Part shown: one piece after another, positions 1 through 64,000 of the stretch
Layout of the letters: every line of letters starts with the position of its first letter
How positions within the stretch are numbered: the stretch's first letter is position 1
Assembly (NCBI GenBank): GCA_001179505.1
Contig: CDMY01000325.1
Location: 1 to 64,000 of the forward strand
Direction of reading: 5' to 3'
From: Vitrella brassicaformis CCMP3155
Lineage: Eukaryota; Protista; Chromerida
Length of the DNA: 64,000 bases
Made by a program: the position numbers and the translations under genes
The notes under the pieces: generated by a model
Database searches by the model: none
What the model was told of the DNA's origin: nothing
Seen by the model: only the letters and a program-made list of their open reading frames with translations

Positions 1-230
1 GTAAGCGACGGTAGAAACTTTGAGCTACGTGTATGGGAACCGTACCGACGCCATATGTATGCATACGAGACACCGAGACACCTTCACAAATAGGTACACG
101 TACTCAAAAAACACTCCACACTCCACACTCCCTTCGATATATACCACACATTGTCTAAATAGTGTGCAAATAAGCAATACGTGAACTAATCATTCGAATG
201 ACATATCGAACGACACCCGTGCTGCCCTAT

Positions 231-1829
231 CTAGCTGACGGCTGACTGCACAGTGTGTTGGCTGTTGTCCCGGATCAGAGGCAGGAGCATTTCGCTCACC
301 AGCCCCACCTCCCTCTGCTTGGAATTGATGATCATGGTGGCATTGGGCAGCACCTTCCGGAAAAACAGCGGATGGCGGCTCCTGATCAGCTCCTTCAGCT
401 TGCCAAGCTTGAGCTGACTGAAGCAGAGGGGGCCCCACTTGCTGCATTGATAAGCAGTGCCCAAGCCGCAGAAGTCTTTCTTGTTCTTCCAGCAGAGAGC
501 GGTGTCGCAGAAGAGCTCTTCGATGTGGGGCTCCCTCTGCTGGCTCCAGTCACCCAGACCACCGTTGACCTGCGAGAATGACAGCATTACACACGCACCA
601 TGTGTGTGTCGTCACACGGACATCCCTCTCATTACCTGCTTCCAGACAGCCTTGTTGCCCAGCGTGCGTCTCAGCACATGGTGGGGGAACCACTCATCTG
701 AGGCAGATTTCAGCGGCCTGTACCAATTGGGCAGCTCGCCGTGGGGGTAGTTCACGCCTTGGGCGGCAGTAAGGACGGCGTGATAACGATTGTACGTCCG
801 CCACTGCATGTGCTTACGATCTGTGGCCACACACGTACATTACATGTGCACTTTCACATTCGTCAATCAATCTGTAGGCAGCTCTCCGTTCGATTCTGTT
901 CTTACCGTATCCCTCATTGCTCTCTGCGTCTTGACACGAGGGGTCTCGTGCAATAGAATCGACCACATCCGCTTCTCTCCGGTCCGGTCCCGACTGCTTG
1001 AAGTGATCTCGATAGCTGCACGCACAGAACACATCAAGAATCATTCGGCTACCTCCCGCATCCCCATGACTGTATGCGGCTGCCTGCCCTACCATATTCT
1101 ACTTGTCGGCAGGCCGCCCATGTCATCGCTTCTCGTCTCGAAGAGCACGTCGTAGACGACATCCGGGTGTGACACGGGGACGTGAGTGACACTCAGGAGC
1201 ACCATCATCTGGTTGCACGGGTCGCGAAGGGCGGCCCGCCACAGGGCGTTCTCACCCAGGATGAAGCTGCCGTAGCTCGTGTCGACGGGCTCGATGAGCG
1301 AGGCATTGAACAGGGGATGAAGGGCCGCAGTGGCGTTGTCGTGCCGGTGCAAATAGACAGTGAACTTGCGCCTGTCGCTGGCCAGGCCAAGCCAGTCCGC
1401 CCACAGCTGACCGAACGGCACCTTGTCTTTCGCAAGGAACAGCAACGCGACGCTCGGCGGCCCGCGGCACTCCCCACACCCCTCTAAGGCAAATCGCTCA
1501 CTCGACGGCTTGACGCAGTAGAACTGCTCTGTCGACGATGCGTTGGGCTGCCCGAGGGTGGTCTTCTCCAGCGGCACCAGATGCCTCTCCTTGAAGGCCG
1601 AGAGGAAGCCGTCCAGGTCGTCGCACATAAGCGACCCGCGAGTGGCCTCGCGCACCGAGTGAAAGAGGGAGAGGGAGGCGAGCCGCAGGCCGGATGAGCC
1701 CCATCCGACGGCAAGGAGGCTCCGAAAACCGTAGACAAACGCAGCAGCGACAGTCCACACGAACATCCACTTGCGAACTCGCCGGCGCCCATCCGCATGA
1801 TGTCGTTTTTTGGGGCTGGGGCTTCCCAT
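231..1829 (-). CDS. Branch / core-2-I-branching (GT14-like, BC10/DUF266-type) glycosyltransferase, copy A; 4 exons (1829-1093, 1015-906, 820-636, 569-231)
   Basis: Motifs PSVALLFLAKDKVPFGQLW, FTVYLH, YGSFILGENALWRAALRDPCNQMMVLLS, DEWFPHHVL and PLFFRK parallel the Branch family (IAFLFL..PL..LW, YVH, WG..LL..AL.D..N..FVLLS, DEHYF, LFARK). N-terminal TM segment. GT-AG introns join in phase. Start could be 1859. Confidence 0.8.
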
Positions 1830-2534
1830 CCTTTGCTGTGGCAGACAAAGAGCCTTCATGGACAGCAGTTTGTCCCGTACGGCAGACGTTGCTGTAAATT
1901 CACTGTTCAGGCAAACGAGCGGCCATGGTAGGGCAATCCCCGCTTGACGCATGGCAAACCAGCACCGATTCTGAGCGTCACTGCCATCGTACAAGAACAT
2001 ACAAACCATGACGTGAGACTGACAGGTTCTTCTTTGCAAGAACGCACTACTTCTCCACATTGACAGCTCCATCCCGAAAATACACACAGAACGATTGAAT
2101 CAACCGATGGAGACACCAACAACTGTCATCCACGTATCCATCCATCCATCCATCCATCCATCGAATCTCTCTCACAGGCAAGTACATGCACGCCAAAGCC
2201 CCGCAACAGCTGTATAGTGTGGCGTGATCCCCATTACGCACTGGCCACTTGGGGCAACATGCAGTAGTGTAAGGGGTGTCACTCACTGGTCATGCACCCA
2301 AACACTCGGCTATCCTCTCTTGTTCGGGTGCACTGCGGTCTCGTGCGTGACAAAGCGGCAACTATCGAAACACGCACAGCATTATTCGACCAGATAGCTG
2401 ACTACAAAGATGGCCACAGACAGACCAGAGCAGGCACAAAGGCATGAAACTACATGCCTTCCTCTGCACTGGCAGAGAGACAGGCAGCTAGAAATAAGAG
2501 GTAAAAAATAGATAAAAACAGAAGGTAGAATGAA

Positions 2535-3641
2535 TTACGGCGGCCCGCTGTAGTTCCGGATAAGTGGCAGCAGCAGCTCACCGACTCTGCCCNNNNNNNN
2601 NNNNNNNNNNNNNNNNNNNNNNNNNNNNNNNNNNNNNNNNNNNNNNNNNNNNNNNNNNNNNNNNNNNNNNNNNNNNNNNNNNNNNNNNNNNNNNNNNNNN
2701 NNNNNNNNNNNNNNNNNNNNNNNNNNNNNNNNNNNNNNNNNNNNNNNNNNNNNNNNNNNNNNNNNNNNNNNNNNNNNNNNNNNNNNNNNNNNNNNNNNNN
2801 NNNNNNNNNNNNNNNNNNNNNNNNNNNNNNNNNNNNNNNNNNNNNNNNNNNNNNNNNNNNNNNNNNNNNNNNNNNNNNNNNNNNNNNNNNNNTCGCTTCT
2901 CGTCTCGAAGAGCACGTCGTAGACGACATCCGGGTGTGACACGGGGACGTGAGTGACACTCAGGAGCACCATCATCTGGTTGCACGGGTCGCGAAGGGCG
3001 GCCCGCCACAGGGCGTTCTCACCCAGGATGAAGCTGCCGTAGCTCGTGTCGACGGGCTCGATGAGCGAGGCATTGAACAGGGGATGAAGGGCCGCAGTGG
3101 CGTTGTCGTGCCGGTGCAAATAGACAGTGAACTTGCGCCTGTCGCTGGCCAGGCCAAGCCAGTCCGCCCACAGCTGACCGAACGGCACCTTGTCTTTCGC
3201 AAGGAACAGCAACGCGACGCTCGGCGGCCCGCGGCACTCCCCACACCCCTCTAAGGCAAATCGCTCACTCGACGGCTTGACGCAGTAGAACTGCTCTGTC
3301 GACGATGCGTTGGGCTGCCCGAGGGTGGTCTTCTCCAGCGGCACCAGATGCCTCTCCTTGAAGGCCGAGAGGAAGCCGTCCAGGTCGTCGCACATAACCG
3401 ACCCCCGAGTGGCCTCATGCACCGAGTGGAAGAGGGAGAGGGAGGCGAGTTGAAGGCCGGATGAGCCCCATCCGACGGCAAGGAGGCTCCGAAAACCGCA
3501 GACAAACGCAGCAGCGACAGTCCACACGAACATCCACTTGCGGAAAGACGTGCGTTTTTTCCCCTGCAATGACGCCTCTGCAGAGCCCGACGGTGGTCCT
3601 TGCCGCCTTTTTGGGCTGAAACTTCCCATCCTTTGTGCCAT
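2535..3641 (-). CDS. Branch/GT14-like glycosyltransferase, copy B (middle exons lost in N gap)
   Basis: Exon 1 near-identical to copy A (offset 1767). C-terminus GRVGELLLPLIRNYSGPP* beyond the gap matches copy A end MLLPLIRDNS. Confidence 0.75.
   Translation of the reverse strand: MAQRMGSFSPKRRQGPPSGSAEASLQGKKRTSFRKWMFVWTVAAAFVCGFRSLLAVGWGSSGLQLASLSLFHSVHEATRGSVMCDDLDGFLSAFKERHLVPLEKTTLGQPNASSTEQFYCVKPSSERFALEGCGECRGPPSVALLFLAKDKVPFGQLWADWLGLASDRRKFTVYLHRHDNATAALHPLFNASLIEPVDTSYGSFILGENALWRAALRDPCNQMMVLLSVTHVPVSHPDVVYDVLFETRSXXXXXXXXXXXXXXXXXXXXXXXXXXXXXXXXXXXXXXXXXXXXXXXXXXXXXXXXXXXXXXXXXXXXXXXXXXXXXXXXXXXXXXXXXXXXXXXXXXXXXGRVGELLLPLIRNYSGPP
2593..2892. other. Assembly gap (300 N)
   Basis: Run of exactly 300 N. 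Confidence 1.
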
Positions 3642-3817
3642 CCGAGGACTGGCAGCCGCGGGCCACGACCAACATTCGACGTTTTGTACACTGTACGAAT
3701 CCTATGTAAACGGAACAAAATTCGATTGCCACCTTCGCTGTTTCACCATTAGAGAGTTCTTATCTGTGGAGAAAGGCCCCGCAGCTCCCCCTTTCCTGAC
3801 CTTCCATCCTCCGCACA

Positions 3818-5062
3818 GGTATCAGCAGCTGACACATGGGTGCACGAAAGGAGCATCGGTAAGCGAAGGACCCGTCAACGGCACGATTATCGATGACAAG
3901 GCCCCCATCGACTTGGCGACATTGGAGGTCTTCTTGAGCCGTCTGAATGACGACACAGATGACGGACTGCTTACCAACCAGTGCGCCAAATACTGAGAGG
4001 AAACCTCTGACCACAACCCGACAATTACCGCACTCGAGAAGCACAAGCCGTGGGCAAAACAGGACATGTTGCATCTTGCCGACAACGGGGTGCAGTTGCC
4101 GCCCCACGAACCTTACGAGTACTTCCCCCTCCGCCTCAGCGTGTCCAATGGCACCCTCTTCTGCCATTCCACCAGACGATGCCGACGGAGGACGAAGGAT
4201 CCTGAGCGGATTGTATCGGAGGAAGCGCGGCGTATGGCGGAGATGCTGGCGGATGCTGTGGGATATGCGGCCAGCACTAATGTCAGCTTGGGCGACACAG
4301 CCTTCACTATTCATACGGGGGACTGCCCCTGTTTCTGGTTCGTTGACCTTACCTAGTGAAACGCTTGTTCTTCACAAGCAGATTGCACTCTCTGCTCTGT
4401 CCTGTGTTTCCCGTCTGCAGGCGTGCAAAGGTGCCTCTCGGCGGAGATTCGTTGGGACGGGTGGGACGGAGTGGTTCAGAAGACATGACGATGTCGCGAG
4501 GAGACTAGCAGGTGGGAAAGGAAGCTGTGTAGAGAGCTGCTTGTCTGAATGAACGAGGGGAAGGAAATGTTAACACACAAATAGCAAGATGGCGCTCGGT
4601 GCTGTGCTTTGTGGTTGTGTGCTGTGATGGCTGCAGCAGCGCTGCACAAGATTGGATGGTAGACTGCGGACGGACAGATCAAACCCACGTATTGTGCACA
4701 TGTGTGTGTCGTTGATGCAGGCATTGCTTGACGAAAGAGAGCATTCGTCAGTCTCATATTACTCTTTTGAAGCGCTTGGGAGACCTTCAGGAGCCCACGG
4801 GGCACACGCAGGGCCAGCTTAAGGCGCTTAAAATGACGAGCAGACGACGGCCGGGGTGCGAGAGGAGCGAGGGCGTGCCCCTGCACACGGGAATGCACGG
4901 CTTCTACAACGCTGTACAGCAGTGCATTTGTCAGTGATCGTGCGAGCGGACAGATTCGTATTTGGCAATCGACAGTTCTACATACATGTAGCCGATGTAC
5001 TGATATGGCATAGAGTCCAGCTCTTGCGGGACAATGTGCTTGGCTTCTGGCATGACCGTTGA
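3818..5062 (+). pseudogene. Degenerate spliced gene with in-frame TGA, weakly GT90/CAP10-like
   Basis: ORFs 3538..3996 and 4066..4356 are in the same frame, separated only by TGA 3994-3996. Segment LSVSNGTLFC...RRMAEMLADAV...AFTIHTGDCP loosely resembles the GT90 N-terminal region. Downstream exons cannot be joined cleanly. Boundaries approximate. Confidence 0.3.
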
Positions 5063-5833
5063 TTTTCACAATCTGCCGTCTGTGACGGCTGTACTCCATT
5101 TTGTTCTTGTGTCGAGTGTGCTCTTGTGCTCTTGTGCCCCTGTGCTTCGGCTGGCTAGGACATTCGACTGAGCCCTTGCGTGTGTGTGCGTTCATTAGTT
5201 TAAAGGGCATTGTCCTCCTGTAGAGAGACACACTTAGACTTTTGATTCTCGCCGACGGGTAGCACTGTGCTCTCTTCGCCACCGCACACACACACACACA
5301 CACACACACAAGAGAGGGAAACAGCTTTGCATGTACCGCCCAGCATTGAGCTACTCATGGTCATGTCTCGCCTGCGTGTAGATCCTATATTCTCGGCGCA
5401 CATCGTATGGGCTCCGAAAACTACGAATCCGAAAGTTACGCGCACCCGAACCAGCCAGCCCAGAGACTGACTAACTCTGAGACAAGCTGAAACATTTACG
5501 ATGACCGGCGTGACGCGCCGATAAAAAACTCGATGATTGCGGCATAGCTACGCCGATCAACAATGTTGGGGTGATGTCTCATGGCAGTTACTCGTGGCAT
5601 AGCTATGCGTATGCTGTAGAGACACGTCACTGCCTCAATGGATGGACAGCTATTTCGATGGTTGACCGAAAATATCAGTTTGCTGTCCTCAAGTCAGATG
5701 GATGCAAAATGAAGCGCGTCTCAGAATAGCAGAGAAAAAGCCACATGCAGGCAAGTCTGTCACACTGTCATCCGTTCCCGCCCGCTTGTCCGCTCTATGT
5801 CGATCGATCGTCGGTTCCGGCTTGTTCTCGTAT

Positions 5834-6502
5834 TCAGATGTGGGCAAAGATGATGCGCGTGATAGCGTTGTACTCAGCTGCTTCGTCCTTCAGCTTGTCG
5901 AGCTGACAAACAATGACCACCAACATGAACAATAACTGGCTTAAGATTATCTCACCTCTTCCTGCGGGCCCGAAATCACACAGGACTCCAGATTCACGAG
6001 TTTCTGGAATTTGTCACGTCCCTCCTTCACAGCACCACCCTGCTGGAGGTGCTTCTTCAGAGACGCAGCACTGCAGTTAGCCAATACATTCAATCAATCA
6101 AGGCAAAGTGGCGGCGTCAAAAGAGGGGGCATTTCTCACCTGTCATAGGCCTCTTGGGCGCAGACATAGGCGTCCGCCTGTGTGCCGGCTGTCGACCAGT
6201 AGTAGTAAAGGACCCCGCTGATTTCGAGACCGTCCTTCGCCTGGCAGAAAGACATGCATGCCATGGACAGCCCCAACCGCAGCAAAGGTTTTCCCTTACA
6301 TTCTTGACGAACACATCGTTGACTATCTTCTTGACGGCCTCCATCTTTCCATCCTTCACCCGGTACTTGGCCATCATCTGCAGAGGGTCGCCCCGCAATG
6401 CCCCGAGAAAATGACCTGGAAAATGACTGAGGCGGAGACTTTTGCGGTCGTGCTTACCGTGACCATAGTATTGCAGCCTTCTACGGCCTTCCAGCACGCC
6501 AT
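5834..6502 (-). CDS. ABM-type (dimeric alpha+beta barrel, putative quinol monooxygenase-like) protein, ~138 aa, 5 short exons
   Basis: Spliced product MACWKAVEGCNTMVT|MMAKYRVKDGKMEAVKKIVNDVFVKN|AKDGLEISGVLYYYWSTAGTQADAYVCAQEAYDS|AASLKKHLQQGG...ISGPQEE|LDKLKDEAAEYNAITRIIFAHI*. Strong donors (GTAAGC, GTAAGG, GTGAGA x2), all in phase. ABM-like pattern AKYRVK..G.LYY...E.Y.S...HL. Confidence 0.7.
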
Positions 6503-6919
6503 CTTCAAAAGAATTTCGGTAGCTGCGGTTTCCCTCAAAACAGAACGCGTCCCAAAAAGTAAGGCCCCGGCAAGCTGAGCGCGGTGCACGACCCCCCTCT
6601 TTTTGTTTTGCTCCCCGTGGGGCCCCCCAGTCTTCACTCTTTTTATTCCGGCGCTGGTCTTGTCCCTCGTGATGCTTCAAAATAAAGTGCAACAATCACG
6701 CTCTCTATGGGAGGCACGAAGACGTGAGACACGCCATGGGAGAAATGTAAGATCCATCTATAGCTAAGGCGTAATTGGTGACTCCCTGTTTGTTTCTTCT
6801 CGGCCTTTGTTATAAGTGGCGGCTCACGTGAAAGCAGAGTATATAATCGTCAGCAAGATCGATACGTGTCAAGTCACTTTCCAATTGCTCATCAACCTTT
6901 CCACCCAACCATCAACCTT

Positions 6920-8669
6920 TCAATAACCGCCCCTCTTCCTTCTCACCCTCGGCGGCCCTCCCTGCCAACCACTGCTTCCCTCGAGTGGGAAAGGATATGC
7001 AAGTGCTTCTGCAGCTTGCTGGTTGCCATCATGCTGCCTTGCGCGGAGGGCGGACGAATTCTCGTCTCCACCGGGATGCTGATGTGAGATGGGTGGGAGA
7101 GAGGACGCCTTGCAAGGCAGTGGGTGCTGATGGTCATGGTCAGATATAGACATCAGTGCGCACACAGATGCGAAGCCGATCAGCAGCACCAGGAGCTTCT
7201 TGGCTTTGAGAGAGAGCGATGACAGGGAGGAAGAGATGGGGGCGTTCAGCTCGTGGACTAATAGATCCCACACGCCTATGTACAGGAAGCTGCCCGCTGA
7301 CACGGCAGTCAGCACACCTGTGAGAAGAAAAGTGACACACCCGTCCATGAGCTTGCCCTCTTTCGTCGCATTTTACCTTCTGCCGTGAGGGCAGCTGTCG
7401 TTGCGCACATCACGATCCCGCCCACCAACATGGCCATAGGTGTCATCAACGCAAACAAAGATATTAGAACGACTAAACGACGGACGGACACGCCACTCTG
7501 AAGGACACGAGGAGACAGTGAGAGAGTCAAGGGCACAGCGGAACCACCTCTTCTTGTTTGCATGGCCTTGCATACCTGCAGCATGGCCGACCCTAATGCG
7601 AACGCCTCCAGTCCCTTGTGGATGAGCAGTCCAACCAGCATGTCAGCCAGCCCTCCCCGGCTTCGAACCGCGAGCCCGATACCCTCCATTGCCGAGTGAA
7701 AGGCCAAGGCAACAAACATAATGAAAGCAGCGGCCCCGCCTTTCCCCGAGCCAACATTCAGCAGAACATCAGCTCCTTGGACGCAAACGATGCAGCCTGG
7801 TGTCCCACAGATGTACTGTGGGCTGGGGACCGTCGCACTGCCGGAGCTCTGGCCGGCGACAGACGGCGGCAGGGGCCGTGGCTTCTCCTCAATGACCTCA
7901 TACACATCGCCTCTGGTCATTTTGGATGCGGCTGAACGCAGATGTACGAGTGTGGGTGCTGACAGCCTCTTTAGCAGATAGGGGTCAACAAGGGCAGGGA
8001 GTAGGATAGGGTCGGGGGGAGGTACAACAGGGTCAGAGGATGAGGGCGTATCTGTAGACAGAAGAGTGGTAGTGGTACACGTGCCGTCTCAGTCATATGA
8101 CTTGAAATCAGTCACCTTTGAGGGATTTGTGCCTCTGCACGAGGTCAGCTGTTTGCTCGACCAGCAGTAGCATAAGGAAGCCCGCGCACATGAGAAAATT
8201 TGCTAGCGGGAAGGGCTCGTGCATGCCTGAATGACAGCAACCAACACTTTGCATGCCATGCACATGATGAATGTGCATCATTCGTCGTGACTGGCCTACC
8301 CAAGTATTCGCCCATCGTGCTGGCAGCGGGCTCCAACAGTTCTTGGCTGCCGAGGGGAGAAAGCACGCATGAGCGGTGTTTTCTATCAACTCAGACACTC
8401 ACCTATCGGCCAACAGATGAACACAGCCCGTCGCGAGGAGCACTCCCGCTGCATGTGCGCAGACACATCAGAAAAGGACACAGCAGAGCATGCCATGCAG
8501 GCCGCGTTTGGCGCTGCCTCTGCGAGTTGATTGCTTAACCTGCCAGCACATTGGAGAGCGACACGAATGCAGGGCTGATCTCGCTCACTGCGAGAGGGAG
8601 GAGGCCGCCGCCCAACGCGAGTAGGAGAAGAACGAGGGCGGCGATGCACTTGACCACCAACGCCTCCAT
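6920..8669 (-). CDS. ZIP-family zinc/iron permease
   Basis: TM1 MEALVVKCIAALVLLLLALGGGLLP; GVLLATGCVHLLADS; FPLANFLMCAGFLMLLLVEQ; signature ALAFHSAMEGIGL and LLIHKGLEAFALG; LFALMTPMAMLVG; AVSAGSFLYIGVWDLL. Confidence 0.92.
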
Positions 8670-8956
8670 TTCCCCTCACGTTTGTGGTTTGCCCCGCAGC
8701 AGCGGTTTCAGGGAGGACCCTAGGCAACATGTCTCGTTAAACACAATAACCAACCAACCGACATGAAAACATGCACCCTAACATGCAACACAGACGGTGT
8801 GGTTTGGATCGGGCGTGTGTGACTGGAGTAAAAGCGGCCACTTTCCCTTCCTGCTTTTTTTCTAACATTTTCCTCATTATTTCACATTCAATCGTACATG
8901 TGGTCAATGCAAGCAGCGGCGTCTCAAGAACTAGACGGTCATAAATTGTCGCCTTC

Positions 8957-10750
8957 TCAAATGACACGTTCGCTTCGCGTGTTGCTCGTGGGCGGCGGGA
9001 GGTCAGGCATGTCGGGACTGACGACAGAGTGTCGAAATCCGCAACTCAGTCGTGCCATTCATTGCCTTGCCTTCTCGTGTGGTTCTCTTACAGTGCGAAT
9101 ATGCCCCGGTAGAACGTGTCTTTCTCCATCAGTCGGACAAACTGCATCTGAAAAAGGCACAGACAGACGAACACACCCACTTGACCCATCCATTGTTTGG
9201 GCGTGATCTGATCTTTACCAGTCTCATCAGGTACACAGTGACCTCGTGCAGCACTTCCGATCGACGGTCTATCTGACCGCTATACAGGTTCCTGGATGAG
9301 CAAAACCATGCACACACAATGCGAGCTTACAGTCAATTCGCGATTTGCTTTGTGTGTCTGTGTGTGTTTCCTACATCCACAAGACGTATCTCATTTGCCC
9401 AAAGACACGGTCGTTCTCGTCCCAGCAACCGTCAAGGGCCACACACATCTGCATGCAATGAGAAAGGTCAAAGGCATCCCAGCGAGCGGGACACGACCGT
9501 GACGTGTGCTTCTGCCTTCGCGGACCCCAAGTACATAGTTCTTCATCTCTTGGGTGGCTTGGTTGAACAGCAACTCGCGGGCCTGGGCGTCCAAACGTGA
9601 GTGCCGACCGATTCGCATGTCTTTCCCTTCCTCTCTCTATGTGCGTACGCTTTCGTTGAGGAGCTTGTACTTGCAAAACTTCCACACGTCCTCCCAAAAC
9701 CTCAGGTGGAGAGAGTCCTCACACTGATGGGGAGAGGGACACACATGAACGCACGAACACGCAAATCATACGCACTCCGCCCGACTTACCTCGACTTTGA
9801 GTCTCCTGTTGAGAGCGTACGCATGGATCATGTACCAGTATATATTCATGGCAAAGCTGTCGCCCCAACTGACGATGTTGAAACCTGCACAAGCATTGCA
9901 ACCAAACACATCGACATCTTCTCTTTCTATCCATCCCCTCACACATCTGTGGTGCATACGATCTCTCAGCTCGGCCCTGGCAATTTGGTCCATCATCGCC
10001 ACCAGCCAGTGGAAGGTGAACGAAAAACTCCCGGGGAACAGCATACACCTTTTCGCACACGGACAAAGCACATCAATGTGTCACAAACGGTCTGCTTGCG
10101 CTGTCTGCTGACCCACCTGTAGATGGAGAACCCGATCTTTCTGCCGATGGTGTCCAGCTTGAGTCCCCTCCTCTTGATGCACGCCTCCACCTCTGCCTCG
10201 GTGATCTGCCATCGAGGGTCAGCCACCAGCCTCTCGTGGTCCCTACGAAACTCCTCGATGTCTTCCTCAGACAATATGAGCCGAATGCCCTCCGCTTCCG
10301 TCTGACATTCATTCACACGACAGACAGGGAGGGACACGATGGATGGAACACAAAGAAGATGAATGCAGCGAGCTGCAAGATGAATGCAGATGCTTTCTTA
10401 CGACTCACCTCTTCCCACCAAACCTTCGGCTCTGTCTGCTCATTCACCTCTTCCCACCAAACCTTCGGCTCTGTCTGCTCATCCACATCAAGGCCGTCGT
10501 CCTCTACTGCTCTTGCTGCCTGCGCCGAATCGCCAGCGGTGCTGAATGGACGGCGCAGGCCTCCAGACCGATCAAATGGCCGAATGAGCCGCTGACTGTC
10601 GCCCCTGTGCTGGAAGGCACTGCTGCCAGGGAGAATGATCTTCCTCGGCGGTGGTGTGATCGGGAATGGCGGCTCTGTGCGGGAAGCAAGCGTCGACGAC
10701 AGGCGAGTCGACAAACGCAGAGGGCTTCGCGAAGACGGCAAGATCTTCAT
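8957..10750 (-). CDS. CBP3: Ubiquinol-cytochrome c reductase chaperone CBP3/UQCC1-like, with mitochondrial presequence
   Basis: Arg/Ser-rich N-terminus MKILPSSRSPLRLSTRLSS...RRPFST. Spliced exons give MIHAYALNRRL, LRFWEDVW, VLG|MCVALD, VLWM|NLYSG and LHEVTVYLMR, matching CBP3 LH..RL, FW.D, G..AYD, LWRNLF, Y..R. Last exon uncertain (stop at ~9088 or 8957). Confidence 0.7.
10405..10486. repeat. 39-bp tandem duplication (EQTEPKVWWEEV x2) at the end of CBP3 exon 1
   Basis: cacctcttcccaccaaaccttcggctctgtctgctcat occurs twice back to back. Confidence 0.95.
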
Positions 10751-10840
10751 CTCCCCTTTTCCCCCCCTCCTTCTTCTAACCTCGCAGCAGATCTGCGCTT
10801 TTTGTTTCTGCGCTCTGCGCTTTTTGTTCCCTTTCGCTTG

Positions 10841-12048
10841 ATGGCTGTTGGGAAAGTGCACGTGCACTACGAAGAGCAGGGCCACGCCCCGTGGCACTCG
10901 ACGGCCATCTTCGACTGCCAGTCAGATGACCTCAAGCTGGGCACTCTGAAGCAGGCATTCATCACACACTTCAATGACAAGGTCCACAAGCCTCCGCAAG
11001 ACACGCAGACAGACAGCACAGACAGACAGACACGCAGACGGACATGGTGATGAGTGCTTGTGTCTGTCTGTTCTCGGCAGGTGCTGTCGCAGCCGAGTGA
11101 TGCGTCGGTGTCTGCCCCACCTGCCCCACTCAAGTATGAAGATTGGTGTCTGACCAACCACCAACACGCGCCCATGCCCGATGCGGGATTTATCTGCACG
11201 TGGGTTGACCCCATGGCGGACATCTTCATCCGCCCCGTGGCTGAGTTCGCAGCTGCCCAGGACACGGCCATCCAGGACAACATCAAGAAAAAGGGAGAGG
11301 TAGGTGGGGTACACATGCAGACCTACATTGCGCGAAATACCACGTGCAAACTGCCCCACTCTCCTGTTGCTCAGCTGTCGTATTACTATGCCCACGGGGC
11401 ACCTGCGTCGCGCAGCATCGTGTCCAAGACGGCGGCCTCTGTGTCTGTGTCTGCCCCACCACCCCAGCAGCTGGAGCAGAAGCCTGACCTGGGATCCCTC
11501 CACTACACGACCATTTCCACATTCACATGGGAAGACGCGTCAGACACTGTCAGGTGAGCTGAGCGGGCCGCTTTGTTTGCTGGGTGGGCTGGTCACTCAC
11601 CTGAATGTTCTTCTCTTTGTGTGTTTGTGTAGGGTGAAGGTGCCGTTGGATGGGATCGGCAAGCACCCCCGCGACAAGATCATCTCTGAGTTTGAGGAGC
11701 GTTCCTGCCAGCTGTTCATACTCGACTTCAACGGCAAGAACTACAGGTGGGTGAGTGACCGACCCACTACCACACCGGACGGACTCTCATGGCGTGTGTC
11801 GTGTTTGTTGTATTGTGTGTGCAGGTTTCGTGTGCCCAAGCTTCAGTGCAAGATCGATGCAGCCGCCAGCAAACACGTGGTGAGCCAAGCATGAAAGGGG
11901 AATGGTGTCATCTCTTTCTCTGCGCATGTCATGTGTGTGTCCCCATTGCTCGCAGGTGAAGGAGAGCCGCGTGACGTTGTTTCTGCGCAAGGTGAAGGAT
12001 GACGACTACTGGCACAGCCTATTCTACACCAAGGGCATCGGAGAGTGA
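10841..12048 (+). CDS. CS-domain (p23/SGT1/CacyBP-like) co-chaperone with an unassigned N-terminal domain
   Basis: YTTISTFTWEDASDTVR|VKVPLDGIGKHPRDKIISEFEERSCQLFILDFNGKNYR|FRVPKLQCKIDAAASKHV|VKESRVTLFLRK...WHSL matches the CacyBP CS domain. KKGE|LSYYYAH linker. Introns in phase. Confidence 0.85.
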
Positions 12049-12482
12049 GTGAGGGATAGCTAGATAGGGTAGGGGCGCCATGCCATCCGCCTTCCTTGGT
12101 CTGTCTGTAGCTCTGTACATAGTGAGTGGGTAGAAATGGATTGGATGAACGGACCGGTCCATCCGTGATGCTCATATTCTTGTTCCGCTGCTTGATTTAA
12201 AAGAAAACATTACCGCTTTCGTGCACACGTGCACCCGTCCACCCAACCATGAGCCCTGAGCCAGCCAGACCACATTGCAGACACCGAAACGCCTCTCTTC
12301 TGGTCCATCTATCAGTCGGGCAGAGGCGAAGATGCTACCAGGGCATTCCATTCAATCATCAGCCAGGCCACGCCATACCAGTCCATGTCACGCCATGAAC
12401 GCACTCATCAATCCATCATGCAATCCACCTCCACCACTATCTACCCCTCCGTCTCCCTTCACCCGTGGTGGCCATCTCCCTC

Positions 12483-14018
12483 TCACCCCCTGCCATTATC
12501 ATTCCCCTGCCGCGACGCACCGGCAGCGGCAGCAGCAGCAGCAGCAGCAGCCGGCTGCCCCTGGCCACCACGGACCTGCACGCTCCCCATGGGTGTCTGG
12601 AATGCCTCACCGGCGTCGAAGTCCCCCATCATCGCGTCCATGTCCCCACCAGCACCGCCGCCACCACCAGCCGCCGCTGCGGCTGCTGCGCCGGACACCT
12701 GTTCCGTGCCTGATGTGCGCTGTAGGTTGGATGCATTGGGCAGCACGGGGGGCGCGGACTGGCGGGGAGGCGACAACGGACGGGCCACTGGAACAACAGA
12801 GACACAACGAAAGATGGCTGCGTGTACTGACTGGTTGGGTGTCGTGCGTACTCATGTGTATGTCGTGGAAGCGCTTGGGAACGCGGGCACGGGCGGCCGA
12901 GATGGCCTGCACTACCTGATGAGACAGACAAGACCACCAACAAAGAGAGAGGGGGCTTTACATATCCCTTCATCATTCTGTGCGCTATCCCCCTGCTGTC
13001 TGTCTCTTTCTTTATGTATGTATCAGACCTCCTGCACGAGATGCGCTCCCTGAACGTACAGCACCTCATTGAACGTCGGGTGAACCGCAACCTGCAACAC
13101 CACACACACACCCATACATAGGTCGAGACACACCCACACTCACAGGTCACTCCCTCCCTCCCTCCCTCGCTCCCGCGACCTCGTATGAATGCTCCACGAT
13201 ATAATCCAGGCCTAAATGGGTAAGTAAGCACACGGATGGGGGGATGCGTCGCTGCCTGCGCGGGTTTCTTCCCCCTCCATGTGCTGTTTCCAAAGTTACA
13301 CTGCTGTTTGAGTGCGTGGTTGTGGTATGTGTCGGCCTGGATGAGTATGGCGAAGATGCACTCGGGCTTGAACAGCTCACTCAACAAGTCGTCAATCTCC
13401 ACTACCAACTTCTGCATTCACGCGGCAAACATGCAAACATCCGTCCATGATGTCCCTTTCTCTGTCCGTTAGGGGAGCATCGGGGCTGCCAGAGCGCTCT
13501 ATCTTTCTTTCTTTCTCACATCGATTTGGTATTTCTGTGCGGCATAGTAGAGTTTCATTAGGGCGGGAACCTGGTCGCCCCCCAGCTGGGGGTCCAGCAG
13601 GTCGCACCTGGCCGACAGACAGACAGACAGACAGACAGGCAGAGGGGAGGGGAGGAGAATGTGCGTATGAGGCCAGCCATTTTCGGGGGCTGTTTGTGTG
13701 CATGTCGCGAGAGGACTTACTTGTCCGAGTAGAAGTACTGCAGCAGCTGCCGCATTGAGTACTTGTCCACGTCGCGGACCTGAACACGGCTCTCGCGAGC
13801 CTCGCTATACTCACCGTCCAACATGCGCTCGAACACCTATACAGACAAACATGCATCACACGCATCCAGACATGTGTCGTGGGTGGGTGGGTGGCGGCGC
13901 TTTGCCCTCTTGCCTTGCTCTGTGCCATGAGGATGAGTTTGTTGGCTTTGAACTCGATGCCGCCACACTCGATGATCACGTCGCTGTACTTGTTGTCGTG
14001 ACCAATCGCACCCAGCTT

Positions 14019-14055
<37 letters not shown>

Positions 14056-15276
14056 TCAGAGAGGTTGGAATGCACGGAGCGCCATCAGCTTCCTCTCTTT
14101 GCCTTTCCCCTGCCCTCTGTGTTTGTTCCTACCGTGACTAGGTTGCTGGCGCTGCTCGGGGGTGCGTTGGGGAAGGTCTCGGTGGTCTGCCAGAAGATCT
14201 CCATCTCGCACAGTATCGTCAGCCTGTCGCTGTTGGCATCCAGCACGGGCGACAACTCCTCCAACTCGGCCTCTGCAGACAATACATGCAGACGCATGAA
14301 AGCCAAGAACGATCCTGCCACCCCACCCCACCCCCTCCACCCATCCGTCCATCCATCCATCCATCCATTCACCGCTCCCGTACGTGTGATGAACTCGTCG
14401 AATCCCCAGTCCCGGTCCTGCGTGAAGGACCGCATGCCCTCGGGCTCCCGATTGTGAACTGACAACACATACACATGCAACACACAGACCGCCCATTCCC
14501 ACGTTTTCTCCCTCCCCCCCTCCCACCATCGCTGCCCCCTCTTCTCACTCACCCTCCTGTCTGTTCTGGTCCAGCAATGAGAACTTGTAATGGCAGACGA
14601 GTGGCGTGGTGTTCTCGGTGCCCAGAAACAGGGACACGGCGCCCTTGTTCTCCTCGCCCTTGCCGAAGGGCCACAGCTCCAGGTACCACTGCTGCAAGCA
14701 ATCCACAAAGCGTACCAGGCATCCAGACATCCATCCATTCAACGCAGACGCGCATCCGTCCTTCCCTCCACCCCTCACACCCCACACACCTTGGTAGCCG
14801 ACTCCTGCCCAGGGAACTCTACCTTCTTCACCGGACTGAAGTAGTGGCGAACCATCTCCTTGCCCCTCACTGCAAGGCAGCAGAAAGCATCGAAAAACCC
14901 AACAATAAACACATCAAAACAAATCATCCATTCGTTCATCCATCCGCCCAATGCAGCCATCTCTGCAGCAGTCCATCCATCCATCCATCTGACCGGTCGA
15001 TGCGATTTGCCTGATGACGTGGAAGCGCTCCACTGCCCACACATGTTTGTGCTCGGTGGAGGGCTGGTGCGTGGTGGCGCTGGGTAGACTCCTACGGCGT
15101 TTGGTCACACGGTCGGACTCCTGAGGAGGAGGTGCGGTGGCTTGCGAGTCCGAGGAGGCCGCTGCTGCTACGGACGAGGATGAATCCCCGCCCCTGGGCT
15201 CCTCCGACGAGGATGAAGCCCCGCCGCGGGGCTCCTCCCTCTCTATGGCAGAGGCGCAACGCTTCAACAAATGCAT
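12483..15276 (-). CDS. MATH-BTB (SPOP/BPM-like) cullin-3 substrate adaptor
   Basis: MATH: HVWAVERF, WYLELWPFG...VSLFL, YKFSLL, SFTQDRDWGFDEFI, DRLTILCEM. BTB: YSDVIIECGGIEFKANKLILMAQSK|VFERMLDGEYSEARESRVQVRDVDKYSMRQLLQYFYSD. BACK-like ILIQADTYHNHALKQQC. Ala/Gly-rich tail. Confidence 0.9.
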
Positions 15277-16629
15277 TTCGCTACAAAAACATCAACACAC
15301 TCAACCTCTTCCCTAAATAGAAAGTCTCAAACGTAAACAGACGCGGTGACAAGAGGCTGGCCTGGTGGCGTCTGTGTGGAGGAATTGCGAGTCTTTGTAA
15401 TGTGATGGTTTTTGGGTGCTTGAATAGACAATGTGGGTGATTGTCTGCACCACAATCTGTGTGTGTCTGCGTCTCACCCATCGATTGTCTCAGAGCTCGT
15501 GTACACTTTCCCGGACACACCAACGCAGGTACCACATCCAATTGACCGACGTATGCCACCTATCTGTCAACAACCAGGGTCATAGCCCCACAAGCGATCT
15601 GGGCGGATGCGTCAGTGCAACTATCCTCCTCTCACCCTCCCGTCCATCAACCCACACACCACCACACAATTCACCACCCTCGCACTTGACCAGGGGCAGC
15701 TGATCAGCACACGCACGGCATATCATATCATATCATATCAAGTCTCGCGCAGCATTGATGTGTGTGTGTCTCGTGAGGTTGGGTGATTCTCAGTCTGACT
15801 TCACAGCAGCCATTATTGGTTGTCTGAGTTAATGCAGATCATAAGCAAGGGCGAAAAGCCACTCAGAAGGGCAAGGGGAGGCACGTCTGAGGTGGCTTTG
15901 TGGTGGATGGCACGTCGATGTGTGCCACGAGTGATAAGATGTTGACAGTGATCATGGGCCGAACCAAGCAGCGCACGACAGGCTTTATTTGACTGTGAAG
16001 ACAAAGAGACGTCAGTCGGCAGCCGCCAGCGGTTGACCCTCTTCAATTAATTATCAACTTGATGCGGTCCCGCAAATGTCTCACGAGCAGACGGACAAGT
16101 CTTCCAATTCCCACACGAGGCACGAGGGAGAACAAACATACACACTTCATCTCACACAGAAGCGGAGGGCCATAAAGCGGAGACGAGAGGGAGGGAGACA
16201 CGCGTGGCACTCATCGAAACGTGTGCGTCACGTCCAGCATTGGCGTGTCGCGTCATCACATGGAATGGCATGGCATGGCATGCTTTCGAAGACACCTCAT
16301 TCTCTCTCCCTCTCCTCTACTCCCGCCTTGCAGACCCAAAGTGTCGGCACACAAGGAGGGCGAAAAACAACGCTTCCCATGCAGACAGAAAGACAGACAG
16401 ACAGACAGGCATGACTTTGCCGTCACGATGCAAAGGGGACCAACAGCACCCGTCATTGTCTTCCTCCCTCTGTGCCCCTCCCCAAGTCAGCTGGCAACAC
16501 TAGGGCAGCTCAGTCGCTGAATCAAGTTTCTTCCCTCAGCAGTTCTGAAATCCGAGGCCCACACACGTCAAATGCCATACAATGTCGAAAACAAAAGGTC
16601 CTGACCCAATGCCGGCCTTTTTCAAGATG

Positions 16630-19600
16630 TCAGGCCAGTTCTTCTTGTACGCACGCTGACAGCCCAGAGACGACCCCTCCAAGCGAGTGCAGCTCTTGAT
16701 GGCTCTCATGCTTCTTCTCGACGAAGCTCTCGCCCATTTCACGCTTCTTCTCGTCCATTTCACACTGGCCGGTGTCTTCGAAGAAAAAGAATGTCTCGCA
16801 CTTGTCGCTGTCGGCACATGCCCTGGAGCACTCACTGACGGCCACCATGTCGACGACGGGGCTCTCCCGCTCCGGCTTTGGTCTGGCCAGGTGCTCCCTC
16901 AGGCCGATGTCGGGCTGGTAGCAGCGGCAGGGCACTGCAGAGAGGGGAGGGGACACACTCACAGCACCACTCTCCTCGTCGCGAGACGACACAACCAGCG
17001 GCACTGATTGCACGCAACAGACACACACAGAGACACACAACATGGTCCGTGTTGCATTTCGTGTGGCCGTCATACCCTTGAGTGCCTTGGATGGCCTGAG
17101 AAGCTCACTGTCGCCCTTGACGGGCACCACCCGCACATACAAGGCCACGTCGGTCACGTTGGCGTTGCTGTCTGTCGTCAGAGTCACGTCCCGGGCCGCC
17201 ATGGTGTCGACCAGCTCCTGCAGTGTGACGATCTCCTCGAAGGCGGTCTTGCTGCGCTCCATCAGGTGCCGGCTGAGCGGCACATCACTGTCAGCGCCGA
17301 TGTACAGCCGCCACTTGCTGATCCCTACACAAAAGGCCATCGATCACTGCCTGCGTGTAATGTCTCTGCGTGCCTACCTGTGACGCCATTGAATGAGAAG
17401 CGCATGGTCCAGTCCTGCAGAAGGGCGATCGACGGCTGGCCGCCACTCGCCTGCGTGTTGGCGTCGCTGCAAAGGAGAAGCCGCGGCCTCTCCGTCGAGA
17501 AGCCCTCCCAGCTGTGCAGCAGTGGACGATGGCCTCGAAAGCCTTCGAACTCGCGAACTATCGTCGGATTGTCGCCGTAAGTCACCTCAGGGAAGAATGG
17601 ACCAGTGTAGCCCCAGGATATCAGCATGGTCGGGGGATTGCCCCTGACACAAAGACGGAATGTGCATTGTACGCACTGATGACCGTGTCTACTCGCTTAC
17701 TCTCCGTTGTCGACCTTCTGGACCCCTCCGCAGCACGTGCTGCTGATTCTGTACAAACACGAAGAGACGCATGACCTATTCTGCGCGTGGATTCCTCACT
17801 TGTTCGGATGCGTAAAGGACCAGACTTTCGTGGCCGTCATCTTGTTCAGGTCAAGACTCAGCTCGAGAGCCCTGGAAGGCCGTGTCCCGCCGGTATGCCT
17901 TTGACGACCGTTGTCATACCTAAACAGCACACAAGTACACGCGGTGGATGTCTGAAAGCTGTCATTCCCTCGAGCTATTCGATGTCGCTGACATGAGGAT
18001 GTTGCCGTCCGCTAGCTGATGTGCATGGTGTTGGCCAACGAATGGGGGATCCATGTCTTCGCCGATGAAAGTAAAGTCACTGCATGGCACACGCAAACAG
18101 GCGCCGCACAAGGACACAAGTAGCTGCATTGACGTACTTCGTGTGGCCTCCCATGCGCCACAGGATCTGGCCCGTCTTGCCGCTCAGCAACAGGACGAGA
18201 TCACAGTTGCGCATGGAGACGATTACGTTCCCTGCAGTAACAAGCCATCCTCTCCAGATGTTTGCCCTGTGGAGCGCGGCTCACCGTCCGGCGTCCGCTC
18301 GGCGTTGTTTGTGTGATAGGCCTGGCGCACAAACGCAAAGAGCGACACAGGGAGACACGTATGCTGAGTGACACAAGAGTGCGTGCTCACATCTTTTGGT
18401 GCTTCCGGGAGTGTGGGGTCGGCCTCTCCAACGAAGTCGTCAATGGTCCTCCACTCCAGTAACACATTCCTGCAACACTTACCGGTGCATCCATGATACA
18501 ATCGCCATCCGATCTGCCCACTTGTCAGCGTCGAAGACGTGCACCACTGCACGAAACGTGCAAGAGAACAAAAATGCTTGAAAAGATGAGACAAGCAGCT
18601 CTGCGCCTTGCTGACCGTTGTGTACTGTGCCGTTGGTCTCGGTGCGGGCCACCAAGATCGCGTTGTCGCCGTCAAAGGAGATGCTGTGACGGTCTAGCGT
18701 CTGATATCCATGACCTGCAGACACAGTCGTCTGGCCCCGTCCCGCGCAGGACATCGTCTGCATACCGGTCTGGTGCCTGTCGACCACCTGATAAGTCGAG
18801 TTCAGCTCGTATACAGTCTCGGCCGTGTCGTTGGGCTGTATGTCCCAATGGACCAGATGGCCGCTTGGCGTTACCCCGAGCATGTCGCCCCCCCGTCCCA
18901 CCTCTTTAGTCCACCAGACCAAGTCACCCTACATACATGCACACACAGCAAGATACATTGGCGTCACCAATCAGAGCAGATGGACACATGACGTACCTGA
19001 CGTGTAGCGATAAAACTTTGTCCAGCCAAAAGGTGGATGACAAAGAAATACAGCTCCTTGTCCCCCGTGCCAATGTCTTCCCCCCTCCCCTCCAAGGCCG
19101 CCTTTTCCCCCTCGGCTGACGGCCTCCACTTGGCTGACCACGTCGGCAGCGTGCGGTATCGGTCCATCGGCGCCGGCTGCTTCTCAGCCTCCTGCTTTCC
19201 ATCGTGCAACCGATAACACGAGTGCGGCCAAATATCCCTTTCGCCAATCGACTCGGTCTTGGCTCTGATGTGAAATTGCCATTTATGTCCGCCCGCCTCC
19301 TCCTCTCTGCCGTTGTCAGAGCGCCGCACTCGGAGGCCGGGCCGCAGCTGGACTGTGACGTTGTCGCCGGGGACAAATGGCTTGTCAGGATAGAAGAGCA
19401 CCGTCTTGTTGTCGCGTGCAAGGACGACGCGGCCATCCACCTTGCCGCTCTGCCGGCCCTCCACATCAAAGAGTGCGTCGAGATCAGTGGGGATGACCAA
19501 ATCGCCCTCCCTGACGGGACATACACGCACACTGAAACGAGCGTCTCATCTTTGCTGCGCATCACCGGACTGCAATCGACGTCAGCTCCGACACGTGCAG

Positions 19601-19822
19601 CGCCCCTGGCCGGGGATGCATGTACTCGAACAGCCCATCGCCCCATGGACGCACAGCCCCCTCCACGACAAACGGAGATGATGAAGAGGAGGACGGCGCC
19701 TGATCCAACGACGCGGCCATGCCCTCTGCGGCAGAGGGAAAAAGGAAGCTTCTCTCGTGCTCATCTGCTGAGGCCGTCGTGAGAGACGACCACAGGAGAA
19801 CGGCAACCAGCGAGGCCGCCAT
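16630..19822 (-). CDS. Secreted arylsulfate sulfotransferase (ASST-like): signal peptide, Ig-like domain, beta-propeller, C-terminal PAN/apple domain
   Basis: Signal MAASLVAVLLWSSLTTASA. Ig-like YMHPRPGA..TSIAVR...SGKVDGRVVLARDNKTVLFYPDKPF..GDNVTV. ASST motifs LDRHSI, LLEWRTIDD, D|AYHTNNAERTPDG|NVIVSMRN...TGQILWRMGG, FVGQHHAH, SRALELSLD..TATKVWSF, GNMLISWG. C-terminal CSRACADSDKCETFFFFEDTGQC. Confidence 0.85.
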
Positions 19823-19880
19823 TTTGTGCCCACTGAGTTTACACCGTAGTTTACACGTACCGGAGCTCTTATGTTCTTGC

Positions 19881-20180
19881 NNNNNNNNNNNNNNNNNNNN
19901 NNNNNNNNNNNNNNNNNNNNNNNNNNNNNNNNNNNNNNNNNNNNNNNNNNNNNNNNNNNNNNNNNNNNNNNNNNNNNNNNNNNNNNNNNNNNNNNNNNNN
20001 NNNNNNNNNNNNNNNNNNNNNNNNNNNNNNNNNNNNNNNNNNNNNNNNNNNNNNNNNNNNNNNNNNNNNNNNNNNNNNNNNNNNNNNNNNNNNNNNNNNN
20101 NNNNNNNNNNNNNNNNNNNNNNNNNNNNNNNNNNNNNNNNNNNNNNNNNNNNNNNNNNNNNNNNNNNNNNNNNNNNNNNN
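19881..20180. other. Assembly gap (300 N)
   Basis: Run of exactly 300 N. Confidence 1.
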
Positions 20181-21625
20181 CCCCATCTCGTCAACCACCT
20201 TGGCAGTCGGTTGAATCTTCCTGAAGAACAGAGGATGTCGGCTGGATATCAGCTCTTGCAACTTGGTCAGTCGCAGCTCAGAGAAACACAAGGGTCCCAT
20301 TGACGAGCAGTAGTGAGCCTTGCCGAGCCCGCATGCGTCTTTGGAGCTTGTCCAGCACAGCCGCGTGTCGCAGAACTCCTCCTGTATGGCCCCATCCAGC
20401 TGCCCGCTGTGGTTGCTGCGCAGACCACCATTCACCTGTATCAAGCAAATGACCAAAAGGCGGGCGCACGTACACAAAGCTGTGGCAGTGTTTGTTTCTA
20501 CCTGTTTCCAGACAGCGTCGTTGCCGAGCGCGCGTCTGAGCACGTGGTGGGGGAACCACTCGTCCACCGCGGCTCTCATCCCGTCTGGGCGAGGTCGTGG
20601 CAGTCCATCATAGGGGTAGTTGAGGCCTTGGGCCGCCACAATTGTGGCGTGATATCGGTTGTACACGCGCCACTGGTGGTGCTTGGTGTCTGCGTACATT
20701 CATACAGTCACCAACAATGTGTGTGTTGCTGACTGACTCTGACTGACTGACCATATCCGGTGTCGCTGTCTGCGTCTTGACAAGCAGCAGAGCCGCTCTC
20801 TGTGGCTGCCAATGTGCGATCCGACCGCATGCGCCGAGCCTTCGACGTGTTACGGTAGCTGAAAACAGACGAGAAGGCATACAAATGATCCGCCAAGCCA
20901 ACCGGTGGAAACAGACTCCTCTGTGTATACCAGAATCTACTGGTCGGCAGCCCGCCGGTCTCGGGCACTCGGTGTTGAAAGAGCACGTCATAGAGAACGT
21001 CCGGATGGGACAGCGGGATGTGTGACACCGACAGCAGCACCATCATCTGGTTGCACGGGTCGCGAAGGGCGGCACTCCACAGGGCGTTCTCAGCCAGGAT
21101 GAACTCTCCATATTTTGTGCCATTCGCCCTCTCGATGACAAGGGGGGATGCCATCGTGCCCTCCTGCGTGTGGATCAGCACCGAGAACTTCCGCGCGTCA
21201 CTGGACAAACCAATCCACTCGTCCCACAGCGGACCGAAAGGAAGCCCTTTCTTCGCAAGGAACAGCAGGGCGACTTTCGGTGGGCCGGCGCACTCGCCAC
21301 ATCCCTTCACAGGAGCTGGCGGGCTCGTCGACTGCCTCACACAGTGGAATTGCTGAGTGGAGGATGCATTGACCTTGCCAAAGGTTGCCCGCCGCAGCGG
21401 AAGCAGTTCGTCTTCCCTGAACTTGTCTAGAGCGGCCTGGAGAGAGCATTCAGCGGTCTTCGGGACGGCAATGCGGCGGAGATGGCGCGTGAACGGCGGC
21501 CAGGTCGGGAAGCGAAAGAGCCTCGACCAGGTGAAGAAGAGAAGACCGCAGAGGAAGACGGCAGGGGGGATTGCCGTCCGGATGCTGCTCTTACAGATCC
21601 CGTATACGCCAAGGCACCCACCCAT
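20181..21625 (-). CDS. Branch/GT14-like glycosyltransferase, copy C (3' end runs into gap)
   Basis: PPKVALLFLAKKGLPFGPLW, YGEFILAENALWSAALRDPCNQMMVLLS, DEWFPHHVL, PLFFRK. The same three intron positions as copy A, including a stop-free in-frame first intron. Confidence 0.8.
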
Positions 21626-21862
21626 ACCGCTGGAGTAAAAGCACGTACGGTAGCCGCAACGGTCGCGGCAGTCCTCCCCGGAGAAAAGTCAGAGAACAAG
21701 CGCAGATGAACAAGCAGGCCAAGGAGGTCAAGAGTCTGTCGTTTGCAACGGAAAAGGCCCCTTTTCTCGCTCGAGCCTTTGCTGTTGTTTGACCTCTCTG
21801 CTCTACCCCAAAACACAGGCAGGTGACAAACCGATTCGGATAAAGACGAACAGATTCGCAAG

Positions 21863-22960
21863 ATGGCTCTGCGTCTTCCTCCTGGCGATGAGCTGGCGAA
21901 GCCCATCTCGTACTATCTGATGCAGATGGGCCTGGGCACGACATCTGAGGCATCCACACGCATGACAGCCAAGAAGACAACGGCAGACGAGGAGGATGAC
22001 ATTGATCTCTTTGGTGACGAAGATCCCAAGGCAAGCGAGGGAGGGCAGTGCACGGGGCATGCGCTCATATGTTGTTGGTGCATTGTTCGTTCAGGCGGCA
22101 GAGGAAGCGAAGAAGCTGGCAGAGAAGAAAAAGTAAGGAAAGGGACCGACAGGATAGAGGGTGGTGCATGCGGTCACCGCATCTGGTCTAAGGTGGCCTG
22201 TCTGGGTGTGTGTGTTGTCCACCGGTGCAGGGCCGAGGCACAGGCGAGCAAGAAGAAGAAGATCGAGAAGTCGCTGCTGCTCATCGACTGCAAGCCCTTC
22301 TCCACCGAAACCGACTTAGACACGCTGGCCTCGCTCGTCAAGGCCATCAAGATGGACGGACTCGAATGGAAGGAGCAGACCAAAAAGGTGTAGGCACCCA
22401 CGCCACGCGGATGCTCGCGTGTATATCTTTACGTGAGCACGTCTGTTTGTGGTTTTGGGCATGCAGATTCCCATGGCCTTCGGTCTCCACAAGCTGCAAG
22501 TGAGCTTGATTCACACAGACACCCACACACACGTGCCAGGTCATACGGAATGGTCGCCTGCTTCGTCCCCTGTCTGGCTGTGCAGGTTGGCTGTGTAGTC
22601 CAGGACGATTTGGTGTCGACAGACGAGTTGTGCGAGAAGATCGAGAATGTCGGCATGACAGGTGAGTGGGGTGAGGACCTTCCCCGTACCGCTCCCACAC
22701 GCAGAGCACCAGAGCACTCATACCTGTTGTCCCTGTGCTGTGGATGCATCCATCATTCAGAGGAGCAGATGGCCAAGCGCAAGGCCATTGATGAGGGAGA
22801 GGAGGAGGGCGATGAGGACGAAGAACTAGGGCTCGTACAGGTGAGCCACTCTGCTTGGTGTAACGTCCGTTGGCTTGCTCCTACACGCACGTGTCTGCTC
22901 TGTCGTTCGTTGGTGAATGTGTTGCAGAGTTGTGAGATCGTGAGCTTCAACAAGCTCTGA
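21863..22960 (+). CDS. EF1B: Translation elongation factor 1 beta/delta (guanine-nucleotide exchange subunit)
   Basis: EEDDIDLFGDE; KSLLLIDCKPFSTETDL; MDGLEW; IPMAFGLHKLQ|VGCVVQDDLVSTDEL; VQSCEIVSFNKL*. Confidence 0.95.
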
Positions 22961-23424
22961 TAGGACCATTCCTGCCTGGCTTCGTCCTTCTCGAGGCCTC
23001 AATTTGTTTCCTTCGACTCGCTTCATGAAAGACAGGGCTCTCACGAAGGGACTCGTGCGTGGGAGATGCTTCGGTGGCTTCTGGCTGTGCATGTCGAGTG
23101 TGCGTATATGGCGATGCGAGACGATCTGACACGCATTACACATAAGGCTGTGAGGAATGGGATCTGATGGAGAAGTGACGTTCACCAAGGCAGTCACGTT
23201 CACGCACATTCACACGATCGTCTCATGATCTGTCGTCCATTCGAGAACAGAAAAAAGACACCACCTGCCACTCAACTATCCCAGCCGCTACACACGAGTG
23301 ACAGCAGCAGCAGTGTCGACCACCCCACTACGTCGCCCAGCGTGCCACCTGCTATGAATCTGCACGCCCAGAACACGCACAGACGACGAAAGAGAAAGGG
23401 TCCCACGATCACTGACTGCATTCC

Positions 23425-23937
23425 CTAACATTCCAGCGCACCGTATGACGTGGCCAGCTCGCCGATGTGGTCATTGACCCTGACTGCATGGGTGCTCTCG
23501 CCGCTGGTGGCGCGGCGGCCATGCACTGCAGCGGCTTGTGAGTCCCTCTTGGTCGATGGTGGAACCTTGACGGCGCTGGGCGGGGCGGTGCCGAGGCTGC
23601 TCATGGTGCCGACCTTGGCCATGAGGTTGTCCACGTACTCACGCAGCACGCCATTCTCCTCACGCAACGTGTGGTTCTCACTCTTGACGCTGTCTACACG
23701 CAGAGTGAGGGCTGCAGAGGCAGAAGAAGGAAGAAACAATTAAAAGGGGTGATCGGCGATGAGGTGTGTGTCTGCCGCGTCGACTGCGCTTGCCTGCGAG
23801 AGTGTCCTGCATCTCGAGTATCTTGTCGACGAGTACATCCTTGGACATCCTAAAAACAATATCAACATGCCAGCCGATTTGAGAACGGATTGAGGTTCGC
23901 TTGCTCACTTATCGAACTTTGCCAGCTCTTTGTCCAT
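23425..23937 (-). CDS. SCOC: Short coiled-coil protein (SCOC/DUF2205-like)
   Basis: MDKELAKFDK|MSKDVLVDKILEMQDTLA|ALTLRVDSVKSENHTLREENGVLREYVDNLM parallels SCOC [39 protein letters not shown]. Confidence 0.85.
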
Positions 23938-24367
23938 CTTCTGCTTCCCTCTGAACTTTAAGCTCGCAAATGAAACGCTATCTAAGCTCGCAGGTGTGAG
24001 CGGACAAATCCTCACGAGGGCGCCCCTGCAGAGCACGAGCTGCAATCAACACCGCCACGAGAGGGACTCGCCCAGGCCAAGCCCTCACTAACGGCGGTGA
24101 GGAACTTTTGCCTCCGTCCGCTGCCCACAGCCGCAGGAGGGGATTGATTGGCTGACGGACAGACTGTGAGGTGTGCGGGGCCCACAGTCAGTTGGTCAGG
24201 GCGCGGCTGCCACCCTCACCCGCTCTCTCTTGATGCCTCTGCGGCCGGCCTGCCAAAGGCAAGACAGCAGGAGGCGACTGAGCGACCCCTTGTTCTGAGC
24301 GGGAGAGGCCGTTGTCGTCTGTCTGTGTATCTATCGGCTCTGGATTGCCTGTTTGTTCGGGGCCATC

Positions 24368-27230
24368 ATGGGTGGGTGCTTCGGGAGCCAAGTGGAGAAG
24401 GACACCGTGCAGCAGCTGTGGCAGGACCGGGCCATTCGGTGGGACCAGCCCAGGACCGTCATGGCCCTCCGGCCAGCTGAGGTCACACTACAGGCCTTCG
24501 ATGATGTGGAAGATACCAAGGTGAGCGAGAAAGACAGACAGACAGACAGACATGGGCAGGGCAAGCCCATCCATCCATCCCACTGCACTGCGTGTGTGTG
24601 GTCCCCGCGCTGCCTGCAGGGTGACAATGGTTTAGGTCGGGTGCAGATAACGAATTTGCGGATCTTGTGGACGAGCAACACGAACCCGAAGCTCAACATC
24701 AGCATCGGGATGGGGACGATTGCCTACCTGCACTTCAACATGGTCAACAGCCGCCAGTTCCAGCGGGTCCGCGCCCCCAACATCATGACCCAGTACAACA
24801 ACACCAGATTCGAGTTCACCTTCGCCATCGACTCGGACAAGGCCATGCAGCTCTTCCACCAACTCGAGACCACCGTCAGGTAGGTACCTTACCTTCCTCG
24901 CGATTGATTGACAAAGGGCGGGCGCCTCCTGCTGAGCTGATTGGCCTGCCTGCCTGTATGTGTTTTGTTTGTGTCGTTTTGTGTGCAGGCGCTACCGTGC
25001 CACACGCACTTACAGGGACCTCATTCTCAGGTTCGGGAGGCAGCGGGCGGATCTGCAATGGAAGAGGGTTTGTATGGTCGGTGTGCTGTCTGTCTGTCTT
25101 TGTCTGCGTGTTCTGCAGGGATGAGGCTCTGCTCAGCGACGGCGAGCTCACCATCCTGCCCAATGAAGAAGTCAAGAAAAAGGTAAACCGAGTCGAGCAC
25201 CGTCCGTCCCTCCCCTCCCTCCATCAGTTTGGGTGTTGGTATTGCCATGTAATGTGTGTGTGTTGGTGGTGCTGCCGTGCCGTGTGTTGTGTTGTGTGCA
25301 GGTTGAGAATTGCGACAACCTGACGACTGACGAGTCGTTCCCCGGCACGCTCTTCGTCACCAACGTACGTGGCGTGCGCATCGGATGACCGGCACACAAA
25401 ACCGTGTGCTGGATGGGATGTCTGTTCAATGTGTTGTCCTGTATTTGTTTACTGGCTTGATGTATCAGCTGAGGGTGGTCTGGTCGGCGGCCGCCACCCC
25501 CAACATCAACGTCAGCGTCCCATTCATTCAGACGGTGAGTGAGTGAGTGAGATGCAAGACACAACGGACGGCACCAGCAAGAAGGCTCGCGGCTGTCTGT
25601 GCTCGGTTTGATCAGCGTGGCGTCGGCACTCGGGCGTCGCGGTTTGGGCAGGCGCTCGTCATCGAAACCTCACAGGTGGGTGCGGCAGGGACTCAGACAG
25701 ACGAGAAGCCGTGTCGAATAGATGGACCAATGGATGTGATTCGTGTGTTGATCGCTTCATTCAGCTGAGTGGAGGTTACATTTTGGGTTTCAAGTTTCGC
25801 GAGGGCGGGGAAATCGAAAGGATGCTCGAGCTCATCAACAAACTCTTCGGAGGTAAGGCGGGCGGGCCGCCCCCTCACCACACCAATACGTGCCGTTGAC
25901 TTTTTTTGACATGTGTGAATGTCTCCTTCTTTCAGAAGCCAAGAAGAACCCCTACTTCGGCCCCCATGACGCCAGCGTCCAAGTTGTTGACGACCGGGTG
26001 AGTGAGTCAGTGAGGGCACCGGCAGGCAGGCACGACGTTCTCCACCCTCCTTCTCTGAACTTTTTGTTTCGGCGTTCGTCCATCCCTCCACTCGATCAGT
26101 TGGTGATAGTTCCTCCGTCGAGTGTGCAGAACGTTGAGGAGGAGACCACCACGGCGCCCCAGCAGCCGCAGCAGCCCCAGACGGCCACCGATAGCACAAG
26201 CGGCCCCACTGCCGTCGTCAACGTCAACAACTCCAACACACTCATGCTGCCTGAGGGCGCTGTGCAGGTGAGGTGGGTGGGGGGGATGGATGAGATAGAT
26301 GCATGCATTGATAAAGGTGGAGGGACAGCAGGTGAGTGCATGGCATGGATGTGCGTGTTTGTGTGCATGGATCGCATCTCAGGTTCGGCGGAGTGACGCG
26401 GCTCAGGTGACAACCGAGGCTGAGATTCAGACGGACAGATAGACAGACCAGAGAGGCGTTGTATGCCGTCCGTCTATCCGTTGGTTTGTCTGCTCTCTCA
26501 ATGCATCCACATCTATCAATCAGGGTGCTGGTGAGGGCGGTCGGTCCCCCTCGTCGCGTCGCGCCCGTGCCAGCGTGAGGGTACGGGAGCCCGTCACACT
26601 CGACCTTACAAAGAGACATGACAAGGTGAGTGAACAGAGAGGAGAGGGACGGACACTGAGAGAGAGAGAGGGGGGGGCAATGGATGGATGGATGGCCCAG
26701 TGATTGGCTCACCCACCGCTCCGCTCACGTGTGTGATGTGTGTGATGTGATGGATGTGGCTGATCGGCCGGCCGATCTCTCAGGAGCACGTCACGCGTCA
26801 GGAGAGCGAGGTGGGTCAGGGGGTGTCGCCCTCGAGCCGCAAATACATGGCGCCAAAGTGCGTCATCTGCATGGCCAAACCCGACGAGGTAGGGAGAGTA
26901 CCAACCAATACACACACCTCCTCAACAATACACACGACCAACCAACTCACACGTCTGTCTGTCTGTCGTCATGTCCATCACTGACTTCAGTGTGCGTTTG
27001 ACCCGTGTGGGCACGTGTGCGCCTGCATGGACTGCGCCGTCAAGCTCGACGACTGCCCGGTAAGGAAGACATACCTAAGTACCAATCCCCACTCTCTGTG
27101 GGCGGGCTGATGGTGTGCTCGATTGGCTGTGCTGGTGCCGGGCTGGCTGTTTGTGTGATGGATTCGATTCCACTTGCAGATATGTCGGACCAAGATCATG
27201 AAGGTGCTGCGGGTGTTCCTCACCACCTGA
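24368..27230 (+). CDS. BBS5: BBS5-like tandem PH protein fused to a C-terminal C3HC4 RING finger; N-terminal MGGCFG acylation motif
   Basis: WQDRAIRWD, EDTK|GDNGLGRVQITNLRILW, TRFEFTF, YRDLILR, GTLFVTN|LRVVW, NVSVPFIQ, FGQALVIET, SGGYILGFK, NPYFG are collinear with BBS5. In-phase exons continue to CVICMAKPDE|CAFDPCGHVCACMDCAVKLDDCP|ICRTKIMKVLRVFLTT*. Confidence 0.85.
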
Positions 27231-27399
27231 GTCAGTCAGTACTGACAGACGGAGAGAAAAGTCGGGGCTGCGCTGCCGGGCGATTAATATTGATTGCTGC
27301 TCACAGGAGGCCGTCCGTCCGTCAGAAACCAGGTGTATGTGATGTGTCCACTCACCGGGGAGGGGTGTATGGTGTGGTGCATGTGTAGAGTGCGTAGGT

Positions 27400-29100
27400 G
27401 CTTGCCTGCCTGCCTGCCTGCCTGGTTGGTTGGTCGTGTGTGTGTGTATGTGTATGTGTGTGTGTGTGTGTGATTTCGGAACGGCCTGTAAGGACCTGTT
27501 GTGGCGTGTGGCGTGTGTGTTTCCTTCCGCTAGCTAATCATCTGTATTATCTATGGTCGGTCTCCTCCTCTCTCTCCATTTGTGCCTGCCCATCTAGGCG
27601 GACAGACAGACAGACAGACAGACGGATGTAACCTAACCTAACCTGATGATGTATAGCTAGAGACAAAGGGAGAAGGCAGGCCTGTCTGTCTGTGTGTCTG
27701 TCTGTCTGTCTGTGTCTGTCTGTGGTTGCACTCTACCTGGGACGGCCGACCTGAAGACCTGAAGCTACTAACTAACTAGTGCCTTGCCATCTCTGTCCAC
27801 ATCCTGGCTAAGCTGACCGGCAGGCAGGGAGGGAGCTGCCTAGGTTGCCTTGCCTTTTCACTACAGCTACTACTGCTGCTGCTGCTGCTGCTGCTGGTGC
27901 CGTTGGCGTTGCTGCTGCGGTGTTGCTGCCTGCTGTTGTGCAGAAATTAAGACAGTGGGTTGGGGGGGGCGGTTGGGTGGGCAGACAGACAGACAGACGG
28001 GCGGACGGGCGGCGATAAAGGATGCATTGCCTGCCTGCCTGCCTGTACGTGTGGGTGCATTGCATTGCCTGCGTGGATTGTATATAGTCAGTGAGTGACC
28101 ATGACAACCACATACATAGGGACATCTGTCTGTACATACATGCATACGCAACCAAGAGAGTAACAGAGAGAGAAAGGGAGACCGAATCGGTGTGTACCAG
28201 TGAGCGAGCGGATGGGCGGGATGGCCACCGCACCGCACCGCACCGCATCATTGATTGCACTGGATTGGATAGCACGAGTGGAAAGGGGTTTTGTGCTGTA
28301 TACCCGAATCTACCGACCTGCCTGCCTGCCTGCCTGCCTCCGAAAGTGTTTCGCCTAGGTGCCTCCACGTTGGCTGCACACACTGCACTGCACTGCACGG
28401 GCGTACGTGCCACTCACTCACTACTCACTGTACAGCTTCCTACCTATCTCTGTCTTCCTGCCTGCCTGGGTGCAGTTGGGTCGGTGGCGACTGGCGACTG
28501 TGTCGGCTTTTTGACATGCCTGCCTGTCTGAAGGGTGGACGACATAGATAGCGTCATAGCATGATAGCAAGATCGCACTGTACATATATCTGAGACGAAG
28601 CCCCTCGCCCCCCTCCCTCCCTCCCTCCCTCACTACTGGCTCGGGTGGTCTTGTCTCTCTGTAAGTAGGTACTAGGCAGGGGCAGGTGGTACGTGTGTGT
28701 GTGCGTGTGTGTGTGTGTGTGTGGCTCTATATGGATGGATGGATGTGTGTGCATGGTCGGTGGCTGGCTGGTGGGGTGGTCCACGGCACCCGTGGGTATG
28801 TGAGCACACAATTTGAGACACACGGTGTTTGTGATGCTGCTGCCCACCCACCGCGGGACGGACGGACACAGAGAGAGAGAGAGAGAGAGAGGAGTGGAAG
28901 GACACACACTCTTCAGTCAATCATTCAATGAATGGATAGATACACCGATGGACGATGGATGGATCAAGGTGTCTTCGCACGCACAGCAGGAGGTCTAGAC
29001 ACACACACACACATGAGCTAATCACTAACCACAGCCGGCAGGCAGGCCGGCAGGGAGGGAGGCCAGAGAAAGCAATCCGATCCGCCAACTACACAACCTG
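27400..29100. repeat. Microsatellite-dense intergenic region between convergent genes
   Basis: Mixed (GCCT)n, (GT)n, (GACA)n, (CTG)n, (GCACT)n, (GGAT)n, (GA)n and (GAGG)n runs. No protein-like ORF. Confidence 0.85.
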
Positions 29101-29228
29101 AAAATCTCTCTCTCGTGTTGACGTGAGTATGCACAACGGCATGGCTCGTGCGTGCCGCAAGATAGATAAGCTAGTCATCACAAGATCCAACCACCCACCC
29201 AGCGCCCCGCCAGTCAACCAACACTCAC

Positions 29229-32200
29229 TCAGTTCTTCTGCTCTGCAGCTGCCCCCTGAACACCTTCCGCCCCCTCCCCGTCAGCCCCTCGTTTCTCGCT
29301 GTCAACGCTCTTGGCGCGCCACTCACGGCGCACTGTGCCGCTACCACTACTGCTGGGCCCATCACCCGCCGCGGCCCCTGCTGCTGGAGGTGCTGCTGCT
29401 GGTGTCGCCTGCCCGTCCCCCTTCTTGACGTCCCCTCGAGTCGGGCTTGCTGGTGGTGGTGTTGGTGTTGGTGCCTTGGCTTTGATGCGCCACTGCTGCT
29501 GCACCTGCTGCACCTGCTGCACCCTCTCTGTGGCGCCTCTCTCGGTGTTGGCCTGCTGCTGCTGCTGTTGCTGATCGCTGTTGGTGTTGTCTGTGTCTTT
29601 GGTGTGGACGGGCCTCCACTTGAGGACGGTCCGTTCTGCTGGGGGAGGGGGGATGACTGTCACAGCTGGCGGCTGTCGCTGTCGCTGCTGGTGCTGCTGC
29701 TGGTGCTGTGGGTGTGGGTGCGATGCTGCGATGTTGAGGGTGGCACGGATGGTCCTCAGCGCGTCGCCCGCAGAGGGGTTGGGGGGTGCCTGTGGATGCT
29801 GATATGGCTGATAATATGGCTGATGCTGTGGCAGCTGCTGGTACATCCCACCACTATGGTGCACCGGATGGTACATGGGTGGCGGCGATGGCATCGCCAT
29901 GTGTGGGGGCCGGTACACAGACGGGGGAATCACATGCGGCACCGACAGCTGGACAGAGGGAGGGGGCGGCATGGGTGGCATCGGTGGCATGGGCGGTGGT
30001 GGACTGGGTCCGGTCAGCACCTGGCTGAGCAGCCTGTCGAAGGCGTTGGCCCCTCCTGGCGGGGGCGGTGGGGGCGGCTGGTATGGGAAAGCGAGGGGGT
30101 CGGTGGAGAGTGGGTGGCCGGCCTGCGATGGGACGTCTGCGGCGGGGGGATGCTTGGTGCGGTTCTTCTTCCGGGCGGTGGACTTCTCCTTCTCCAACTG
30201 AATGAACCAGGCAGGAATCAAGCATGACGCATAACAGACGGCGGGTGTGGTGTGCACACGTGGTTGTGTGAGGGGTAGGGTACCTGTCTGATGTAGTCCC
30301 AGTCTTGCTGTGGGATGGACCCCTCGCGCACCATGTCGCGAATGAGAGTGAAGAACACACCCCCGGGGGTCCGCCGCTTGTTCTGCCCGTCGTTGGTCAG
30401 CTGACCACCTGACATAAGCAAGCACACAACCGATGTCCATGGCGTATTCCCCACCCGGCCGCCCCCAGCCACCCAGCAACCGACTGACCGTTTCTCTCTA
30501 TCTCGAGTGTCTTCTGCAGGATTTCCTCTGTACGCTGGTGCACCAGACAAACAGCAAGGCGGGCGAGAGCAGGGGAGTCGTTCGTTGTGTGGCGGGCGGC
30601 ATGTCTGTCTGTTAGGTGGGTGGTTGGCTTGGGTACCTTCATGCCGAGCCTGACGACCGTCCGCACCACCTGACTGCGCTTAGGCTCCTGCGGATGGATG
30701 GCATGGCGAGGCGAATGGGCGGATGTGTGTGTGTGTAGAGAGAGAGTGAGTGTCCCTACCAACCTACCTTGAGTATGTCGATGACCTTCTCGATGTAGGT
30801 GCGCACCTCATACGACAGGCTGTACATGCCAGCTGCACAGACAGACACAACATACACAACGGGTGTGCACTCTCTTTGGTCCTCACACGGGCGGGCGTAC
30901 CGAAGTGCGCTTCCTCTTGTTGAGCCTGCACCACCCCCACAACGGGAGGAGCGCTCGATGAGCTGGCCTGCTGCTGCTGCTCTTGTGGTGCTTGTGCTGC
31001 GATGGGACTGTTGCTGCTGCTGGGGGCGTCAGGCAAGTCCGTCGCCTGCTCCCCTCCTGCCGCTGCTGACGCTGCTGGTGGGGCGGCTGCCGGTACTTGA
31101 GTAGCTGCTGGTGGGGGTGGGTATACGGGGTTGTTGCCGAGACGAAGCTTCCAGATCAAGGCGTGAAGGTAGGCGCTCTGGACAATATAATCCACAGGCA
31201 AAGGCAAAGGCATTCATTGGTGTGGATGGCACGTTCTTTGGCTGACTGGCCTGGCCCCATAGATACCATGTGTTTCTGCTCTCTGACGGCGGCGAGTCGT
31301 GCGGGCGTGACGTCGAAGCGGTCGGACGCATTCACCTCCGCGCCGTGGGCTATCAAACAGCTCGCATTCGCCACCTATATGCGGGGGATGGATGGATGGA
31401 TGGATGTGCCGATTGATTGTGTGTTGTGTGAGCGCATGGTATGGTACCTCTCCGTACGACGCGGCGGCGTGAAGGGCCGTGCGGCCGTCCTTGGTGCGGG
31501 CATTCGGATCGGCACCTGAGAAAACGAGAAGAGATAGATGGGGCCTCCGGTCTCTGTTTGTTTGTCTGTTCGCCTTTTGTTGTGTGCCTGGAGGGTGTGG
31601 TACGTACCGAGGTGGAGGAGCCACTTGAGGTAGTCAGTGTGGTGTCTGGCCGCCGCGTAGTGCAGGGGCGTGCTGCCGCTCTCGTCAGAGTCATTCACTG
31701 ACACGCACGCACCACGGACACCAAGACGAAGACGCAGGTCAGATGAATGAGAATGTCACGCGCCGTTTGATGTGATGTGGTGGATGTGCTGCGAGTAGGT
31801 ACCTGTGGCCCCGTGGTGCAGCAGCAGTTTTGTGATGTCCGTGTTGCCCTTGCTCGCCGCCAGGTGGATCGGGTAGCTCTGGATGGATGGCAAGAGAGAG
31901 GGAGAGAGAGAGGGAGAGATCTTCCACATGCATCGCATCCTTTTCGCCCGTGTGTGTGCGTTGTGTGTGGCACATACGAAGTTGACTCCCCGCCGCGACG
32001 GCATGAGAGTGTGAGAGAACCGCAAACCGGTCTCGGCACCGTGGTCCAACAACGCCTGGTATGGTGCAAACACCATGGCCAATCAATCAGTAGAGTGATG
32101 ATGGCGTGGTGTGGGTGCAGCGCGTTCCCGACCCAAGCATCTATCTCGCGTACCTTGGCGTATGCGGGTTCGTTGGTGATGATGGTGATGTTGAGGGGCG

Positions 32201-33475
32201 TCCACAACTTATCGTCTGGCACATTCACCTGGTCGGTCAACCACCATAACACAACACAACACAACACAACACAACACAACAAAGCGGACGACCGACTGGT
32301 ATTGGCGATTCTGTGTGCGGTGCGCATCCGCGTGGCGTGTGGGGTGGAGGGTGGATGATGGGTGTGGGTGTGGGTGTGGGTGTGCAAACGTACGTACCGA
32401 TGTGAGTGCGCCGTGTTTGAGGAGCCAGACGACCACCCGCAGCCGCCTGGGCTGCCCACACGCATGGTGAAGCGCCGTACGCCCATCCATGTCCCTATAA
32501 GGAACAATCACACACATATATACACACATGCATCACACGGGGTGGATGGAGATGGGTATTCAATTCCCTGGCTGGCTGCTTCTCCTCTCCATCTCTCTCT
32601 GTGTCTGTCTGGTCCAGACATGCCGAGCCGACCTGCTATTGACGTCATGTCCTTCGTCCATGAGGCGCTTCATCTCAGATATGCGACCACGACACACAGC
32701 TGCATTGATTGCAACCCGCACATCACATCACATGCAATGCATCCACTCACACACACGAACCGACCGATGCACCAACCAACCAACCAACCACCCCACATCA
32801 CACCGCATCTACCTTTGTTGAAGGCCTTCTGCGTGGGGTCGTCCGAGTTGATGGTCAGCTCCAGCCGCTCGTTCTCGCCCTCGTCACCATCACTGCTCCC
32901 AACCGCACCAATGTCATAGTCCACACCCAACGCCTCATCGGGCAGCTCCATCACGCCCTCGTACTCCACCAGGAAGCTGCTGCTGTTGCTGTTGCTGCTA
33001 GAGCTGGTGCCGGTGGCTGCAGCTGGGTTGGCAGAGAGGGAGGGGTGGCGAGGGGTGTGGGGTGGGAGCGGTGCTCTGCTTCTGCTACGGCTGGTGATGC
33101 TGCCCGGCGCGACTGCTACTCTGGTGCCTGAGCTGTTGCTGCCTGTGAACACACAAGGGAAAGTCGTGCACTCATTCTGGTGTGCCCATCTCTGTGTGTG
33201 TGCGTATCTCCCTTGCCTGTTCTGGTGAGGTGCGATGATCTCTTCTGCGCGCCGGCCACCCTGGCGCCGCGGACGACGCCCTCCCCTCTTCGCCTGCTGC
33301 TGGGAGGCCTCTCTCTCTTCTGTGTCTGTGGCGGAGGGGCAGGGCGAACGTCTGTGTGAATGAACTCGTCGAGGAGGCCATACAGCTCCTCCTCCATCGC
33401 CGTATCGTCATCCTCACACGCAACACCAGCACCAGCACCACCACCACAACCAGAAGCAGCAACAGACTCCGCCAT
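29229..33475 (-). CDS. Ankyrin-repeat + PHAX RNA-binding domain protein with Pro/Gln-rich C-terminus
   Basis: About 6 ANK repeats (GRTALHHAC, WTPLNIT, YPIHLAASKGNTDITKLLL, GSTPLHYAAA, GRTALHAAASYG, DVTPARLAA) splice in phase to YIEKVIDILK|EPKRSQVVRTVVRLGMK|RTEEILQKTLEIERNG|GQLTNDGQNKRRTPGGVFFTLIR, the PHAX RBD signature. Confidence 0.85.
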
Positions 33476-33597
33476 CTCTTCGGCTCTGTGCGTGTGGCGA
33501 TCGCACCTTATCTGGCCGGCAACAGATCTTGGCTGGCGTATCCTGTCCGGCGAAAGAAGGACACAGAAGGAGATATTAGTGTTATGGGATGTGGCTG

Positions 33598-36396
33598 ATG
33601 AGGATGAAGAGGGAGGTTATGGGTGTTCATCATCATGATCAAGACGGTGGTGGTGGAGATCGCGTGGTGCGGCGACAGATGCCGAGTGATGGCGCCATGG
33701 ATGGCGGAGACGGAAGCGATGAGGCCTCGCCATCCAAGAAGAAGTGGCTGCTGTTCAACAGGTGGACGGACGCAGAATGCACACACACGCACACCACATC
33801 GTCGAAAGAGAGAGAGGGCGAGAGGGAAGGGATTCACCCTTTCTGTGTGATGTGTGTGCTGTTCATCTCATCTTTCAGGCCCCTGCTCAGCTACGTGCCT
33901 ATCCGTCTGTGCCGTCGCTGCGGCCGACTGCCCTTCTGCATCGCCATCCTCCTGCTCATCCTGGTCTCCAGAGCCCTCCTGGAGGAGCTGTGGGACACAT
34001 CACTCAACCCAGCACTCACAGAAATCTACACGCTGCTCGAAGACGACCTCATGGGATCTGACGTCAAGTGCACCGACACTGACACCCTGTCGGTCAAGAG
34101 CATCGTGGAAAAGCGGCGAAATGGCCTGCAGACGGTGGATGAGAGTGGTACGGTGCAGGCGGCTCGTCAGGTGTGCGAGTGTCTGTTGCGGCCTCTGGTC
34201 AAGGAGGGCGGGGTTGAGGACTTCCAGGGAACGACGAGGCGGTATGGGGCGAGGGATTGGTCGGATGATGGGCAGTCTGCCAAGGTCAAGGTGTCCTCCA
34301 TAGCTGAGAGGCGACAGCTGCTGACGGGGCTGCTCGACAGCATGCACTGCGAACTCCATGTGTACCAGTACCCCATCCCACCTGGTGAGCGACGGACGAG
34401 AGAAAAAAGCTGAAATGCCCTCATTTTGTATCCGTTCGTTCTGTGCTCTCTCTCTCCTCTCTCTCTCAGTGAGTGCTGCCCACCAGCCCGAGCCGCTGTC
34501 GTTGCGCAAGGTGTTGCGTGCCAAGGGCAACTCGGCATACCTCCTGGAGAGCGTCTTCTGGTCCCACACACAGCAGCTGCCCAACTTCCACACCATTTCT
34601 TACCACGGAGGCGATCCCTCTGTTGCATCGGCCATTGCATCCCTCACCGCCGCCTTTGCCGTTCCTACTTTTCCCACCACAGCAGTGTTTGGCCACCGGT
34701 CGGACTTGGCCGTCATGTGGAAGTCGACGCTCAAGAAATGGAACCTCGGTATGGTATGCCTGTGGAGGAGTGAAGGCGTCCGATTGATGGCCCCCTCTCT
34801 ACCTCTGTGCTTTTGTGTTGCGCAGGCGGGATGGACAATTTGGACCGGTGGCGGACGGCCGAGGACGTCCGTGGGGCTGTGGAGAGCATCCGGCACGAGT
34901 ACCCCTACTTCAACGAGACTGAGGGGCGGTTCCACTTCTGGGTGGTGTCGCAGGACGGCGGCAAGCCCGAGTACTCGGCATTCGCTGACCGCACGTTCAA
35001 CGCCAATGCGTCGGCACTCACCTGCACCAGCGACGTCGTCGACTATCACAAGGTGGGGNNNNNNNNNNNNNNNNNNNNNNNNNNNNNNNNNNNNNNNNNN
35101 NNNNNNNNNNNNNNNNNNNNNNNNNNNNNNNNNNNNNNNNNNNNNNNNNNNNNNNNNNNNNNNNNNNNNNNNNNNNNNNNNNNNNNNNNNNNNNNNNNNN
35201 NNNNNNNNNNNNNNNNNNNNNNNNNNNNNNNNNNNNNNNNNNNNNNNNNNNNNNNNNNNNNNNNNNNNNNNNNNNNNNNNNNNNNNNNNNNNNNNNNNNN
35301 NNNNNNNNNNNNNNNNNNNNNNNNNNNNNNNNNNNNNNNNNNNNNNNNNNNNNNNNNNGGGATGGAGGGAGGGAGGGAGGGAGGGATGGATCTGATGGAC
35401 AGAAATGGGGATGGCATGGCTCTGTGTGCTCACTCAAACAGATGTTCAACATGCGGAGGTATCACCATTGGGACTCGAATGAGCCACTGACTGTGCCATT
35501 CGAGCCTCCATACAGGTCGGTAAGGAGAGCGTCAGCCAGCCTATGTATGTTGAATCCACCCTGCAAAACATCCACCCGTCAGCTTCAACCCTCGCCGCGA
35601 CGTGGCCATATCCCTGTCGGGCAACATCATCCGGGCAGCAAGGGCGAGAAGGGACGTTCCACAGCCGCCACCAACCACACCCAGCACCAGCAGCACCACG
35701 GACGACACACCGCCCCTTCCCTCTGGCCCTTCGCGCATCCCCGCCCTGCTGCAAGCACTCAACAGAGGGCATCTCGTTTTTTTCGCCGGCAAGATCGGCC
35801 AGGGCTCGCCCTTCCGCGGGGGCAAGCTGCGGGTGGCCTTGCGCGACAGCCTTCAGGACACCCCAGAGGCGCTCATAGTGGAGGGCAGGATGAGCAGAGG
35901 CGACTACGAGAGGGCCCTGCGTGAGTCGGTGTTCTGTCTGTGTCCGCGGGGGTCTCGCGGGTGGAGTCCGCGGCTGATGGAGGCGGTGTGGTACGGGTGC
36001 ATCCCTGTGGTGCTGGCGGATGACTACTGGATGCCGCAGGGGTGCTTCTGGGACTGGACGGCACTCGCTGTCCTCATACCTGAGAGCGACGCGCTCAAGA
36101 CCAAGGAGCGGCTGATGGAGCTGTCACTTGCTGATGTCAGGGCTAGACAGAGGGGCCTGCTGCAGGTACCTCATGCACACAGGCACAGACACAGCACCCA
36201 ACACACCACACCACACCACACAAACAGACGGCATGTCATGTAGCTGCGTGTCTTTGTTTGTCTCGGTTTCCTGCAGGTGCGTCACCACTTCATGTACCAC
36301 GTGAATCTGCAGCGAGGCGACGCAACGGACATGGCCTTTCTGGAGCTCTGGCTCAAACAGAATGTCTGCCCCGTCCTGGCGGGCATCACACAATGA
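33598..36396 (+). CDS. Exostosin-family (GT47) glycosyltransferase, type II membrane; interrupted by N gap
   Basis: N-terminal TM FCIAILLLILVS; LHVYQY; YPYFNETEGRFHFWVVSQDGG; LVFFAG; YERALRESVFCLCPRGSRGWSPRLMEAVWYGCIPVVLADDYWMP; VRHHFMY. Start could be 33619. Confidence 0.92.
35059..35358. other. Assembly gap (300 N)
   Basis: Run of exactly 300 N. Confidence 1.
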
Positions 36397-36818
36397 ATGA
36401 CCTACCTGTACGTGTGCGTGTGACGTGACGTGACGTGACGCAATATATGCGGTCTGTCCGGTGCGGTGCAATGCAATCAATCCTCTCACTGGACATCCTT
36501 CCTTCCCTCTGTCTGTCAATTGGTCGGTCTGAACTGCTTGATGCCTTAATTGATTGCAACGATGCATTCATTATTTATCGGTGGAGAGAGATGGATAAAC
36601 TCGTGATGAGAATGGCATGCAGAGCAAGTGTCTGTCTTACTAGGACTCAAGCACCCAACCCACCATTCGACCACTTCATTCAGTCAGACTGGCCAGAAAA
36701 CGTGCTTCCCTCGCCCCGACCAAGCAAGCCGAACCAGCAACCAACCGTCACGCACTGACACACGACAAATATCCCCCAGCTGTCTGTCCGCCCCCTCGGA
36801 GCCCCATCCCTGGATCAC

Positions 36819-39247
36819 TCACTTGTTCTTGCCGCCGAGGTAGGTCTTGAGTCTGTTCTCGATGAACGAGTAGACTTCGGGCCTCTTGGCGATCCTCCTC
36901 TCCCACTGGCTGCCCTTGAAGTTCTTGCTGCACTTGCTGATGTTGACCCACATCCAGCTGCAGATGGTCCGCGTGAGGTAGGCTTGGATGGCCAGAGGGA
37001 GGAACTTCACTTTGGGGTCGATCTTCAGGATGCACCGCACCCGGGTGTTCTTGTCGTCCTCGGGGTACAGGAAATACGCAAAGTGCTCCACCACCATACG
37101 AATCGTTCCTACGTCAGGCAGGGAGACACACACGCACCGCACACACAAAACAAAGACAGACCAGCAGTGAGTGGCAACCGGTTCGCGTCTCTTATAGCTG
37201 TATGTGAGTTCTCTCACCCTTTTGCACAGGCGGCACCTTCGAGCCAAGAAACATGGTGCTGCGAGCGAGGAACAAAACGAGAGGAAACAGACCCTCAGGT
37301 GAATGCAAAAGCCTGCCTCTGCCGTGTGATGTGGCACCTGGGCGGCGCGCTTACCTCTCATCTGGCACTGACCAGGCCACCACCATGCAACAGCCGTATG
37401 TGGGGTCGTCGAGTGCGTCCACACCAAAGCCATAGACCACCCCCTCTCTGTGGTTGAGGGGCCACGGCAGCGAGTAGGAGTGCAGCACGATCTCGGAGAA
37501 GCGAGTCGGGTTGCACACAAAGTCGGAACTCCCCAGGAAGGGCACCCACCTGACATGACAAAGAAGTGTGAAGTGTGTCTTTTGTGTCTCATGCGTCCAC
37601 TCACTGACTTTGAGTGCAGGTCGGCCTCGTACACGAGGCAGAGGATGTTGAAGAGGGGCTCGTGCAGCACCCCCTCGATCTTGATCACAGCCGTCCCGTC
37701 GTCGTTCATCCGCCACCAAAAGTCGTACGCCCTGTGCCTCTCGAACGTCCACGAGGGGTCCTTGGACAGATTCCTGTTGATCATCGCAGCCACGCTCTCG
37801 ACCTTCCTGAACTGCAGGTTGAGCTTCCGCAGCCTCATGTCGTCAATGCTCACGCCCACCAGCCTCTGCAGATGGTCGTTGAGGGCCTGCCGACGCACAC
37901 GCGCCGACCGGTGCCCGTCGTCAGCATGCGTCATGACGAGTGAGGGGCGGCTGGAGGACATCTGGATGCTCTCCTCGGTCGGATACCGATTCACCGCCGC
38001 CCTGTCCTCGGTGTGAGTCGGGCGTCGGTAGACGGGCGCCTTGAGGCGGTCGTCTGAATCTCCCATCTGCAGCGGGGCTTCGGCCGGTGCTGCATGTGCC
38101 TGCGATGCGTCCGCGGCTGTGGCATTGGCATGGGCATGGGCAGCGTCGAGGTTGTCATAGCTGAAGCCCGCCAGGAGGCTGGTGCCCGTCTTTCTGTAGT
38201 GGCTGCCCCGTCTCTGCTCAGGGTGAGGCCCCACCCCGGGGAAGGAGAAGCCGTCTCTTTCCTTCTTGAGGATCTTGGCCGTCTTGGACTTGAGCCGCTG
38301 CAGGTGGTAGTAGGCCATGGTCACCTTCTCGTCGTCCACGTATTGGTTGACCTCCGCAACCATCGACTTGAGCTCCACCAACAGAGGATGCGGCTCCCCG
38401 CCCTCTCCACCCTCCCCGCCAGAGTCGATTTCTGGCGCTTGTGGGAGGTGCAAGGGGGAGGCATCAGTGGCAGTGGGGCTGGGGGCTGCTATGTCGATGA
38501 GGCGGCCGGTCTGGGCTGTGCTCGCCATTGTGCTGGCGTTGGGGGTGGGTGTGTGGCAGATGTCCACTTTGACATCGTCGAGCTTCTGCGTCTCAAATGC
38601 GGTGCCCCTCCTCTCCAACTCGGCGTTCTCGATGTCCAGCTCCAGATTGAGATACCGAATGTCCTGAGAGGGACAACAGAACAGAACAGAACAGCACAGC
38701 CACCGTCCTGTCTGTCTGTCGCCGGTTGGTTCCCTTGGTGGTGCTTTCGTTCTGACCCACCTGAATGATATCATCTTCGTTGAGTCTCCTGCAGAGGGCC
38801 GTCACAAGCTCAAGCGCCTCCTCGCTCTCCGTAAAGACCGACCCCTGCTCCTTCCCCTGCTGCTGGTAGGTGACCTTGGCAGGGCCGCACAGCCCCATGC
38901 AGTGCCACCCCATGCGTCGCGCCGGGACGACCATCGACGAGTCCACAAACAGCCCGTCATCGTCGTGCGCCAAATGATCGAAAAACTCCCGCACTTCGCC
39001 CTCAACTGAGTGGTGAATGTCCAGTCAGTCAGGCACACACAGAGAAAGAAGCCTCACAATTGATGACGAAATGTGGTGCTCTTTCATGGTTCTCTCTCAC
39101 GGGTTCTTCTGTCTGACCTGCCTGCAGCTGTTCCCATGCATCTTGGTGGAGGCCGCTGGATTGGTAGGACGTGGCGTCATCAATCTGGCCGTTCCACTTG
39201 TCCACAAGCCTATAAAGCCGAGAAAGACCTCCTTCCAAGTTCGCCAT
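36819..39247 (-). CDS. START/SRPBCC lipid-transfer domain protein with long N-terminal extension
   Basis: VIKIEGVLHEPLFNILCLVYEADLH, SYSLPWPLNHREGVVYGFGVD, TRVRCILKIDPKVKFLPLAIQAYL, and an end WERRI..RPEVYSFIENRL typical of protist START proteins. Upstream exons join in phase from MANLEGGL. Confidence 0.75.
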
Positions 39248-39342
39248 CAGACACCGGCCCCCAGTCTGAGACTGCTCCGTGGCTCGCAAGTCCGAACTCC
39301 TCGTCACGGAGAGGAGGTGATCTCTTCCAAGAGGGTGCAGCG

Positions 39343-40960
39343 ATGAAGGTGGGCTGAAGCCAGATCTTCTTGATCTGCCCTTCCTTCCAAATGCTTGGCG
39401 TCTTGTGTCTGTTGTTCAGGGTCCGCCTCACGCGTACTATGCCGCTCAAGAAGCTGAGGGTCACAAGGATGCCGAGGTGCAACACATGATGCTGGCCGAC
39501 CTGTGCGCGACGCTGCTGCACATCCTTCGAGAGCGGGAGGGCAAGGAGTGAGTCTGAGAGATGTGAGAGATGTCAGTGAGGTCTCCCTGGTCATTGTCTC
39601 TCGTTGTGTTGTGTTGTGTTGTCAGGCTGGGCAGCACCCCAACGACGGCATGCATCTTCATGCGCCGATACCTGCACGCCCAGGCATTCTCGTCAGACGT
39701 ACAAGACCGAGTGGTCAGAAAGGCTTACAATACACACGCACACCAGTCAAGTCAATGCACTCATTCCATCGCAAGCCATCTCCCTCCCACTGACTGTCGC
39801 TGCTTCTCTGCTTTGCGTGCGTGCAGATGTTGGCAGCAGCGTGTGTCAACCTGGCGCTCAAGTCAGAGTTCCGGTCCCACCGTGAGAACGAGCTCACACT
39901 CCTGGCACAGGAGTACCTCAGGGCACACCCACCACCTGACAACACTAGCGACACCGTGCCGCCCGAAGTAGCGGTGACGCGCGAGGAGATCGGCAAGATG
40001 GAGGACCGGCTGTGTGCGGTGCTGCAGTGGCGATTCAAGACATGGCCGCCACAACCCATACTAGAATACCTCCTGCAATTCATCAAGATAGTCCCACAGA
40101 CACAAACAGGTTCGTTCTTGTATTCCACAGGTGATGTGCAGCCGGCCAACCAGGCCCCCCATTGATGCGCTCCTTCTCTCTGGGTGGTTGGGTTGATTCG
40201 CTTCAGATGCTGTGTCGGGTGGTGAAGATGCCACCCCCCACCCACAGATCGACAGTGTTGACCGGTTCGTGTCCACGTGCCGCTTGCTGGCCGACCTATC
40301 TGCGCGGACCTCTCTGGTGGTGGACCTTGACCCCCTCCCTCTCGCACTCGGCATCATCCACACGGCTGCACACCTTCTCGACATCGACCTCGACAAGGCA
40401 GTACTGGATGATACGAGCGGCGACGATGATGGCGATGCACAGAGCAGTAGGGAGGCAGCAGGACCATCAGCTGCCGCCTCTGCGAGTGGCGCATCGAGCG
40501 GTGGTAGACTGACGAAGCCGTTCGCCTGGTGTGAGCGGCTGATGCGACGCATGTGCCCCGATGACGACATCAGACCATCAGCATACAGGTGAGCAGGGCA
40601 AGGCACACGTGGTCTGAGACAAGCCATTCAATCCGATTCGTTCGTTGTCCACTCACTCACGACCTCCACACATTCAGGTGTGACATCGATGTGGGTCGGT
40701 GCTTTGACCGCGTCGCGTGGGAGCTGGGGCAAGCTCACCTCCACCTGGCGAACGAGGCGGCCCCCGAGTGGCCGAAGGACGCGTCGTCTCTGGCGTATGT
40801 GGAGGTGCCCGAGCCGTTCGGCAAGCAGGGGATGCAGCAGAGGATGGCTATCGAGGACATGCAGCGTGACGCACTCGCCCGTATGAAGATGTGTGGGAGG
40901 CGGCCGCAGACGCCCACAGGGGGAGACGGGGAGCAGCAGGAGCTGTTGTGTGGAGACTGA
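39343..40960 (+). CDS. Cyclin-fold protein (transcriptional cyclin H/K/L/T-like)
   Basis: TTACIFMRRYL, MLAAACVNLALKSE, IGKMEDRLCAVLQWRFKTWPPQPILEYL (cyclin box 1); LLADLSARTSLVVDLDPLPLALGIIHTAA (box 2). Confidence 0.75.
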
Positions 40961-41413
40961 CTGATGAGATAGTAAGAGAGGGAGGGAGCCATCGACTCGA
41001 TTGGCTGAGAGACGCAGGCGCATACACGGCGCTGCAATGGATCTAAGTACTCGTCGTGTTGGCGCATGTACAGCGATGGATGGATAGACCAACCCTCTTT
41101 GTGAATACGCCGCCATGCATTGCAAGCAATCAAGTCGTACACACACATTCACGGTTGATTGATTTCACACCGGTCAGCCACAGAGAGAGTCCCTGCACGT
41201 ATCGTATTGCCCTCCCCAACCGATAAAAGAGTGAAAGAGTGAGGCACGCAGAAAGCTCTACATGGGTTCTCACATCACAGGCTATCACACCGTCATCCCT
41301 CTACACATACAAACGCACACGGACGGATGGATGGACGGATGGAGCTGCACATGTCCTGTCCCCCCGTATGACGCCCTCCCGTTGCATCTATCTATCCATG
41401 GCTGTTAAGACAG

Positions 41414-46220
<4,807 letters not shown>

Positions 46221-46756
46221 CGGCTACACCCACACGTACACGACGAGAACAACGCCGACTTTATCTTTTCTCAGCCGACACAAAGCCTCAAGGCAGCGCA
46301 ACGCCCTCCGAGAAGGCCGTGACTCTCAGATACTGGAGTGAGAGGGTGACGTCACACGTCGATCGTGTTGCCGGTTGTCCCGCAGCGTCGTTCGTCCACT
46401 TTTTCTTCAATCAGCCTACGGGCGACTGCACAGGCGACGTATCCATCGAGCAAAAGCCGAAAATGAATTTGCCTGATTCGCTGACGACTCAAATTCGATC
46501 CCTGCTCGATCCAACTGCGAGCTTGGCATCGGGTTTCGCTGTTTCCCAGCCTGAAACGCATTCAGCAGCGCACGCACCCTACGCTCTGAAGTCGGTACGT
46601 GCTGACACTCACTTTGTTCGATGGAGCCGTGGATGATGTGTCTGTTTTGTGACACACGCCGCAGCCAGATCCCACGCAGACAGGTATGCTGGCAGCTTGC
46701 GATGACTGACACAGCTTCGATCTTGTGTTTGTATGTACTTGTGGCAGTGGCGAGAG

Positions 46757-48024
46757 ATGACTCACTACGCGGCAAGGGCGCTACTCACTCCATTCCTCGG
46801 CCTCGCCGTGTTCCTCACGAGGGCCGCATCCATTAGGTTGCAAGCGACACCCGGGCATTCTCTGGTCGCGCGAAACAACACTTTCACAATCATGCAAATC
46901 ACAGGTGGGAGGACGCACCAGCAGTAACACACAGAGACAATCGACGTTCTTGTTTGGGTGTCGGGTAGATTTGCATTACGGCGAGAGTCTTGATGCACGA
47001 GGCTTTGCGCAGGATGCGAAGTCAACTCGCGCGATGCAGCGACTGCTTTCGCTGGAACGGCCTGACTTAGTGGTGTTCTCTGGCGACATCCTGCACGTCT
47101 GGCGGGACAACGCCACTCAGTTCTGGGACCAGGCAATGGCACCCACACTCGAGAGGCGCATCAGGCATGCAGTGGTATTCGGCAATCACGACGACTTGCA
47201 CCGTGATCCCCCGCCTCAAGATGACCTCTCCCGCCGGATGGCCCTGCTCCACTACGATATGTCGCTGCCTGGGTCCCTCACTGGGTCGATGTTTGTCAGC
47301 CGCATGGGCGGTGGAGTCACCAATTATATGCTGGAGGTGTACAGGAGTGACGAGGATGCTGCAAGGGGTCAGCCGGCAGCTCTCTTGTGGTTTCTTGACA
47401 GCGGCGGTGGATCGATTCGGGAGATCATACGGGTGCGTACGGTGGGAGAGAAATGCGCACATGACGTGGAGTGACACAGTGCTTTGTCGATGGATGCAGG
47501 AGGATCAAGTGAGGTGGTTCTCAGCAAAGGCACGACAGCTGAAGGAGAGGTACGGCGTGCTGCCGGCCTTTCTGTACATGCACATTCCGTCTCACGAGTA
47601 CCTCCAATACAATCCCGCTGTACCAGAATCACGATCAAGGTCACAAAACCACTGACAGCCAAAACACACACGCCGACATCCGCGTGTTCCCTGTGCTCTG
47701 TGCAGATGTGTGGGTTGGATGAACGACACAGTGCATCCGACCAAGGAGGACACAGGGGTGTTTGATGCGGCAGTGGCGGCGCACATCCAGTACATATTTG
47801 TCGGTCACATGCACGGCAGCGATTTCTGCTGTCCCGCACCCACACGCAGCAGCAGTGCCTCTGACCCCGTGATGCTGTGCTTCGGGCGCCGGAGTGGCTA
47901 TGGCGGGTACGGGAAGGTGTGGGCGAGAGGAGCGAGGATGCAGCGTATCGATCTGTCAGCCGATCGGCCGACGATGCGCACGTGGATCAGAATGGAGGAT
48001 GGAAGCATTGAGCAGGCAGGCTGA
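46757..48024 (+). CDS. Calcineurin-like metallophosphoesterase (DCR2 / PAP16-29 type), probable signal anchor
   Basis: FTIMQITD|LHYGE, PDLVVFSGD, HAVVFGNHD, NYMLEV, LWFLDSGG, YMHIP, IFVGHMHGSDFC, LCFGRRSGYGGYG..RGAR. 5' end uncertain. Confidence 0.9.
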
Positions 48025-48317
48025 AGAAGAGGAGAGTGAGGGTACACGATTGTTTATTGATGGCCTTCTGTCGTACAAAGCGATTGTGATGCATCGATGG
48101 CTTCCGTATCTACTTTTGAGTAGGGTGTGTTCGTGTATCCAGAGAAGTCTGTCTGTACACAGAGGTAGCAGAAGAAGAAAACTGAGAGGCCTGCCACTCG
48201 GCAGCATAGTGACAAATAGGGACACATAGACAGTACATGCACACAGGGGCGCGAAGCCGCACCAATGCCGCGGACAAATATCGCTACAGAAAGGACCGAA
48301 TAAGCAAAGATACATCC

Positions 48318-51300
48318 TCAAATCTCAATGGGCCTGAGCACACACAGTGGCCAAAGCGCACGTGTGTCTTGCAAGCCGGTTTTTGCAAGAGGCATCTTGC
48401 CTTGGGTTTGGCTTCCTTGTGTGTCTCATGGAAGAGCCCTGCTCCGATGGCATGAAGGGCGCGTGAACACCTGACAGACACCAACAAGACAATGGTGCTC
48501 TCAGACTCAAGCAAACAACGTGTCAGCACATCGGGTAGCCCACCGTAAGCCTTTGGCAGGCCCATCTCCCCTTCAGGGATGTAGGCATTCACACGGGGCT
48601 CCGCAGTCGTCCTGACGACGCACGAAATGGTGAGACATGATGCGGCACACGGGTTTCTCTCCCCTTCTCACTTGGTGACGTTTGCAGTGAGCATCTCCTC
48701 CTCCTGCTTCCGTGACCGGGCTGCCTCTGCTTCAGCGACCTGCACACCGCACAGACCCGCACAGGATGGAGACCATCAGCCCGACGGTTCCGTCCGCCTT
48801 GTTAGACCTTTCTGTCCTCGACGATGATCATTTTGGTGAATTCGATGTCGGCGTGTGGCGTTGGCCGCCTGCCCTCACTCATGTTGAGCCTGGCGCTGTC
48901 CACTCTGCCCTGAATCTCATCCCTCTCCAGCTGAAGCTTCAAAGCCATCGCCTATTGACCCATTAGATACACGGTGGTGTATCTCTCTCTCTGTGGCAAT
49001 GTCGTGTTTTGACCTGGTACATGGAGAGCTCAGACACGATGGCCATCATCTTCTTGGTCAGCTCCTTCAGCCGAGTTTGGAACAGATTGACCTAGTTTAA
49101 AGAGAGACAGCCAGGCATATGGAAACGGTCTTTCTGTCTGTTCGACGACTCGCCGTGTCCGTCACTTCGCTCACCTTGTGTGACAGCTCCAGCGTGTCGC
49201 TGCGGCCATCGACTGCCTGCAGCCTAAGCTTTTCTGAGAAGGCAGATATCTCGTCAAACACCAGCTCCTTCTCCAAGAGCTTCTCCTGATCGCACACGCG
49301 ATGGACACAGCTATGAGCATGGTTGCAGTCTCCACCCCTCGCGGCTTTCTCGCGTCTGCTCACCTTCTTCTCGTTTAGCCGTTCCTCCAGCCACTGAAGT
49401 TTGGCCGTCAGCGTCTCGGTGTCCGCATCGTCACTGACGATACGCACACAAAGATGCAGGGATGCGTTGCCGACGAGACACACGAAGTCTGTTCATTTAT
49501 TTTTCTCACCCCTCCAGCTGCCTCCATTTCCTTTGCTGCGACGTGGGGTCCTCTGAAAATACACAGACAGCACTTTGGACGGCGAGCAATTTTGGACGTT
49601 GCACAGCGTACCGAATTCCAGGCTGAGCTGGTCCGTTTTCCTCTTCTCATCCACAAGCTATCCATCGCACAGCCAGAAAATGGTCAATCTCCGATCGGTC
49701 CATTTACGGCTTTGTTCTCACCTGTTCCCGTAGCTCCGTGGCCTCTTTAGCGAGGAACGGCACCTGCGGGATCTTCTTGAGCTCTGTTTGCAGCTGTCTC
49801 TGGATCTCAGCCATGTCGATCTTCAGGATGCGCAGCTCCTGTGGACAAAGGCGGAAAAGTAGAGAGGGATGTGCGGAGGGTATCAGTATGTGAATGTCCC
49901 ACCTCATCTTTTTGGAGCTGAGCATCGCGGCCCTTCTTGAGAAGACGCTCTGGCCAGAAAATGTTGCGTGTGCATGGCCACTGTTGACAAAAAGTGAGGA
50001 CATCTGTCTACCTTGCATATTGGCCTTCTCCCACAGAATGCAGAGCTCGTCATTCCTGAAACGTGTCATGCAAAGAGTGTCAGACACAACTTTGGGAGCA
50101 ATCAGATCGTGAGACTCTACCTGTCAATGAGCTGGATGCCTGTGAAGTTGCGGCCCTCAACAGCTGCCTGTAGGGATGCCACAGGAGACGTGTGCTTTTG
50201 CACCTTCCGGTCCGGAAAGCTCGTGTTGGTTGACCTCATAGTTTCTTTTGAGCTGTATCATTCCCTTCTCGATGGCGTTGATGATGGAGTTCAGCTTGTC
50301 GATCTCGACCACGTACTGCTCAACCTCCTCTGACCACACACACACATTGCACAATGGACACAAGAATGGATGCAGGGGTTGTCGCTCGGTCGTACCGTTG
50401 AGTGCGGCCGCCTTGCCGGATACCCTTGAGTATTCGGCTCGAAGACGGTCGCGCTCTTCGCGCTGCTTTTGCGTCTCCATCCTCGTTTTCTGGGACACGC
50501 AAAATGGGCGAAAAGTAAGCAGATAGGAAACATACGTACTCGATCCTACCGAGAGTGCTCTGTCCTTGCCCTGCGACTCCATCTTAAGGATTTCCACTTC
50601 GTTCTGGAGGATTTTATGTCGCTCCTTCATCTCGGCGATTTGCTGCTCGGCAGCCTGTATGTGGGTCACGTACTTGTTGCGCTCGTTCTTGACCACCTCA
50701 TACAGCGTGCAGTAGTCCTTCTGCCGCTGAGAGGTCTCTGACAGCTTCTTTCTGAGATCGTTCTCCTCCAGCATCTGCGCAGAGAGGGAGAGGTGCGCAG
50801 GGATACATGCATACAGCAAAGACTCTCTTACTTTCATCTGCACATCTGCCCATGTCTCCCGTGCCAGGCGGATGGCGACGGAGCTCTCGCGGGCCTATAG
50901 GCGACAGCCAACCATTCATGAGACAGGAGTCTGGTGAGCGAATGGCCACTGCTCACCATTTTTTCCCTTTGTTGTGTGAGGAACTGAAAGTGTTCCGTCC
51001 ACTGCGCCTCTTGCTTCTTCATGTCCTGTAGGTCCTGCTGACCCTCAGAGATCCTCTTGACCTGAGCAGCGGATGACATCACATCAATTGATTTAGCGCG
51101 AGAACCGATCGAAACAGTGTTCTGGTGCTTACAATGAAGTCTAGCTCTTCCTTCTTCTCCTTCTCAATCGACTCCTGTTCACATACAACAGCAAGGAAAG
51201 CAGTTACGTAAGACACAAAAGTATGCTCGTGTCTCTCCTGCACTTGTTTAAGAAATGCGCCGATGAAGAGCTCGACCTCGGCCTGGATCTCTGTCAGCTG

Positions 51301-53479
51301 AGAGGAAACAAATGCATGGTGCCTGCAGTTTTGATGGTTGTTAGACAAGCGCACCAGTGTCTTCTGTCTGGCAATATCCTGCTCCAGCTGCTTGCCCTCA
51401 CGTTCATCATCAGACTGCACCAGAACATCGGCACTTGTCTCACCGACAAAGAACATGGGCATGCCATCCGTATGAGTCACCTTGTTGGTCTCTATGTTGA
51501 CGATGCCGTCTTTGATCGAGTGAACGATGTTCTCACGCTTTTTCAAATCCCTGGGTTCGCACAGAAGCCAGGTGAGGTTGGTGTGTGGATGTTTGTGTGC
51601 ACTTTCGGTCCTTGCACCTTCTTGCCCTGTCGACGCTCTTGGTCTTCTGCATTGTCTCATCCGCCAAGACGCGGATCTGGTAAAGGAATGGCGAGATTGA
51701 GACAATGTTGCAGCCTGCTTCCATCGCCGTGTCTCACCTCAAGATTGGTCTCCTTTAGTGATAACTCCAACTCTGTCCGCCTCTCGAGCGCAGAAACCGT
51801 CTCGTACTGGTAGTGTCACGCATACATTCATATCGTACACCCAGGAATGTACTGATAAACTTCTAGGGGATGTTTAGCTCACCTTTGCCCCTTCGAGTTT
51901 GGCGAGGACCTCCCTCATGTTCTGTTCCTTCCTGAAGAGAGGATCGCCATCGCGTGTGTATCCCATGCATACGCCCGTTGCTTGCAGCTGTATACCTGAG
52001 CACTTCGTCTCTGTCCCACTGCACCTGCAGGTCCTTGTCCTGCACGGACTCATCGATCGCCTGAAAAGACGAGAGGCATCCGTAGAAAAGGCGTGCCAAA
52101 TTTGTTGCTCTTGTCGTCGTACTTTCCTCTTTTCCTCCAGTGTGGCGAGGGTCGCGTTGGCTGTCTCGATGTCCTGACGGACGGACGCACGCAGACACCA
52201 GCGAGCATATGAAGTGCGACATACGCTCCGGTCTGACGTATGTCGCTACATGTGTGACAGTCTCCAGCTGATGCGTGAGGGATTTCAAGGCACTGCCAAA
52301 CTTGTTGCCCTGCTTCCTGCACGCACAGGAGCGTGAGCACCGGACGTTGGCGTCAGAATCGCGACTACATCTTACCGTATCCTTTCAGGGTCGGCCGCAA
52401 TCTTGCGGTATTCTGTCTCCAAGGCATCCTTCTCAAAGTGGTCGGCCTTATCGACAGCAAAACAAAGAGGTCATTGAGAGTACGCTTCGTTGTGCTCTCC
52501 ACAGTTGTCTCACGTCGAGTTGTTGCTCCAGGTGGCTGACTTGCTCGGAGAGATGCTCCTCCTGTTCTTGGTGTCTCTCTGTGGACAAGCGGCGAAAACA
52601 ATATCGGCCTCTTCCCACATAGGCACGTCGTACCTTTCTGCTGTTTCTGCATGGCGATCTCTTTCTTCGCAACCCGGGATAAAATGGATTCTATTGCATT
52701 GATGGAAGAATTCCTCTTGAGCAAATGTCTTACCTCTAGCAAGTCGATTTCGGCTTTGAGCTTCTCGATGACAGGCAGCTGCGCCGCCTCCTCTTGACGC
52801 TGCTTCTCGTCGATTTGCTGCACCAGCAGAAAACACATCATGTGTGGGCAGTGGGTCAATCGCGATTGTGGCTTTCTTTATGAGCACCTCTTGCAGCTCC
52901 GCTTTTTCGTTCTCACACTCGGCTATCTGGGCCTGCAGCATTGCCTCCCACTCCTGCATCTGGTCAACCTCGCCCTGCTTCTGCAAATCAAGGACCGTCA
53001 CACAGATACAAGAATCATCGCAACGGCACGACAGCGACCGACCCGCCCCAGTCCCACCCACCTTTCTGAGTTGCTCCCGCAGCTGCGTGATGGTCCCGGC
53101 GTTCTCGGCCTGCTCCATGGTGGTCTTTTCGATGCGGATCTTCTCCGCCATGAGTTGTTGGTGCAGCTCCTTTGTCCGCCTGAGGAAGCTCTTCTCGTTC
53201 TCGAGTGTCTGCACCACATGCTGGTGCAGCTTGGCGTACTTCTGTTTGTACAAGTCGGCACTGCAGTGCAAACACGACCACAAACAGGGCGAGCACACAC
53301 ACACATCATACACTCACAGTTCCCCAGCATTGTGCTTGACTGTGTGACCTCTTTCTCTCTCACTCTCTCTTGGTTGCTTACTGCGCCTTGCTGATTTTTC
53401 CATCCTTGTAGAGTTTGTCGAGATAGTCAAAGGCGAGGCTGCTGGACACATCCCCGATTTGTGCAGCGGCCTCTGACAT
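48318..53479 (-). CDS. CCDC146: Axonemal coiled-coil protein CCDC146/MBO2-like
   Basis: Long coiled coil with LYEVVKNERNKYV...EMKERHKILQNEVEIL, GIQLIDR|NDELCILWEK and C-terminus TAEPRVNAYIP..LPKAYG|..APFMPSE.G..MRHTRKPNP|RPIEI*. 5' end may extend upstream. Confidence 0.82.
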
Positions 53480-53720
53480 GCTGAGGATGCGACTCTGCAA
53501 TGGGGGCTGCTGAGGGCCTGGCTTTCTTCCCTCGGGAAGAATGATGTTGAGCTTGCCTGCACTTCAAATCCTGTAAGGAGGACGGTGATTTTGTTTGTTT
53601 CAGTGAAACGTATCGACAATTCAAACGTTTCACGTGTTCAATGTTTCACGTGTTACCTACCCATAAGTGCCGGCGCAGCGGCTGCGCCGCCCAGAGGACG
53701 TACTTGGCGCATCTGTTCCG

Positions 53721-55589
53721 ATGCAGTCATCTGCCAAACCAGTTTGTCTGGCGCTCCTACTGGCGACCTCTTTGGTACAGGTGGCGCTCCTGTCATGCTC
53801 AACCCTCCTCCTGCTTGACTGGTTGAGAAGAAGGGCCTGGAGCAAGTTCACACTCGCAGACAAGTGCACACAGGTGCAAGGGAGGTGACGCAGCCAGCAG
53901 AAGCAGGGGACGGCTCCGTACACACTTCGTTCTGCTTGTGTGCGTGTGTTGTGCAGGTCAGCGTGTGGCGAGGTGCAGGCGATACTGACTCAGCAGACCT
54001 GCCCAGTGATTGGTAAGTGAGCCCTGCATCGCTACAAACAAAGAAGTCTCGATCGCCCATGTTTGCCTCTTTCTGTATGCAGCACGAGTGGGAACCGTTC
54101 TGTTCACGCTGGCCCTTCGGCAAAGGTCGCCATCGTCACGGCTGCATTCGGGACCAAGCCACGTTATCTGGATGTGGTCTTCGAGAACCAACAAATGTAT
54201 GTATACGCTACATTGATTGACTTTCTCTCTACTGGAAACCAATTCGTTGTCCGTGCGCAGGTATGCTGAGCTTCACGGCTACAGAAGCATCACAGTTGTC
54301 AACGAAAATGTCACAGCGAAGTGAGTGAGAGCGACAAGCACCATTGGATGCGGGTTACGTAGGATTTTGTGCTTGCTTGTCAGGAATAGAGGTCAGTCAC
54401 TTTGCGCTGGCGCTCAATCCTGAAGGAAGCATTCTCTCTTGTCCCATTTCAGGCCGCTACAAGGCGAAGCTGCAGCTCGTGCGGCAGCTGCTGCTTGAGT
54501 CTCAGCACGAGTACGTCATGTGGAAGGACAGCGACACGCTCTTCATCGACTGTTCAAGGACGCTTGAGGCGGTGCTTCATGAGCATTATTCCAAGGACGT
54601 CATATTCACGAAGGATGTGACGGAATGGTTGGTCAACACTGGGGTAATGATCTTCAAGAATACACTGTTCTCGAGGACGTTTCTGGAGACCGTCTTGAAG
54701 GTGATCAGACAGACGGACAGACAGACAGACCGAAACAATTGCACAAGCCACATGCTTCTATTCGGCGTTCCTGAGGATGTGCAGACAATGGAGCGAATGC
54801 CAGCACCGAAAGGTCCGGGAATGCTGCCGGTACAAACAGAGCTTCTGTGGTCATCGCGTCGAATGCTGCCGGTTTCTGCGTGCGTCCTTTCATTGCAGGG
54901 TGAGCAGGTGTATGTCAATTTTGCCCTGCTTGATCGCTACTCACGCGAAGCGTGCAGAGGAGACATGACGCCATGCCTCGGAGAATGCCACGGTAGCAAG
55001 TGGACAGAGCACGGCGCACGAATTCACATGTATGCTGGCCCTTTGTATCTGTGTGTCAGGTGATGATTGTCTTTCCCTCGTGGATCCACATGTCGCCCGA
55101 CACATCAGTATCCTACCAAACCATGCTCTGCAGACACAAAGGCCCTACAGGGTCGGCAAACACCACAGCCAGCACGTATGTGTCATGTTGGTGTCTCTTT
55201 TCTCTGTGCAGGCAATCCCCCCACCCCAAGCGATCCCCTTTCAGTGCCCCTGCTTGGCCTCGGACCACACAGGCGAGACAGCTACGGTGACAAGGAATGC
55301 GACTGAGATTGCTGATCTGGGAAAAGGACGGCTCGTTGCGCGAATCGCAGCGCCGCTGAGCACGACGGTTACAAGACCTATGGGCATCAATGCTACGAAG
55401 TGGACTCCCCAACCCGAGGAGGCTTACATTGAAGAGACGCCTGCCTTCATCATGCATGTGGCGGGCGCTGCGAGCAATGCGAGCAGGAGGCGGGTTCAGC
55501 TGAGGGGTCAGATAATTTTCTCTCACGCCACATTCAGTAGCTGTTTTGCAATGAAGCGGTGCAATCAAATCTGCATTGCCGCCTCGTGA
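53721..55589 (+). CDS. GT34 (GMA12/MNN10-type) glycosyltransferase, type II membrane
   Basis: N-terminal TM VCLALLLATSLVQVALLSCSTLLLL; KVAIVTA..YLDVVFENQQM|YAELHGY; YKAKL; YVMWKDSDTLF (DxD); VNTGVMIFKN; GEQ; FIMHVAG. Confidence 0.85.
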
Positions 55590-56300
55590 GAAAGGTGTTG
55601 GTGTTTTTCCATTGGTCCGTCGGTCTTTTATTGCTGTATTGGTGATAAGCTGCCAGAGGCAATAATTCAGTACGATGTAGTCGTTGTATAGCTGCGGTAG
55701 GTAGAATTTTGTAGTGTATGCATTCAGATTTAGGCTTGCGAAGCGCTGCAGAGACACAGCTTACGTTTTGTCCGGTAGACACTCTGCATCAACGCACATG
55801 GCGCTCAGTGTTTGCACCACACATCAAGACATCCTGAATGTAATATCATATTCATCCGTGTATCAACTGGCCACATATGTCAGTCTACGCTTTGTGCACG
55901 CGGCATCCTCAAAGCCCTCACTTTGTTGAGCGAGCTCAGCCACACTCTAAGTGGACATGGCCTAGAAAAGAGAGAGGGAAACATGAGCATGACACGAAGA
56001 CATGAGCAGCGGCAACCCCTGTGCAAGCACCCAACAGCAGCCAGTGATAAAAGCATATCTGTGTCACATACATCTATCAGCGCACAAAATTCGCCGCACT
56101 GGTTTAGACAAATCACAAAATTCGCCACTCTTGTTCGCACATATGTACATATGTGCTTGATGTGAGGGCCAACAGCGGCCTGTTCTGCAGTAAACGGTCA
56201 GCAGTATCAACCAATTTGATTAGCTTCTGACAGAGACATGGGGTGGAACATGGTGGCCAGCCAATTATCAATTATTGTCACATATATCTAAGCGCATGTG

Positions 56301-57516
56301 TCATCTCATAGGTCCCAACTCGCTGCTCAGATAGATGTAGTTCGTCGGGAACTCGGTGCTGTACCGACAAGGAGAAGAGCTGCTGGTGGTCTGCAGGCGT
56401 CGTTCTCTCTGTGTGCCCCCCTCTGCCTGTCCCCTGCTCTCCTGCCGGATACGTCCGTCTTTAATGCGGTCGGCGATGATCATCGGCTCGTGACCAGGCC
56501 GATGCAGAGTGGCGAATGCTGCATACATTCGAACGCGTGTCTCGATTGAATGGGTCACATGATTTGATAGACGCACCTGGCGAGACCTCCATCTTGTCTC
56601 TGCATAGGCCGATGGTCGCCTGGCGGGTGCCCTGCTGGAGCACACCGCGCTTCACACTCGTGACCTGCGAAGACGAGACAAGCAGTTACGACATACTTAG
56701 TCTCCGCATGTGTGCATCTGTGGCGGCTCTGACCGTGTATATGGCCCGTTCTTTCGTGTCAGGCAGGGCAAAGTATAGCCGGTTCATCTTGCGAAGCTTG
56801 GTCAGTGGCATGTCCAGCAGGTCGAAGAGCTCGATGTCTGTCGTGGCGTCAAGGATGCCTGAGCAAACAGAACATGGCGAGAGCGTTGTGGCTGGTGTGG
56901 GCTGATAGTCGTATGTATGGATGGGCGACTGGCTTTGGTATGCTCACTGACTGACTGATGGGTTGGTTGTCGGTTGACACAAGCTGCGAGTCCTCTACCT
57001 TCACGTCTCGAGACACTGCCAGCATCGATACATCCATGGCCACACATCAATGGAATGGGGCTCGGCTGGGTGCACACCTTTGTTGGCCCAGACACAGAGG
57101 CCGAAAAGAACGCCTGAATGCCGGCCAAGAGGCAATCGAAGTCAAGTGCAATATGTTCACTTTTGCGCACCGATGGAGACGCAGTAGAGGCCGAACAGCA
57201 CGCCCAGCGTCACGCTCCATCGCCTGCGAGACGTCTTGGTTGCCAGCAAAGTGCTGCAAACAGGGTAGACATGGCGTATTGGAGGAGATACAGCCGATGA
57301 AATGGCCTCTCCTTTGTCCGTCGTTAAATACCGAGCTGCTGCAGCACACTCCTCGAGGCTTACCACGCCGTCGCCGTCGGTGTCCCACTGCTGCAGCAGT
57401 TTGAGGACCTCCCTGTCGGCGCTGAGGCCGAACAAGCTTGCCATGGCCGCCACGGAGCTCTTCCTCCTTGCTCTTCCTCCATACTTGCTCAAAGCCGATG
57501 CCTTCCTCTCATCCAT
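56301..57516 (-). CDS. EF-hand + transmembrane protein of unknown function
   Basis: Canonical EF loop WDTDGDGVVSLEEC. Spliced hydrophobic segment TLGVLFGLYCVSI|GVLFGLCVWAN followed by further in-phase exons ending ...SSELGPMR*. Confidence 0.6.
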
Positions 57517-57658
57517 CCTCGCTCGAAATTCCAAGGGTCTTTCAGTGGGGCTGCGTAGTGGACTCAAGGGGGGGAATGCGCACCCGCAGGGGGGGATCGC
57601 GAGATAAGCTCGCAGACGGTGAGAGGAAAGGATACGAGAATGGAGGAAAGCGTTTCGA

Positions 57659-60600
57659 ATGGATGAGTCAGAAGTAAGCAGACACATTCACAGCTCGATT
57701 CAGAGATTAAGCACAAGCGTGTTTGTTATTTGTGTCCCTGCCTCAGGTGCTCATGACGGGTTTGGGTTCATCTCAGTGCGTTGTCCGCAATCTGGACACA
57801 AGTAAGAACCTCGCAGACAAATCCGATGTCCATCAATCTTTTCTCTCTCGATGTTTGTTTATCCACAGTGGAGAGCTGGGACCTGTCTTCGCCGGGTGCG
57901 GTAGATGCTGTGGCGCCATCAGCGAGCAGTCCCAGCCTTCATGCCGTCCCATCTGATACCAGCCTTGCATCAGGGGACCGGCCGAGGACGGCTGCGAAAC
58001 CATGGGAAAACTGGTGGGTATGCTGGTCCACCCCGCGAGTCAGTCGGTTACATACGCACGTGCGTACGTGCGTTGGTCTGCGTGTGTTAGGTGGCGGGAG
58101 AAGAGAAGAAAGGATGCTGAGCTCTGGAACGCCGCTGAGATGGGAGATGTCGACGCAATGACACAGGTAGGCAGTGGCTGGATGGGCAAGCTTACCAGTG
58201 GTGCTGTCTGATCCATCCATACCCACTCTTCTGTAGATCATTGCGTCGGTAATGAGCCCTCCTTCTCTCGCTGAGATCGATCGCCCCCCTTATGACGTCA
58301 ACAGCCGGTCACTCAACGGATGGACTGCTCTTCACCTCGCAGCACATGCAGGTACGCCAGCCACGGGAGCTTTCCGGCAAAATATGGCCTGTGGTTGTTC
58401 ATTCGTCCACAATCATGGGACGCTCAGGCCACTCGGCGTGCATCGATCTGATAATGGAGGTGGTGCAGGATCCCAATCCAACAAGCGACCAGGGGAGGAC
58501 GGCGCTGCACCTGGCAGCTATGCAGTAAGGGTGGGGAAGGGTGAATGAGCGAGGGGATCGCCGAACGCTGCCCAAGCATGTATGTATGATGATTTGTGTG
58601 TAGGGGTCATATGGAGTGTGTGCGATCCCTGGTGGGTCGATGGCGAGCGACGCTCGACTGTCAGGATGCCTTTGGCGCCACGCCACTGCACCTCGCCTCC
58701 TCAGGAGGTAAAGACACCGCCTCACGCCATCGGTCGACATTCGCATGATTCTCTCCTCCGCTGATTTCCTTAATCCCACGATCAGGCCACGGCCGTGTTG
58801 TGAGGCTGCTGCTCAGCCATGGCAGCGACTACAGAGTGAGTGATCGGGCAGGTGATAATGTTGTGCAGGTCACATCATGTCATCGCCTGGTGCGATGGTG
58901 TGGTATCTGTGCAGATCAAGAACAACAGTGGCCTGACGGCACGGCAGGAGGCGCTCAACATCAACACCAGGGAGTGCTTCAAGTACCGACAACAACCATA
59001 AAAGGCGGACGCTGATTGCATTGATTGCATCAATTGGGTGCAGTCATCATGTCCTTCCCTTGTTTGTGTGTTTCAGCGACGTCATCAACCGCGATTCGTC
59101 TGCAGCGTGGGACCAAGACACGTCGTATGGGTACATGCACAATTGGACGACAAACCCATGCGCACTCATGGCCATCCATTGACCCCTGTGTGTACATGCA
59201 GAAGGACACCATTTCGGCGGTCTGTGCTGCTGCACAATGCGCGGTCAGACGTGGTGCGGAAGCTTCTGTCGTCTGCCCAACAGTGAGGCACACGTTAACA
59301 TGGACAAGAACAGGAAGAAACGTATGCAAGCCGTCTGTGGTGTGCAGGAGTTTCCATTCCCAGCAGCCTGTGTCCAAGGACGATACAGTCGGTGGGCCCC
59401 GGCGGCTACACAGCCCCGACAGCCCCAGACACGCCACTGCTGGCGGTACTCTATCCACACAGCGCACACACGAACGGCAAGGATGATGCACACCTCTGTG
59501 TTGCGGGATTCATTTGTGTGTGCAGGCAGGATGTTCCACTACCTGGGTCGTCTCGATTCCGGCATGAGTCGCACAGACTTCGCGCCATCCGAGCCCGTGA
59601 ATGGCATTGACGAGATGATCGGACCCAATTTATTCGACATCGGGCCGCTGCTCGGCAAGGTGCGTGTGCAAGCCTCCATCGTGCAGACCATCCACACTGC
59701 AATCCCTCGTCCTTTTGTTTCCGCAGGGCAGTTTCGGATCGGTGTACAAGGTGACGCACAAGTCCACTGGCGTCTGCTACGCCATGAAGATACTCGAAAA
59801 GCGAAAAATAATCGGTATTGGGAAGGCAGGCAGTGAGATCTCGCGGGTCGGTGCTGAGATTAGCTCTTCTCATCTCATGTCACGTCAGGTCGGAGTTTGG
59901 TTCGGTATGCGTTGACAGAGAGGAACATTCTGTCATACATTCGGCACCCACACATTGTCGAGCTCGCCGGCGCGTTCCAGACTTCGGTGAGTGCACGAGA
60001 GGCTACACAATACGACGGAAGCTATTCATTCCTTCTCTCATATGCATGATCAGGATCATCTGGTGCTGCTGCTGGAGTACTGTTCTCGCGGCAACCTGCA
60101 GCAGCTCATTTCGAGACACAAACGGCTCAAGCAGTCCCTCGCCAAGCTCTACACAGGTAGGCAGACCTGCCTGGACAATGGCGCCCCCAAAAACAAGGAC
60201 GTTCGTCCGCGTGTTGTGCTGTTATGTGTTCTGTATTGCGATAGCTGAGATCCTGACTGCTCTTGAGTACCTGCACGAGCGCAACATCGTCTTCAGAGAC
60301 CTCAAGGTGGCCACCGACCCACCACCCTCCCATTCTTGCTCATCTACTGTCTGCCTGTCTGCCTGTGCAGCCCGACAACGTGGTGCTCGACGATAGAGGT
60401 GAGGGAGGGAGGGAGGCGTAACAGCGGGAGTCGATCAATGCTTATCCTTCCTGCTGTCTCCTGATGGATGGATGGATGGATGGCTCGGTCAGGCCACGCG
60501 CTTCTGACTGACTTTGGGCTGAGCAAGGAGCTCGTGTCAGACCTGTACCCAGCACCTGCCACCTCATTCTGCGGGGTAATGAGAAACCCTGAACATCATC

Positions 60601-61790
60601 CGACAGTGGGGGAGGGACTCACTGCTGAGATTCTCTCTTTCCCTGGTCTTGGGTGCAGAGTGTCGCCTATTTGGCCCCTGAGATGTTGAGCAAGAGAGGC
60701 CACGGCAAGAGCGTCGACCTGTACGGCCTGGGCGTGCTCCTCTACGAGATGCTCGTCGGAACACCGCCCTACTTCAGGTCAGTCACACGCACAAAGAGAG
60801 AGCATCGATGTATGGCTTTCATTTGGAAGAGCGTATGTGTCTGTGTGTGTCTGCAGCTACGACCGTAAGTCATTTGTTCGGGAGCGCAGCCCACCTGCGT
60901 TGTCTGCCTCCGTGTAAATATGCCACTCATGCACTCCTTGCTTGTCTTGATGCGTCCGTCATGCAGGAGAGCAGCTGTTCAAGAACATCGAGACGCAGAA
61001 GCTGACATTCCCGGCACATGTGTCTCCCGTAAGCAAGCAGACGACAACAACAACACACACTCACACACATCGAATACCGTCATCGAATGTGCGTCTCTCT
61101 GGTTGTTGCCAAATGACAGGATGCGCGTGACCTGATCAGCCAGCTGCTGGACCGCGACCCTCAGCGTCGGCTGGGTGCGATGGACACGCAAGAGGTGCGG
61201 CAGCATCCCTTCTTCGCAGACATCGACTGGGAGGGGCTTGCGGCCATGCGTAAGGACAGCAGCTCTGTGGCCATCCTGCCGCCCAATGAGATGCCTTGTG
61301 GTGAGCCGTCCAACATCAGCATACTGCTCAGAGGCCAGCATGGGGTGCTGGGGGGCGAGAGGAAACGACCATTCAACCGGGTAAGCGAGGTGGTCGACTG
61401 GCTGACATCCCGGCCAGAGTCGTATGCATGCATGCGTCCTGTCTGTCGGTAAACCACGTCAGGTTGCCCACCCCATCGGCAAGCCGAGCCAGCCCCACCG
61501 TGCGTCGAGTGTCCCGCTCTCCCCCGGCCGGGATAACTTCATCCACGGGTCAGTCCGTCAGGCACTCAGTCAGCGGCCACACCCGATTGATGTTTGGCTG
61601 GTTGTTTCCATGTAGTTGGAGCTTTGCGGGTCGACTGTCCAAGGAGGAGGTCACAAGGCTGCGAGAGCGGCCGAAAGCGGCCGTCATGCGGGGCCTCACG
61701 CAGTCGACTGTGCAGAGCACTAATAATCACAATACACACGGGTGGTTGACGAGCTCGGTCATGGGTGCACAGTGGCAGCAGCTTCCTTGA
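57659..61790 (+). CDS. Ankyrin-repeat + AGC-group Ser/Thr kinase
   Basis: ANK: [31 protein letters not shown]. Kinase: LGK|GSFGSVY, YAMKIL, ERNIL, IVFRDLK|[18 protein letters not shown]|[44 protein letters not shown]. Confidence 0.93.
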
Positions 61791-62230
61791 GGCAGTCAGC
61801 AAGCTAGAAGCAACCGTCGATTCTTGCATGTGTAGCGCTAGCGATGAATTGTATCATCATGTATCGGTGTGTCCTGTTGTTTGCATATGTGCTCGGACTG
61901 CAATGCGACACCCCCGCATGTTTGAGTCACACCTGTAACTCCCGGCACGAGAGAAACTCTCGCACCGCATGAGTTCGACGCCTTGCCTTCGGATACTGAA
62001 ACAAGGTGAGACACAGTCGGAGTACTGTAGTGGAAGAATTTTACTTCATCCGAATGCTGACGTCAAGGGATGTGCGCACTAGCATTGACACGACAACTGG
62101 GGAAATCCCGCCAAGAAAGAGAACCGGCAAGAAAAAACGGCCGGCAGTTCTCTGTTTCACGGCGGGCAAAAGCGCGCAAAGGGCCTTTCCGTCGGGCCTT
62201 TCCCCCGCTGAATAAAAAAGTCTGAGGACA

Positions 62231-63729
62231 ATGCTCCGTCGCGTCGTCGGCGTAGTCCTTGCGTTGTTGAGCTGCCTTCCCTTGGGTGAGCATGCCGATG
62301 CCGGGCGTGATGCCGGCCACTCCCAGGCCTTCCTCGGACTTCACAACACAACGCTGCCCGTCCCGCATACGCTGCTAGGTAGGTGAGCCAGCAATCAACA
62401 GTCGCCAGCCTCAAGCCGTCGGGACGTCGCTCACAATGCATGCATGCAATGCCACGGTCTTGGTGTACGTCTTGGTGTCACTCGCGTCAATGACATGCAT
62501 GCAGGGTGCCATTCTCCCATTCATGGCCCCCCCCAACTCGCCGCCGAAGCCCTTCACTGGGGAGCTGGGCCCCTCACAACGGTTGGCTCTAGAGCTGCGT
62601 TGACCGACGAGACATTGGTTCCCTCTGTGTGTGTATGTAGGTCGACGACCTACGCCAGCAAATTTGCGTTCGTCGATGAGCTGTGGCGCCCACAATGGTG
62701 TGATTGGCCATGACATTGTGTGCTCGAGGCCGTCTTGCACTGGTTGTTTGGCTGTATGTAGGCTGAAGACGTACGCCAGCAAGTACGCCTTCATCGATTC
62801 GGAATTCTCCAATGCGGTTCTGCCGCGGAAGCTCAAAGACGTGCACACCCCCACCTTTGAGGGGAAAGACCACACAACCTCTGTCGGCACCGAAGTTTTT
62901 GGGGAGCCGGACTCCGAGGAGGACGCCCCGGGGTCGGCTCCGTTCACCTGGGCGGACCTTCCGGACTCACCGAAACCTCACTACTGGCAACTCGACCTCA
63001 TGAACACCCAACAGGTGGAGAAAGAAAAAGACAATATCTAGCAGGGCATTCGATCAACCGATATCTCGGTGTCTCTTCATGTGAGTGTGCAGATTGCTGC
63101 TGCTCATGAGAGTCTCGGCCTCGCATTCAACCATTTCAAGAGCGTGTTGTTGGTCTTCTGCACCCATGACCTGTTCTTCCGTATCGACTACCGGAACCAA
63201 CACCTCTAAATTGTCGACCCGCTCTGGCAAAACATTCGGTCTCTCCTGGCGATCGGCGGCAAAGTCATCATCAACAATATACCTGTACGTACGTGTGTGA
63301 GGGAACACTGACTGAATCAGATACATCGTCTCACACTCATAGAGACACGCAGGGTGTCATCTTGATTGATGGGGTCAGATGTGTGTTTGCGATGTGTGTG
63401 TGTGTGTGTGTTTGTTACAAGGCTGCATTCGCTGGCGAGACATGCGACTGTCAGTATCCGCCTGAGGCAAGGCCTGAGGGGACGCGATGCATTCACCACA
63501 AGAGGCTCGACACGGACATCTGTTGGTCGAATGCTTCCATGAGAAAGCTGTTCGACCGTTTCGTCCACCTCGTGGAACTGCAAGGATTCGAACTCGTCGG
63601 GCCCGTGCTGTTCCGCCTCTCAGGTGCGAAAGGATGGATGCAAACGAAATATTCCTTGTGTGCCAATCGCTGGCTGCAGATGTGTCACCCATCTTGGGGG
63701 TGGAGTTTCAGCGGATCCACTCTCTCTAG
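62231..63729 (+). pseudogene. Signal-peptide-bearing, class I SAM-methyltransferase-like gene with in-frame TAA
   Basis: MLRRVVGVVLALLSCLPLG signal. Exons splice to ...QLDLMNTQQ|IAAAHESLGLAFNHFKSVLLVFCTHDLFF...HL*IVDPLWQNIRSLLAIGGKVIINNIP|...LVELQGFELV...S|DVSPILGVEFQRIHSL*. Stop at 63207-63209. Fold call is tentative. Confidence 0.45.
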
Positions 63730-64000
63730 CTGCCTTCACAGCTCGGCCAAAGCGACAGAGATGCGCCTGTTGCGACGTTTCTTTTTTCCCAATCGGTCTT
63801 CAGATAGCGAGCGATGCGGTGGAACAGACGGTGGAATGAAATGAGAGACAGAGAGATGCACAGTGACAAGTGATAGATCGGACAGCTCAAATAACCTTAA
63901 AAGCGCTCATCCATAGACTGACCGCGAGGCGTCGTCGTGTCAACTTTGGTGGCTGCATTGGTCTTTGCCAAGTGTTTCCGTCTCCGGCTGATGGGGAAGA

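What the first reader, a model, noticed from the sequence alone, without database searches (positions are those of the whole stretch)
24368..27230. BBS5 paralogue rebuilt as a probable membrane-anchored RING E3 ligase
Seen: both BBS5 PH-like domains are collinear through NPYFG. The usual BBS5 C-terminal tail (AYFAD...LGLAIE) is absent. In-phase exons instead run through a Thr/Gln linker to a complete IAP-type C3HC4 RING ending at TGA 27228-27230, and the N-terminus is MGGCFG. Established: BBS5 is a phosphoinositide-binding BBSome subunit, the BBSome removes ubiquitinated ciliary cargo, and MGxC starts often carry myristoyl plus palmitoyl groups. Inference: a lipid-anchored ciliary or membrane ubiquitin ligase built from a BBSome subunit. 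I do not know of this architecture being described.
Basis: partly seen in the sequence, partly recalled or inferred. Interest (0 to 1): 0.85.

Follow-up and report, generated by a model that had tools for sequence, protein, structure and literature searches.

The report
BBS5-like protein fused to RING ligase
This is a real, transcribed Vitrella gene joining a lipid-anchor start motif, the two PH-like domains of the cilium protein BBS5 and an IAP-type RING ubiquitin-ligase domain; the same family includes the puzzling lone "BBS5" of Toxoplasma.

Summary
Window 24368-27230 (+) is the coding region of Vitrella brassicaformis CEM02386.1 / A0A0G4EVF5 (458 aa). Four independent transcript assemblies carry the uninterrupted ORF across every junction, so the RING exons are not a separate gene.

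The protein has four parts:
- an MGGCFG start;
- a BBS5 tandem PH module (Pfam BBL5, E 4.6e-76, profile positions 1-262 of 334);
- a disordered linker;
- an IAP-type RING at the extreme C-terminus (zf-C3HC4_3, E 1.9e-12).

The BBS5 C-terminal extension, which contacts BBS9 in the BBSome, is absent.

The same layout occurs in about ten protein clusters only. They come from Chromera, Colpodella, Toxoplasma, Hammondia, Besnoitia, Neospora, Rhytidocystis, a eugregarine and some unidentified transcriptomes. All 14 members start MG..C; none of 250 canonical BBS5 proteins does. They form one long-branch clade.

Public databases already list this domain pair. However, the papers I could search call the Toxoplasma member plain "BBS5", the only BBS protein that parasite keeps, and never mention the RING.

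The most likely function is a dually acylated, membrane-tethered, dimeric RING E3 that works without the BBSome. Ligase activity, lipidation, location and substrates are untested. Whether Vitrella also has a canonical BBS5 was not resolved.

The parts
23993..24367 (+). 5' UTR (minimum extent). It contains one 21-aa uORF at 24233-24298.
   Evidence: cDNA contig L005 aligns from 23993. The uORF and the in-frame TGA at 24296 are.
24368..24388 (+). Codons for MGGCFGS: predicted N-myristoylation site (Gly2) with a neighbouring palmitoylatable Cys4.
   Evidence: Fits the PROSITE-type myristoylation consensus. An MG..C start is found in 14 of 14 family members and 0 of 250 canonical BBS5 proteins. 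Start codon checked.
24368..24520 (+). CDS exon 1 (aa 1-51)
24620..24879 (+). CDS exon 2 (aa 52-138)
24989..25030 (+). CDS exon 3 (aa 138-152)
25119..25182 (+). CDS exon 4 (aa 152-173)
25302..25364 (+). CDS exon 5 (aa 174-194)
25469..25534 (+). CDS exon 6 (aa 195-216)
25616..25675 (+). CDS exon 7 (aa 217-236)
25765..25852 (+). CDS exon 8 (aa 237-266)
25936..25997 (+). CDS exon 9 (aa 266-286). It holds NPYFGP and the first half of the family-specific motif.
26100..26267 (+). CDS exon 10 (aa 287-342): LVIV, then the Thr/Gln/Pro-rich linker.
26383..26406 (+).
   Evidence: Present in all four cDNA contigs and in P0001, with AG/GT borders.
26524..26625 (+). CDS exon 12 (aa 351-384): linker with the conserved (P)xLDLTK motif, aa 375-380, at 26596-26613.
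26784..26888 (+). CDS exon 13 (aa 385-419): invariant SPxSxKY motif (aa 399-405, 26826-26846) and the first RING zinc pair, C410 and C413.
26991..27059 (+). CDS exon 14 (aa 420-442): RING ligands C425, H427, C431, C434 and C441.
27180..27230 (+). CDS exon 15 (aa 443-458 plus TGA): last ligand C444, Arg445, and the C-terminal tail KVLRVFLTT.
24416..25973 (+). BBS5-type tandem PH (GLUE-like) module, aa 17-278, spread over exons 1-9.
   Evidence: Pfam BBL5, E 4.6e-76. BBS5 chains 6vbu_5 and 6xtb_E, E 5e-58. AF2 model shows two PH folds, and Foldseek ranks 6vbu_5 first at E 1e-24.
25974..26111 (+). Family-specific conserved segment SVQVVDDRLVIV (aa 279-290, split by intron 9). It takes the place of the BBS5 C-terminal extension.
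   Evidence: Conserved as DRLV(I/V)V across the family. Predicted as a beta-hairpin but with low confidence.
26853..27230 (+). IAP-type C3HC4 RING at the extreme C-terminus (aa 408-458, exons 13-15).
   Evidence: zf-C3HC4_3, E 1.9e-12. Gap-free alignment to the cIAP2, cIAP1, MYLIP and XIAP RINGs, running to the last residues of the IAP RINGs. pLDDT 78-90, and Foldseek cIAP2 RING TM 0.75.
27231..27979 (+). 3' UTR (minimum extent), rich in microsatellites.
   Evidence: cDNA contig L003 aligns as far as 27979.

Best explanation
[quoted passage not shown] In this family a BBS5-type double PH module lost the C-terminal extension that ties BBS5 to BBS9. It gained an N-terminal MG..C lipidation motif and a C-terminal IAP-type RING.

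Proposed mechanism:
1. Gly2 is myristoylated during translation, and the nearby Cys is then palmitoylated. This holds the N-terminus of the first PH domain on a membrane.
2. The BBS5-like PH pair, which is structurally GLUE-like, acts as the recognition module. Its target could be a membrane-protein tail, a lipid surface or ubiquitin.
3. A flexible linker of about 110 residues in Vitrella (up to several hundred in coccidians) lets the RING reach bound targets.
4. The RING probably dimerises through its C-terminal tail, as IAP RINGs do, and recruits a ubiquitin-charged E2 to ubiquitinate those targets.
5. The protein works independently of an assembled BBSome.

Shown here: the gene structure, its transcription as one mRNA, the domain identities, conservation of every motif, the restricted distribution, and monophyly of the family.

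Inferred only: lipidation, ligase activity, dimerisation, membrane location, what the PH module binds, and independence from the BBSome.
For: - One mRNA: four independent cDNA assemblies carry the whole 458-aa ORF and span all 14 introns.
- Domains: BBL5 E 4.6e-76 and zf-C3HC4_3 E 1.9e-12. BBS5 chains from the solved BBSome align at E 5e-58, and the cIAP2 RING at about 1e-9 to 4e-11. The AF2 model shows two PH folds, a disordered stretch at 271-406 and a confident RING. Foldseek finds BBS5, the Vps36 and EAP45 GLUE domains, and the cIAP2 and IDOL RINGs.
- RING competence: the eight zinc ligands, Pro442 and Arg445 directly after the last Cys are invariant in 10 of 10 aligned members. The position after the first Cys is Val in 9 of 10 and the next is Ile or Val. 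The tail RVFL aligns column for column with RTFL of cIAP1 and cIAP2.
- Lipid anchor: MG..C occurs in 14 of 14 members once two gene-caller start errors are corrected, and in 0 of 250 canonical BBS5 proteins.
- Loss of the BBSome link: profile positions 263-334 are absent. That extension makes extra contacts with BBS9 (PMC7018513). Only 53 of 113 columns that are near-invariant in canonical BBS5 are kept, with fixed signature changes.
- Separate lineage: the family is one clade (SH-aLRT 100) on a long branch, and its internal order roughly follows organism relationships.
- Independence from the BBSome: T. gondii is reported to lack all BBS proteins except this one, TGME49_259965 (PMC10074162). 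The BBSome is reported lost in Sarcocystidae (PMC11149776).
Against: - No biochemical or localisation data exist for any member.
- TGME49_259965 did not appear in the held text of the Toxoplasma myristoylome or hyperLOPIT supplements. Those files may be truncated, or the protein may not be expressed in tachyzoites.
- Chromera has Gln at the +6 position of the myristoylation consensus.
- Canonical BBS5 lacks conserved phosphoinositide pockets, so what the PH module binds is open.
- The AF2 model rests on only 10 sequences (mean pLDDT 61.5).
- If Vitrella has no other BBS5, this protein could still sit in a BBSome.
Confidence: 0.68

Rival explanations
1. It is the organism's only BBS5 and still a true BBSome subunit. 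In chromerids the BBSome would then carry its own built-in RING ligase, which could ubiquitinate ciliary cargo directly.
For: The PH module is strongly BBS5-like. I found no canonical BBS5 from Vitrella, Chromera or Colpodella among named hits or checked contigs. Chromerids make flagellated zoospores and were reported to keep flagellar components (PMC4501334).
Against: The C-terminal extension that adds contacts with BBS9 is gone. About half of the canonical near-invariant positions have changed and the branch is long. The family persists in T. gondii, which is reported to have no other BBS protein. My searches for a canonical copy were not exhaustive: one search listed only 120 of 1844 hits, and one search kept only 80 of 352 loci.
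Confidence: 0.15
2. The RING is a non-catalytic dimerisation or scaffold module, like MDMX, and the protein is not itself a ligase.
For: Several of the weaker RING matches are to MDM2 and MDM4. No activity data exist.
Against: The best matches are active IAP and MYLIP RINGs. All zinc ligands, Pro442, Arg445 and the aromatic tail residue are conserved across the family.
Confidence: 0.1
3. The MG..C start is not lipidated. The protein is soluble and is recruited only through its PH module.
For: The protein was not found in the held Toxoplasma myristoylome tables. Chromera departs from the consensus at one position.
Against: The motif is kept in 14 of 14 members across very divergent lineages and is absent from 250 canonical BBS5 proteins. 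The start codon is well supported.
Confidence: 0.12
4. The fusion is an artefact: two neighbouring genes merged by the reader or by the annotation.
For: None was found. It was the obvious worry for a hand-spliced model with 14 introns.
Against: Four independent transcript assemblies contain the full ORF. Complete ORFs with the same layout occur in the transcriptomes of Chromera, Colpodella, Rhytidocystis and Cephaloidophora.
Confidence: 0.01

Closest known systems
Canonical BBS5 (BBSome subunit; Pfam PF07289 BBL5; PDB 6VBU chain 5, 6XTB chain E)
   Same: The tandem PH-like domains are collinear, at 36-39% identity over about 260 residues. Hallmark motifs are shared: WQDR, VEDTKG, NLSIG, RFEF, YRDL, FGxALV, SGGYxLGF and NPxFG.
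   Different: - There is no C-terminal helical extension, the part that makes extra contacts with BBS9.
- It adds an N-terminal MG..C motif, a long disordered linker and a RING.
- Only 53 of 113 canonical near-invariant columns are kept.
- It forms a separate long-branch clade.
- It is present where the rest of the BBSome is reported absent.
IAP-type C-terminal RING E3s (cIAP1/2, XIAP, ML-IAP, MYLIP/IDOL, MUL1; Pfam PF13920 zf-C3HC4_3)
   Same: Gap-free alignment with the same C3HC4 spacing, CPxCR, and a C-terminal R-x-F-L tail at the very end of the protein. From established knowledge, these RINGs are active as dimers, and the tail aromatic helps position the donor ubiquitin.
   Different: There are no BIR, FERM or transmembrane domains. 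The substrate-side module here is BBS5-like, which I did not find in any of them.
Lipid-anchored or lipid-binding RING E3s with the same RING type (MGRN1, NEURL1, RFFL/CARP2, RNF34/CARP1; also ZNRF1/2 and yeast Pib1). Recalled from my own knowledge, apart from the MGRN1 RING match.
   Same: The design logic matches: an N-terminal acyl anchor and/or a lipid-binding domain places a C-terminal RING on a membrane to ubiquitinate membrane proteins. The MGRN1 RING is a weak sequence match.
   Different: The targeting domains are unrelated (FYVE-like, NHR and others). This is an analogy of layout, not homology. None of it was tested here.
ESCRT-II Vps36/EAP45 GLUE domain
   Same: The single PH domains of the model superpose on GLUE domains (TM about 0.6). 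Weak Pfam Vps36_ESCRT-II hits recur across the family. The BBSome structure paper notes the same likeness for BBS5.
   Different: The sequence similarity is marginal. Ubiquitin or PI3P binding by this module is untested.

Membership tests
BBS5 / Pfam BBL5 (PF07289) | Two tandem PH-like domains collinear with BBS5 | tested here: met
   Pfam 256 bits against a cut-off of 23.8. 6vbu_5 at E 5e-58 over residues 4-265. Foldseek ranks 6vbu_5 first.
BBS5 / Pfam BBL5 (PF07289) | C-terminal extension (profile positions ~263-334; AYxADG...ELGLAIE...LW) that makes additional contacts with BBS9 | tested here: not met
   The match stops at profile position 262 of 334. The canonical consensus tail has no counterpart in the family. 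The role of the extension is taken from PMC7018513.
BBS5 / Pfam BBL5 (PF07289) | Branches among canonical BBS5 orthologues of related organisms (dinoflagellates) | tested here: not met
   The family is a separate clade (SH-aLRT 100) on a branch of more than 2 changes per site. It is not sister to the Amoebophrya plus dinoflagellate BBS5 clade. Long-branch effects are possible.
BBS5 / Pfam BBL5 (PF07289) | Functions as a subunit of an octameric BBSome | not testable with these tools
   The other BBS genes of Vitrella could not be searched. The T. gondii member is reported to exist without any other BBS protein (PMC10074162).
RING E3 ligase, zf-C3HC4_3 (IAP type) | Eight zinc ligands with C3HC4 spacing | tested here: met
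   C410, C413, C425, H427, C431, C434, C441 and C444 are invariant in 10 of 10 aligned members. Pfam 47 bits against a cut-off of 27.
RING E3 ligase, zf-C3HC4_3 (IAP type) | E2-contact residues (aliphatic residue after the first Cys pair, Pro in CPxC) and the Arg after the last Cys | tested here: met
   V411/I412, P442 and R445 are conserved and aligned with the cIAP and MYLIP RINGs. Their functional meaning comes from established RING biochemistry.
RING E3 ligase, zf-C3HC4_3 (IAP type) | RING at the extreme C-terminus with an aromatic tail residue (dimer and donor-ubiquitin contact) | tested here: met
   RVFLTT-stop aligns with RTFL of cIAP1 and cIAP2. The tail is conserved as (R/K)(I/V)(F/Y) in the family.
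RING E3 ligase, zf-C3HC4_3 (IAP type) | E2-dependent ubiquitin transfer | not testable with these tools
   This needs an in vitro ubiquitination assay.
N-myristoylated and S-palmitoylated (dually acylated) proteins | Met1-Gly2 with a permissive +3 to +7 context, at the true N-terminus | tested here: met
   MGGCFGS fits the consensus. 11 of 14 called N-termini fit as they stand; two more do after correcting gene-caller starts, and Chromera keeps MGxC but has Gln at +6. The start codon is supported by the upstream in-frame stop and the cDNAs.
N-myristoylated and S-palmitoylated (dually acylated) proteins | Cys within a few residues of Gly2 | tested here: met
   A Cys lies at position 4 to 6 (position 8 from the first Met in Colpodella) in 14 of 14 members, and in 0 of 250 canonical BBS5 proteins.
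N-myristoylated and S-palmitoylated (dually acylated) proteins | Demonstrated lipid attachment | tested here: inconclusive
   '259965' was not found in the held supplement text of the T. gondii myristoylome paper. The files may be incomplete, or the protein may not be expressed in tachyzoites.

The most novel reading that the evidence does not exclude
The family is a ciliary part put to a new use. An ancestor of apicomplexans and chrompodellids turned the membrane-facing BBS5 module into a self-sufficient, lipid-anchored ubiquitin ligase. This ligase now works on pellicle, alveolar or apical membranes, or on the flagellar membrane of gametes and zoospores. That would explain why Toxoplasma keeps a 'BBS5' after losing every other BBSome protein.
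Probability: 0.25. Interest if true: 0.75.

Novelty: new variant of a known kind. Interest (0 to 1): 0.55.

Why it matters
Comparative studies of cilia repeatedly note that Toxoplasma keeps BBS5 alone. They treat it as a true orthologue of the BBSome subunit (PMC10074162; also PMC4743101). The evidence here shows that this protein belongs to a distinct family: RING-bearing, probably lipid-anchored, and shared with free-living chromerids and colpodellids. This has three consequences:
- It changes how BBS5 presence should be scored in phylogenetic profiles.
- It offers a concrete, testable explanation for an odd retention.
- It adds a candidate membrane-associated E3 ligase to apicomplexan cell biology, testable by standard tagging and knockout in laboratory T. 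gondii strains or in the recently transfectable Chromera (PMC12407925).

It is also a clean example of a trafficking-complex subunit being rebuilt into an enzyme.

Tried and rejected
**Artefactual fusion.** Rejected on the four cDNA contigs.

**My first 14-exon model.** It lacked the 24-nt microexon and was corrected against P0001 and the cDNAs.

**Search for a canonical BBS5 in Vitrella or Chromera.** Each attempt was inconclusive:
- A profile of 17 canonical BBS5 proteins returned 1844 hits, but only 120 are listed and none is named Vitrella or Chromera.
- The metagenome and transcriptome scan kept 80 of 352 loci. None came from the Vitrella or Chromera sample contigs (Ga0186167, Ga0186270, Ga0186166).
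- EukProt and MMETSP hits that I checked were dinoflagellates, euglenids, Cyanophora or Mastigella.
- Three intermediate-identity candidates came from environmental samples.
- P0016 is from a different MMETSP sample.

**Supplements of the chromerid genome paper.** They hold no BBS terms.

**Toxoplasma resources.** '259965' and 'Bardet' were not found in the held myristoylome or hyperLOPIT supplements. The CRISPR screen paper and Portman 2014 are not held.

**Last word-index protein search, with the 716-aa Toxoplasma protein.** It was swamped by low-complexity words and added only the truncated Neospora model.

**Other long, multi-stretch BBS5 hits.** On Pfam scanning, none carries a C-terminal zf-C3HC4_3 RING.
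Full report
**Identity of the locus**

The window is the first 64 kb of scaffold CDMY01000325.1 of Vitrella brassicaformis CCMP3155 (GCA_001179505.1), with the same coordinates. Vitrella is a photosynthetic relative of apicomplexan parasites. The finding's span, 24368-27230 on the + strand, is exactly the coding span of the annotated protein CEM02386.1 / UniProt A0A0G4EVF5. That entry is named only "RING-type domain-containing protein".

**Checking the observation**

Reading the sequence, I built a 14-exon GT-AG model that gave an open 450-aa frame. The public protein P0001 has 458 aa. With it, the 15-exon model translates exactly to P0001.

The equivalent data already exist. Four independently assembled transcript contigs each carry the uninterrupted 1377-nt ORF: two MMETSP assemblies held at JGI and two Logan assemblies of runs SRR646408 and ERR558152. 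Aligned to the window, each breaks at exactly the 14 introns, including 26267|26383, 26406|26524, 26625|26784, 26888|26991 and 27059|27180. The mRNA spans at least 23993-27979.

The start codon is secure. ATG 24368 sits in the context ATCATGG and follows an in-frame TGA at 24296. The only other ATG in the 5'UTR opens a 21-aa uORF.

**Domains**

- *BBS5 module.* Pfam gives BBL5 (PF07289) at E 4.6e-76 for aa 17-278. This covers profile positions 1-262 of 334. Against solved structures, residues 14-275 align almost gap-free with residues 4-265 of bovine and human BBS5 from the BBSome (6vbu_5, 6xtb_E; E 5e-58).
- *RING.* Pfam gives zf-C3HC4_3 (PF13920) at E 1.9e-12. The last 50 residues align gap-free with the RINGs of cIAP2, cIAP1, MYLIP/IDOL, XIAP, MUL1 and ML-IAP.
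- *Structure model.* An AlphaFold2 model built on ten family members shows two PH folds (about 23-149 and 170-269, pLDDT mostly 65-92). It also shows a weakly predicted hairpin at 279-290, a disordered stretch at 271-406 and a confident RING (pLDDT 78-90). Foldseek ranks BBS5 first (E 1e-24). It also finds the Vps36 and EAP45 GLUE domains for single PH domains, and the cIAP2 and IDOL RINGs.

**A family, not a one-off**

The same layout appears in:
- Chromera velia (Cvel_22522; complete ORF on transcript L007);
- Colpodella angusta;
- Toxoplasma gondii (716 aa, annotated "Bardet-Biedl syndrome 5, putative"), Hammondia and Besnoitia;
- three transcripts of Rhytidocystis sp. (TSA GHVS, identified through PMC7522995);
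- the eugregarine Cephaloidophora cf. communis (TSA GHVH, identified through PMC10739892);
- an unidentified TSA (GHVR);
- four Logan transcript contigs of unknown organisms.

Neospora NCLIV_026940 is a truncated, mis-spliced model of the same gene.

I ran an exhaustive profile search of 1.84 billion representative proteins. It found only about ten 50%-identity clusters of this type. Scores drop sharply from 402 to 282 bits within the family's most divergent members, then to 260 bits and below for ordinary BBS5 proteins. Other long or multi-stretch BBS5 hits lack this RING. No member named from Plasmodium, Cryptosporidium, piroplasms, dinoflagellates or ciliates appeared. The listing carries few names, so I treat those absences as provisional.

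**What is conserved across the family**

- M1, G2 and C4.
- The BBS5 hallmarks.
- A DRLV(I/V)V segment just after NPxFGP.
- A (P)xLxLT motif.
- An invariant SPxSxKY immediately before the RING.
- All eight zinc ligands, plus Pro442, Arg445 and a (R/K)(I/V)(F/Y) tail.

The linker between these blocks cannot be aligned. Its length ranges from roughly 90 to about 360 residues.

Two members seemed to lack MG..C, but both are gene-caller start errors. P0174 has an upstream in-frame MGTCMSVVG, and P0175 begins at an internal MGAGC. That makes 14 of 14 members.

**Relation to canonical BBS5**

Of 113 columns that are at least 94% conserved in canonical BBS5, 53 are kept in the family. Several are fixed to a different residue: F to W at Vitrella position 25, T to A at 120, S to T at 181 and L to P at 187.

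In a maximum-likelihood tree the 14 RING proteins form one clade (SH-aLRT 100). More than 2 substitutions per site separate it from all canonical BBS5 proteins. It is not sister to the dinoflagellate plus Amoebophrya BBS5 clade. The tool warns that long branches meet at that join.

Within the clade, four groupings appear:
- Toxoplasma plus Besnoitia with Rhytidocystis;
- Cephaloidophora with one Logan sequence;
- Chromera with GHVR;
- Vitrella and Colpodella near the base.

This pattern fits vertical descent from the common ancestor of apicomplexans and chrompodellids.

**What the literature says**

The BBSome structure paper (PMC7018513) reports four relevant points:
- BBS5 sits at the periphery of the complex, against the BBS9 beta-propeller.
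- Its extended C-terminus makes additional contacts with BBS9.
- Its PH domains resemble ESCRT GLUE domains.
- The expected phosphoinositide pockets are neither conserved nor, mostly, accessible.

The segment lost in this family is therefore precisely that C-terminal BBS9-contacting extension.

A 2023 survey states that T. gondii "lacks all but BBS5" (TGME49_259965). [quoted passage not shown] The word RING does not occur in that paper (PMC10074162). Other papers list T. gondii as having BBS5 (PMC4743101; PMC3931281) or as having lost the BBSome (PMC11149776).

I found no paper that mentions the RING fusion or the acylation motif. The domain pair is nonetheless precomputed in the public protein collections.

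**Most likely mechanism**

The protein is probably a membrane-tethered RING E3 ligase.
- Myristate on Gly2 and palmitate on Cys4 would pin the N-terminus of the first PH domain to a membrane.
- The BBS5-like PH pair would act as the recognition module.
- The flexible linker would act as a tether.
- The C-terminal RING would recruit a ubiquitin-charged E2, probably as a dimer as in IAPs, given the aligned R-x-F-L tail.

The conserved SPxSxKY lead-in may extend the RING or be a regulatory phosphorylation site. That is speculation.

I consider the architecture and its conservation shown. Ligase activity and lipidation are probable. BBSome independence is likely for coccidians and open for chromerids. 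The site of action is unknown. Many MG..C proteins of apicomplexans sit on the inner membrane complex, which I cite from general knowledge, so a pellicle or alveolar location is as plausible as a flagellar one.

**What stays unresolved**

I could not determine whether Vitrella also has a canonical BBS5, so "paralogue" is not established. All attempts were inconclusive because listings are capped and the genome itself could not be searched. No expression, localisation or fitness data for any member were reachable.

**Verdict**

The BBS5-derived, probably lipid-anchored RING ligase reading stands. The paralogue status and ciliary role are untested. The architecture is in databases but, as far as I could search, not in the literature.
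- It is a new variant of known kinds (BBS5 family; IAP-type RING E3), restricted to apicomplexans and their closest relatives.
- Interest is moderate to good, because it reinterprets the often-cited lone BBS5 of Toxoplasma.

Noticed in passing
window 24233-24298: The 5'UTR has a single upstream ORF of 21 aa (MPLRPACQRQDSRRRLSDPLF). It is in the same frame as the main CDS and ends at TGA 24296, so it may have a translational control role.
   Followed up: no
window 24528-24552, 27399-27472, 27601-27644, 27682-27723, 27873-27935: Intron 1 and the 3'UTR are dense in short tandem repeats: (AGAC)6, (TGCC)6, (GT)18, (GACA)6, (TAACC)3, (CTGT)11 and (CTG)21. The GACA/CTGT type recurs throughout this region.
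   Followed up: no
protein P0268 (from; origin unknown): A 773-aa predicted protein combines a PA domain, a RING-H2 finger and a full-length canonical BBL5 including the C-terminal tail. This is a different order of 'RING plus BBS5', and may be two neighbouring genes merged by a gene caller.
   Followed up: partly
protein P0240 (Neospora caninum NCLIV_026940): The Neospora gene model is truncated. It starts inside the second PH domain and reads on after 'KCVICLTSPDE' into unrelated sequence. That is the same point where Vitrella has intron 13 (window 26889-26990), which suggests a shared intron position and an annotation error.
   Followed up: partly
L088 nt 1071-1083; L089 nt 139-200: The gene callers mis-set the starts of two family members. 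P0174 really begins four codons upstream with MGTCMSVVG. P0175's called start is a non-ATG codon 20 residues before the likely true MGAGC start.
   Followed up: yes
proteins P0004, P0005, P0317 (Rhytidocystis sp., TSA GHVS): One transcriptome holds three distinct full-length copies of the BBS5-RING protein, plus a C-terminal fragment, P0279. These are either recent paralogues or a mixed or allelic sample.
   Followed up: no
window about 14368-24000 and 29200-37230 (L002): The annotated neighbours are unrelated in function. Upstream lie a MATH-BTB protein, an arylsulfotransferase-domain protein, an EF-1 beta-type exchange-domain protein and a DUF2205 protein. Downstream lie an ankyrin/PHAX-domain protein and an exostosin-type glycosyltransferase.
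   Followed up: no

Follow-up and report, generated by a model that had tools for sequence, protein, structure and literature searches.

Two kinds of described protein are close to the one specified by the Vitrella brassicaformis gene considered here. The first is PHAX, the human form of which comprises an ARM motif, the ST2 cluster of CK2 sites, a helix containing W118 together with an NES, and a C-terminal CBC-groove peptide; its domain scheme agrees with the premise of the original prediction, that canonical PHAX has no ankyrin repeats (bioRxiv 10.1101/2024.11.28.625805). PHAX had earlier been called an animal innovation (PMC3032688).

The second is a family of apicomplexan proteins that combine ankyrin repeats with a PHAX-type domain (ANK-PHAX). 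It includes a Cryptosporidium "ankyrin-repeat protein", the PHAX-type domain of which is the subject of crystal structure PDB 2W4S, and Plasmodium falciparum PF3D7_1021900, formerly called '10b antigen'. To our knowledge, no family member has been studied directly; the Plasmodium orthologue recurs in RNA-protein proteomics. PF3D7_1021900 has been described as having an ankyrin region and a PHAX RNA-binding domain (PMC3640944), gave a strong match in the P. falciparum mRNA-bound proteome recovered by poly(A) capture (PMC4933991), and was present in ChIRP-MS of the RUF6 ncRNA (PMC9670795), while the P. berghei orthologue, PBANKA_0506100, co-purifies with GBP2, beside ALBA2, PABP1, DDX6/DOZI and CITH (PMC8479154). 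Literature searches on 2W4S, PF10258/IPR019385 and PHAX in Cryptosporidium yielded nothing useful.

Gene structure and transcript

The stretch of DNA that was analysed (the window, 64 kb) carries on its minus strand a 16-exon ORF that starts with an ATG at 33475 and finishes with a TGA ending at 29229, with all junctions in phase and no internal stops (Table 1). The CDS of 2781 nt specifies 926 aa and is interrupted by 15 introns of 68-169 nt, 14 of them GT-AG and the first GC-AG. This rebuilt model bears out the claim that ankyrin repeats run in phase, without a stop, into a PHAX domain, and the peptides quoted in support of that claim (EPKRSQVVRTVVRLG..., TLEIERNGG, TNDG and RRTPGGVFF) were all found in the translation. 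A search of the entire window against Rfam returned no families, so no intronic snoRNA or other RNA gene explains the locus.

Table 1. Positions of the ANK-PHAX gene and its parts within the window
Feature	Position	Strand	Basis or content
Complete ANK-PHAX CDS, stop codon included	29229..33475	-	Exon model; annotated Vitrella protein identical; RNA-derived contig with same exon borders
Exons 1-2 (33475..33217, 33142..32813)	32813..33475	-	Ser/Ala/Gly-rich, partly acidic N-terminal region, aa 1-196
Intron 1, GC donor (GCAAGG...CAG)	Between exons 1 and 2	-	
Ankyrin-repeat domain, aa ~197-427	31145..32699	-	Exons 3-10 and start of exon 11 (capping helix); Pfam and AF2
Pro/Ala/Gln linker, aa ~428-508	30901..31144	-	Remainder of exon 11
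PHAX-type RNA-binding domain and its N-terminal helix	30186..30832	-	Exons 12-15 and first codons of exon 16
PHAX exons 12-15	30832..30768, 30687..30637, 30534..30489, 30408..30284	-	
PF10258 Pfam match, aa 523-608	30791..30186	-	
Exon 16	29229..30197	-	End of RNA-binding domain, basic stretch (ARKKNRTKH), ~300-aa Pro/Gln/Ala low-complexity tail, stop codon
3' untranslated region, at least 363 nt	28866..29228	-	RNA-derived contig aligned unbroken from 30200 to 28866

Transcript evidence was provided by the Logan assembly of run ERR558152, an RNA-derived contig of 9,039 nt from which every intron had been spliced out and in which the 2781-nt ORF was unbroken. Aligned to the window by blastn, it gave 16 blocks that matched the exon borders within the few-base overlap of neighbouring blocks, 14 at 100% identity and two short ones at 98.3-98.7%. 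With the ORF intact and the blocks lying at exon borders, the RNA crosses 31266..31178 (intron 10) and 30900..30833 (intron 11), and reaches at least 28866. At the 5' end, the start of transcription is within about 115-145 bp of a gene with divergent orientation. The two junctions for which RNA support had been sought, 31260-31190 and 30900-30830, are therefore precisely spliced, and between 31200 and 30850 the RNA-derived contig was continuous rather than ending in polyadenylation.

In principle the fusion could be an artefact of annotation or reading, in which two genes, one for ankyrin repeats and one for a PHAX domain, were wrongly joined across 31200-30850: all that connects the halves is a linker exon of low complexity and the 68-nt intron after it, and the Logan contig combines transcripts of four neighbouring genes in a chimera. 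Such an artefact is so improbable as to carry next to no weight, and is already contradicted both by the single ORF that runs through exactly spliced introns 10 and 11 and by the ANK-then-PHAX order, which recurs in 20 cluster representatives that are independent of one another, some of them complete ORFs from transcriptomes, such as that of Colpodella angusta. The ANK-PHAX fusion is a real, transcribed gene.

Domains of the protein and the family to which it belongs

The Vitrella protein consists, in order, of a low-complexity N-terminus, about six to seven ankyrin repeats, a disordered linker, the PHAX domain and a tail of about 300 aa. Pfam models for both halves of the proposed fusion matched well above cut-off: Ank, Ank_2, Ank_4, Ank_5 and related models with E-values of 1e-22 to 1e-34 (108.6 bits for Ank, 117.8 bits for Ank_2), and PHAX_RNA-bd (PF10258) with an E-value of 5e-19 over profile positions 3-84 of 84, scoring 68.5 bits when the whole protein was searched and 73.9 bits when the domain was excised, against a gathering cut-off of 25 bits.

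Predicted folds were in keeping with the profiles. The AF2 model of the ankyrin domain had a block-mean pLDDT of 88-98 across the repeats, and superposed in Foldseek on seven-repeat ankyrin structures with a TM of up to 0.89 over about 230 residues (E 1e-13). A Foldseek search with the whole core was swamped by ankyrin and designed-repeat structures and was uninformative on the PHAX part, so the structural search was rerun with that domain alone. The domain-only model (pLDDT 92.2) matched significantly only 2W4S (TMt 0.91, rmsd 1.4 Å) and 2XC7 (TMt 0.63), the latter being the PHAX domain with bound ssRNA. A phmmer search of PDB sequences likewise recovered 2w4s_A (E 1.2e-16) and human PHAX (8pnt_C/2xc7_A, E 6e-12). 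Both Gly-Gly motifs are kept in the Vitrella domain (ERNGGQL and RRTPGGVFF), and in the alignments the two glycines of each motif, NGG and PGG, are invariant. Judging from 2XC7 and from the mRNA capture of the Plasmodium orthologue, the domain probably binds ssRNA.

The remaining parts of the protein are of biased composition or without recognisable relatives. The linker (Ala 24%, Pro 18%, Gln 14%) is predicted to be disordered, with an AF2 pLDDT below 50 at aa 439-500. The tail had been described as about 330 aa rich in Pro, Gln and His; Pro (20%) and Gln (12%) do stand out over aa 621-926, along with Ala (11%), but His falls outside the six commonest residues. Three W-R motifs occur in it, at aa 798, 840 and 897. 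The N-terminal 196 aa showed no Pfam similarity, and both this region and the tail gave only chance-level matches to PDB sequences (E >1).

Across all 926 aa the protein is 100% identical to an annotated CCMP3155 protein for which these Pfam domains are already given (NCBI/UniRef), and it is an orthologue within the already known apicomplexan and chrompodellid family named 'ankyrin repeat / PHAX domain-containing protein'. Ank was N-terminal to PHAX_RNA-bd in 17 of the 20 longest close matches (Pfam), and phmmer placed ankyrin repeats before PHAX in 20 of the cluster representatives that ranked among the 150 best for the PHAX domain. Among those 150, the named ANK-PHAX members were all apicomplexan or chrompodellid (Colpodella, three species of Babesia, Theileria, Cystoisospora, Besnoitia, Cyclospora, Cryptosporidium and Cardiosporidium), and in the family alignment the last repeats, linker and PHAX domain were colinear. 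In a PHAX-domain tree made by a quick search on about 109 columns, all 20 ANK rows, together with four short rows that are probably fragments, formed the 24-row side of a branch with an SH-aLRT of 97, which separated the ANK-bearing PHAX domains from ANK-less ones, such as the animal and green-algal proteins; the clustering of ANK rows was reached by none of 500 label shuffles. A word-indexed protein search, for which the PHAX region was the query, retrieved nothing besides the protein itself; as the Babesia and Theileria orthologues in the same length window were missed, it was too insensitive.

A motif upstream of the repeats, LN..IY.F(V/I)..C, was present in 12 of 19 family members, but a profile built from these 12 instances gave no match in the Vitrella protein. 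The stretch EEELYGLLDEFIHTDV (aa 28-43) resembles the motif by eye only and, since the profile was negative, it is not claimed as a counterpart.

With the protein already public, and the family common to parasites and free-living relatives, the fusion was correctly predicted but is not new. Its description as lineage-specific holds in so far as the architecture is specific to the clade of apicomplexans and chrompodellids, but not in the sense of an unrecognised novelty, as the public protein, PF3D7_1021900 and 2W4S attest. The ANK-PHAX architecture has been recorded in Plasmodium, Cryptosporidium, Babesia, Theileria and coccidia, the Vitrella gene is correctly annotated in the public assembly, and the domain pair is precomputed in databases, so that little is added for the window itself. 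As a separate observation, tandem PHAX-like domains were seen on plasmid-like prokaryotic contigs; a tblastn search with the tandem-PHAX protein against annotated plasmids and phages gave no matches.

PHAX export motifs and possible functions

Full-length human PHAX, which the PDB includes, was matched by neither the N-terminal 196 aa nor the tail, and in sequence comparisons the detectable similarity to canonical PHAX ends at the RNA-binding domain. No match to an ARS2-recognition motif was found in the 926 aa with the regular expression [DE][DE]G[DEQ][ILVM], which is our own rendering of an acidic-Gly-acidic-hydrophobic motif not spelled out in the papers; the nearest stretch was GDEGENE. 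Scanning for S/T-x-x-D/E detected eight scattered candidate CK2 sites, none of them clustered in the manner of ST2. In human PHAX the Trp-containing CBC-binding helix is continuous with a leucine-rich NES (residues 116-139). The one match with a Trp in an NES consensus scan of the Vitrella protein, LHALIWKLRL (aa 420-429), was rejected as evidence of CRM1 binding, as it coincides with the helix predicted to cap the last ankyrin repeat and was not conserved among orthologues in the family alignment. The absence of an NES and Trp helix is weak evidence, because short linear motifs change fast and can escape sequence searches. Nevertheless, as the canonical ARS2, CBC, CRM1 and CK2-regulation motifs were not found, the role of a conventional CBC-CRM1 snRNA export adaptor does not appear to fit this protein.

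We consider it probable, at roughly 60%, that the Vitrella protein is modular and acts on mRNPs or nuclear RNPs as an adaptor between RNA and protein. The ankyrin fold, with about seven repeats, is tethered through the linker, which is predicted to be disordered, to a helical domain of the PHAX type that probably binds ssRNA, with long low-complexity flanks on either side. The human PHAX domain has been reported to bind RNA with little sequence specificity, and its Vitrella counterpart may do the same, while the ankyrin groove would recruit at least one protein partner and the Pro/Gln-rich tail could aid association with RNPs. The functional inferences are all transferred from Plasmodium proteomics, which is correlative. 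Of the two roles originally proposed, RNA export or RNP adaptor, the latter fits the published data on the Plasmodium orthologue, whereas export is not supported here: outside the RNA-binding domain no similarity to human PHAX was found, nor any of its ARM, ST2 or conserved W-helix/NES elements.

It is rather unlikely that the protein is instead the functional PHAX of its lineage, a phosphorylation-regulated bridge from CBC-bound capped small RNAs, and perhaps some mRNA, to CRM1-RanGTP for nuclear export, to which the ankyrin domain was added as an extra module while the CBC and CRM1 motifs diverged past recognition. In its favour, both sequence and fold mark the RNA-binding domain as a true homologue of PHAX, the N-terminus has an acidic character, and an NES-consensus match with a Trp lies at aa 420-429; but no likeness to human PHAX extends beyond the RNA-binding domain, neither an ARM motif nor an ST2-like CK2 cluster was found, and the NES-like stretch coincides with the unconserved capping helix. 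Mex67/Mtr2 orthologues are reported to be absent from malaria parasite genomes (PMC8479154), which makes alternative export routes plausible, and the authors of that report take their own data as supporting a CRM1/exportin route, which they propose for the P. berghei orthologue; Exportin-1, however, was absent from the GBP2 pull-down in which this orthologue was found (PMC8479154), and the Plasmodium protein was recovered on poly(A) mRNA and, by co-purification, with factors of translational repression. Quite improbable is a nuclear scaffold for chromatin or ncRNA, in which the PHAX-type domain would hold regulatory RNAs at loci and the ankyrin domain would recruit chromatin or helicase partners. 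PF3D7_1021900 is common to the RUF6 ChIRP-MS, a DDX5 pull-down and reported var-promoter proteins (PMC9670795), and a basic, NLS-like stretch follows the RNA-binding domain; but this is one proteomic overlap in one species, RUF6 ncRNAs form a parasite-specific family and need not exist in Vitrella, ChIRP-MS often picks up abundant RNA-binding proteins as passengers, and the mRNA-capture and GBP2 data indicate mRNPs.

A bolder conjecture is that ANK-PHAX might be the sole PHAX-domain protein of apicomplexans and chrompodellids, derived from an ancestral PHAX in which a folded ankyrin platform took the place of the disordered CBC-, CRM1- and ARS2-binding motifs and the RNA-binding domain was rewired to the export or storage of poly(A) mRNPs. 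This conjecture is unlikely, but if true it would mean a clade-specific RNA-export logic in a lineage reportedly without Mex67/Mtr2, as reported for malaria parasites, and would make a free-living alga its tractable, non-pathogenic model. As a free-living relative, Vitrella would also allow the RNA targets of the family and the partners of its ankyrin domain to be worked out.

Comparison with known systems

About seven stacked helix-turn-helix repeats are common to the Vitrella protein, the repeats of ankyrin-B and ankyrin-R, and designed ankyrin-repeat proteins. Unlike these generic scaffolds, which have no RNA-binding domain, members of the ANK-PHAX family carry one, and their repeats 3 and 4 are separated by a conserved insertion (consensus L.H.CAP.R.G...S.AIHFAA).

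The module order is alike in the Vitrella protein and the apicomplexan family (PF3D7_1021900, P. berghei PBANKA_0506100, the 2W4S protein, and orthologues from Babesia, Theileria and coccidia), and consists of a variable N-terminus, ankyrin repeats, linker, PHAX_RNA-bd, basic stretch and variable tail. The last repeats and the PHAX domain are colinear, with 34-46% identity in the domain. The differences are that the Vitrella linker comprises about 80 Pro/Ala/Gln residues, compared with a handful to about 30 in the orthologues, that its Pro/Gln tail of about 300 aa is its own, and that it lacks the profile-detectable LN..IY.F(V/I)..C motif of many family members. Their hosts also differ, Vitrella being a free-living photosynthetic alga and the apicomplexans parasites.

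Compared with human PHAX (394 aa), the Vitrella protein is more than twice as long and has ankyrin repeats that the human protein lacks, and no counterpart of the human ARM, ST2, W118 helix/NES or CBC-groove peptide was detected in it. In both proteins the remainder is largely disordered, and the RNA-binding domains are homologous (E 6e-12), with the NGG/PGG glycine pairs kept and the same helical fold. This comparison qualifies the statement that PHAX arose as an innovation of animals (PMC3032688): the export adaptor is far less widespread than the RNA-binding domain around which it is built.

Gene model and transcript

The gene structure of the window is eukaryotic; it has about 57% G+C, short GT-AG introns and three scaffold gaps. 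The ANK-PHAX gene (minus strand, 33475-29229), which joins ankyrin repeats to a PHAX-type RNA-binding domain, was assembled from the sequence as 16 exons separated by 15 introns of 68-169 nt, all GT-AG (14/15) except for intron 1, which has a GC donor. The CDS of 2781 nt specifies 926 aa with no internal stops, and all peptides cited in the original prediction were found in this translation. The product is an annotated protein of V. brassicaformis CCMP3155 (100% identity over 926 residues; genomic record CDMY01000325.1, GCA_001179505.1), with a UniRef name taken from PHAX and a precomputed Pfam list that includes both domain types.

A contig of 9,039 nt (L002) from the Logan assembly of run ERR558152 carried the 2781-nt ORF in a single unbroken frame. 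Since its alignment blocks (14 of 16 at 100% identity, two short ones at 98.3-98.7%) ended at exon borders, allowing for overlaps of a few bases where blocks meet, the contig derives from spliced RNA. Introns 10 (31266..31178) and 11 (30900..30833), whose junctions had been singled out for checking, were both spliced out, the RNA passed through 31200-30850 with no evidence in this contig of polyadenylation there, and it extended 363 nt beyond the stop codon. The Pfam profile PHAX_RNA-bd (PF10258) matched aa 523-608 with a score of 68.5 bits (cut-off 25) and was covered over nearly its full length, while ankyrin models matched with E-values of 1e-22 to 1e-34. With both introns removed, RNA continuing past the stop and the profile matching, neither early polyadenylation nor a missing PHAX domain therefore stands against the fusion.

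L002 spans 41129-28866 and merges four adjacent genes on alternating strands, ANK-PHAX and three neighbours. Only about 115-145 bp (33475-33619) lie between the ANK-PHAX ATG and the start codon of the divergent plus-strand Exostosin_GT47 gene. The merger suggests overlapping UTRs or transcription, a bidirectional promoter, or merged assembly of unstranded reads, and is no fault in the ANK-PHAX ORF.

Coordinates of features in the window, in the Vitrella protein (aa) and in contigs with other PHAX-domain proteins (L003, L004, L005, L007)
Feature	Position	Strand	Remark
Intron 1	33216-33143	minus	GCAAGG...CAG; GC-AG junction matched by RNA-derived contig and public annotation
Exon 16	30197-29229	minus	includes the low-complexity tail
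Scaffold gap	2593-2892		exactly 300 N
Scaffold gap	19881-20180		exactly 300 N
Scaffold gap	35059-35358		exactly 300 N; inside Exostosin_GT47 gene region; RNA contig jumps from 35440 to 35052
Microsatellite (AACAC)x6.8	32248-32281	plus (repeat unit)	intron 4 of ANK-PHAX gene
Microsatellite (GTGGGT)x8.5	32332-32384	plus (repeat unit)	intron 4 of ANK-PHAX gene
(GT)n run	28693-28723		downstream of mapped ANK-PHAX 3' UTR
N-terminal region	aa 1-196		Ser/Ala/Gly-rich, partly acidic
Ankyrin repeats	aa ~197-427
Linker	aa ~428-508		Ala/Pro/Gln
PHAX-type domain and N-terminal helix	aa 509-620
Tail	aa 621-926		Pro 20%, Gln 12%, Ala 11%
PHAX-domain protein, no ankyrin	L003:8001-9029	plus
PHAX-domain protein, no ankyrin	L004:2390-3418
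PHAX-domain protein, no ankyrin	L005:6001-7101
PHAX-domain protein, no ankyrin	L007:751-1617

Predicted structure

For the ANK-linker-PHAX core, AlphaFold2 run on an 18-sequence family alignment produced a model whose pLDDT averaged 84.8 (pTM 0.78), with both domains modelled confidently (10-residue block means mostly >90). Residues 439-500 fell below a pLDDT of 50, which indicates a disordered tether in the model. The ankyrin part superposed on seven-repeat ankyrin structures. When the PHAX-type domain was modelled by itself (pLDDT 92.2), its significant PDB matches were of two kinds only: 2W4S (TMt 0.91, rmsd 1.4 A) and the complex of the human PHAX domain with ssRNA, 2XC7. By sequence, too, the top PDB match was 2W4S, deposited as 'Ankyrin-repeat protein' under the title 'novel RNA-binding domain in Cryptosporidium parvum'.

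Distribution of the architecture and of the domain

An exhaustive HMMER search of 1.84 billion cluster representatives with the 112-aa domain recovered 777 proteins at E<=1e-3. Ankyrin repeats preceded a single PHAX_RNA-bd domain in 17 of the 20 longest close matches, and by phmmer lay N-terminal to the domain in 20 of the best 150 representatives. Named hosts were Colpodella angusta, Babesia gibsoni, B. ovata, B. microti, Theileria orientalis, Cystoisospora suis, Besnoitia besnoiti, Cyclospora cayetanensis, Cryptosporidium ryanae and Cardiosporidium cionae, a spread with which the published literature agrees, P. falciparum PF3D7_1021900 being listed as having both an ankyrin region and a PHAX RNA-binding domain (PMC3640944); the closest match overall was a fragment from Piridium sociabile. 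Named matches lacking ankyrin repeats were ordinary PHAX proteins, from animals (Holothuria, Haliotis) and a green alga (Picocystis). The family aligned colinearly across the last ankyrin repeats, linker and domain, Vitrella differing chiefly in its expanded linker. In a tree of 83 domains (quick search, 109 columns), a branch supported at SH-aLRT 97% set all 20 ankyrin-bearing rows apart from the rest, together with four short rows, probably truncated ORFs. This pattern fits a fusion that arose once, though it is no proof of that.

Twelve of 19 proteins in the family (P0004, P0007, P0009, P0011, P0012, P0015, P0016, P0017, P0024, P0028, P0037 and P0112) share the short conserved motif LN..IY.F(V/I)..C ahead of their ankyrin repeats, a candidate partner-binding peptide; a profile of it detected no counterpart in the Vitrella protein. 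The Vitrella tail has three alike Trp-Arg motifs, at aa 798, 840 and 897 (LKWRPVHTK, QQWRIKAKA, REWRAKSVD), and coccidian and EukProt orthologue tails again show Trp followed by basic residues (VWAPKKRGG, AWKTKGGR, QWPAAKKPQGK).

The PHAX_RNA-bd domain is usually regarded as eukaryotic. Several high-scoring proteins had two to four tandem copies without ankyrin repeats, and compact, intron-less, prokaryote-like contigs carried such proteins with one to four copies. P0014, with three copies and 137.6 bits, is encoded on a 49.6-kb contig whose genes are compact and lack introns. Its neighbours are a Prim-Pol/Toprim primase, a ParA-like ATPase, a ParM/ALP actin-like partition protein and a DUF4417 nuclease, a setting like that of a plasmid or conjugative element; tblastn found no match to it among PLSDB plasmids or INPHARED phages. 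P0013 lies near a ParA gene and P0029 near a DDE_3 transposase, one having two copies and the other one. Close relatives of the domain thus appear to reside on prokaryotic mobile elements.

Functional reading and comparison with canonical PHAX

The observation behind the original prediction was accurate, and the protein is already known, since public databases contain the same protein with its domains, annotation of the family extends across Apicomplexa, and there is a crystal structure for the domain of one member. Sequence and model together describe one polypeptide with a folded protein-interaction platform, a flexible tether, a folded PHAX-type RNA-binding domain and low-complexity flanks. 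The ankyrin groove would recruit protein partners, while the PHAX-type domain, by analogy with its human counterpart, would bind ssRNA with little sequence specificity (bioRxiv 10.1101/2024.11.28.625805). Published data place the Plasmodium orthologues (PF3D7_1021900, PBANKA_0506100) on RNPs: strong enrichment was seen in poly(A)-mRNA interactome capture (PMC4933991), co-purification with GBP2, alongside ALBA2, PABP1, DDX6/DOZI and CITH (PMC8479154), and recovery in RUF6 ncRNA ChIRP-MS (PMC9670795). For this reason an adaptor of mRNPs or nuclear RNPs is favoured, with a probability of roughly 0.6; within this, the gene model and the family assignment are nearly certain, and the mechanism stands at about even odds. 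A scaffold for chromatin or ncRNA is improbable, and a gene-model artefact far more so, the in-phase fusion being borne out by the stop-free CDS, the identical annotated protein and the spliced RNA.

A true CBC-CRM1 export adaptor is unlikely, yet less so than either of these. Beyond its RNA-binding domain, human PHAX recognises ARS2 through an N-terminal motif (ARM), carries an ST2 cluster phosphorylated by CK2, contacts CBP80 with a W118 helix that is continuous with the NES for CRM1, and engages the groove of CBC with a C-terminal peptide (bioRxiv 10.1101/2024.11.28.625805). A regex scan of the Vitrella protein found neither an ARM-like motif nor a CK2 cluster, and no conserved NES was found; searched against a PDB library that included full-length human PHAX, its N-terminus and tail gave chance matches only, none of them PHAX. 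LHALIWKLRL (aa 420-429), the only appealing fit to the NES consensus, corresponds to the helix that caps the final ankyrin repeat and lacks conservation in orthologues. The CRM1 role is retained as a rival because missing short motifs are weak evidence. Of the predicted role in RNA export or as an RNP adaptor, the latter agrees with the Plasmodium data, while these searches did not find the canonical export motifs. Judged by these negative results and by the domain matches in sequence and model, the Vitrella protein would not be classed as 'PHAX, the snRNA export adaptor', but as a member of the PHAX_RNA-bd domain family.
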